Of a stretch of DNA of 31,757 nucleotides, positions 1-31,757 are shown piece after piece. Every line of letters starts with the position of its first letter. Position 1 is the stretch's first letter. The notes under the pieces are model-generated. The model did no database searches. It was not told where the DNA came from and saw only the letters and a list, made by a program, of their open reading frames with translations. Source of the stretch: Armatimonadota bacterium (lineage in GTDB: Bacteria > Armatimonadota > Fimbriimonadia > Fimbriimonadales > Fimbriimonadaceae); NCBI GenBank assembly GCA_031405735.1, contig JANNJE010000474.1, positions 1 to 31,757 on the forward strand. The letters are read 5' to 3'. Made by a program: the position numbers and the translations under genes.

Positions 1-67
1 CTTCCTTGATGGACTTAGAAAATGCAAATATGCAAGTTATAATTGAAGACTATGATACGGGTAATGA
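1..67. other. Foreign AT-rich fragment; probable contig or assembly junction at 67/68
   Basis: The minus-strand binding-protein frame reads ...VVKSVILW and then turns into SLPVS*. No minus-strand frame in 1-67 supplies the expected DLGY-like continuation, and the composition is visibly more AT-rich. Confidence 0.65.
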
Positions 68-910
68 CCAAAGAATCACGGATTTCACGACCCCATCGTT
101 CACATAGGTCCGCATGTCGTTAGGAGTGGAAAGGCCCGTGACGAAAACAGTTCCTGCCTTTCCAGCTTGCTTGATCGCCTCTGCAGCCCCAGGAAATGCA
201 ACGGAACTGATTGCGAACACGCCCTTGAGGTTTGGATACGCTTTCATCAAGTCCTGTGTCGTCGAAAAAGCCAGTTTTTGGTCCTCGTTGGAAGGCTGAG
301 TCGCGACAAGCTTAAGCCCAGGATATTTAGGAAGCCGAGCTTTCATAAATTTGATCCACTCGTTCTGGTTCGCAGCGGTCAGAGTTGCGGTGACTATTGC
401 GACTTCGCCTGTGGCACTGTCTCCCCCTAAATCCTTTGCCATCGTATCCACTAGCGCGTTGGCAATCTCTTCGGGAGTCGCTTGATTCACCAAAAACTCG
501 CGGTTGGCAGGGTCTGCATCTGCATCCCATGTGATTACTTTGATTCCGGCGTCTCTTGCCCTCTTCATTGCAGGACCTAGAACTGCGGGATCGTTGGGGG
601 AAACGGCAATAACATCCACACCTTGCGCGATCCATTGGTCAATCAGCTTCACCGCTTCGGCGGCATCGCCACTAGTTGGGCCATCGTAGATCAGTTCCAC
701 GTTTCCCAGTTCGTTTGCCGCTTCGAATGCGCCTTCCGAACAGCTTGTGAAATACGGTACGCCTTTCTTTTTCGGCAGAAGGGCAACTGTGATTTCTTTT
801 CCTGACCCGCTAGCCTGAGCATTCCCGGACGTCGCCGATGCGCCTTCATTTGAAGAGCAACCAGCTATGATAAGCGACAATGCAATGGCAATAATAGAGA
901 ACGACTTCAT
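50..910 (-). CDS. Sugar ABC transporter substrate-binding lipoprotein (RhaS/LsrB-like), C-terminally truncated at about 68
   Basis: Lipobox IIAG-C; LLPK..GVPYF, DGPT, ITWDADA and GLSTPNDMR motifs of the RhaS/LsrB periplasmic binding family. Start is ATG 910 (MKSFSII) or ATG 922. Rhamnose specificity is inferred from the GH78 neighbour. Confidence 0.85.
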   Translation of the reverse strand: MKSFSIIAIALSLIIAGCSSNEGASATSGNAQASGSGKEITVALLPKKKGVPYFTSCSEGAFEAANELGNVELIYDGPTSGDAAEAVKLIDQWIAQGVDVIAVSPNDPAVLGPAMKRARDAGIKVITWDADADPANREFLVNQATPEEIANALVDTMAKDLGGDSATGEVAIVTATLTAANQNEWIKFMKARLPKYPGLKLVATQPSNEDQKLAFSTTQDLMKAYPNLKGVFAISSVAFPGAAEAIKQAGKAGTVFVTGLSTPNDMRTYVNDGVVKSVILWSLPVS

Positions 911-911
911 A

Positions 912-1847
912 TCAATTCCCATTTTGCGCTAAAACTGGTTTTCGGCGGATGGCAATGAGTTGGTCGAATACCACAGTTAGAATCAGGAGCGACCCAATTA
1001 CAATCAAATTCAGCTCGCTTTGCTTCCAATGCCAGCTTACAAACTCGCGAGTTTCGTGAATCAGAACAAGACCCAGTATTAGGCCGAGAACACGCCCCCT
1101 TCCTCCATGGATGCTGGCTCCACCCAATACAACGGCCGTAATGGCTTCAAGCTCCATCCCCATTCCGAGGTCGGCTTTGGCTGTATTGTTTCGAGCGATC
1201 AAGAGGATTGCTGCGATTCCGCAAGAAAGTCCAGAAAACGAGTAGAGCCAAAATTTCACTCGGTCAACTGGGATTTTGGAATATCGGCTCACGTTTTCTT
1301 CCATGCCGATGGCTACAATCCATCGGCCAAATCTCATTCGTCCTAATACGAAAAAAGCCCCAGCCGCGAGGACTGCAAAAGCAATAAATGGAATTGCACC
1401 AGTTGAAATCGCCAAAAACGATTCTGGATATCCCGAAAGCGGCCGTGCGAGGCTGATTCCTTCGGCAATTCCGCGAAACAGGGACATCGTTGCCAATGTC
1501 ACTAGCAAGGGATGCACCCGCGTTCGAGAGACAAAAATGCCGTTTGTCGCTCCGGCAAGAATTCCAACAATAATCCCGCAAAGCGAACTCAAATAGATAT
1601 TCATTCCGCGTTCAAACAGCAGTCCTGTAGCAACGGCGCATAGGGCGACCATTGCCCCGATTGACAAGTCAATTCCCGCCGTCATGATGATAAGTAGCAT
1701 CGGAACGGCCACAATGGCAAGTTCCCAAGAGTGCCCGGCGAGCAGAGCCTGAGCACGAATAGTGGTGAATCTCGGCTCGACAAAGTAGGCAAAACCGAGC
1801 AACATTGCGATTGCTAAGGCGAGAGTCGCCTCGCGAGTCCATTTCAT
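912..1847 (-). CDS. Sugar ABC transporter permease (RbsC/RhaQ family)
   Basis: AGIDLSIG, LVTLATM and MELEAITAVVLGGASIHGGRG motifs. Start moved to ATG 1847 (MKWTREA), which forms an ATGA overlap with the upstream stop at 1844-1846. Confidence 0.92.
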   Translation of the reverse strand: MKWTREATLALAIAMLLGFAYFVEPRFTTIRAQALLAGHSWELAIVAVPMLLIIMTAGIDLSIGAMVALCAVATGLLFERGMNIYLSSLCGIIVGILAGATNGIFVSRTRVHPLLVTLATMSLFRGIAEGISLARPLSGYPESFLAISTGAIPFIAFAVLAAGAFFVLGRMRFGRWIVAIGMEENVSRYSKIPVDRVKFWLYSFSGLSCGIAAILLIARNNTAKADLGMGMELEAITAVVLGGASIHGGRGRVLGLILGLVLIHETREFVSWHWKQSELNLIVIGSLLILTVVFDQLIAIRRKPVLAQNGN

Positions 1848-4249
1848 GCCGATTTTCCCTTCCGCCAAAAGTGATCGCCCAAAACCGCGAGCAGAATCAG
1901 CCCGCCTTGAATTGCCCTTTCCCAATAGATTGCCGATTCACCGAGTTTAAGAAATATGAGAACCGTCGAGATCATGCCGAGCAGAATTGCACCGAGTACC
2001 GTGCCAAAAACCGAGCCTTGTCCGCCGCGAATCGAAGTTCCGCCAACAATTACCGAAGCGATCACGGCCAATTCGAATCCTGAACCAAAGCCAGATTCAA
2101 TCACCTGCAGTTGGGTCGCCCCAAAGAGCGCTGCGACTCCACAGGCCAGCCCAATCAGGGCAAATACACCAATGCGAATACGAGTTGACGGAACGCCGCG
2201 CAAAGCTGCAGCGTCTGGGTTGCTTCCAATGGCGAAAACGCGCAGTCCAAACGATGTCCGTTTAGTAATCCAGATTCCTGCAGAAACTGCTACCAAAGCG
2301 ATCCAAATGGAGTAAGGCACGTTGAGAAATGCTCCTGTGCCGAACTGGCGAAGCCCATTTGGCAAATTTTCAATCCACTTTCCACCCATGAGCAATTCCG
2401 TCACTCCTTTTAGAATTGTCAGCATCCCTAATGTCACAATGATTGATGGAATCTTTGCCTTTGAAACAAGTATTCCGTTGAGTATTCCGCCGATTATCCC
2501 GGCTCCCAAGCACATTCCAACTCCAACGAAAATTGGCAATCTCATACGGTCCGTTGAGCAAGCAATTCCAAGGACGACGGCACAAAGTCCCATCAATGAT
2601 CCTATTGAAATATCAATTTCGCGGGCGAGGATCACCAGCGTCATCATGGAGCCGACGATCAAAACAGGTGCAGTTTTGACCAGAATGTCGGATAAATTTG
2701 TCCAAGATAGAAACGAAGGATTTACGAGAGCGGCAATAGCACCGACCAGCAAAATTAAGGTCGCGACTACTGTTTCCTGTGAAATCCAGCTTCTCGAATT
2801 CGTATTGACGGCAACTTGAGAGGCACTTTCAATCGGTAGAGCAAGTTCCAAAATGGCTTCTTGGGTAGCTTCTGCGCCAGAAATTTCTCCTGAAATCGTT
2901 CCTTGGCGCATGACCAAAATTCGGTCCGCCAAAGACAGCACTTCGGGCATATCCGAAGAAATTACAAGCACCGCGCCGCCTGATTCTGCAAATTTATGAA
3001 TCAGCTTGTGAATTTGCTCCTTGGCACCGACATCCACTCCTCGAGTGGGTTCGTCGAGGACTAGATTGTCTGGATCGGTTGCCAGCCATTTGGCGAGAAG
3101 CACTTTTTGCTGATTTCCGCCTGAAAGCGATGACACCAGGTTCATATCAGATTCAGTCTTGATAGAGAGGCTTTCAATCTGACTTTCAGATACAAGCTTT
3201 TCTAAATCCCTTTGAATCAGGGGCCGATCTTGGAGTGCCATTGCGATGTTCTCGCGAATGTTGAGCTGCGTATGCAGCCCTTCGTGTTGGCGGTCTTCTG
3301 GTACAAATGCGGCACCATTTGCGCCTAGAATCTCTCCGGAATCGAGCTTATCAAGTCCAAAAATCGCTCTCGCAACTTCCGACCTTCCTGCCCCTACGAG
3401 TCCAGTGAGTGCTACGATTTCGCCCTTGCGCAAATTGAAGCTGACGTCTTCATACGAGCCTGACTTGCAAAGGTTCGTTACTACCAATTCTGGTGCTCCG
3501 AACGTTTTTGTTTGCCGAATAGCAGAGTCAATCGTCCTTCCGACCATGAGCTTTATCAGCTCTTCGCGGTTCGTTTCACAAGTAATTTTTGTGGCAACTT
3601 TTCTTCCGTCACGAAGAACGGTCACTCGGTCTGAAAGCAAGAAAACCTCATCGAGCCGGTGCGTGACGTAAAGAACCGCGACGCCTCTCTCTCTCATCGA
3701 ACGGATTGCGGCAAAAAGAGCTTCTGATTCTCTCGCCGAAAGCGATGACGTTGGTTCGTCTAGGATCAAAAGCCTACAATCGCTTGAAAGCGTACGAGCG
3801 ATCGCAACTATTTGCCTTTGCGCGACGCTTCGATCCAAAAGTGGCCTGTCTACATCGAATTCTTCGCCTATGGATTTAAGAGAGCTAAGAGTCCTTTTTC
3901 GCATTTCATTGCGGTCAATCCAAATGCCACACGCCATGCTCGGCTCGCGCATGATCTCGTGGTTTTCGATTGCGCTTAAGTGTAGAAATGCGGCAGATTC
4001 CTGGTGAACCATCGAAATTCCGTTGGCTTCCGAATCCTTTACAGACCCAAATTTTAGCGGTTTGCCGTCAAGAAGTACAACTCCTGAATCGGGCACCACT
4101 GAACCGGCGAGGATTCGGTTAAGCGTGGATTTGCCAGCCCCGTTCTCACCGCATATCGCGTGAACTTCTCCAGCTCGAATCTCTAAGTCAATTTCGCATA
4201 GAGCGAGCGTCCCATCATAATGCTTCGAGACGCCGCGAAGCTCGATCAT
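1844..4249 (-). CDS. Fused sugar ABC ATP-binding protein (two NBDs, RbsA type) plus permease (RbsC type)
   Basis: Walker A GENGAGKS, LDEPTSSL, LSGGNQQK and LDEPTRGVD in the first ~470 aa, followed in frame by a permease with EIDISIGS, IVTLGM and IASVIVGGTSIRGGQG. Confidence 0.92.
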   Translation of the reverse strand: MIELRGVSKHYDGTLALCEIDLEIRAGEVHAICGENGAGKSTLNRILAGSVVPDSGVVLLDGKPLKFGSVKDSEANGISMVHQESAAFLHLSAIENHEIMREPSMACGIWIDRNEMRKRTLSSLKSIGEEFDVDRPLLDRSVAQRQIVAIARTLSSDCRLLILDEPTSSLSARESEALFAAIRSMRERGVAVLYVTHRLDEVFLLSDRVTVLRDGRKVATKITCETNREELIKLMVGRTIDSAIRQTKTFGAPELVVTNLCKSGSYEDVSFNLRKGEIVALTGLVGAGRSEVARAIFGLDKLDSGEILGANGAAFVPEDRQHEGLHTQLNIRENIAMALQDRPLIQRDLEKLVSESQIESLSIKTESDMNLVSSLSGGNQQKVLLAKWLATDPDNLVLDEPTRGVDVGAKEQIHKLIHKFAESGGAVLVISSDMPEVLSLADRILVMRQGTISGEISGAEATQEAILELALPIESASQVAVNTNSRSWISQETVVATLILLVGAIAALVNPSFLSWTNLSDILVKTAPVLIVGSMMTLVILAREIDISIGSLMGLCAVVLGIACSTDRMRLPIFVGVGMCLGAGIIGGILNGILVSKAKIPSIIVTLGMLTILKGVTELLMGGKWIENLPNGLRQFGTGAFLNVPYSIWIALVAVSAGIWITKRTSFGLRVFAIGSNPDAAALRGVPSTRIRIGVFALIGLACGVAALFGATQLQVIESGFGSGFELAVIASVIVGGTSIRGGQGSVFGTVLGAILLGMISTVLIFLKLGESAIYWERAIQGGLILLAVLGDHFWRKGKSA

Positions 4250-7200
4250 CGTGCAAGACTGCTCCGAAACGTGTATTCACCAGAGCCAACTTTTTCAATC
4301 GAACCACCAGGTACATGAATTTCAGCCGTAACGTTGGGCGGGATTACAACCCTCATTGTTAAGGCAGTGCCGTTCTTTCGCCATTCCGACACAATCGTTC
4401 CTCGCACAGACTCATATGACGATCTTAACCACTTCAAATTAGGGTCAATTTGTGGCGCAATTTTCACGGTTTTAAATCCAGGATCAAGGTTTGTTATTCC
4501 AGCAGGTTGAGCGAAAATCCAACCTACTACGGCTCCGAAAGCATAGTGGGCAAACGAATTCATTCCTGGGTCTTGGAATCCTTTGTCTGGTGTCCACCCA
4601 TCCCATCGTTCCCAAATGCTAGTCGCTCCATTTTCAATCGTAAATCCCCACCTTGGGAAAGTCTTATTGTGAAGCAGACGGAATGCCACATCGTTTCTTC
4701 CGATTTTGCTGAGTACATGCATGATGTCGCGAGTGCCGACAAATCCGGTTGAAAGATGCCAGCCTTTGCTTTCTATTCGAGCCACGAGGTGCGATGCGGC
4801 TTTGGCAGCCATATCCTTTTCAAGCAGATCGAAACCAAGCGCGAGAACGTAAGCGCATTGAGAATCGCCGCTGACCTTGCCATCTGGCGTTGTATAGGCT
4901 CCCTGGAAGGCACGCCTGACCCTTCGGTAGAGCGTTTCATATTCCAAACCATCTTCAACCTTTCCAAGCGCATATGCGGCTTGCGAGAGGATTCGTGCGC
5001 TGCCAGCAAAATAGGCTTCATAAATCACTTCGTTTGGAGTCGGATCATTGATGTTGACCCAATCTCCAAAAGCGTGAAACTCTTTTGGCGGTAAGAGATC
5101 TGGCGTAGACCGCTTTCTGCAAAATTCGACAAAGCGTTTCATCGAGGGATAGTGCCTTTCGAGCAGTTGGCGGTCGCCATATACATCGTAAATCGTCCAC
5201 GGGCATATCACGCCCGCATCCGCCCAAGCTGGGCCCCCATCTGATCCAGCCACTTTTACGGGGGCTACCATAGGGAACTGCCCGTCCTCTCGCTGACTGT
5301 CATCCAATGCGACGAGCCACTTTGTAAAGAACGGTTGAACATCGTTCAGGTAAGTTGCAGTGCGAATATATGCCTGAGCATCGCCCGTCCAACCTAGTCT
5401 TTCGTCTCTTTGCGGACAATCGGTGGGAATATCTATGAAGTTCATTGCTTGAGTCCACCAAGCATTCTTCACTAGCCGGTTGATCATCGGGTCGCTGGTT
5501 TCGATGGTGCCAGCATTTGGCGTGTCGCTGCTAACAGCTACGCCAACCACTTCATCTTTAGTTGGACGGCGCCCGAGTCCCGTCACTTCGACGTATTGGA
5601 AACCATGGAACGTGAAGCTTGGTGACCAAGTTTCTGTACCTTCACCACGGCAGATATAGGTGTCTGTAGCCTTCGCCCCACGAAGATTGACTGTGTAAAT
5701 GTTGCCGTCGGGGCTTAATCGTTCGGCAAACCGCAAGACGATTTCTTGCCCCCTACGGCCTTTAAGTTTGAGGCGTGCAAAACCTGCAATGTTTTGTCCT
5801 AGATTGAGTACATAGACTCCAGGTTTGGGCTGCGTGATCGTCTTGGCTTGCAAAACGGCGATTTCTCTAACTGGTTGTCCTGGAAATGGTTCAATAGTGG
5901 TCTGAAAGTCGTTTCCGACATCAACTGGCTTCCAAAGAGTAAAAGTTCCGACTTTCACAAAATGAGCTGGTTTACGGAAATTAGGCTGATCCCATTCTTT
6001 CAATTCGTTAGTAGCATTGTAAGTCTCTCCCATCAGAAAGTCAGAGAATATTATCGGCCCGGTGCTGGCTTTCCAATCCTTCGAGGTTCCAATTGTTTCG
6101 GTAGTCCCATCTGCGTAATTCACTACTATCTGCGCTTTGGCTCTCAATTTCGTTCCGTAATGGTCGCGCCTTCCACCATAGCCAACATATCCTGAAAACC
6201 ACCCGTCTCCGAGCACGATCCCTATGGCATTTTCGCCTTGCCAGAGTTGCTTGGTCACGTCGTAGCTGCAAGCATACGTGCGCTTGGCATAGTCGCTCCA
6301 GCCTGGCATGAAGTAGTCGCTGCCAACTTTTTGGCCGTTCAGGTGCATTTCGAAGATTCCAAGAGCTGTGCCGTGCAGGGTTGCGCTCTTGATTGGCTTG
6401 GAAAGTGTGAATTCATTTCTAAGCAGGCGAGGTGAAGGCAAGACTAGAGCTTGATTGATCCGGCCCCATGGATTTGCCCCGTAGGTTGCGACTTCCCTTG
6501 CTGCCCGAAAAGGGCCATCTTTGGTCGGAGCAGCAGTCCACTCGCTATTCGTACGAATAGCAATGGGGTCTGCGGTCGCATTTTCGATGTTCAATACTGC
6601 CAACAAGCCTGCGTCGCCGCCCGTATCTTCCACTTGCACTCGAATTTGGTTTTCTCCCCTAACCACACTTTTCGAAATGTCAATTTCCACTGGCTTTCGC
6701 CACGAATCAGTTTCTCTGCTGCTTCGGTGAACCTCTGCATTGTTCAACGTAACAACAAAGTGATCATCGGCTGTGATATTAAGCTTAGCCTTCAAAGGAA
6801 CTCTGTCAACGGAAAAGACTTTTCGAAACTCAACAATCTTTACTCCAGAGGCACCCCATATCCATTTTGCGCCTTCAAAGGGATCGTTAGTCTTCAAAGC
6901 ATTTCGAGGCTCATCAAATCCTATCCAGTCCGCCTTCCAGTCGCTCTCTTTAAGCAAGCCTATTCCAAATCTGGCAGGCGGACTCCACTGCGAGACATAT
7001 CCATCTTGATCAACGATCTGAACTCTCCACCAGCAGCGCTCATTCGAACCCAGCGGTTTTCCTTTATACGTGACGCCGATGGTTTCGTCCGAGCGAATGA
7101 CTCCACTATCCCACAGGTCGGCTTTTGTTTCGGAAAGAGATTTTGGATCAGTTGCGACCAGTATTCGGTAAGCCGTCTGACTCAAGTTCTGCCCTCCTGC

Positions 7201-7338
7201 CGTCGCGCCAACTTTCCAGCTAAGTTTTGGAAAAGCCGTCCCTATTCCAACAGGGTCTGTTAGAGATTCGCATCGAAGCTGAATCGGTTCGACGCTAGAA
7301 CCCGACATAATCAGTACACCAAATAATGAAGCTAACAT
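4246..7338 (-). CDS. Alpha-L-rhamnosidase (GH78), probably exported
   Basis: PTDCPQRDERLGWTGDAQ catalytic motif, LSTGFVGT and TSIWERWDG...MNSFAHY. Likely start ATG 7338 (MLASLF) or 7350; the longer ORF-track start overlaps waaF. ATGA overlap with the next gene at 4246-4249. Confidence 0.93.
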   Translation of the reverse strand: MLASLFGVLIMSGSSVEPIQLRCESLTDPVGIGTAFPKLSWKVGATAGGQNLSQTAYRILVATDPKSLSETKADLWDSGVIRSDETIGVTYKGKPLGSNERCWWRVQIVDQDGYVSQWSPPARFGIGLLKESDWKADWIGFDEPRNALKTNDPFEGAKWIWGASGVKIVEFRKVFSVDRVPLKAKLNITADDHFVVTLNNAEVHRSSRETDSWRKPVEIDISKSVVRGENQIRVQVEDTGGDAGLLAVLNIENATADPIAIRTNSEWTAAPTKDGPFRAAREVATYGANPWGRINQALVLPSPRLLRNEFTLSKPIKSATLHGTALGIFEMHLNGQKVGSDYFMPGWSDYAKRTYACSYDVTKQLWQGENAIGIVLGDGWFSGYVGYGGRRDHYGTKLRAKAQIVVNYADGTTETIGTSKDWKASTGPIIFSDFLMGETYNATNELKEWDQPNFRKPAHFVKVGTFTLWKPVDVGNDFQTTIEPFPGQPVREIAVLQAKTITQPKPGVYVLNLGQNIAGFARLKLKGRRGQEIVLRFAERLSPDGNIYTVNLRGAKATDTYICRGEGTETWSPSFTFHGFQYVEVTGLGRRPTKDEVVGVAVSSDTPNAGTIETSDPMINRLVKNAWWTQAMNFIDIPTDCPQRDERLGWTGDAQAYIRTATYLNDVQPFFTKWLVALDDSQREDGQFPMVAPVKVAGSDGGPAWADAGVICPWTIYDVYGDRQLLERHYPSMKRFVEFCRKRSTPDLLPPKEFHAFGDWVNINDPTPNEVIYEAYFAGSARILSQAAYALGKVEDGLEYETLYRRVRRAFQGAYTTPDGKVSGDSQCAYVLALGFDLLEKDMAAKAASHLVARIESKGWHLSTGFVGTRDIMHVLSKIGRNDVAFRLLHNKTFPRWGFTIENGATSIWERWDGWTPDKGFQDPGMNSFAHYAFGAVVGWIFAQPAGITNLDPGFKTVKIAPQIDPNLKWLRSSYESVRGTIVSEWRKNGTALTMRVVIPPNVTAEIHVPGGSIEKVGSGEYTFRSSLAR

Positions 7339-7422
7339 ATCATTCAGCATTCTACTTGACGTTTTCCGTTGGAACATCAATGAACTTGACGATTCTTCCC
7401 TTGTGTTAAATCTGGAGTCAAA

Positions 7423-8433
7423 GTGAAGATACTTGTCGTTGCTCCTAGGTGGGTGGGAGACGCTGTGCTGAGCCAAAGCCTTTTGAAGTTGCTTCGAAAA
7501 CGGCATCCGACAGCCACAATTGAAGCATTGGCATCGCCTTTAATTGCACCGTTATTTTCGTTTATGCCAGAAGTTGACTGTTGCTTAGAACTGTCAACAT
7601 CGAGCGGCAAAGTTGACTTATTGCAGCGGATCAAAATGGCATTTCAAGTTCGAAAACGCCGCTATGATTGGGCAATTGTCATGCCGGGCTCGTTCAAATC
7701 AGCAATCGTGCCTTGGCTGGCTAGAGTACCCAGGCGCACAGGAACAACACATGAGTTTCGCACTTGGCTAATCAACGATCCTAAGGTCGCCGACATTGCC
7801 AAATTTCTTCTCTCGATTGACCGCGCCAGTTTGCTTGGCTTAGACAAAAACGAAGAACAGCCGCCAGGATTTTCAGAAAGGCCGAGTTTTGTTTGCGATG
7901 AGGACAAGGTCGCTCGAACCATCCAAGAATTTGGAATCGTTGCCGAATCACAGAAATTCATTGCCCTTGTGCCAGGTTCAGAAGGGGGCGAAGCAAAGCG
8001 CTGGCCGACCGAGCACTATGCTGAGGCCGCCAACCTGCTTTTGGCGGAGGGCTTTCAGGTTCTAATCATTGGTTCTTCAAAGGAAGTTGATATCGCTCAA
8101 TCCATTCAACTTTCAACCCGGAACCAGTGCCTCGATTTATGTGGAAAAACGTCGCTTGAACAAGCCGTCCACATACTGAGTGTAGCAAGCAGCGTTGTTT
8201 GCAATGACTCTGGACTGATGCACGTAGCCGCTGCACTAAACAAACCCATTGTAGCGATTTATGGCCCGACCCATGCAGATCACACGCCACCGCTCTCGGA
8301 CATGGCACAAGTCATCAGCCTCGGGCTTCCATGTTCGCCATGCTATGAAAGGAATTGCCCGCTTGGACATCATGATTGCATGAGACAAATTACTGCGGCA
8401 ACTGTCGTCGAGCAAGTAAGGGCGACTCTTTAG
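7423..8433 (+). CDS. waaF: Lipopolysaccharide heptosyltransferase II (GT9)
   Basis: MKILVVAPRWVGDAVLSQSL N-terminus, AKRWP, NDSGLMHVAAAL and C-terminal CSPC...CPLGHHDC. GGAG lies 5 nt before the GTG start. Confidence 0.9.
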   Translation: MKILVVAPRWVGDAVLSQSLLKLLRKRHPTATIEALASPLIAPLFSFMPEVDCCLELSTSSGKVDLLQRIKMAFQVRKRRYDWAIVMPGSFKSAIVPWLARVPRRTGTTHEFRTWLINDPKVADIAKFLLSIDRASLLGLDKNEEQPPGFSERPSFVCDEDKVARTIQEFGIVAESQKFIALVPGSEGGEAKRWPTEHYAEAANLLLAEGFQVLIIGSSKEVDIAQSIQLSTRNQCLDLCGKTSLEQAVHILSVASSVVCNDSGLMHVAAALNKPIVAIYGPTHADHTPPLSDMAQVISLGLPCSPCYERNCPLGHHDCMRQITAATVVEQVRATL

Positions 8434-8467
8434 CCCTAATGTTGAACCGAATACCAAATCCCAACGC

Positions 8468-8503
8468 AATAAAAAGCAGCCCCAAATGAACACTTGGGGC
8501 CGC
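8468..8503 (-). terminator. Rho-independent terminator of the 8518-10812 gene
   Basis: On the minus strand: GCGGCCCCAA, 8-nt loop, TTGGGGCTGC, then TTTTTATT, 14 nt after the stop codon. Confidence 0.75.
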
Positions 8504-8517
8504 TAAAGGTTCCTGGA

Positions 8518-10812
8518 CTAGAGCCCGACTGTGAATCGGAACATGTCAATTTTGAAGAATGCCAATGAAACGGTTTCCGCCGAACCGCGATCCATCGTGA
8601 GCCGAGCCCTCATTTCTCTGGTCGTGGAGTTCACGAACCTCGAAACGGTTCCGCTAACGGTTACAGTTCTTGTTGTATCTGTTGTGCGAAGAAAGCTTGT
8701 ATCAGCGACTTCCCATTGGCTGGTTGTCCAGTTCCAAAGTTCAACGGACTGGAATCGGCCATTGCGATCCCCAGCCGCCTCGATGTCGAGCTTCAATGTG
8801 CCAGGAGTCGTGATTGGCGCAAAGCCAGTCAAGGTTACTTGAGCCGGGAAACTCGAGGATGAGCCTGTCGTTTCGTTAACTCGATAGTACGAGTTATCCG
8901 ACGTTGCAACGCTGCCCACGGTTCCGCCACCACTTGAACCAAGATTAATCGTGATTGTTGACGGCGAAATCTTTCCGTTTGGAGGGCTCATGACGCTTGC
9001 AGGGAAATCCGTTCCTGTTCCAGGTTTGAATAGTCCAACACTTGCCGCGTTTGCCATAGGTGCAACATTTGCAGTAAACGTGAAGTTGTAAAGACCTCCG
9101 TACTTCAAGCTGTTGGCATTTGGATTTACCGCAAAGGTTTGAGTTGACCAAACGATCTCGCCATTTGCATAAGAACTTGACCAGTCGTTGCCAGGAAGTA
9201 TGTCTGTATCTCTGAACCCAACGTTTGTGACAGTCATGCCCGTCATCATCGGAATCTTGAGTTCTCGAATCTGCCGATCGCTCGTGTAATTGAACATGGA
9301 AAGTTCGTATTGCCAAAGCCCGCCGCCAAGTCGAATCGGATTGCAAGCAACATAAACCCACCCTTGATTGAGGCCGGATAGTTCAACTACGATTCTGCTT
9401 ACTGTAGCCAAAACGTCACCGGCACCGACGTTTTTCGATGCATTTATCATCGAAACGTATTGTTCGATAGCCGCTTTATCTGGAATAAATGCGCCGTTGT
9501 CTGCACAAGCCCAAGAAGAACCGTTCCATGCAATGTTCGCGAGTCGAACTCCAATTTGGTTTGCCAAGTTGAGGTCCTGCTCGCAAAGATAAAACGATTG
9601 ATACAAATACTGTCGAGATTCGCCACCAGGAATGATCAGGTCCGCATCTCGAACCTCAAGCCGGTTCTTATGGGCTGGGAGTGCTCCCGCTTGACCGCTA
9701 GTCAGTGAACGGGCGCCGTCTGGAGTTGCTCCGCCCGTTCCAACATCAAAGAATGAGCCAAATGCAGTCCAATGCCCTGTGAATGGATTCACTTCTGACC
9801 GTGGACCAAGATAATATCGGTCGCCATTGTTTCCGGTGCCGTATGTATCTGTAAGTCCAGGGCCTAGAAGAGTGCCCGTTCCGGGATTCTGGCCAACTCC
9901 ACAATTTGAATTTGTAGTGTTAGTAGCAAAGAAACCATGTTTCAAATAGGCTGACCCAATCTGCTCAATCCTGCCAAGCCGAACTCGGAAAAGGTCTTGA
10001 ACAATAACTGGATGCCTTTCGTTCATTGGAGAGAACCAGTCAATATTGGTTGATCCCTTATTACATGATGTGGTCAAAGTGGCCATACCGGTAATGCCGT
10101 TTGGATACGCGACGCCGTCTCTTCCCAATGATGCCAAACCACTCATATTGAATAGGTTTACGTCGGCGTTTACGTTATCTTCAAATCCACCGCCGCCGCC
10201 TTCGCCAATCTTAACTTCTTGGGTTGGTGCCACGTTTGCAAAAACCGTGAATCCACCTATCAGCAAACCTTCAGCTTCTGGCTTTCCGAGTGCCATTGCC
10301 GCTTCACGAGACAATTTCAAATCCGCCCATCCCATAGTCAAAATTCTGCGTTGAATATCGAAGAAGGTAATCGCGTGCTCCATGTCAAGCGAGGGAGCCA
10401 GTTCACCAACGAACCCGTCCCGAATGGCCAATGGTGAAGATTGAGTTGGTCCTATCGGCTTGACGCTCAAATTAAAGACAGGTACAGAAGTTTTTCCAGA
10501 CTTAATCGAAAATCCGCCCTTAACTCGCACTTTGCCGTCCATGTAATAGCCAAAAACTTGATTTTCGGTCATCACTTTCAGGTCAGACGTGGAGTCAACT
10601 TTGAATCCGTAGCCGCCTTCCATTGGCCAGTTCCCAAAAGCTGTTGGGGTCAGATTTGTAATTTCAAGTCCGTAAGCGCGAACATTGTCGGGCCAAAATT
10701 GAACAATCGCCGTACCGCCGGTAACTTTCCAAGGTACATCTTGTGCCGACGCAACTATTGCGCTGCCTAATACACAAAGACCGATACCCGCCTTAAATAA
10801 GTGTTTAACCAT
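8518..10812 (-). CDS. Secreted multidomain protein: N-terminal beta domain, central lysyl-oxidase-like domain, C-terminal ~150-aa domain shared with 13771-15240
   Basis: Sec signal ending ASA-Q; GAGGAG Shine-Dalgarno; Gly linker GEGGGGG; N-x-G, K-x-x-F and PGxxDTY motifs; S/T-rich C-terminal domain. The CDS is secure; the function is inferred. Confidence 0.85.
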   Translation of the reverse strand: MVKHLFKAGIGLCVLGSAIVASAQDVPWKVTGGTAIVQFWPDNVRAYGLEITNLTPTAFGNWPMEGGYGFKVDSTSDLKVMTENQVFGYYMDGKVRVKGGFSIKSGKTSVPVFNLSVKPIGPTQSSPLAIRDGFVGELAPSLDMEHAITFFDIQRRILTMGWADLKLSREAAMALGKPEAEGLLIGGFTVFANVAPTQEVKIGEGGGGGFEDNVNADVNLFNMSGLASLGRDGVAYPNGITGMATLTTSCNKGSTNIDWFSPMNERHPVIVQDLFRVRLGRIEQIGSAYLKHGFFATNTTNSNCGVGQNPGTGTLLGPGLTDTYGTGNNGDRYYLGPRSEVNPFTGHWTAFGSFFDVGTGGATPDGARSLTSGQAGALPAHKNRLEVRDADLIIPGGESRQYLYQSFYLCEQDLNLANQIGVRLANIAWNGSSWACADNGAFIPDKAAIEQYVSMINASKNVGAGDVLATVSRIVVELSGLNQGWVYVACNPIRLGGGLWQYELSMFNYTSDRQIRELKIPMMTGMTVTNVGFRDTDILPGNDWSSSYANGEIVWSTQTFAVNPNANSLKYGGLYNFTFTANVAPMANAASVGLFKPGTGTDFPASVMSPPNGKISPSTITINLGSSGGGTVGSVATSDNSYYRVNETTGSSSSFPAQVTLTGFAPITTPGTLKLDIEAAGDRNGRFQSVELWNWTTSQWEVADTSFLRTTDTTRTVTVSGTVSRFVNSTTREMRARLTMDRGSAETVSLAFFKIDMFRFTVGL

Positions 10813-10826
10813 TCAAAAAATACTCC

Positions 10827-10865
10827 TCAATGGGAAGTCAAACCTACCGCAAACTTCCCTATTGA
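10827..10865 (-). promoter_or_regulatory. 5' UTR hairpin abutting the Shine-Dalgarno of the 8518-10812 gene
   Basis: TCAATGGGAAGT (10827-10838) pairs with ACTTCCCTATTGA (10853-10865) with one bulge, and overlaps the first bases of GAGGAG. Confidence 0.45.
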
Positions 10866-10977
10866 AACGCCTTCGACTTCGCTCAGACACGCCTGAAACA
10901 ATTGTCGAACGGAATTCCCTCTATATTGACACGAAAAAGACTCATTTAGAGCCGTTATTTTCACCAGTACGTCGGTT

Positions 10978-13065
10978 TTAGAAGCCCGGAAGGTTCGGAA
11001 AAGTTTTCCAAGTTTCACCAAGCCATTTGTCAGAATTGGCTTTGGCCCCGATTGCCGCATAAATTCCAGCAAGAGGATAAGCCAGTTTTGGATGGCTCCG
11101 AGCGCGAGAAGTAAGCTCGGAAATGGCCCTATTTTCCAATTTCAAGCCAACCACTACCGAAAGAAAATCTGAAACTAATGAGAGATTGTGCGGATCAAAT
11201 TCGATCGCGATCAGGGCGTCTCGAAAGGCTTCCTCAGGTTTTCCCTTTGAAGCCAACAGTTGAGCCTTTGCTATCCAAGCAGCTCCAGATTCCCGCTTGA
11301 GCCGAATTGCCTGATCAAGTGAAGCAATGGCTTCATCGGCCCTTCCCATGGTTGCTCTTATTAGGCCGAGATTCAAATGTCCAACAGAATCTGTTGGGTT
11401 TTTCGAAACGTATAACTCTATCGCTTTGGCTCCTGATTCAAGTTCTCCAGATTGGGCCAACAGCATTCCCTGATTCAGTAAGTTCGAGAGGCGATCTGGG
11501 TCGGCGGAAACTGCGCGGTTGAACGCATCAAGCGCTTCCCTGTTTTTACCTAACCGCAACAACGACTCGGCGTATTCGGACCAGAGGGCTCCAAGGCCAG
11601 TTTTTGATTCGACCACAAGTCCAAATTCTCGTTGAGCCGTTTCAAAATCTCCCGCAATGTAGCTCAAATGTGCAAGCTGCAGCCTCGTGTTCGGACGATT
11701 TGAGTCCAACGTCAAAGCCTTTCGAAACTGTTTCTTTGCGGCTTCAAAATCACCGCGGAATTGAGCGGTTACGCCAAGTTTGTACTTCCACTCGGCGACA
11801 GGAAACAGAGCCATTGAGTCTGCCTTCAAAAAGCTTTCCTCCGCTGATTTTGCTAGGCTTGAGGCTTCAGTAGAGTTCGGATCCCTTTCCGATAGCGCAG
11901 TTGCAACCAATAACGCGCGAGTTCCTTCATGGGTGAAGTAGTTGACAATTCCGCTATGGACTGTGATTCCTGCGATTGCCAAGCCTAGCCCTATTCCGAA
12001 AATGCCTGTCTTCGTTAGACGACCCGTTCGTTTAAGCTGCCATCTTTGAACCCGCAAATCCTTCGAGTAAGCAAGTCTGCAAAACGACAAGAGCAAAAAG
12101 GCATTGATCGAAGAAAGCCCGACGCTCAGCAAGAACGGCACTGCGTCATATAGCCCGCGAAACGCGTAAAACGAACCAGCGAAGAAGGCAAAGAGCGCAA
12201 TTTCTTCGGGCATAGTAACGTCGTAATGCCTTTCGGCTCGTACTTTAGCAGTCTTCTCCGGAATCGGCGAGCCAAAGCCGTAATACAAGGCACCTTTTGG
12301 ACAAACGCTCACACAATCCATGCATTTCATGCACCCCGAATCGTGGACCATTTTGAAAACGGCAACTTCTTCATGAACCTTTATGTTCGAGGTGCATGCA
12401 GTCGTACAATGGCCGCACTGGTCGCAGTCGTCAGTCACCCGAATTCGCCCCGGCGCGACACGGTCCGCATGGTAGAAAATTCCGCCGTAAGGGCAAGCGT
12501 ATGTGCAAAATCCCTTGTTTCCAAGCAATATGACGATCAAGAATCCGCAAACGGAAAGGGTTAATAAGGCAATCTGCCAGTTCGGAAACGTTGCCCAGAA
12601 GTTCTCGGTTTGAAAATGCGCCGCCCATGCCGGATTCCCGTTTCCAGCCAGAATTCGAACTAGCGAAGGATAGGCAAACATGTAAAAGGCCGCAAACACA
12701 GGAATCCATACGAGCAACCTGGAGCGAAGCGGCTTCGGGCGAATCCCGACCTTCTTCAGCATCCAGGAGCAAAGGTCTTGCAATGCCACGACATGGCATC
12801 CCCAACCGCAAAACCACCTTCCAAAGATCAATGTGCTCAGGATGGCAAGGGCGAAGAACACGAACCCGGCGTTCACATATCCAAGCTCGAGCGTCTGCAT
12901 CGCCTCGCTGGGTTCAACGGGTGAAACCGTGCTGCCCGTCGCCTTCCAATGCCAAATGTGCAAAGCGACGAGCACATGAACCCCTATGAGCACCATCGCG
13001 CGCCACTTTCCCATCTTTGATGGGCGCGGCTTCGTTCCGGGCTGGATTACGTTGAGCTTCGCCAT
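10978..13065 (-). CDS. Polytopic membrane 4Fe-4S protein (NapH/MauN/CcoG-RdxA type) fused to a C-terminal TPR domain
   Basis: FCGWGCH and FCTYACPYG motifs, two ferredoxin motifs (CDQCGHCTTAC, CMKCMDCVSVCP), several TM helices, then about 6-7 TPR-like repeats. Confidence 0.88.
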   Translation of the reverse strand: MAKLNVIQPGTKPRPSKMGKWRAMVLIGVHVLVALHIWHWKATGSTVSPVEPSEAMQTLELGYVNAGFVFFALAILSTLIFGRWFCGWGCHVVALQDLCSWMLKKVGIRPKPLRSRLLVWIPVFAAFYMFAYPSLVRILAGNGNPAWAAHFQTENFWATFPNWQIALLTLSVCGFLIVILLGNKGFCTYACPYGGIFYHADRVAPGRIRVTDDCDQCGHCTTACTSNIKVHEEVAVFKMVHDSGCMKCMDCVSVCPKGALYYGFGSPIPEKTAKVRAERHYDVTMPEEIALFAFFAGSFYAFRGLYDAVPFLLSVGLSSINAFLLLSFCRLAYSKDLRVQRWQLKRTGRLTKTGIFGIGLGLAIAGITVHSGIVNYFTHEGTRALLVATALSERDPNSTEASSLAKSAEESFLKADSMALFPVAEWKYKLGVTAQFRGDFEAAKKQFRKALTLDSNRPNTRLQLAHLSYIAGDFETAQREFGLVVESKTGLGALWSEYAESLLRLGKNREALDAFNRAVSADPDRLSNLLNQGMLLAQSGELESGAKAIELYVSKNPTDSVGHLNLGLIRATMGRADEAIASLDQAIRLKRESGAAWIAKAQLLASKGKPEEAFRDALIAIEFDPHNLSLVSDFLSVVVGLKLENRAISELTSRARSHPKLAYPLAGIYAAIGAKANSDKWLGETWKTFPNLPGF

Positions 13066-13138
13066 AGTGCGAGGTTGAGATTACTCCAAACCGGGATTTG
13101 AAGGAAAAATTAGTAGATTGGACGAAACATAACGTACA

Positions 13139-13330
13139 ATGCAGGTACGGGACGTTTTGAAACGCTTGGCGCAAGACGGTTGGATTCTCGACAGGATGCG
13201 CGGCAGTCAGCGGCAATTCGTCCACCCGACCAAGCCAGGGTTGATTACTGTTGCTGGGCACGAGCGCGACGACGTTCACCCGAAAACACTAAATAGCATT
13301 TGGAAACAAGCAGGAATCGAAAGAGAATGA
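13139..13330 (+). CDS. hicA: HicA family toxin with Gln in place of the conserved His (GSQ instead of GSH)
   Basis: MQVRDVLKRL..DGW...R.RGS.RQFVHPTKPG.ITV.GH...D....TL.SI.KQAG is the HicA pattern; ATGA overlap with hicB. Confidence 0.9.
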   Translation: MQVRDVLKRLAQDGWILDRMRGSQRQFVHPTKPGLITVAGHERDDVHPKTLNSIWKQAGIERE

Positions 13331-13542
13331 CGCAATACGCAGTAGTTTTTGAAAAGGGAGAGCGCAATTGGTCGGCATTCGTCCCCGATCTTCCGGGTTG
13401 CGTGGCGACGGGAAGTTCTCGCGCAGAGCTTGAAGTGTCGATCCGTGAGGCAATCGAATTTCATATCGAAGGCTTGAAGTTGCACGGAGATCCAGTACCA
13501 GCACCAGTTTCTGAGGCTGGAAATATCAAGATTTCGGCGTAG
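13327..13542 (+). CDS. hicB: HicB family antitoxin (short form, no C-terminal DNA-binding domain)
   Basis: YAVVFEK...WSAFVPDLPGCVATG...E...IREAIEFHIEGL pattern. Start ATG 13327 overlaps the hicA stop. Confidence 0.9.
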   Translation: MTQYAVVFEKGERNWSAFVPDLPGCVATGSSRAELEVSIREAIEFHIEGLKLHGDPVPAPVSEAGNIKISA

Positions 13543-13726
13543 GATTAGCCCCATCCTTAACTTGGAAAAATGGATTGTTGCCGATCCCGACTTCTGGAAA
13601 ACGAAGATCGTTAGGGATGGAAGGTTATGTGTTCGTTGAGACCCTGAGACTGGAACTTCGCCGTAGCGGTCGCAAGAACCCAAAATTGTAAATTTCAAAA
13701 ACTTGGATAGTTTCTTACGAATGCCA

Positions 13727-13735
13727 TGCTATACT
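13727..13735 (+). promoter_or_regulatory. Extended -10 promoter (TGcTATACT) for the 13771 gene
   Basis: TG-n-TATACT lies 35 nt upstream of the ATG, with GAGGAGG in between. Confidence 0.5.
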
Positions 13736-13770
13736 CGCGATACTAGCTGGAATTGCTAGAGGAGGAAGAC

Positions 13771-15240
13771 ATGAGTCTCCAACTTGATCAATCACTCATA
13801 GTCGTGAAATTGGCGCGCATATTTGCAACCACTGCGCTATTTCTTGGCACTATATCCGCAGCCGATGCACAGTGGACGGTAGTAAACCTGCACTTTGAAT
13901 CTGCGTGGGGGTCAGGTGCTACCAGTGTAGATGCCGGCCAGCAAGCAGGCAGGGCCGATATGTCCGGTACTCATCCTATCCTTTGGACAGGTTCCGCCTC
14001 TACTTGGGTGGATTTGTTGCCGACAAACGCAACTAGCGGCTCAGTTTTTGGCACGAGTAACGGTCAGCAAGTTGGCAATGTTTATATGGGGATGGAGCTT
14101 GCCAGTCTTTGGACAGGCTCAGCAGCATCTTGGGTGAACCTGAATCCTCCGGGCGCTGTACGCTCTGTAGCTATGGACTGTAATGGTTCCGCGCAAGTCG
14201 GAGGCGTAAGTTTTGGAGGATTGGGGCACGCAGGAATTTGGAGTGGTACTGCCGCATCTTGGGTGAGTCTTCACCCCAGTGGTGCTTCTGGTTCCGGTGC
14301 TCGCGGGATGGATGATTTTCAACAGGTCGGAACTGCAAACGTTAGTGGTAATGCCCACGCAAGTTTGTGGAACGGTACGGCTGCTTCGTGGGTTGATTTA
14401 CATCCTGTTGGCGCGACGTACTCCGATGCATTCGCAGTGCATAGCGGACAGCAAGTCGGTGAGACGTTTTTCGGCGGTGTTCATGTCGCCAGCCTCTGGA
14501 GGAACACGGCCGCTTCTTGGGTGAATCTGAATCCAACATCGTCAACATGGTCTGCTGCGTCAGGCGTTTATGGGTCAGAGCAAGTAGGATCTGCCAAATT
14601 TGGCAACTATTTCCATGCCGGATTGTGGCGCGGAACCGCTGCATCTTGGGTTGATTTGCATTCATTTTTGCCAGCTTATTTTTATTCTTCTCAAGCCAGT
14701 GGTATCACTCGCAGCGGGGGCTTCACATATATAGTTGGACATGGTCAGAACACAATGACGAATCGCTATGAAGCCTTAGTCTGGGTAAGACAAGACGAGT
14801 TCCAACCGACCTCATACAACGTCCATCAGGGCTTAAACTTCGGTGGAAACCTAGGGTCGCTCCTGAACTCGGACGACAACAAGGTCTACGTCCTTTGCGA
14901 TGAATTCGATTCTGTTGGCGAAATCCAGTTCAACTCCACCCTTCCAGCAGGAACAGTGAGCCAGCTTAAATTCAAACACGAAGGCAGCGCATCAAGGAAC
15001 GACCTGAGCCAGTTTGTACGGATGTTCAACTACTCGACGAACGCCTACACCAACGTCAGCATCCAAAACTCGACCATTGTAGATTCGGTCGTCGAAGGGA
15101 CAATTACAACTGGAGCCGCGAGTTATGTTTCGGGTACCAGGGAAGTCAAATCCAGAGTTTTCTGGGTTCCCCAAGCGGATATTTCCAATGTTGACGGATG
15201 GACGCAAACGTGCGATCAGGCGATCTGGACGGTGAATTAA
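13771..15240 (+). CDS. Secreted ~43-aa repeat (probable beta-propeller) protein with the shared C-terminal domain
   Basis: Start moved to ATG 13771 after GAGGAGG; signal peptide ending ADA-Q; six copies of LWxGxAASWVxLxP, five followed by QVG, plus an N-terminal half repeat. Confidence 0.88.
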   Translation: MSLQLDQSLIVVKLARIFATTALFLGTISAADAQWTVVNLHFESAWGSGATSVDAGQQAGRADMSGTHPILWTGSASTWVDLLPTNATSGSVFGTSNGQQVGNVYMGMELASLWTGSAASWVNLNPPGAVRSVAMDCNGSAQVGGVSFGGLGHAGIWSGTAASWVSLHPSGASGSGARGMDDFQQVGTANVSGNAHASLWNGTAASWVDLHPVGATYSDAFAVHSGQQVGETFFGGVHVASLWRNTAASWVNLNPTSSTWSAASGVYGSEQVGSAKFGNYFHAGLWRGTAASWVDLHSFLPAYFYSSQASGITRSGGFTYIVGHGQNTMTNRYEALVWVRQDEFQPTSYNVHQGLNFGGNLGSLLNSDDNKVYVLCDEFDSVGEIQFNSTLPAGTVSQLKFKHEGSASRNDLSQFVRMFNYSTNAYTNVSIQNSTIVDSVVEGTITTGAASYVSGTREVKSRVFWVPQADISNVDGWTQTCDQAIWTVN

Positions 15241-15248
15241 GAGGCACG

Positions 15249-15446
15249 TTGGCAGGTAGTTTACAGGTGGTCGGCAAGTTGTTGGCACGTTGTCCGTTAT
15301 CGGTTGTCGGTTATTGGTTGTTATTTTTGGGCTATTAGTTATTGGTTATCGGAGATTGGTAGTTGTAATTGGCAATATGTCAACCACTTGCCAACCACAT
15401 GACGACCACCTGCAAACAACTTGCCAACCACCTGCAAACGCGCCCC
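15249..15446. repeat. Inverted 11-bp repeat array, element 1, with a 7-bp tandem-repeat core
   Basis: Four TTGGCAGGTRG-like units (15249-15292), a TYGGTTR heptamer run (15293-15362), five CCACYTGCMAA-like units (15384-15438), then CGCGCCCC. Confidence 0.9.
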
Positions 15447-16934
15447 TCAGCAATACTGAAACTCAGGACACCCGAAAAGCAGACGAAACATTGAGGCATA
15501 CATTTTGGCCGATGATTCAGGGCTGTTGAGGCTCACAGGGCCGCCGGCACGATCACAAGCTTGAGCCATAATCGTTAGCTGTTCGGCTGTGAGTTTGGCA
15601 TCAAATACAGTTGCCAACGAATTCGCTATCTCTTGGCTCGTTGCTACGCTTCCATGCGCTTTTAGCCGCAAAGTGACTGCGTTGGCAAGGCCGAAGTCTT
15701 GCTTGGGAGCGCCTCCAAGCATCAACAGGTCGGCCATCTGGATTCGCTTTGTCATCGAATCCGTGGTGATCCAAGCTGATCCCCATTCCCAACCATCAAC
15801 ATCGGGAGGATACAACAAGAGCATTCCTTGTTGAAAGGCGAGTCCCGTTACGCCGCCTGTGGCTTCGCGAAGAGGTTGGGCGATCGCCTTCATCGGAGAA
15901 GGGCTTGGGCCGTGAAGCAATGCCAGAAATTGCGATACTCCAAGTTGCCGAACAATAGAAACTGTGTACTCAATAGGAGATTTCACTCGTTGACGAACGC
16001 ACTTTTCGCTCCAAAATTCTGGAACTTTCGTCATTGCTCTCATAACTTCTTTGATGTTCTGCCCAGAATCCTGATAAGCCTTTGCAAGTCGTTCCACGAT
16101 TGCAGGAGCAGGGTCAGGATAGGCAAAAAAGCTCCACAATTTCTTCGCCAAGTATCTTGCCGTTTCTGGGCGAGCAGCCAGCATCTCGACCACTTGCTCG
16201 CCAGTCCAATTCTTCGTTTGCCCCAAAACAGTTTTTGTCCCCTGGTCGTGCAGGTCATCGCTGTAGCAATAGGAAAGCATCGGCCTTCCAGTTTTGATGC
16301 AGTCTTTAGCGACCTCCTGAACTTTCTCGCCTCCTTGTTCAAAGAGCAGATATCGAATTCCCCAGCCGGTAAACGCGCGCGATGCCTCTTTGATGTCCTG
16401 CTCTGTGTAATTCCCAATTCCAAGAGTGAAGAGTTCTAAGAGCTCTCTGCCAAAGTTTTCGTTTGGACGTCCCTTCTCGTTTGAAATGGTGTCGAGCCAT
16501 TGCATCATGGCAGGGTCCTTTGCCATTGCAAGCAGTAGCGTTTCGAACTTGCCTGCGCAGTTTTTTCGCAAGGCTTCCAGGTAACCCAGCATCGAAGGGC
16601 CCAATTCGACTTTCGTTGCACTTACAGCAAAATGATCATGCCAAAAGAGCGTCAGCTTTTCTTGGAGCGGCCGCTTGGTAAGCACCATTCGCAATCCCCA
16701 CCAGCTCACAACTCGGAATGGGTCGAGATAGACCTCATCTTTGCCTTCTTCGAAGCAAAACTCCCATGGACTTATGGGAAAGCCCTCATCCACGTTCTCA
16801 AAATTGAGCAGACTTTCAATCGCTCCGTCAACGCCAAGCTTCAGATAAGAGTCAATTTCCTCTGGCGTCGCGCCAAATCCAAATCGGCGCAGGAGGTGCG
16901 CGATCTTCTCGCGATCATCCAGAAAGGACTTCAT
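15447..16934 (-). CDS. DUF1800 family protein
   Basis: HLLRRFGFG, LQEKLTLFWHDHFA, PNENFGRELLELFTLG, KSP.E, PPDVDGW and C-terminal PEFQYC motifs. Confidence 0.92.
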   Translation of the reverse strand: MKSFLDDREKIAHLLRRFGFGATPEEIDSYLKLGVDGAIESLLNFENVDEGFPISPWEFCFEEGKDEVYLDPFRVVSWWGLRMVLTKRPLQEKLTLFWHDHFAVSATKVELGPSMLGYLEALRKNCAGKFETLLLAMAKDPAMMQWLDTISNEKGRPNENFGRELLELFTLGIGNYTEQDIKEASRAFTGWGIRYLLFEQGGEKVQEVAKDCIKTGRPMLSYCYSDDLHDQGTKTVLGQTKNWTGEQVVEMLAARPETARYLAKKLWSFFAYPDPAPAIVERLAKAYQDSGQNIKEVMRAMTKVPEFWSEKCVRQRVKSPIEYTVSIVRQLGVSQFLALLHGPSPSPMKAIAQPLREATGGVTGLAFQQGMLLLYPPDVDGWEWGSAWITTDSMTKRIQMADLLMLGGAPKQDFGLANAVTLRLKAHGSVATSQEIANSLATVFDAKLTAEQLTIMAQACDRAGGPVSLNSPESSAKMYASMFRLLFGCPEFQYC

Positions 16935-16940
16935 GGTAAC

Positions 16941-16946
16941 AGTTTA
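16941..16946 (-). promoter_or_regulatory. -10 box of a probable leaderless promoter (TAAACT-N6-ATG)
   Basis: TAAACT lies 6 nt before the DUF1800 ATG and there is no Shine-Dalgarno. Confidence 0.5.
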
Positions 16947-17001
16947 CGGGATATTCGCGATTTCGAAGAGATTTTGAACTTTAGTCCTAGTTATTCGTTG
17001 G

Positions 17002-17123
17002 TTGGCAAGTGGCATGCAAGTAGTCGGCAGGTCGCTGGCAAGTTGACTATTGTTAGCAATGTCGAGATCGGCAACATGCCGAACACCTGCTAGCCACGTG
17101 CTAGCTACATGAAAACGCGCCCC
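17002..17123. repeat. Inverted 11-bp repeat array, element 2
   Basis: Four left units (17002-17045), a 26-nt spacer, four right units (17072-17115), then CGCGCCCC (17116-17123) as in element 1. Confidence 0.88.
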
Positions 17124-17128
17124 AAAAG

Positions 17129-18097
17129 CTATCTACCAATCAGTTCGCCGCGCTCATCATAGCGGTGCTGAGTTTCGATTCTTCGAACGGTTCCGCTTGT
17201 AGAATCCATTACGATGCTCTCCGTCAATGCCAAGCCGCGCTTGTACCGAACTCCCTTCAGGAGGTCGCCGCTAGTTATTCCCGTTGCGGCAAAAATGACG
17301 TTTCCTGAAGCTAAATCTTCTGTGTGAAGTACGCGGTCAATGTCTCCAGTCATCATCCTCTCTGCACGGGCGCGTTCGTCGTCGTTTCGGAACTTCAGGC
17401 GTGCCTGCATTTCCCCGCCGTTACACAGGACTGCGGCAGCTGTGATAACACCTTCTGGCGCTCCTCCGATACCAAAAAGGCCATCAAGCCCCGCATCTGG
17501 GTTAAGTGCGGCAATCGCCAGAGCCAAATCGCCGTCAGAAACTAGGTGCACTCGTGCGCCGGTTTCACGAATCTCGGCAATCATTGCATCGTGTCTTGGA
17601 CGTTCCAATATCCCAATAATCAGTTCGTCAATATCTTTTCCAAGTGCCTTTGACATGAGCCGAAGATTGACCCGTGGCGGCAAAGTGATGTCAATCACAC
17701 CGCGACATTCGGCACCAACCACGAGCTTATCCATGTACGTATCTGGCGCATGCATGAGAAAGCCTTCACCTTCGACGGCTGCAGCGAGAACTGATATTGC
17801 GTTCGGAGTTCCGTTCGCGCAAAGGTTGGTTCCTTCAAGTGGATCAACAGCGATTTGAATACCAGGGCCCTCTCCAGTTCCCACCTTTTCGCCAATAAAA
17901 AGCATAGGGGCTTCGTCGCGCTCGCCTTCGCCGATAACGATTGTGCCGTCCATGTGCATCGTATTCAGCATGGAGCGCATGCCTTCACATGCAGCTTGGT
18001 CTGCGTTGTTTCGGTCGCCCTTGCCAACCCAACGCGCCGACGCTAAAGCGGCGGATTCGGTGACTTTCATGAATTCGAGATCGCGATTACTGGGCAT
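17129..18097 (-). CDS. glpX: Class II fructose-1,6-bisphosphatase
   Basis: VTESAALA, IGEGERDEAPML, IAVDPLEGT, GIGGAPEGV and FAATGITSGDLLKGV motifs. Confidence 0.97.
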   Translation of the reverse strand: MPSNRDLEFMKVTESAALASARWVGKGDRNNADQAACEGMRSMLNTMHMDGTIVIGEGERDEAPMLFIGEKVGTGEGPGIQIAVDPLEGTNLCANGTPNAISVLAAAVEGEGFLMHAPDTYMDKLVVGAECRGVIDITLPPRVNLRLMSKALGKDIDELIIGILERPRHDAMIAEIRETGARVHLVSDGDLALAIAALNPDAGLDGLFGIGGAPEGVITAAAVLCNGGEMQARLKFRNDDERARAERMMTGDIDRVLHTEDLASGNVIFAATGITSGDLLKGVRYKRGLALTESIVMDSTSGTVRRIETQHRYDERGELIGR

Positions 18098-18105
18098 TTG
18101 AAATA

Positions 18106-18111
18106 ATTGTA
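18106..18111 (-). promoter_or_regulatory. -10 box of a probable leaderless or near-leaderless promoter (TACAAT-N8-ATG)
   Basis: TACAAT lies 8 nt before the glpX ATG and there is no Shine-Dalgarno. Confidence 0.5.
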
Positions 18112-18133
18112 CTTGACGGGAGGCTCGGGTACG

Positions 18134-18348
18134 TTAACAAGTAGTGGGCAGGTTGTTGGCAGGTGGTCGGCAAGTAGCTAGAGTTAAATTGACAGTTCAG
18201 TGGATTCATTCAAAGCGAGAATTCTTGAAAAGGCTAGAACAAACGAAACAAGTCGTATATCTAATTGCAGACAATCTGCCGACCACCTGCCAACGACCTG
18301 CAAACCACTTGGAGACCACTTGCAAACTACCTGCCAGCCACTTGACCT
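18134..18348. repeat. Inverted 11-bp repeat array, element 3
   Basis: Four left units (18134-18177), an AT-rich spacer of about 83 nt, and eight right units (18261-18348) including an exact CCACCTGCCAA. Confidence 0.9.
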
Positions 18349-19025
18349 ACTGCAAACTCACCCTAAACTTCTTCTTTTCCGCCCCTGGCGTTCCGAAAAA
18401 TTGAACCTGATACACGAGGTCCTTCAAAACGGCGTCTGTGGGAACATCGAAGGTTAAAGCAAAGTCAACGGCTGCACCTGGCAGGAGCGTTGGCCCACGC
18501 GAAGGAACGTCAATCGAGAGTCCTGTTCTAGGTCCATGGGACCTCTCTGAGGTATCTGTCAACGCAGTCTCGGGACCAGAAGGGAGGTTTGCGGTTTGCG
18601 ATTCCTTAGTACCGTTCTTGATTCGGCAAACGATCACGAACAAGTCCTTTTCCGCAGGAAATGGGGTGACTTCCTGTTTGTCGCCACTAAACTGGTTCAC
18701 GTAGGCCTTCGTTCGAATCACTTTCACCACTTGGAACCGGGCAAATCCGTTGAAAAGCTGGTCCCCAACCTTTCCAGAAATCCCTTCGATCATATTTGCG
18801 CCGCCAGATTCCGAAATCTCGTATCCGCGAGCCGTTCTTTGTAACTTCCAACCCAATGCGGTTGCAACATCCTTCAGCGGAACGTAGGCAACGCCATTTC
18901 TCTCGATGACAGAACTTGAGGCAGGTTTGCCATTGATAAAGAGCCTTGCTGATTGAAGGCCGAAAACTAATGCCGTTCCACCGATCACTACGCCAATTCC
19001 AACCAACCAAAATTCGGATATTCAT
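18347..19025 (-). pseudogene. Secreted protein (copper-amine-oxidase-N/stalk-like domain plus DUF4352-like Ig domain), frameshifted at a (TTGG)3 tract or translated from TTG 19006
   Basis: ATG 19025 reads MNIRILVG and leaves the frame at (CCAA)3, 18999-19010. Removing one unit joins it to IGVVIGGTALVFG. LFINGK...NGVAYVPLKDVATALG is a stalk-type motif. Confidence 0.7.
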
Positions 19026-19160
19026 AACTTACAAGGACGAAAGATGCGAATGATTCCGTGCATCGTTTTCGACATTTTCGTCGGAAAGGCTCTTCTAGGT
19101 CGTGGCAGTCCTATTGCTTCGCACTTCAGTTGCCGATAAGGTAATATCTCGCCTCAACGT

Positions 19161-19235
19161 TGCCGCATAGCTCAGCGGTAGAGCAGCTGACTGTTAATCA
19201 GCGGGTCATAAGTTCGAATCTTATTGCGGCAGCCA
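19161..19235 (+). tRNA. tRNA-Asn (GTT)
   Basis: Acceptor stem TGCCGCA/TGCGGCA, anticodon arm GCTGA-CTGTTAA-TCAGC, T arm ATAAG-TTCGAAT-CTTAT, discriminator G, encoded CCA. Confidence 0.97.
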
Positions 19236-19250
19236 CTATTTGAACCTGAA

Positions 19251-19288
19251 AACGGCCTGATCTTTAGGATCAGGCCGTTCCTGTTTTT
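19251..19288 (+). terminator. Rho-independent terminator after tRNA-Asn
   Basis: AACGGCCTGATC-TTTAG-GATCAGGCCGTT, a perfect 12-bp stem followed by CCTGTTTTT. Confidence 0.8.
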
Positions 19289-19313
19289 GGCGTTTTCTTT
19301 ACGGAATCTGATT

Positions 19314-19359
19314 CCTATGATCGCCGTCATAGGCAAACGGTGCCTGATCATCCTAATCT
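19314..19359 (+). promoter_or_regulatory. Crp/Fnr-like site ATGA-N6-TCAT plus -10 (TAATCT) upstream of the porin
   Basis: CCTATGA-TCGCCG-TCATAGG; the 14-bp core (19317-19330) is followed by a 23-nt gap and TAATCT at 19354-19359. Confidence 0.6.
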
Positions 19360-19376
19360 AGTTTAGGAAACTGATC

Positions 19377-20534
19377 ATGTACATCGTGCCAATTCTTTTT
19401 CAGCAATTTGACTTCACGCCATATCTCGATGTCCGATTTCGCGCAGAACGGCGGCTCAATCGCGACTTTTTCTCGCCAACAGACGACGACCGAAGCGACC
19501 TGTACTCACGCTATCGTCCTGGTGTGCAATGGAAATATGGCAAGAACTGGTCCGGCGACATACAGTATCAATACGCTGATGACAAGATTTACAAAACTGC
19601 TTCGACAACAAGCGATGAGTTCAGCGATCTCAATTTGGCGTTTGCGAAATACAAAAACAACAAGATCGAGGTGACGTTTGGCCGGCAGAAGATCAATATA
19701 GGTTCGGAACGGCTGATTGGAACTCTAGAGTGGGCAACGACCGGCCGATCATTTGATGGAATTCGTCTCAAATCGGGCCAATGGGATGCGTATGCCTTCA
19801 AAGTTGGCGTCGCGCGTCCTATGCCTGGCCGAACTCGAATTGTTGGAGCCACCTACTCTGGGAAAGCAGGCGCTACATCACTTATTTTCAAGAATGATGA
19901 CCGTTCTTCCATTGATATTTTGACTCTGTCGCACCTTTGGCAAAAGCAGTGCGGAAAGTGGAGTTTTGATGTTGAGGGAGCTGTTCAAACAGGCTCAGTT
20001 GGTGCACGGGACCTAGAAGCGTGGGCCGGTCATGGAGCCGCAACTTACAGTTTCTCCAAGGCAACTCGCGGATATGTTGAGCTCAATGCAGCCAGCGGCG
20101 GCGGAAATTCAACTACGACTCGCACTTTCGACAATCTCCTTCCTACCAACCACAAATTCTATGGCTCAATGGACATGCAGTCGTGGCGCAACATGGAAGA
20201 AATCGCAGTTGGACTTGAGCATCAAATCAATCCAAAGTGGAGCGCAAAAACGAGTATTCGCAGTTTTTCGTTACGAGATGCCAGAGACGCTTGGTACGGG
20301 GCAGGCGGAGCACCTAATTCTGGACCAAGCGGCCCTTTTGTAGACCCAACTGGAGCTTCGGGACGCGATGTCGGCCGTGAATTCAACCTTGAGTTTGGAT
20401 GCAAGCAAAGCCCAACACTCTCATTCTCTGCAGGAATTGGAACATTCTTTCCGGGCGATTTCATAAAAGCTCAAAACGGCGGCCAAGCCGACAGACAGTA
20501 TTGGGGATATGTGATGGCTCAAGTGAGACTTTAA
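19377..20534 (+). CDS. Alginate-export-family outer-membrane beta-barrel porin
   Basis: R.R.E N-terminal strand, GRQ.I..GSERLIG..EW...GRSFDG, TFDNLLPTNHKFYGSMD and a C-terminal strand (WGYVMAQVRL). AGGA Shine-Dalgarno. Confidence 0.85.
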   Translation: MYIVPILFQQFDFTPYLDVRFRAERRLNRDFFSPTDDDRSDLYSRYRPGVQWKYGKNWSGDIQYQYADDKIYKTASTTSDEFSDLNLAFAKYKNNKIEVTFGRQKINIGSERLIGTLEWATTGRSFDGIRLKSGQWDAYAFKVGVARPMPGRTRIVGATYSGKAGATSLIFKNDDRSSIDILTLSHLWQKQCGKWSFDVEGAVQTGSVGARDLEAWAGHGAATYSFSKATRGYVELNAASGGGNSTTTRTFDNLLPTNHKFYGSMDMQSWRNMEEIAVGLEHQINPKWSAKTSIRSFSLRDARDAWYGAGGAPNSGPSGPFVDPTGASGRDVGREFNLEFGCKQSPTLSFSAGIGTFFPGDFIKAQNGGQADRQYWGYVMAQVRL

Positions 20535-20538
20535 AAGG

Positions 20539-21573
20539 ATGGTTGACTCTGAACTGAAACCGTCAGGCACTGATTACAATTCAATTGAAATGGTTCACAT
20601 CACAGAAGCCGAGCCGGAGCTGAGAACGAAGTTTGAAGTGGCCCTTGCTCCAGAACTTCTTTCCACGAATTCTGGCACGATAGACATTCAACAGATTCCA
20701 AACAAAGAGCTTGTTCACACACTTTGCATTACTGTTCGCTCTAAGATAGCCAAAGCTGAGCTTGATGCATTGCCGAATCTCAAGTTGATAGCAACAGGTT
20801 CAGTAGGAATAGACCATGTTGATTTTGTAGAAACACGACGCAGAGGCATCACAGTCTGCAATGTGCCCGAATATGGTTCAGCAGTTGCTGAATTCAATAT
20901 CGCACTGATACTAATGCTTTCTCGGAAACTGCATGTGGCGTATAGACAGACATCGCAACGCGACTTCACTTTGAATGGTTTGCTCGGGCGGAACATAGAA
21001 GGTCGAATTCTCGGGATTCTCGGCACTGGCAACATTGGGATGAACGTTGCCCGATTGGCAAATGCGCTTGGGATGACAGTGATTGCCGTTGATCCAAATC
21101 CACGTCGGCATGACTTTCTGCAATTTGTAAAACTGCCGGAACTGCTGGCGGCATCCGATCTTATTTCGATATGTTGTCCCTTAACTGAAAAGACAACTCA
21201 CATGATCAGCCGAGAGCAATTCGGGCAAATGAAGCGAGGAGTGCTTATCGTCAACACTTCGCGTGGAGCCGTCCTGGATAAGCAGGCATTGCTTTGGGCG
21301 CTTGATGAAGGCATTGTAGAGGGTGCTGCACTTGATGTTTTGGAAGGCGAAGTTCTTCTCCCACCCAAGACGCCGAAGGTAAGTGCGGTCGGGAAACGGG
21401 GCCCCGAACAGGCTCTACCCATCGGCGATGACCTTACTTTGATGCATCATCCAAAAGTGATCGTTACCCCTCACATGGCGTATTACACGCAGGACTCGTT
21501 GGATCGTATTCGACAAGTCACAGTGGAAAATGTTAGGTCATTTCTTGCGGGTGAACCGCAAAATGTCTGTTGA
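20539..21573 (+). CDS. D-isomer-specific 2-hydroxyacid dehydrogenase (D-lactate dehydrogenase-like)
   Basis: VCNVPEY, GILGTGNIG, NTSRG, LDVLEGE and TPHMAYYT motifs. Confidence 0.92.
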   Translation: MVDSELKPSGTDYNSIEMVHITEAEPELRTKFEVALAPELLSTNSGTIDIQQIPNKELVHTLCITVRSKIAKAELDALPNLKLIATGSVGIDHVDFVETRRRGITVCNVPEYGSAVAEFNIALILMLSRKLHVAYRQTSQRDFTLNGLLGRNIEGRILGILGTGNIGMNVARLANALGMTVIAVDPNPRRHDFLQFVKLPELLAASDLISICCPLTEKTTHMISREQFGQMKRGVLIVNTSRGAVLDKQALLWALDEGIVEGAALDVLEGEVLLPPKTPKVSAVGKRGPEQALPIGDDLTLMHHPKVIVTPHMAYYTQDSLDRIRQVTVENVRSFLAGEPQNVC

Positions 21574-21606
21574 TTTGTCGTTCTTAAAGCGTTTCTTGAA
21601 CCCAAC

Positions 21607-21649
21607 ATGACCTTGGTCATAGTGAAAACCACTCCATGGTTGTCATCAT
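21607..21649 (+). promoter_or_regulatory. Second Crp/Fnr-like site ATGA-N6-TCAT plus -10 upstream of narK
   Basis: Perfect palindrome ATGACC-TT-GGTCAT (21607-21620), the same 23-nt gap, then TGt-CATCAT (21641-21649) with the ATG 6 nt later. Confidence 0.6.
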
Positions 21650-21655
21650 AAGAAA

Positions 21656-23164
21656 ATGAGTGAAAGAGCAACATCAAATCGAGTCCTGTTCATGAATACT
21701 CTGGCTTTCACGGTCTGCTTTGCAGTCTGGACGATGTACGGAGTCTTAATCACATTCTTGGTTGACAATCGCTACCTGATCGCCGACAAAGCACAGCTTG
21801 GCTGGCTTATAGGAATTCCGATTCTGACGGGTTCTATTGTCCGTCTCCCGGTTGGATTGATGACGGACCGATATGGAGGAAAGCCTGTCTATCTTTCCGT
21901 AATGGTGTTTGCTGCTCTATCCCTCTTTGTTACGAGCCAGGTTTCGACTTTTGCCGGATTCATAGTTGGGGGCCTGCTGTTTGGGGTAAGCGGCTCTGCA
22001 TTTGCCGTTGGAATTGCCTACTCTTCTATGTTCTTTCCCAAAGAAAGGCAAGGTACTGCCCTAGGAATTTTTGGTATGGGAAATGCTGGAGCGGCAGTAA
22101 CAACACTAGCTGCACCGACCATGCTGAAAAACTTCACGAACGGCGGCGAGAACATAGAAGGCTGGCGAATGCTTCCGATCGTTTACGGAATCGCTCTCCT
22201 CGTGATGACGGCACTCTTCGCGATATTCACAGTCAATCGAAAAGTAGATGAAGCTGGGCAAAAGACGATCGGACAGATGCTAACTCCTCTCGGCGATGTG
22301 CGAGTTTGGCGATTTGGCCTTTACTATTTCTTGGTGTTCGGCGCTTTCGTGGCGCTTGCACAATGGCTGGTGCCCTACTACCTAAATGTCTATGGAATGA
22401 GCCTGGCCATGGCTGGTTTGCTGGCTTCTGTATTTTCGCTGCCGTCAGGTGTGATTCGCGCATTGGGCGGTTGGGCGAGCGACAAGTTTGGTGCTCGCTC
22501 GACGATGTACTGGGTGCTTACTTCATGCGCGTTGTTCTTCTTGCTTCTTGTAGCACCACGAATGGATATTCGCTCGCCAGGCGAAGGAATCATGGCGGAT
22601 CGGGCTGGGAAAGTCGCTTCGGTGGAGGGAAATAAAGTCGTCGTCGATTCCTCGCTTGTTAAGCAAGAGACCGTAAAAGTCGCGGATTTCAAAACTTACA
22701 AACTGAAAACCGAAACTGCCCTAGACCCTGCCATGCTCGAAGAAGGCACGCTTGTTTGGCCGACCTTTCGTTCCTGGCAAGAGCCAGCAGTCCGACCCGG
22801 CCAGGTTATCAAGAAGAAAGAACTACTCGCTCGTGGAGTCACGCACGTTTACTTTCAGGCCAATGTCTGGGTATTTACAGGATTAGTCTTCATTGCCGGA
22901 ATCATGATGGGAATCGGTAAAGCGGCAGTTTACAAACACATCCCCGAATACTTTCCGAAAGACGTTGGCGTAGTTGGCGGAATTGTGGGCGTCATCGGCG
23001 GCCTTGGCGGATTCTTCTGCCCGATCCTGTTCGGCTACCTTTTGAAGCTGACGGGACTTTGGACGTCGTGCTGGTTGTTCCTTGGACTGTTGAGCATTGG
23101 GTGCCTCGTTTGGATGCACTTAGTGATATTGAGAATGACAAAAGACATGACTCCAGAGAAGTGA
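21656..23164 (+). CDS. narK: Nitrate/nitrite MFS transporter (NarK family) with a ~100-aa soluble insertion
   Basis: LTGSIVRLPVG, FAVGIAY..FFPKERQGTALGIFGMGNAG, FGLYYFLVFG.FVAL, RALGGW.SDKFG and GIGKAAVYKHIP motifs. Confidence 0.92.
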   Translation: MSERATSNRVLFMNTLAFTVCFAVWTMYGVLITFLVDNRYLIADKAQLGWLIGIPILTGSIVRLPVGLMTDRYGGKPVYLSVMVFAALSLFVTSQVSTFAGFIVGGLLFGVSGSAFAVGIAYSSMFFPKERQGTALGIFGMGNAGAAVTTLAAPTMLKNFTNGGENIEGWRMLPIVYGIALLVMTALFAIFTVNRKVDEAGQKTIGQMLTPLGDVRVWRFGLYYFLVFGAFVALAQWLVPYYLNVYGMSLAMAGLLASVFSLPSGVIRALGGWASDKFGARSTMYWVLTSCALFFLLLVAPRMDIRSPGEGIMADRAGKVASVEGNKVVVDSSLVKQETVKVADFKTYKLKTETALDPAMLEEGTLVWPTFRSWQEPAVRPGQVIKKKELLARGVTHVYFQANVWVFTGLVFIAGIMMGIGKAAVYKHIPEYFPKDVGVVGGIVGVIGGLGGFFCPILFGYLLKLTGLWTSCWLFLGLLSIGCLVWMHLVILRMTKDMTPEK

Positions 23165-23222
23165 ATTTTGGGCACAATGCTTGAATGTTTGAACCGTTTG
23201 ACCGGGTAGTCTGACTACAAGA

Positions 23223-24257
23223 ATGGAACGACCTGGGCGAGCCCAATCAATCTCAATAGGTACTGCGCTTTGTACAGCTTTCCTAATCTTGGCTGGCATC
23301 TATTTTGGTTCGGGCGCCCTAACTCGATTCGATACGCCATTGGCTGCTTATGCCGCTGCTACGGTCTTCGCCGGATTTGCGATTGCTTACCGATACACGA
23401 TGTGGATTCAACGTCCTCCTACATGGCACTATTTCAAAGCGGGTTGGAGACTCTTTCTTCGACCTAAGTATCTTTTGCCAAATATGTTCAAGCTCGCTGG
23501 GCTACTTTGGAACCAGATCGTTGCTCAAAGATTTATTGAACGAAGGAGCAGACAACGATGGGCAGCGCACATGTGTTTAGCTTGGGGATGCCTGATTGCC
23601 TTTGCCATAACTTTTCCGCTGAGCTGGGGTTGGGTGCAATTTGGCATAGCCGAAAACGGGCGCGACTACGTGGTTGAGTTCATGGGGATTCCGCAAATCG
23701 CATTCCCGCCAGATGGTGTGCTGGCGTTTTTCATGTTCAATGGACTTAACATTAGTGCGGTAATGGTTCTCACCGGTGTGGCACTTGCAATGCACAGAAG
23801 GCTTTTCGATCGTGGATCTCAGGCCGTTCAAACTCTTGCGAATGACCTCATTCCCTTGTTTCTGCTTTTCGCGGTGTCTGTCACGGGACTAATGATAACG
23901 GCAAGTTACAAGCTGATGGGAGGAGAGAACTATTCGTTTCTTTCGCTATTGCACGCATTCACGGTTGTGATTTTGCTACTTTGGCTTCCCTTTGGCAAGC
24001 TTTTCCACGTCATCCAGCGGCCAGCTCAATTGGGTGTTGCCTACTATAAGGAAGAAGGAGCAAGGACAGAGCAAGCGCACTGCGTACGAACCGGGGAGGG
24101 GTATATGAGCAAGATGCATCACGACGACCTTGTGCTTGTTATGCGTCAGTTAGGAATAGACTTTGGGGAGCATCAAGACCTATCGCCAGCAGCAAAGCGG
24201 AACCTAATCGCTTTGAACCAAGCTGCACTTATCGAAGGCCAGCCTTTTGTGGGCTGA
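23223..24257 (+). CDS. NarI-like (cytochrome b-type) integral membrane protein
   Basis: Six to seven TM segments; H116, plus H244 and H262 18 residues apart in H...LPFGKLFH, which parallels NarI H187/H205 (PFSRLIH). Confidence 0.7.
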   Translation: MERPGRAQSISIGTALCTAFLILAGIYFGSGALTRFDTPLAAYAAATVFAGFAIAYRYTMWIQRPPTWHYFKAGWRLFLRPKYLLPNMFKLAGLLWNQIVAQRFIERRSRQRWAAHMCLAWGCLIAFAITFPLSWGWVQFGIAENGRDYVVEFMGIPQIAFPPDGVLAFFMFNGLNISAVMVLTGVALAMHRRLFDRGSQAVQTLANDLIPLFLLFAVSVTGLMITASYKLMGGENYSFLSLLHAFTVVILLLWLPFGKLFHVIQRPAQLGVAYYKEEGARTEQAHCVRTGEGYMSKMHHDDLVLVMRQLGIDFGEHQDLSPAAKRNLIALNQAALIEGQPFVG

Positions 24258-24301
24258 TTGAGGCTCATAACACAATCCCTCAGATAAAGTCGCAACTGTA
24301 A

Positions 24302-24529
24302 CTACCCCTTGCGCATTCGGGTGATGCCTCGCAGCATCCAAAAATTTACGCCGAACAAGGCGATGCTTGCGATCGCAGCAGGTAGAGCCATCTCGGAACG
24401 GCCCCCGATTAGGCCCTCCAACACGCTCACGAAGAGCCAGAGCTGCAGGAGGATCAACACTAGGTTGAACAGCAAAAGGGCAACGATGACCGTTCCACGC
24501 TGACGTCGGATTAAGTCGTTAGGTCTCAT
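24302..24529 (-). CDS. Small two-TM membrane protein (DUF6755-like)
   Basis: RRQR...LILLQLWLF...GG...PAAIAS pattern; ATGA-coupled to the Rieske gene. The family name is from memory. Confidence 0.7.
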   Translation of the reverse strand: MRPNDLIRRQRGTVIVALLLFNLVLILLQLWLFVSVLEGLIGGRSEMALPAAIASIALFGVNFWMLRGITRMRKG

Positions 24530-25026
24530 TCGGTATCCTCACTTCGCTTAACGCCAACTGCCCACAATTCTCCACCTCGATCTTCGATCAGAATTTGAGG
24601 CAAAGGATGCGGAGGTGGTCCCTGCAAAACTTTGCCATCTTTAACGGAAAATGCCCCGTTGTGGCAAGGGCAGTACAATCTGTCCTTTTCAGGCTGGTAG
24701 TCAACTGGACAGGAGAGATGCGTGCACCTGCGGGAGAAAGCCGACACCGTACCATCCGACTGGCGCACCAGAATACATAGGTCGCTCTTTCTGGGATATG
24801 TAAAAGCAAGTGAAGTGCCAGGACTAATATCCTCTAGCCTCGCAATATGCATCGGCTCGAAGTGTCGCTCGTCACGACTCATTTGCGACCATGCAACAAG
24901 GCCAAGTGACCCGGCCGTGAGCCCTCCGCTTGCCAAGGTCATGAACTTGAAAAACTCTCTGCGGGAAACAAAACTATCCTCCTCCCAATCTATTGGAAAG
25001 TCATCGAGTAACTTCTCGTCCATCAT
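24526..25026 (-). CDS. Rieske 2Fe-2S protein with a Tat-type anchor
   Basis: SRREFFK twin-arginine motif followed by a hydrophobic helix; CTHLSC and CPCHNG Rieske boxes. Confidence 0.95.
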
Positions 25027-25622
25027 GACAACCTCGAAACTTGCAAAAGGTCGCTTTTTCGGATCAATGCATCCTGTCTTACGTCCAATTTCGTAGTTCC
25101 CGCTGGCATCATAAGGTTCACCTTAGTCTTGATCGTCCGACCGCTAAAAACGAATTCATTGATCGGCGTTCCACTGCGTTGAGCCGCCATCTCTTCAGGT
25201 GTGCAATACATGAGTGCTTGCGAGGGGCAAACGGTAGCGCACATCGGCTTTTTACCCACAGACGTGCGGTCGTAACACATATCGCATTTCATCATCTGGT
25301 CAATCTCAACGTCGTACTTTGGTACTCCGAACGGGCAAGCGTAAACGCAGTTTGTGCATCCGATGCAACGAGGCTTCAGCGACGTCTGGACGACACCGTC
25401 GGGCGTACGCTTTATTGCGTCGGCTGGGCAGACCATCGCGCATGCAGGTTCTTCACAATGCATGCAGATTACCGGCGTGGTTTGAACGCTTTCACCCCGC
25501 TGGATGGTCTCGAGATGAATCATCGAGACTCCGGCATGAGTGTCGCATTCTGCACAGGCGGCCACACAGGCGTTGCAACCAATACACCTGCTCGGGTCAA
25601 TGTAAAACTGCCTCTCGCTCAA
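25023..25622 (-). CDS. Four-cluster 4Fe-4S electron-transfer subunit (DmsB/NrfC type)
   Basis: [37 protein letters not shown] and CDMC...CATVCP. Confidence 0.95.
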
Positions 25623-25969
25623 GCGCTTGTACCTCCAACAGGTGGGCGTACCATGTTTGGCATCAACCCCCTTCGACGCTTATGGATGTTAACATAAGTT
25701 AACTCTCCCTGCGATGCATGAATGCTGCGATGGCAGCCCTTTGGAAGCACGACTATTGACCCAACACAAAGGGTAGTTGACTGGCCGTCAACTGTGATTT
25801 CGCCCTCTCCGCCAATAACAACCATGATGACGTCCACTTCATCGTTCTGATGAGTTCCGACACCCGAACCATCGGTCCATCGCACCAATGTGGCATTCAA
25901 GTCTTCCGTTTCGGTACCCCAAAGAGCACCGTCTGCGCCATCCATGCTTAACGCTTCAACTGCGATCAT
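25619..25969 (-). CDS. Cupin domain protein
   Basis: [21 protein letters not shown]...L.VG..VVLPKG..RSI pattern; ATGA overlaps at both ends. Confidence 0.8.
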
Positions 25970-27762
25970 GCAATGGCCCCCTGATCAGCAGATGAACTGA
26001 TTCGGACAACCGACTTTTTGTATTCAGGAATCTTGCTCAGCGGGTCAAGGGCGCGGTTCGTGAGGTTGTTCGCAGACCGTTTGCCGGGCCAATGGTAAGG
26101 GATGAAGATGGTGTCGGGGCGTATCGTAGAAACCACTTTTGCGCGAAGTACAACCTCGCCGCGGCGACTTTCAACCTTCATCCAACTGCCGTCTTCAATA
26201 CCGTAATTGGCCGCAAGCGTCGGATGAATTTCAACATACGGCTCAGGGCACATGTCAACCAAGCCGCCGATACGACGTGTTTGTGTACCGCTAAGATACT
26301 GCGAAACGACGCGGCCAGTTGTGAGAATTATAGGATATTCTTCGTCTGGCTCTTCTGCGCTGAGGCGATAAGCCGTGGGGTGAAAGTGCGCTTTGCCGTC
26401 CGGGGTATGAAACTTCATTGTCTCGAACAGTCGCGGAGTGCCTGGGTGGCCGATCTCGGGGCAGGGCCAAAATACGCCCATCTCGTCCTCGATCCTTTGA
26501 TAGGTAATCCCGAAATAGTCTGCAGTTCCGCCCTTGCTCGCAATTCGCAACTCGTTGAAAATGTCCTCGCTGGTCTTAAAGTGGTCGAAATACTTGCCCC
26601 TGCCAAGCCGCCGGGCGAGTTCGAGAATGATCTCTGTGTCGGCTTTTGCTTCTCCTGGTGGATCAACTGCCTTTCGAATCCGAATCACACGGCCTTCTGC
26701 ACTTGTGCTTGTGCCTTCTTCTTCTTCATGCAATGAGCCCGCGAGGACGATATCGGCGTGGTGGGCGGTCTCATTTAGAAAGAAGTCTATTGCAGTATAG
26801 TGCTCGAGTTTGCCTAGTGCGTCCCTCGTGAAGTTTGAATCCGGCAACGAAACAAGTGGATTGAAGCAAATCGAGATGAGCGCTTTGATCGTGCCTTCGT
26901 GGATCATGTTCATGATCTCTTGAGCCGTGTGTCCTTTGCCAGGCATCTCGCTCTCTTCAATGCCCCAAACGGAGGCTATGTACGCACGATGCTCCGGATT
27001 CTCGATGTCGCGGTTGCCAGGAAGCTGGTCGCATTTGTGACCGTGCTCACGGCCGCCTTGGCCATTCCCTTGGCCCGTGATTGTGCCGTATCCGCAACCC
27101 GGCTTTCCGAGCCTTCCTGTTGCGAGTACAAGATTGATGCAGCCAAGCACATTGTCAACACCTTTGGTATGGTGCTCGATCCCTCTCGCATGAAGCAGAA
27201 AGCTCGTTTTTGCTTCGCCCCACATTCGGCCCGCCTTCTGGATGTCCTCGACTCTGACGCCGCTAATCCTGGATGCTTCCTCCAATGATTGAGTAAGAGC
27301 ACTGGCCTTCGTCTCTTCCCACCCGCTTGTGTGCTGTTGGATGAATTCCTCATTCACAAACCCTTCTTCGATCAGCACTCGCAAAATCCCCGTGAAAAGG
27401 GCACTGTCTGTCCCCGGCCTCACCGGCAAATGCAGGTCGCAGGTTCGCGCTAGGGGTGTCACGCGAGGATCAATCATGATCAGCTTTGCACCCCGATCCC
27501 TTGCACGCCAGATGTAGTCAGTCGTGATCGGAGAGCACTCTGCTACGTTTGTTCCGGCGCAAAGAATTACATCCGCAAGGACAATGTCATCCCAAGAATT
27601 CGCAGCTCTATCAATGCCAAACGCTTTCTTGTTGCCTGTTCCTGCGCTCACCATACAGAGTCGGCCATTGTAATCCAATTCTTGTGTTTGCAGAGCGACG
27701 CGGGCGAACTTGCCCATCAGGTAGCTCTTCTCGTTTGTTAATGAAACGCCGGAAAGCACGGC
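25966..27762 (-). CDS. Molybdopterin oxidoreductase catalytic subunit (Nas/Nap-type nitrate-reductase-like), 5'-truncated at the junction
   Basis: NGRLCMVSA (Cys-Met Mo-ligand context as in Nap/Nas), [26 protein letters not shown] and KIPEYK. The N-terminal 4Fe-4S domain is absent. Confidence 0.88.
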
Positions 27763-27770
27763 GCGCGGAC
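27755..27770. other. Chimeric junction between two genomes or contigs
   Basis: Two opposite-strand genes are both truncated at this point, with an abrupt change to GC-rich codon usage. Confidence 0.88.
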
Positions 27771-29060
27771 GTGAAGCTCAGGCTTTGGAGCGTTCTGAAG
27801 GCGCAGCTGGCGGCCGACCGTCTCACCTCGGTCTACGAGACGTTAGAGCGGCCGCTCGTTTCCGTGCTGACCGACATGGAAGAGGCTGGGATTCTCGTCG
27901 ACCGCAACGTGCTGACGCGGTTGTCGCAACGCTTCGCGCAGAAGATGGCGCAGCTTGAAGAGAGCATCTACAAGCTCGCCGGCGAGAAATTCAATTTGGG
28001 TTCGCCGAAACAGCTCGGCGAAATCCTGTTCGAGAAGATGAGTCTGTCGGGCGGACGCAAGACGAAGACCGGCGCTTGGTCGACGGATGCCGACGTGCTG
28101 GAAGAGTTGGCCGCGCAAGGACACGATCTGCCGAAAGAAATTCTCGACTGGCGGCAATTGTCGAAGCTCAAAAGCACATACACCGACGCGCTGCCGAACT
28201 TCGTCAATTCGCACACGGGGCGGATTCACACGTCCTACGCGCTGGCGTCGACGACGACGGGGCGGTTGTCGTCGAACGACCCCAACTTGCAGAATATTCC
28301 GATCCGCACCCAGGAAGGCCGCGAGATCCGAACCGCGTTTGTCGCGGCGAAGGGCATGAAGCTGATTAGCGCAGACTACAGCCAGATCGAGCTTCGCTTG
28401 CTGGCGCATATCGCCGACATTCCGGCGCTCAAGAAGGCGTTCGCCGAAGGGCTCGATATTCACGCGATGACGGCGTCCGAGATGTTCGGCGTTCCGATCA
28501 AGGGTATGCCGGCCGATGTGCGGCGGCGGGCGAAGGCGATCAACTTCGGCATCATCTACGGCATTTCGGCGTTCGGACTTGCGAACCAATTGTCGATCCC
28601 GCGCGACGAGGCGAACACCTACATCAAAACCTATTTCGAACGCTTCCCAGGAATTCGCGCCTACATGGATCGCACAAAGGCCGAGGCGCACAAGAACAAG
28701 TTTGTGACCACGATCTTCGGACGCAAGGTGAACCTACCCGATATCAACGCGTCGAACCCATCGCTACGGTCGTTCTTGGAGCGCGCCGCGATCAACGCGC
28801 CGATCCAGGGTTCAGCCGCCGACGTCATTCGCCGCGTCATGGTGCGGATCCCCGATGCGCTGGCCGCAAGCAAGCTCTCGGCCCGGATGCTGTTGCAGGT
28901 GCACGACGAATTGGTGTTCGAGGCGCCGGACGACGAGGCGGCGGAAACCTGCGCGGTCGTTCAAAGGGTGATGGAGGGCGCGGCACACCCAGCCATCGAC
29001 CTCCACGTGCCGCACGTCGTCGAAGCGAAGGCGGGGAAGAATTGGGACGAGGCGCACTGA
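27763..29060 (+). CDS. polA: DNA polymerase I, C-terminal part (5'-truncated)
   Basis: [49 protein letters not shown] and [11 protein letters not shown]. The NWDEAH ending is typical of Alphaproteobacteria. Confidence 0.97.
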
Positions 29061-29079
29061 CCGCTCGTCCTAAACGTTG

Positions 29080-30684
29080 CTACTCCGCCGCTACGGCGAG
29101 CCTTGGGGCGGCGTCTTTGACCTCGGCGCCGACATGGGCCTCGAACTTCGTGAAGTTCTCGCGGAACATTTGGACGAGTTTTGCCGCTTGGCGGTCGTAG
29201 GCTGCTTTGTCGGCCCAGGTTTCGCGCGGGTCTAAGATCTTTGCGTCGACGCCGGGGACGGCGACCGGAACTTCGAAGCCGAAATGCGGGTCGATGCGCA
29301 TCTTCGCCGTCTTCAGCGTGCCTTCGAGCGCGGAGGTGAGAAGTGCGCGCGTCGCCTTGATCGGCATGCGTTGGCCGGTGCCGTAGGCGCCGCCGGTCCA
29401 GCCGGTGTTGACGAGCCAGCAGTCGACCTTGTGCTTGGCGATGAGCGCCTTCAGCAGGTTGCCGTACTCGGTCGGGTGGCGCGGCATGAACGGCGCGCCG
29501 AAGCAGGTCGAGAACGTCGGCTGCGGTTCTTTGCCGAGGCCTTTTTCGGTGCCGGCCACCTTCGCGGTGAAGCCCGAGAGGAAGTGGTACATCGCTTGGT
29601 TCGGCGTCAGCTTCGCGATCGGCGGCAGCACGCCGAACGCGTCGGCGGTCAGCATCACGATGTTTGACGGTTGGCCGGCAAGGCCCGTAGTGCTTGCGTT
29701 CGGGATGTAAGAGATCGGATAGGCGCCGCGCGAGTTTTCGGCGAGCGTCGCGTCGTTCAGATCGAGTTCGCGGGTCGCTTCGTCGATGACGACGTTTTCG
29801 AGCACGGTGCCGAAGCGTTTTGTCGTCGCGAAAATTTCAGGTTCCGCTTCTGGCGAAAGACGGATCATCTTCGCGTAACAGCCGCCTTCGAAGTTGAACA
29901 CGTTCGTGTCGGCCCAACCGTGCTCGTCGTCGCCGATCAGCGTGCGGTTCGGGTCTGCCGAAAGCGTCGTCTTGCCGGTGCCGGAGAGGCCGAAGAAGAT
30001 CGCGCTTTCCTTTGCTTTGCCGACGTTGACCGAACAGTGCATCGGCATGACGCCCTTCGGCGGCAGCAGATAGTTCAGGATCGTGAAGACCGACTTCTTC
30101 ATTTCGCCGGCATAGGACGTGCCGCCGATCAGCACCAATTTCTTCTCGAACGACACGGCGATGACGGTGCCCGAGGCGGTGCCGTGCAATGCGGGTTCGG
30201 CTTGGAAGCCCGGGAAGTCGATGATCGTGAAGTCGGGATTGAACGACGCGCGCTCACCAGCCTTCGGTTCGATCAACAGATGCTGGATGAACAGCGAGTG
30301 CCAAGCGAGTTCGGTGACGACGCGCACGGGCAAACGGTGCGTCTGGTCGGCGCCGCCGAACAGGTCTTGCACGAAGAGCTCGCGGCCTTGCGCGTAGGCG
30401 CGGAACGAATTCAGCAGCGCGTCGAATTGTGCGGGTGTGATCGAGTTGTTGTTGTCCCACCAAATGTGCTTTTCGACGGAGGGTTCGCGTACGACGAACT
30501 TGTCGCCGGCGGAGCGGCCGGTGTGAATTCCGGTCCTGACGACGAGCGGGCCATCTTTAGCGAGGATACCCTCGTTACGCTGGACGGCCTCTTCGACGAG
30601 GCTTGCCATCGGCAGGTTCCAATGGACATGGCGCGTATTTTTCAGGCCCACGTGGTCGAGGCTCTGCCCGGCGGTCGTCTTCAT
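29080..30684 (-). CDS. pckA: Phosphoenolpyruvate carboxykinase (ATP)
   Basis: [40 protein letters not shown] and FEGGCYAK motifs; GGAG Shine-Dalgarno. Confidence 0.98.
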
Positions 30685-30863
30685 TCGTCAAGCTCTCCGG
30701 TGCGCGGTTCTCCTAGCGGAACCGCAGCATTTTCAAGGTAGATGGCAAGAGCGGCAACATACGGGCACCCGCCGCGCTGAGGCAACAAGACTCTGGCCGC
30801 CGGAGCGTTGCGGTGCCAGGAATACCGTCAACACCTTAACCAGCGTCCGGCTCCGTTTCGCAC

Positions 30864-31757
30864 ATGCAGCAGCCAGAGGCCGCCACGTCGAGCGGGACCA
30901 TCCAACACGTCTTGCGCCTGTGGCGCGATGACGGCTGGCCGACGCTACGTCTGGCGGCGCCGGTGATGGTGGCGCGTGCCGGCGTCGTGTTTCTGTTCTT
31001 TGTGGACTCGCTCATGACCGGGCGGAGCGGCGCGCACGAGTTGGCGTTCTTGGGGCAGGGGCTCGCCGCGCAGTCGGTGATGATGCTGATCTCGATCGGG
31101 CTGTTGCAGGGCTCGATGGTGTTGATCGCGCAGGCCTATGGCGCTGGTGAAAAGAGGCAGTGCGGCGTCGCATGGAAGGGTGCGTTGGTCGTCGCGAGCG
31201 TGCTCGGCGCTTTGTTCGCCGCGATGTGTTTTTTGGTGGAGCCGGGCTTGCGGGCGACCGGCCTTGATGCGGCGATCGCCGAAGGGTCGGGGCGCGTGTC
31301 GCTGCAGGTGGCGTGGGGGATGCCGCCGATGCTGCTCTACATTGCGAGCAGTTACTTTCTTGAGAGCATCAAGCGGCCGATGGTCGGCATGACGATCATG
31401 CTGGTCGCGAACGCCGTCAACATCGTTGCCGACGGTGTCGTCGTGCTCGGCTGGTTCGGCTGGGTCGAACCGTCGGGCGCGGTTGGTGCGATGATGACGA
31501 CATCGGCGATACGCTGGCTTTGCCTCTTCGCCGCGCTCAGCTACATCGTCACGATGGACGATGCGACGGCTTATGGCGTGTTTGCGCCGCTTGCGGAAGC
31601 ACGAACAAAGGTGTGGCGCATCCTCTCGTTGGGCGCGCCGATCTCGGCGGCGCTGGGGCTCGAGACGGCGGCGATCAGTTCGCTGGCTTTCATGTCGGGA
31701 CACTTGGGCGCGTCGGCCGCGGCCGCGCATCAGCTGACGTTCAACTTCAACGGGCTC
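30864..31757 (+). CDS. MATE family efflux transporter, running off the window end
   Basis: My translation, open from ATG 30864 to the end of the window: LRLAAPVMVARAG...FVDSLMTGR.GAHELA, AQAYGAG, LESIKRP and LSLGAPI...GLETAA. It is absent from the ORF track because there is no stop codon. Confidence 0.9.
   Translation, partial: MQQPEAATSSGTIQHVLRLWRDDGWPTLRLAAPVMVARAGVVFLFFVDSLMTGRSGAHELAFLGQGLAAQSVMMLISIGLLQGSMVLIAQAYGAGEKRQCGVAWKGALVVASVLGALFAAMCFLVEPGLRATGLDAAIAEGSGRVSLQVAWGMPPMLLYIASSYFLESIKRPMVGMTIMLVANAVNIVADGVVVLGWFGWVEPSGAVGAMMTTSAIRWLCLFAALSYIVTMDDATAYGVFAPLAEARTKVWRILSLGAPISAALGLETAAISSLAFMSGHLGASAAAAHQLTFNFNGL

Follow-up and report, generated by a model that had tools for sequence, protein, structure and literature searches.

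A secreted Armatimonadota protein with a lysyl oxidase-like core that lacks the copper talon and has a membrane Fe-S protein as probable redox partner

The window analysed here, a stretch of 31,757 nucleotides, comes from an uncultured Armatimonadota bacterium. On its minus strand, at positions 8518-10812, it carries a gene for a 764-aa secreted protein (P0001) whose core is very probably a homolog of the lysyl oxidase (LOX) superfamily. It is best read as a remote homolog of the LOX catalytic domain and belongs to a very large unannotated bacterial family, in which clustering at 50% identity gives over 3,000 clusters. The LOX-like protein probably acts as a redox enzyme together with a membrane Fe-S protein, termed FerTPR here, that is encoded next to it. 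New in this work are the co-occurrence and adjacency of the FerTPR and LOX-like genes in two phyla, and the presence of cytochrome c domains on about 7% of the family members.

P0001 is a Sec-exported protein of four domains. Its gene is documented by the ORF and its translation, by full-length homologs with identities from 89% down to 25%, and by an AF2 model with a mean pLDDT of 88.9. Direct reading of the sequence identified a Sec-type signal peptide at aa 1-23 (10744-10812; all features of P0001 given here and below lie on the minus strand), with K3 and K7, a hydrophobic core and cleavage after residue 23, between ASA and QD; aa 1-21 have pLDDT values below 50 in the AF2 model. P0001 has no lipobox, since a leucine occupies position -1 of C13. 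The N-terminal β-sandwich domain (aa 27-200; 10213-10734) has no Pfam match and aligned in VIA-align with the C-terminal domain of HtaA (6jsc_A) at Z 11.5 and with HtaB at Z 10.2. Haem binding by this HtaA-like domain was considered and dropped, as the family alignment (A1 consensus) has no conserved His or Tyr there. The LOX-like, catalytic-type core (aa 214-460; 9433-10173), supported by its domain model, VIA-align, the ESM Atlas and profile alignment, is always attached to an Ig-like β-sandwich (aa 470-610; 8983-9405), and family matches extend over about aa 215-615 of P0001. In VIA-align, the Ig-like domain matched 3esm_A at Z 9.9 over aa 486-609, and W544, N567 and P610 are invariant in the family alignment. 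The protein ends in a jelly-roll domain (aa 612-764; 8521-8979) that resembles carbohydrate-binding modules (CBMs), many of which it matched in VIA-align at Z 10-11.6.

Structural comparison placed the core next to LOX. Using VIA-align, we found that the core domain model (pLDDT 90.9) matches human LOXL2 (5ze3_B) at Z 10.2 over 170 residues, spanning LOXL2 546-763, i.e., the whole catalytic domain. Among 48,161 chains, 5ze3_B was the only one to reach Z >= 8 with the core model, the next match having Z 7.1, and the full-length model of P0001 gave Z 10.0 with the same chain. Clusters of PF01186 were the nearest named clusters in the ESM Atlas after those of the family itself (TM 0.55 and 0.53); for a β-sandwich, a TM of 0.55 and a Z of 10 to LOX are to be read as only moderate values. 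The second tier of structural matches consists of GH2 sandwich domains, including 5dmy, and GH2 sandwich proteins including 5dmy are listed as neighbours of the LOXL2 core in the LOXL2 paper (PMC5899467). By VIA-align and the ESM Atlas, the P0001 core shows the LOX catalytic-domain fold, which Foldseek missed: the core model gave nothing below E 0.03 in the PDB and only TMEM106/LEA-like noise in the Swiss-Prot models, and the full model only generic multi-sandwich matches (integrins, CBMs and a weak match to peptidylglycine monooxygenase, PHM). The LOX-like fold anticipated by the original prediction was thus borne out by VIA-align, with LOXL2 as top match, and not by Foldseek, which returned no LOX for the core model. 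A feature search of the ESM Atlas yielded no usable match. The PHM match was not recovered with the core-only model, and identity with PHM was therefore dropped.

At the level of sequence, the PF01186 Lysyl_oxidase HMM found no match at E <= 10 in P0001 or in any of 45 family cores, and Pfam and NCBIfam scans of the same sequences gave neither a LOX match nor anything else meaningful. No Pfam or NCBIfam model covers the core of P0001, in keeping with the suggestion of an undescribed LOX-fold protein in the original prediction. PF01186 has no match in the genome that encodes P0001 and, as a positive control, matches in 15 of 401 genomes of the phylum. HMM searches of the PDB sequences with full-length and core profiles returned nothing save a spurious antibody match. 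Canonical LOX genes are present in the same phylum; one genome (G021) has both a canonical LOX and a LOX-like gene, and the two therefore represent separate families.

Alignment of the family with canonical LOX by hhalign gave P = 0.04, 0.018 and 0.0034 in three comparisons, at a probability of only 1-10%. The score of 22.1 was reached by 0 of 30 column-shuffled controls (12.9 ± 2.0, maximum 18.0), and one subfamily scored 26.6 against 14.2 ± 2.8 (maximum 21.6) for its shuffled controls; alignment in global mode was meaningless and was discarded. Paired by hhalign are PD with PD, N-x-G with the N-x-G that is invariant in canonical LOX, and [DE]-x-[ND]-x-x-N-N with the Ca loop of LOX. In every profile alignment, all of them of low confidence, K291 falls on the column of the lysine tyrosylquinone (LTQ) Lys (K(T/V)SF in LOX, K653 in LOXL2) and D322-x-Y324 on the D-x-Y of LOX (D687-M-Y689 in LOXL2), which puts both LTQ precursor residues, Lys and Tyr, at homologous positions. 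One subfamily reads K-H-G-F-C-A-A-D where LOXL2 has K-A-S-F-C-L-E-D. LOX (PF01186; human LOX, LOXL2 in 5ZE3, and bacterial and archaeal LOX) and the family share the β-sandwich and secretion, the opening P-D-[LIV], N-x-G, the Lys in K-x-x-F(-C), the Tyr in (C)-x-D-x-Y, the Ca-loop [DE]-x-[DN]-x-x-N-N and a disulfide-stapled loop between Lys and Tyr. The family differs from LOX in an extra insert of ~55 residues after the Tyr, the constantly attached Ig-like domain, the invariant H267 and H292, the Fe-S/TPR partner and the cytochrome c fusions.

Conservation was analysed in 189 family representatives, drawn from clusters at 50% identity. The original prediction had pointed to positions 9500-10110 (aa 235-438) and had read the protein correctly: in the translation, TTSCNKG occupies aa 247-253, RHP 266-268, YLKHGFFA 289-296 and LGPGLTDTYG 316-325, and N251, G253, H267, K291, H292 and Y324 all lie where it had placed them, with K291 and Y324 33 residues apart. 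The four residues it had singled out, K291, Y324, H267 and H292, proved to be 98-100% conserved among the representatives. H267 (10012-10014, codon checked), located where LOX inserts its copper hairpin, is invariant (189/189), and P268 is likewise conserved in 100%. K291-H292 (9937-9942), the candidate LTQ-type lysine with its adjacent invariant His, is retained in 185/189 and 188/189 for the respective residues, and D322-T-Y324 (9841-9849), which holds the candidate LTQ-type tyrosine in D-x-Y, has the Asp in 188/189 and the Tyr in 185/189. The N-x-G motif, N251-K-G253 (10054-10062), keeps its Asn in 98% and its Gly in 97%. Conservation is 99% for W259, H292, D322 and N329, and 98% for K291, Y324, N251 and C304.

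Two further features recall LOXL2. C307 and C320 are lost together (both present in 165 members, neither in 17, with 6 exceptions), which parallels C663-C685 of LOXL2, where a Cys likewise stands four residues before the Tyr (PMC5899467). P0001 itself has a Leu at position 320, at which 90% of the family have Cys. The Ca ligands of LOXL2 are D549, L550, E722, D724, N727 and N728 (PMC5899467), and at the motif level P0001 has both parts of this site. D413-L-N415-L-A-N418-Q419 (9556-9576), identified by motif and hhalign, is the equivalent of the LOXL2 Ca2+ loop E722-x-D724-x-x-N727-N728, and D217 (10162-10164), aligned by hhalign and followed by V218, provides the second part. Throughout the family the loop follows the pattern [DE]-x-[ND]-x-x-[ND]-N, with position 413 acidic and position 418 Asn or Asp in 100%.

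The copper site is what the family lacks. In LOX, the copper talon is formed by the three His of HxHxH on the ES2 β-hairpin (PMC4448552, PMC5899467). This hairpin is absent from all 189 representatives: hhalign leaves a gap of ~30 residues in the family where LOX has it, HxHxH occurs in 0/189 family cores, and HxH near H267 in one core only. The reduced HxHxH noted for P0001 in the original prediction is therefore a family-wide absence, while H267 and H292 are invariant. The hairpin register suggests that H267 lies near H292, both at the base of one β-hairpin next to K291. LTQ is known only from lysyl oxidases, where its formation depends on copper and is believed to require the His3 site (PMC11951088). 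Whether K291 and Y324 might form an LTQ-like cofactor in this family is a matter on which we are doubtful; judged by sequence, they are candidate residues only. Even in the crystal of the LOXL2 precursor, 16.6 Å separate the Lys from the Tyr (PMC5899467), so that a large distance between K and Y, which had been named as evidence against a LOX-like site, is a weak criterion.

The gene for FerTPR (10978-13065, minus strand) lies 165 bp upstream of the LOX-like gene on the same strand. Pfam matches and motifs identify its product as a NapH/MauN/CcoG-type membrane polyferredoxin with a C-terminal TPR domain. The Pfam matches are to Fer4_5 (E 3e-10), Fer4 and TPR; the motifs are CGWGCH at residue 86, CTYACP at 187 and CxxCxxCxxxC at 214 and 245. 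With about 7 TM segments, CX3CP-type motifs and two [4Fe-4S] motifs, the protein has the make-up of a membrane polyferredoxin. Its scores remain far below the NapH/MauN cut-offs (53.7 vs 213 bits for TIGR02163, 52.5 vs 234 for NapH PRK09477), and sequence comparison classes FerTPR as a family related to, yet distinct from, NapH/MauN. It shares with NapH/MauN/CcoG (FixG, RdxA, YccM) the Fer4_5 region, CX3C[HP] after TM helices and two [4Fe-4S] motifs, and differs from CcoG by three additional TM segments and by a ~300-aa TPR domain, which takes the place of the Ig-like domain. CcoG reduces Cu(II) specifically, in the service of a cuproenzyme, and its C-terminal domain is periplasmic (PMC7558416). 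By the positive-inside rule, the TPR domain of FerTPR is probably periplasmic. The Fe-S clusters of NapH and CcoG face the cytoplasm, so that it is not obvious how electrons would pass directly to a protein in the periplasm.

FerTPR and the LOX-like gene occur together. Nine of 41 Armatimonadota relatives have FerTPR, and the LOX-like gene is present in 9/9 of them; FerTPR was found in 0/29 relatives without the LOX-like gene. Among 41 Planctomycetota genomes, 32 have both genes, 2 the LOX-like gene only, 0 FerTPR only and 7 neither, and the two genes are <=3 kb apart in 22 of the 32. Five of five other genomes reached via homologs contain one FerTPR each, and FerTPR is absent from the genomes with canonical LOX that were checked (G004, G021 and G028). 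Between the two phyla the Fe-S module is 57% identical, the LOX-like proteins only about 25-33%. No nap, mau or cco genes were found near the FerTPR locus.

CXXCH motifs C-terminal to the core are present in 13 of 191 representatives (about 7%), and Pfam confirmed cytochrome c in all 8 of these 13 that were scanned; one natural fusion is P0185, an 893-aa LOX-like plus dihaem protein. Two members are fusions with PQQ sugar dehydrogenases of the GSDH family. Modules of glycan-binding type are present on many members, and fusions to dockerin, F5/8 type C and galactose-binding-like modules occur. Close to some members lie genes for a GH78 rhamnosidase, a GH5 enzyme and a GH38 enzyme, but such glycosidase neighbours are not conserved between loci. 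In the loci read, no copper ATPase or chaperone adjoins the gene pair, and no MauG-, QhpD- or QhpG-type maturase was seen near the LOX-like gene. Three loci have a downstream gene for a PEP-CTERM protein of ~220 aa; the idea that this protein might be a lysine-rich substrate was rejected, since it contains hardly any lysine. 'Amine oxidase' is the automatic name of one AFDB cluster of the family.

We propose that the LOX-like domain works as a redox enzyme in the periplasm or at the cell surface. The family retains the LOX β-sandwich, the Ca-site motifs, N-x-G, the disulfide four positions ahead of the Tyr, and the LTQ-type Lys and Tyr themselves, and has lost the HxHxH hairpin; H267, K291, H292, D322 and Y324 would make up its predicted active site. 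The LOX-like protein may exchange electrons with the NapH/CcoG-type Fe-S protein via the periplasmic TPR domain of the latter, and in other family members electrons could alternatively pass to the fused c-type cytochromes. Such an enzyme would be dehydrogenase-like or electron-requiring, not a free-standing copper oxidase: both the partner gene and the fused cytochromes c argue for electron transfer rather than for a plain O2-dependent amine oxidase. The explanation as a whole, a LOX-derived redox enzyme made up of the core and an Fe-S partner or cytochrome c, we regard as evenly poised between right and wrong.

TTQ methylamine dehydrogenase and CTQ quinohemoprotein amine dehydrogenase offer a working analogy only, with no homology claimed. 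In TTQ/CTQ dehydrogenases, a protein-derived quinone passes electrons to a c-type haem or another carrier, and accessory proteins make the cofactor (PMC11951088). The family resembles these enzymes in its cytochrome c fusions and Fe-S partner, whereas their folds are unrelated and their cofactor residues are Trp/Cys. It is somewhat unlikely that the family constitutes a new quinoprotein class, with an LTQ-like quinone made without the His3 site, aided by FerTPR or in complex with it, and with dehydrogenase activity towards cytochromes or the membrane instead of O2. Such a class would be common across Planctomycetota, Acidobacteriota and Armatimonadota, a single genome carrying as many as 8 copies. 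Should a quinone form, the family would be an example of LTQ made without the copper talon and would give the LOX superfamily a dehydrogenase branch; if none forms, it would show other uses of a conserved Lys/Tyr pair in the LOX fold. The two-gene module further hints at what an uncharacterised branch of the NapH/CcoG polyferredoxins may do.

Lys, Tyr and D-x-Y kept at the LOX positions and two invariant His residues would also suit a copper/LTQ amine oxidase with a rebuilt site. Here, H267, H292 and a third ligand would hold the copper, LTQ would arise autocatalytically, O2 would be the acceptor, and the partner would be a CcoG-type cupric reductase/chaperone that loads the copper. That the partner's relative CcoG is a specific Cu(II) reductase for a cuproenzyme (PMC7558416) fits this view, as does the automatic name 'Amine oxidase'. 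Yet the entire copper hairpin is absent in 189/189, copper ATPases and chaperones are missing beside the pair in the loci read, a c-type cytochrome fusion is unexpected for an O2-dependent oxidase, and the canonical-LOX genomes G004, G021 and G028 do without FerTPR, so we consider a copper oxidase unlikely. A non-redox enzyme or binding domain acting on surface or environmental glycans, with K291, H292, Y324, D322, N329 and W259 as acid-base or sugar-binding residues, would account for the CBM-like jelly-roll of P0001, the fusions to dockerin, F5/8 type C and galactose-binding-like modules, and the GH78, GH5 and GH38 enzymes nearby. We judge it quite unlikely: it does not account for why the family and a membrane Fe-S protein so nearly always occur together or why some members are fused to cytochrome c, and the glycosidase neighbours vary between loci.

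The invariant Lys, together with an invariant Asn and Asp in a β-sandwich, could instead serve only to stabilise a surface scaffold without catalytic function, through an intramolecular cross-link (Lys-Tyr or isopeptide) to Tyr, Asn or Asp. Weak matches to isopeptide/ester adhesin domains (5u6f_A, Z 6.2; 8f9l_B, Z 5.2) point the same way but score well below LOXL2. We consider a mere scaffold very unlikely, as it gives no reason for the invariance of H267-P268, H292 and W259, for the Fe-S partner or for the fusions to cytochrome c. We think it very improbable that the LOX resemblance is due to convergence or chance, i.e., to a common β-sandwich and a few short motifs without shared ancestry. 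The hhalign probability of just 1-10% and the failure of Foldseek and of HMMs to find LOX would speak for this, but six co-linear motifs coincide with sites of function in LOX, among them the two halves of the Ca site and the Cys that precedes the Tyr by four residues, the real hhalign score exceeds 30/30 shuffles, and LOXL2 is the unique top structural match.

A search for related loci with P0001 alone found only a MAG of the same genus. Directly 3' of the P0001 stop codon lies an intrinsic terminator (8475-8504, minus strand), with a 13-bp stem containing 7 GC pairs followed by a T run. The last ~100 aa of the jelly-roll domain of P0001 are also found in the ORF at 13753-15240.

The LOX-like gene (ORF 8518-10812, minus strand) encodes a secreted protein of 764 aa, P0001, and the motifs and residues named in the original prediction were all found at their positions, as was the spacing of 33 residues between K291 and Y324. 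The sequence of P0001 opens with an apparent Sec signal peptide whose cleavage site follows ASA (residue 23). No significant Pfam or NCBIfam match was obtained for the protein, including PF01186, the family of canonical lysyl oxidases (LOX). The full-length AF2 model (pLDDT 88.9) shows four domains: an HtaA/HtaB-like N-terminal sandwich (aa 27-200, window 10213-10734, minus strand; Z 11.5 and 10.2), the core (aa 214-460), which is LOXL2-like by fold, an Ig-like domain (aa 470-610), and a C-terminal CBM-like jelly-roll (aa 612-764). The HtaA/HtaB domains of Corynebacterium bind haem. The HtaA-like domain of P0001 has no Pfam match and no His or Tyr conserved in the family alignment, and it is missing from many family members, whose sequence begins at the core. 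A 495-aa ORF at 13753-15240 (plus strand), which has no Pfam or NCBIfam match, has its last ~100 residues in common with the jelly-roll found C-terminally in LOX-like proteins; by tblastn, aa 377-474 of the ORF product align with the end of the LOX-like gene at locus L019, and the ORF falls in the same BLAST cluster. This common stretch might serve for anchoring or sorting as a domain particular to the lineage.

Structure comparison bore out the proposed LOX-like fold of the core. Among the top 50 matches of the full-length model, the core was matched only by LOXL2 5ze3_B (Z 10.0), with model residues 214-457 aligned to chain residues 546-763. For the core-only model (pLDDT 90.9), 5ze3_B was the sole chain with Z >= 8 among 48,161 (Z 10.2, 170 residues aligned), followed by sandwich domains of GH2 enzymes with Z about 7. 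The LOXL2 core is known to superimpose on beta-galactosidase 5dmy (PMC5899467), which is also among the structural matches for the P0001 core. An ESM Atlas shape search returned first clusters of the family itself, unannotated and chiefly from Planctomycetota and Acidobacteriota (TM 0.77-0.88), and next two PF01186 clusters (TM 0.55 and 0.53); Foldseek alone did not recover LOX.

A word-indexed search identified 46 homologs of P0001 in Fimbriimonadales (Armatimonadota) and Planctomycetota, which are hypothetical proteins where annotated, and in an exhaustive HMMER search the cluster representatives numbered 3,156 at E <= 0.001, of which 769 reached E <= 1e-30. In AFDB the family is spread over about 14 fold clusters, and one of these bears the automatic name 'Amine oxidase'. 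Among 401 sampled Armatimonadota genomes it was found in the window's own order only; the window's assembly is a 2.9-Mb MAG, 86% complete, with another Armatimonadota MAG as its nearest genome record. The region common to the family spans about residues 215-615. Four residues singled out in the original prediction, K291, Y324, H267, and H292, are nearly invariant: across 189 diverse cores, conservation is 100% for H267 and P268, 99% for W259, H292, D322, and N329, 98% for K291, Y324, N251, and C304, 97% for G253, and 96% for D217.

Canonical PF01186 genes, with HxHxH, K(T/V)SFC, and D-x-Y intact, occur in 15 of the 401 genomes (L024-L033; G004, G021, G028, G061, G075, G208, and others). Most of the encoded proteins measure 526-580 aa and have an extended C-terminus ending in a dockerin-like D-x-D/N-x-D-G repeat. 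In G021, a canonical LOX occurs together with the kind that lacks the copper-binding hairpin. An alignment of nine Armatimonadota canonical LOX shows the motifs LLPD, N-x-G, HxHxH, K(T/V)SFC, and PGWAD(V/I)Y, which map onto LOXL2 K653 and Y689. Profile-profile alignment of 45 family cores with these nine gave a probability of 1.3% (P 0.04), 189 cores with 29 LOX sequences 2.6% (P 0.018), and a subfamily of 12 with LOX 9.6% (P 0.0034); these probabilities are low, yet the same co-linear register appeared every time. In this register, D217 aligns with the D of the motif opening the LOX domain, N251-x-G253 with N-x-G, and Y408 and D413-x-N415-x-x-N418-Q419 with the LOX end G-x-Y...E-x-D-x-x-N-N. 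K291 and the Tyr of D322-x-Y324 fall on the Lys and Tyr columns of lysine tyrosylquinone (LTQ), as originally proposed, though at the low probability of these alignments.

Further correspondences concern calcium and a disulfide. The six LOXL2 Ca2+ ligands, D549, L550, E722, D724, N727, and N728 (PMC5899467), have motif-level counterparts in D217 and D413-x-N415-x-x-N418-Q419. In LOXL2, the bridge C663-C685 fixes the strand hosting Y689 (PMC5899467), and C685 sits four residues before the Tyr, exactly the spacing of family C320. Both C307 and C320 are present in 165 cores and neither in 17; P0001 itself lacks both cysteines. Where LOXL2 has K-A-S-F-C-L-E-D, the sequence in one planctomycetal subfamily is K-H-G-F-C-A-A-D. 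As a control, the columns of the LOX profile were shuffled 30 times and rescored. The real family-LOX score was 22.1 against 12.9 +/- 2.0 for shuffles (maximum 18.0), the subfamily scored 26.6 against 14.2 +/- 2.8 (maximum 21.6), and the reversed LOX profile scored 12.3. The core thus very probably belongs to the LOX superfamily, and the relation is one of remote homology, not of PF01186 membership.

The reduction of the copper motif was likewise confirmed, HxHxH being absent from all 189 cores while H267 and H292 are kept. In LOXL2 this motif is carried by ES2, a beta-hairpin at the periphery of the core (residues 614-634; PMC5899467), and the family-LOX alignments have a gap of about 30 residues at this site; W259 and H267 are usually separated by just 8-9 residues. 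In the models, H267-P268 lies at the start of strand 269-278 and K291-H292 at the end of the same hairpin's returning strand (281-287 and 290-292). Because these are paired strands of one hairpin, H267 probably faces K291/H292, judging from the modelled strand register. In the LOXL2 precursor crystal, K653 and Y689 are 16.6 A apart (PMC5899467).

A gene at 10978-13065 (minus strand), FerTPR, lies 165 bp upstream of the LOX-like gene on the same strand, and the LOX-like gene has a strong terminator behind it. FerTPR, a membrane polyferredoxin of the NapH/MauN/CcoG type, contains the sequences CGWGCH and CTYACP and two [4Fe-4S] motifs, besides additional TM segments and a TPR domain of ~300 aa, which should be periplasmic according to the positive-inside rule and a very basic loop at 330-354. 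CcoG, its best-studied relative, likewise has a periplasmic C-terminal domain (PMC7558416). Among 41 Armatimonadota relatives, nine carry both genes, three only the LOX-like gene, none only FerTPR, and 29 neither; the corresponding numbers for 41 relatives of a planctomycete with the pair are 32, 2, 0, and 7 (Fisher P 6e-7 and 2e-6, both stronger than warranted, since the genomes in each set are related and hence not independent). FerTPR immediately precedes the LOX-like gene in G001, G016, G018, G340, and one related metagenome contig. The matched segments are <3 kb apart in 22 of the 32 planctomycete-set genomes with both, and the order FerTPR, LOX-like recurs on two Planctomycetota contigs, one with two LOX-like paralogs in tandem. 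A single FerTPR copy is present in each of the five genomes from other lineages that were reached via homologs; copies per genome range from 1 to 3 for FerTPR and up to 8 for LOX-like genes. Between Armatimonadota and Planctomycetota, the Fe-S module shares 57% identity over 254 gapless residues, a conservation far above that of the LOX-like protein. FerTPR was not found in the canonical-LOX genomes checked (G004, G021, G028). At L014, L018, and L034, no Fe-S/TPR gene was found near the LOX-like gene, and for two of these none was found genome-wide.

CXXCH motifs occur in 13/191 family representatives, always C-terminal to the core and often paired ~105 residues apart, and all eight CXXCH-bearing members scanned gave Pfam cytochrome c matches. 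The PQQ sugar dehydrogenase GSDH is fused to the core in P0124 and P0144, the latter fusion including cytochrome c, and is the upstream neighbour at the P0021 locus (L036:4223-5740). Other fusions involve dockerin, F5/8 type C, galactose-binding-like, FlgD_ig, P_proprotein, and EF-hand domains.

Both the Fe-S partner and the fusions to haem c speak for redox chemistry in the LOX-like domain, with electrons passing to or from protein carriers. We therefore consider it fairly likely to be a redox enzyme working with FerTPR, and loss of the copper site is compatible with an enzyme no longer using O2 directly. Among candidate cofactors, an LTQ-like one is the most attractive in view of the invariant Lys/Tyr pair; known LTQ formation requires copper (PMC11951088), and a Lys-Tyr quinone in this domain is a tentative, rather doubtful proposal. 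A purely structural cross-link is an improbable rival, as it leaves the Fe-S partner and the cytochrome fusions unexplained. A copper oxidase with a rebuilt copper site, a less likely alternative, would suit the two retained histidines and the role of CcoG, a specific Cu(II) reductase serving a cuproenzyme (PMC7558416), and has to accommodate the missing HxHxH. A glycan-active, non-redox domain, also less likely, would fit the CBM-like jelly-roll and the fusions to glycan-binding-type modules, and convergence with LOX, an improbable reading, the low alignment probabilities; the Fe-S partner weighs against the former and the shuffle control against the latter.

The literature search turned up no description of the family or of the gene pair. 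The 2015 LOX survey was built on PF01186 (PMC4448552), so the family lay outside its reach, and a 2025 review gives LTQ for lysyl oxidase only (PMC11951088). New here are the co-occurrence and adjacency statistics of the pair in two phyla, the cytochrome c fusions, the Ca-site and disulfide correspondences with LOX, and the shuffle control.

At three loci (L014:11345-12037, L018:8286-8936, L034:8239-8904), a gene for a secreted protein of ~220 aa directly follows the LOX-like gene; these proteins are 53-56% identical, almost lysine-free, and have a PEP-CTERM end. In the window, a divergent GH78 rhamnosidase ORF (4246-7506, minus strand) and a heptosyltransferase II gene (7423-8433, plus strand) overlap at their starts by 84 bases (7423-7506), and the true start of one probably lies further in. 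Window G+C is mostly ~0.47-0.53, but the final ~5 kb (27000-31757) is richer, at 0.56-0.63.

Follow-up and report, generated by a model that had tools for sequence, protein, structure and literature searches.

Several described systems resemble the gene module analysed here. With the NarGHI complex of E. coli and its NarK the module shares a Mo-bisPGD subunit, a four-cluster Fe-S subunit and a membrane cytochrome b of NarI fold, as well as a catalytic subunit without a Tat signal, linkage to narK and conserved equivalents of NarI His187 and His205. However, its NasC-like Mo subunit has a Cys ligand and a length of about 730 aa, where NarG has about 1240, its Fe-S subunit differs from NarH in having about 200 aa, and its cytochrome differs from NarI by an additional helix at the N-terminus, a C-terminal domain and the lack of a His66 equivalent. 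Two subunits, a Rieske protein and DUF6755, come in addition, and the locus showed no NarJ gene. The closest family of the catalytic subunit is NasC/NarB of Bacillus and cyanobacteria, cytoplasmic enzymes with the same N-terminal [4Fe-4S] motif and Cys-Met active site; this clade is regarded in the literature as purely assimilatory. In contrast to these enzymes, the module's subunit scores below the equivalog cut-off and has an N-terminal extension of ∼40 aa, membrane partners replace NasB, ferredoxin or flavodoxin, and no siroheme nitrite reductase is paired with the module in Fimbriimonadaceae. Archaeal pNarGH with NarB/NarC and arsenite oxidase AioAB also combine, in one gene set, a Mo-bisPGD enzyme with a Rieske protein that is Tat-type and bc-like, but there the Mo subunit is at the outer face, whereas that of the module has no export signal. 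The pNar cytochrome belongs to the bc type and not to the NarI type, and AioA has neither the Cys ligand nor a four-cluster partner.

Two further systems link a nitrate reductase to a Rieske protein. As described in PMC7931247, Streptomyces coelicolor Nar1 is cytoplasm-facing like the module, its activity depends on the bcc-aa3 supercomplex, and it does not seem to act as a plain menaquinol oxidase but to require a partner that contains a Rieske protein; that enzyme is, however, a true NarGHI with a separate canonical bcc complex, while in our case the Rieske gene is part of the module itself. In Bacillus (Neobacillus) bataviensis, an iron-sulfur protein and then a Rieske protein come after a 729-aa NasC (Heylen & Keltjens 2012, PMC3475470), a linkage of the same kind as ours as judged by the description in that paper alone. 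It was a genome observation, read as assimilatory without experiments and with membrane subunits unmentioned. The nasC-FeS-Rieske linkage has been noted before; the module as a whole is widely conserved and biochemically undescribed, full-text literature searches having found no characterisation of it.

The window (the whole stretch of DNA analysed, 31,757 nucleotides) comes from an uncultured freshwater-sediment bacterium of the Armatimonadota, whose metagenome-assembled genome (MAG) is 85.7% complete. Five genes lie on the minus strand: the 5'-truncated, NasC-like Mo-bisPGD catalytic subunit (25966–27762; Pfam Molybdopterin and Molydop_binding), a small cupin protein (25619–25969; weak Cupin_2, Cupin_3 and EutQ matches), a 4x[4Fe-4S] electron-transfer subunit of the DmsB/NarH/FdnH class (25023–25622; Fer4_11 and DmsB-type NCBIfam), a Rieske [2Fe-2S] protein (24526–25026; Pfam Rieske) and DUF6755, a two-helix membrane protein of 75 aa (24302–24529; Pfam PF20540, 93 bits). 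As an earlier note on this DNA had described, they are convergent with two plus-strand genes, which code for a NarK-family MFS nitrate/nitrite transporter of 502 aa (21656–23164; MFS_1, and TIGR00886 at 182 bits, below cut-off) and a NarI-like membrane cytochrome b (23223–24257; Pfam Nitrate_red_gam and NCBIfam QmoC C-domain). ORF calls, Pfam and NCBIfam bore out the ORFs and identities given in that note. Its chain of ATGA overlaps stands as far as a 4-nt overlap is present at all four junctions, but only three of them read ATGA; the fourth, between the cupin stop and the Fe-S start, is TTGA, the Fe-S gene having a TTG start. The plus strand also carries genes for an NAD-dependent D-2-hydroxyacid dehydrogenase (20539–21573; Pfam 2-Hacid_dh_C) and an outer-membrane beta-barrel of the alginate-export family, a candidate anion porin (19377–20534; Pfam Alginate_exp, 131 bits). 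A palindrome ATGA-N6-TCAT, a candidate Crp/Fnr-family site, lies upstream of the porin gene (19317–19330, plus strand), and a second such box upstream of narK (21607–21620, plus strand). The window holds these two boxes against 0.62 expected, and the orthologous places in a 98%-identical relative (L010) have them too, with differing spacers.

The operon is indeed cut: the Mo gene is interrupted at 27763 by a join (27763–27764) to unrelated, GC-rich DNA, with a PolA fragment after it. GC content is 0.501 at positions 1–27760 and 0.626 from 27761 to the end, compared with 0.492 ± 0.015 for the MAG contigs, the ORF content changes as well, and an independent Logan contig matches the window only up to 27763 and then diverges. 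No contig bridging 27763–27781 was found in Logan. The junction is an assembly artefact. The Mo gene fragment is short of about 140 codons, and the missing 5' end is absent from all other contigs of the MAG. Recovery of this end, proposed in the earlier note, was achieved through L010, in which it has a C-x2-C-x3-C...C [4Fe-4S] motif and no twin-arginine signal, so that catalysis most likely takes place on the cytoplasmic side.

The same picture holds for 17 representative loci from all phyla sampled, where the Mo subunit has the N-terminal motif HCCFCGxQCG...CPKG (the window copy being without its N-terminus), a conserved N-terminal extension of ∼40 aa and no twin-arginine motif. NasC/NarB enzymes share these traits, with a [4Fe-4S] motif at the N-terminus, Cys as Mo ligand with Met next to it and no export signal, and NasC is the best family by score: NCBIfam NF047855 gives 761 bits for the window fragment and 839 for the full-length protein of the 98% relative (P0001), versus 601 for FDH-alpha. 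The equivalog cut-off of 1100 is not reached, nor is it by the Flavobacterium homologue (850 bits). Three other families were tried and rejected: NarG-type (type II DMSO reductase family; TIGR01580, 51 bits versus a cut-off of 1084), NapA (268–282 bits versus cut-offs of 904–931, RR motif absent) and the AioA-type large subunit (TIGR02693, 156–170 bits versus 359, Cys ligand present). A further uncharacterised Mo enzyme, belonging to the type II DMSO reductase family, is encoded on contig C218 of the MAG. Among solved structures, cytoplasmic formate dehydrogenases come nearest to the Mo subunit of the module (465 bits versus 351 for NapA), although this comparison is biased towards them because the PDB search contained no NasC/NarB structure. 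One could take these structures to mean that the substrate is formate, chlorate, selenate or another oxyanion and that the nitrate-related neighbours are coincidental. We consider this very unlikely: besides the skew of the PDB comparison and the higher NasC score, the active site is RLCM, located at residue 33 of the truncated protein as the earlier note had it, and not the C/U-H seen as RLC/U-H at the aligned position of solved formate dehydrogenases. In addition, several phyla show linkage of the module to NarK, and two of these show it to NirK as well.

The Fe-S subunit has four Cys groups, invariant in 28 sequences, as is typical of four-cluster beta-subunits, and no signal peptide. It was rejected as a NarH orthologue (only 38 bits with the NarH model versus 524). 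The NarI-like protein has six helices and a cytoplasmic C-terminal domain; its profile finds E. coli NarI as the sole significant PDB sequence match (E 0.002), and its AF2 model (pLDDT 84) gives VIA Z values of 11.7 to EtfD and 10.4 to NarI. Its charge distribution agrees with the orientation of NarI, and fusions of MFS and NarI-like proteins exist, which places its N-terminus inside. H244 and H262 align with NarI H187 and H205 and are present in 100% and 92% of 51 representatives, H116 in 94%, while no equivalent of NarI His66 was found in this set; as only three of the four NarI haem-ligand His are conserved, a two-haem wire is not established. We rejected a cytochrome bc complex, as the module has no PF00033 cytochrome b gene and the partner is NarI-like. 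The bc-like character proposed earlier is therefore limited to the Rieske protein. A separate Rieske/cytochrome b pair occurs elsewhere in L010.

The Rieske protein has a conserved N-terminal tail (DFPIDWEED) and a twin-arginine signal-anchor (SRREFFK). The motif (S/T)RR(E/D)F occurs in all but one of ∼60 Rieske N-termini across phyla, and TatC is encoded in the MAG. R22, R23, C101, H103, C106, C119, C121 and H122 are invariant in 28 aligned sequences, as are the bc-type cluster boxes CTHLxC and CPCH, disulfide cysteines included. The best NCBIfam matches are the bc1, b6f and arsenite-oxidase Rieske models, each below its own cut-off. When the NarI-like protein, DUF6755, the Fe-S subunit and the Rieske protein (the scored partner) were predicted together, in line with a suggestion of the earlier note, the complex passed its controls, with an ipSAE of 0.78 versus 0.27 for the best of three controls. 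The score is the model's own confidence. Among solved complexes 58 of 80 attained the mark, and among mismatched pairs 2 of 110; these counts apply only roughly here because our own alignments and four chains were used. The runs share at least 89% of contacts, with a partner pLDDT of at least 77. In the predicted complex, Rieske residues 12–19 contact residues 59–79 of the Fe-S subunit, the Rieske helix packs against DUF6755 and the second helix of the NarI-like protein, and the cluster loops (103–107 and 120–124) contact the outer loops of the NarI-like protein (133–172 and 228–241), beside His244. The Rieske protein is thus predicted to span the membrane, with its tail at the Fe-S subunit and its cluster tip at the outer face of the NarI-like protein.

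This arrangement bears on whether the Mo, Fe-S and Rieske proteins might be exported as one unit, hitch-hiking on the Rieske Tat signal to form a periplasmic nitrate reductase on a NarI-like quinol dehydrogenase. The Rieske protein does have a near-consensus twin-arginine motif, which the Mo and Fe-S subunits do not, and arsenite oxidase offers a precedent, AioA riding on AioB for export. Yet the predicted contact of the Fe-S subunit is with the Rieske tail upstream of the RR motif, and that of the Rieske domain with the outer loops, and these contacts would put the Fe-S subunit and the Rieske domain on opposite faces of the membrane. Moreover, the linkage of NarK to the NarI-like protein is tight and at times amounts to a fusion, and anchors of the NarI superfamily, such as NarI itself, serve cytoplasmic partners. 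We therefore consider such export very unlikely.

The core set (NarI-like, Mo, Fe-S, Rieske and DUF6755) recurs in Bacteroidota, Acidobacteriota, Omnitrophota, Sumerlaeota and Actinomycetota, and all four partner genes are found together in 49 loci. In 58 of the 59 loci with room for it, the Rieske gene comes immediately after the Fe-S gene, and the DUF6755 gene follows the Rieske gene in other phyla too. The cupin gene follows the Mo gene in Fimbriimonadaceae loci only, where it separates the Mo gene from the Fe-S gene as an insert particular to that lineage. This synteny, which the earlier note had asked for, keeps the partners with the Mo gene across several phyla, so that a lack of conservation cannot be held against that note's reading. 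Together with family scores below cut-offs, it supports an uncharacterised membrane-bound nitrate-reductase-like complex that is none of Nar, Nap or Nas. NarK-type MFS genes stand beside the module in most loci, in several phyla. In Flavobacterium loci it is adjoined by NirK (351 bits, above cut-off) with NirV, and NirK-like genes lie within 8 kb of it in 10 Flavobacterium and two Omnitrophota loci. A Crp/Fnr regulator adjoins it in Geothrix, a 2-hydroxyacid dehydrogenase family member (34–36% identity) in eight Flavobacteriia-type loci, and an alginate-export family member is upstream of narK in Flavobacterium calami.

No nitrite reductase is visible in the window, as had been noted, but the MAG encodes NrfA on contig C327, with four CXXCH and one CXXCK. 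We surveyed 80 Fimbriimonadaceae genomes (at least 90% complete), with DUF6755 as the marker of the module. It is present in 42 of them, while NirK, NarG and NapA are found in none. NrfA is encoded in 24 genomes, 15 of which also have DUF6755, and 27 of the 42 module-bearing genomes have no recognised nitrite reductase. These data bear on the possibility of an assimilatory nitrate reductase with an unusual electron supply, in which the Rieske and Fe-S proteins bring reducing power to NasC. NasC is the best family match, even if its cut-off is not reached, ammonium made by NrfA could be assimilated, and the linkage in B. bataviensis, which likewise has a siroheme nitrite reductase, was taken as an alternative assimilatory system (Heylen & Keltjens 2012, PMC3475470). 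Siroheme nitrite reductases (NIR_SIR) are also encoded by some carriers (Flavobacterium calami, Omnitrophota and Sumerlaeia genomes), so assimilation may apply outside this lineage. Within it, however, NIR_SIR occurs in two of the 80 genomes and is missing from 41 of the 42 with the module, only one having both, as well as from this MAG at its 85.7% completeness. The module invariably comprises three membrane proteins along with a Rieske domain that is exported, and the adjacent NirK/NirV in Flavobacterium and Crp/Fnr regulator in Geothrix also speak against assimilation, which we regard as unlikely.

It appears that the module probably encodes one membrane-bound nitrate reductase complex on the NarGHI plan with a NasC-type catalytic subunit, quinol-linked, cytoplasm-facing and dissimilatory. 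Gene content, conservation, motifs, fold likeness and co-occurrence are what the data show directly; from them we infer nitrate as substrate and quinol as donor, and we propose the following route for the electrons, together with how energy might be conserved and what the Rieske cluster might do. Menaquinol would be oxidised at the outer face, at a site that the NarI-like cytochrome b shares with the cluster tip of the Tat-inserted Rieske protein, with protons released outside. Haem b would carry the electrons across the membrane to the cytoplasmic Fe-S subunit, and the four [4Fe-4S] clusters there would pass them on via the N-terminal [4Fe-4S] cluster to the Mo-bisPGD of the NasC-like subunit, where nitrate would be reduced to nitrite with cytoplasmic protons, the whole forming a proton-motive redox loop. 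DUF6755 and the signal-anchor helix may keep the Rieske protein on the cytochrome, and its conserved N-tail may clamp the Fe-S subunit on the cytoplasmic side. NarK would bring nitrate in and nitrite out, anions passing the outer membrane through the porin, and nitrite would go to periplasmic NrfA and ammonium (DNRA) in this organism, and to the neighbouring NirK in Flavobacterium and Omnitrophota.

Several points count against this explanation: NarGHI works without a Rieske protein, the catalytic subunit falls in a clade regarded as assimilatory, 27 of the 42 module-bearing genomes show no recognised nitrite reductase, and the MAG is incomplete and has the further Mo enzyme on C218. A more speculative and rather improbable idea is that a Qo-like pocket, made up of the Rieske tip together with the NarI-like protein's outer haem site, splits the two electrons of quinol, one going to cytoplasmic nitrate reduction and the other via the Rieske protein to a periplasmic acceptor, for example NrfA or the adjacent cytochrome-c-fused NirK of Flavobacterium. 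If so, the module would combine features of a bc-type complex with those of a redox loop of Nar type, one quinol site feeding two steps of nitrate respiration, and the absence of the fourth His ligand would point to an outer haem that is unusual or has been replaced. As for the module itself, its role is most likely in respiration rather than in nitrogen assimilation.

The genome from which the window comes is assembled in 562 contigs and is 85.7% complete. The closest public relatives of the window are Armatimonadota of the family Fimbriimonadaceae, and its DNA is present in freshwater-sediment metagenomes; no RNA data set was listed as containing it, which bears neither way on expression. 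On the plus strand lie genes for an outer-membrane barrel of the alginate-export family (19377–20534), a D-2-hydroxyacid dehydrogenase (20539–21573), a NarK-family MFS transporter of 502 aa (21656–23164) and a NarI-like membrane protein (23223–24257). Converging on them is a group of five minus-strand genes for a Mo-bisPGD subunit (25966–27762), a cupin of 116 aa (25619–25969), a four-cluster ferredoxin-like (Fe-S) subunit (25023–25622), a Rieske protein (24526–25026) and a DUF6755 protein (24302–24529). The earlier note had this layout right, with all four minus-strand junctions overlapping by 4 nt, except that it called every overlap ATGA: three are, and one is TTGA.

Several features around these genes deserve mention. 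The NarK-family transporter matches MFS_1 (Pfam) in two stretches, the best of which covers residues 17–301; past residue 301 it looks hydrophilic by eye, which suggests an inserted soluble segment. The neighbour gene at the Flavobacterium locus encodes a product of similar length (510 aa), ∼50% identical to it in the best segment. A 2-hydroxyacid dehydrogenase and an alginate-export-type porin flank the locus both in the window and in Flavobacterium calami (L050:3438–4703 and 11352–12377), the two dehydrogenases sharing only ∼34% identity, so that they may be non-orthologous. ATGA-N6-TCAT palindromes precede the porin gene (19317–19330) and narK (21607–21620), and they fit putative Crp/Fnr-type sites. 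The window holds these two matches where 0.62 would be expected, and a count of two is reached in 11 of 100 shuffles. In L010, a relative's locus with a 98%-identical Mo protein, boxes at 14140, 16430 and 5893 occupy orthologous places with different spacers, and none was seen by eye upstream of the Mo gene.

The right-hand end of the contig does not belong to this genome. At ∼27760 the GC content steps from 0.501 to 0.626 (contigs of the genome average 0.492 ± 0.015), and to the right of the step a DNA polymerase I gene is entered mid-gene, its reading frame running to 29060. A Logan contig assembled independently from the same study tracks the window only to 27763 and then carries different sequence, and no Logan contig bridges that position. 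These observations make the right-hand 4 kb a mis-join; public contigs cover 27764–31757 at much higher, uneven depth. The contig is thus a chimera whose last 4 kb (27764–31757) is foreign to the genome, and genes to the right of 27763 should therefore not be assigned to it. The cut in the Mo gene that the earlier note had placed at this junction is real and costs the gene ∼140 codons of its 5′ end. We did not find the missing end among the genome's other contigs: tblastn and blastn with the N-terminus from L010 matched only a formate dehydrogenase on contig C10, and the contig with the orthologue of L010's upstream gene, C445, shows no continuation into the Mo gene. The full reading from L010 is 729 aa long and starts with MARPP. 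It answers the earlier note's question about this end of the protein, having no twin-arginine motif and a cluster motif HCCFCGQQCG...CPKG. This N-terminus, with its conserved extension of ∼40 residues, recurs in 17 representative loci from all phyla sampled.

Among NCBI models the full-length Mo subunit scores best with NasC, at 839 bits against a cut-off of 1100, followed by the formate dehydrogenase alpha subunit (601 bits), NapA (∼280) and NarG (51). Among solved structures the closest are cytoplasmic formate dehydrogenases. At the active site the subunit reads RLCM, as first noticed from the sequence, where formate dehydrogenases have RLC/U-H. A second NasC-model match in the genome (C10, 483 bits) was discarded as a nitrate reductase, since its RVCH is of the formate-dehydrogenase type. 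The Fe-S subunit lacks a signal peptide; its four Cys groups are those of the DmsB/NarH class.

The set of NarI-like cytochrome b, NasC-like Mo subunit, four-cluster Fe-S subunit, Tat-type Rieske protein and DUF6755 protein, hereafter the module, is conserved well beyond this family. NarI-like, Fe-S, Rieske and DUF6755 genes occur together in 49 of 80 related loci, and a Rieske gene is present in all 59 loci with room downstream of the Fe-S gene (directly adjacent in 58). Flavobacterium, Pelobium, Geothrix, Solibacteraceae, Omnitrophota and Sumerlaeota share the collinear order NarI-like/Mo/Fe-S/Rieske/DUF6755, and in Acidimicrobiia these genes are likewise linked. The linkage of Rieske and membrane genes to the Mo subunit, which the earlier note had made a point to check, thus holds across several phyla. 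In Fimbriimonadaceae the genes stand in a different order, often with an extra cupin gene after the Mo gene. Placed between the Mo and Fe-S genes and translationally coupled to them, this cupin gene is seen only in Fimbriimonadaceae loci; the metal motif of its product is partly degenerate (H-x-N...E, then H...H), and the protein may be an accessory or maturation factor peculiar to the lineage. In two Acidimicrobiia loci (L079 and L087) a single ORF of 1057–1074 aa spans the NarI-like gene into the Mo gene; its middle reads like out-of-frame sequence, and the cause may be a frameshift or an artefact of open frames in high-GC DNA, not a true fusion.

The NarI-like membrane protein belongs to a family of 132 clusters at E ≤ 1e–30 among 1.8 billion representatives. 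Its profile matched only E. coli NarI (E = 0.002) among all PDB sequences, H244 and H262 aligning with NarI H187 and H205, and its charge distribution gives the NarI orientation. The AF2 model (pLDDT 84) aligned best to the membrane domain of mycobacterial EtfD (Z = 11.7), with NarI at Z = 10.4 (VIA-align). A Foldseek search of PDB had nothing at E ≤ 0.001 and gave chiefly GPCR entries, EtfD alone standing out. Compared with NarI, the protein has an additional N-terminal helix and a cytoplasmic C-terminal domain, and it keeps three of the four haem-ligand histidines, with none at the position of NarI His66. Among 51 representatives H244 is conserved in 100%, H116 in 94% and H262 in 92%. H116 and H262, near the cytoplasmic side, would hold the inner haem, and the outer one may have H244 alone as ligand or another binding mode. 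A Gly-Cys cysteine (C123) two turns above His116, invariant in a 28-sequence alignment, was dropped as a haem contact, being Cys in only 49% of the 51 representatives. In natural fusions (P0007, P0042 and P0055; 752–829 aa) an MFS transporter precedes the NarI-like domain in one chain, which places the N-terminus of the NarI-like protein in the cytoplasm. As read from sequence, these fusions physically tie nitrate/nitrite transport to the membrane subunit.

Quinol oxidation by NarGHI proceeds without a Rieske protein. The Rieske protein of the module has an invariant (S/T)RR(E/D)F ahead of a Gly/Ala/Ser-rich helix in the aligned sequences, and bc-type boxes CTHLxC and CPCH that contain both disulfide cysteines; TatC is found in the genome. 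Multimer prediction, proposed in the earlier note, was done with paired alignments of the NarI-like, DUF6755, Fe-S and Rieske chains, the last being the scored chain. Its ipSAE was 0.78, against 0.27 for the best of three controls; among solved complexes 58 of 80 attain the ipSAE mark, among mismatched pairs 2 of 110, and these rates are only rough for our own alignments and four chains. Runs share at least 89% of contacts, and partner pLDDT is at least 77. In the model the conserved Rieske tail DFPIDWEED (residues 12–19, upstream of the RR motif) rests on Fe-S residues 59–79, and the signal-anchor helix lies between both DUF6755 helices and the second NarI-like helix. The two cluster-binding loops sit on acidic outer loops of the NarI-like protein (133–172 and 228–241), adjoining His244. 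The prediction supports, and does not prove, a single membrane complex in which the Rieske cluster lies on the outer side and the Fe-S subunit on the inner side.

To ask whether such an enzyme serves assimilation or respiration, we looked at what accompanies it. In a fixed set of 80 Fimbriimonadaceae genomes at least 90% complete, the module, marked by DUF6755, occurs in 42, siroheme nitrite/sulfite reductases of any kind in two (one of them with the module), and NarG, NapA and NirK in none. With no NarG or NapA and two siroheme enzymes against 42 modules, the module is the only recognisable nitrate reductase of the family and is unpaired with an assimilatory nitrite reductase. Neither siroheme enzymes nor NirK were found in the window's own genome (85.7% complete), which encodes an NrfA of 476 aa with four CXXCH and one CXXCK (C327:2208–3638, minus strand). 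The evidence in Fimbriimonadaceae points to dissimilatory reduction of nitrate to nitrite, followed in some members by the route on to ammonium (DNRA). NrfA occurs in 24 of the 80 genomes; its co-occurrence with the module is weak (15 of these 24 against 27 of the 56 without NrfA), and we claim no dedicated pairing.

Outside the family, an assimilatory or dual role is possible, as Flavobacterium calami and two others of four carrier genomes checked encode siroheme nitrite/sulfite reductase-type proteins. Gene neighbours there point the same way as in Fimbriimonadaceae, to a dissimilatory role: the module adjoins NirK-cytochrome c and NirV in Flavobacterium, has NirK-like genes nearby in Omnitrophota, and adjoins a Crp/Fnr regulator, MoeA and multihaem cytochromes in Geothrix.

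Other redox genes of these genomes should be recorded. The C327 NrfA carries a hydrophobic anchor at its N-terminus, with no nrfH next to its gene, and NrfC/NrfD-like genes lie on C218. That contig holds a second redox cluster (L092:2184–9413) with a Tat-type NrfC-like protein, an NrfD-like protein, a Crp/Fnr-family regulator, an 812-aa Mo subunit of the type II DMSO-reductase family and a protein in which cytochrome c is joined to a second NarI-like domain. A cytochrome c-NarI-like fusion also occurs in L010 (78–2867); Rieske and cytochrome b genes come after it there, 5 kb upstream of the NasC-like gene.

Taken together, the module is real, conserved and biochemically undescribed; it follows the complex iron-sulfur molybdoenzyme plan and is not a wholly new kind of system. 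We consider it reasonably probable that it is a dissimilatory nitrate reductase that faces the cytoplasm and is linked to quinol, and that combines a NasC-type catalytic subunit with a Rieske protein of its own. In line with the earlier note's word "uncharacterised", we found no published description of the subunit set, in searches that were thin on subscription journals. Linkage of nasC to iron-sulfur and Rieske genes was noted in B. bataviensis, where an alternative assimilatory system was proposed (Heylen & Keltjens 2012, PMC3475470), and a family-wide survey from 2023 assigns NasC/NasA to assimilation only. Genome and metagenome surveys label such Mo subunits 'assimilatory nitrate reductase (nasA/nasC)'. 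If the module is respiratory and membrane-bound, the capacity for nitrate respiration is being under-counted and mis-assigned in a number of groups, among them Armatimonadota, Flavobacteria, Geothrix, Omnitrophota, Sumerlaeota and some Actinomycetota. It would then be a fourth architecture beside Nar, Nap and Nas and the first NarI-anchored complex to incorporate a Rieske protein, and it would explain the source of nitrite in NrfA-bearing Fimbriimonadaceae.
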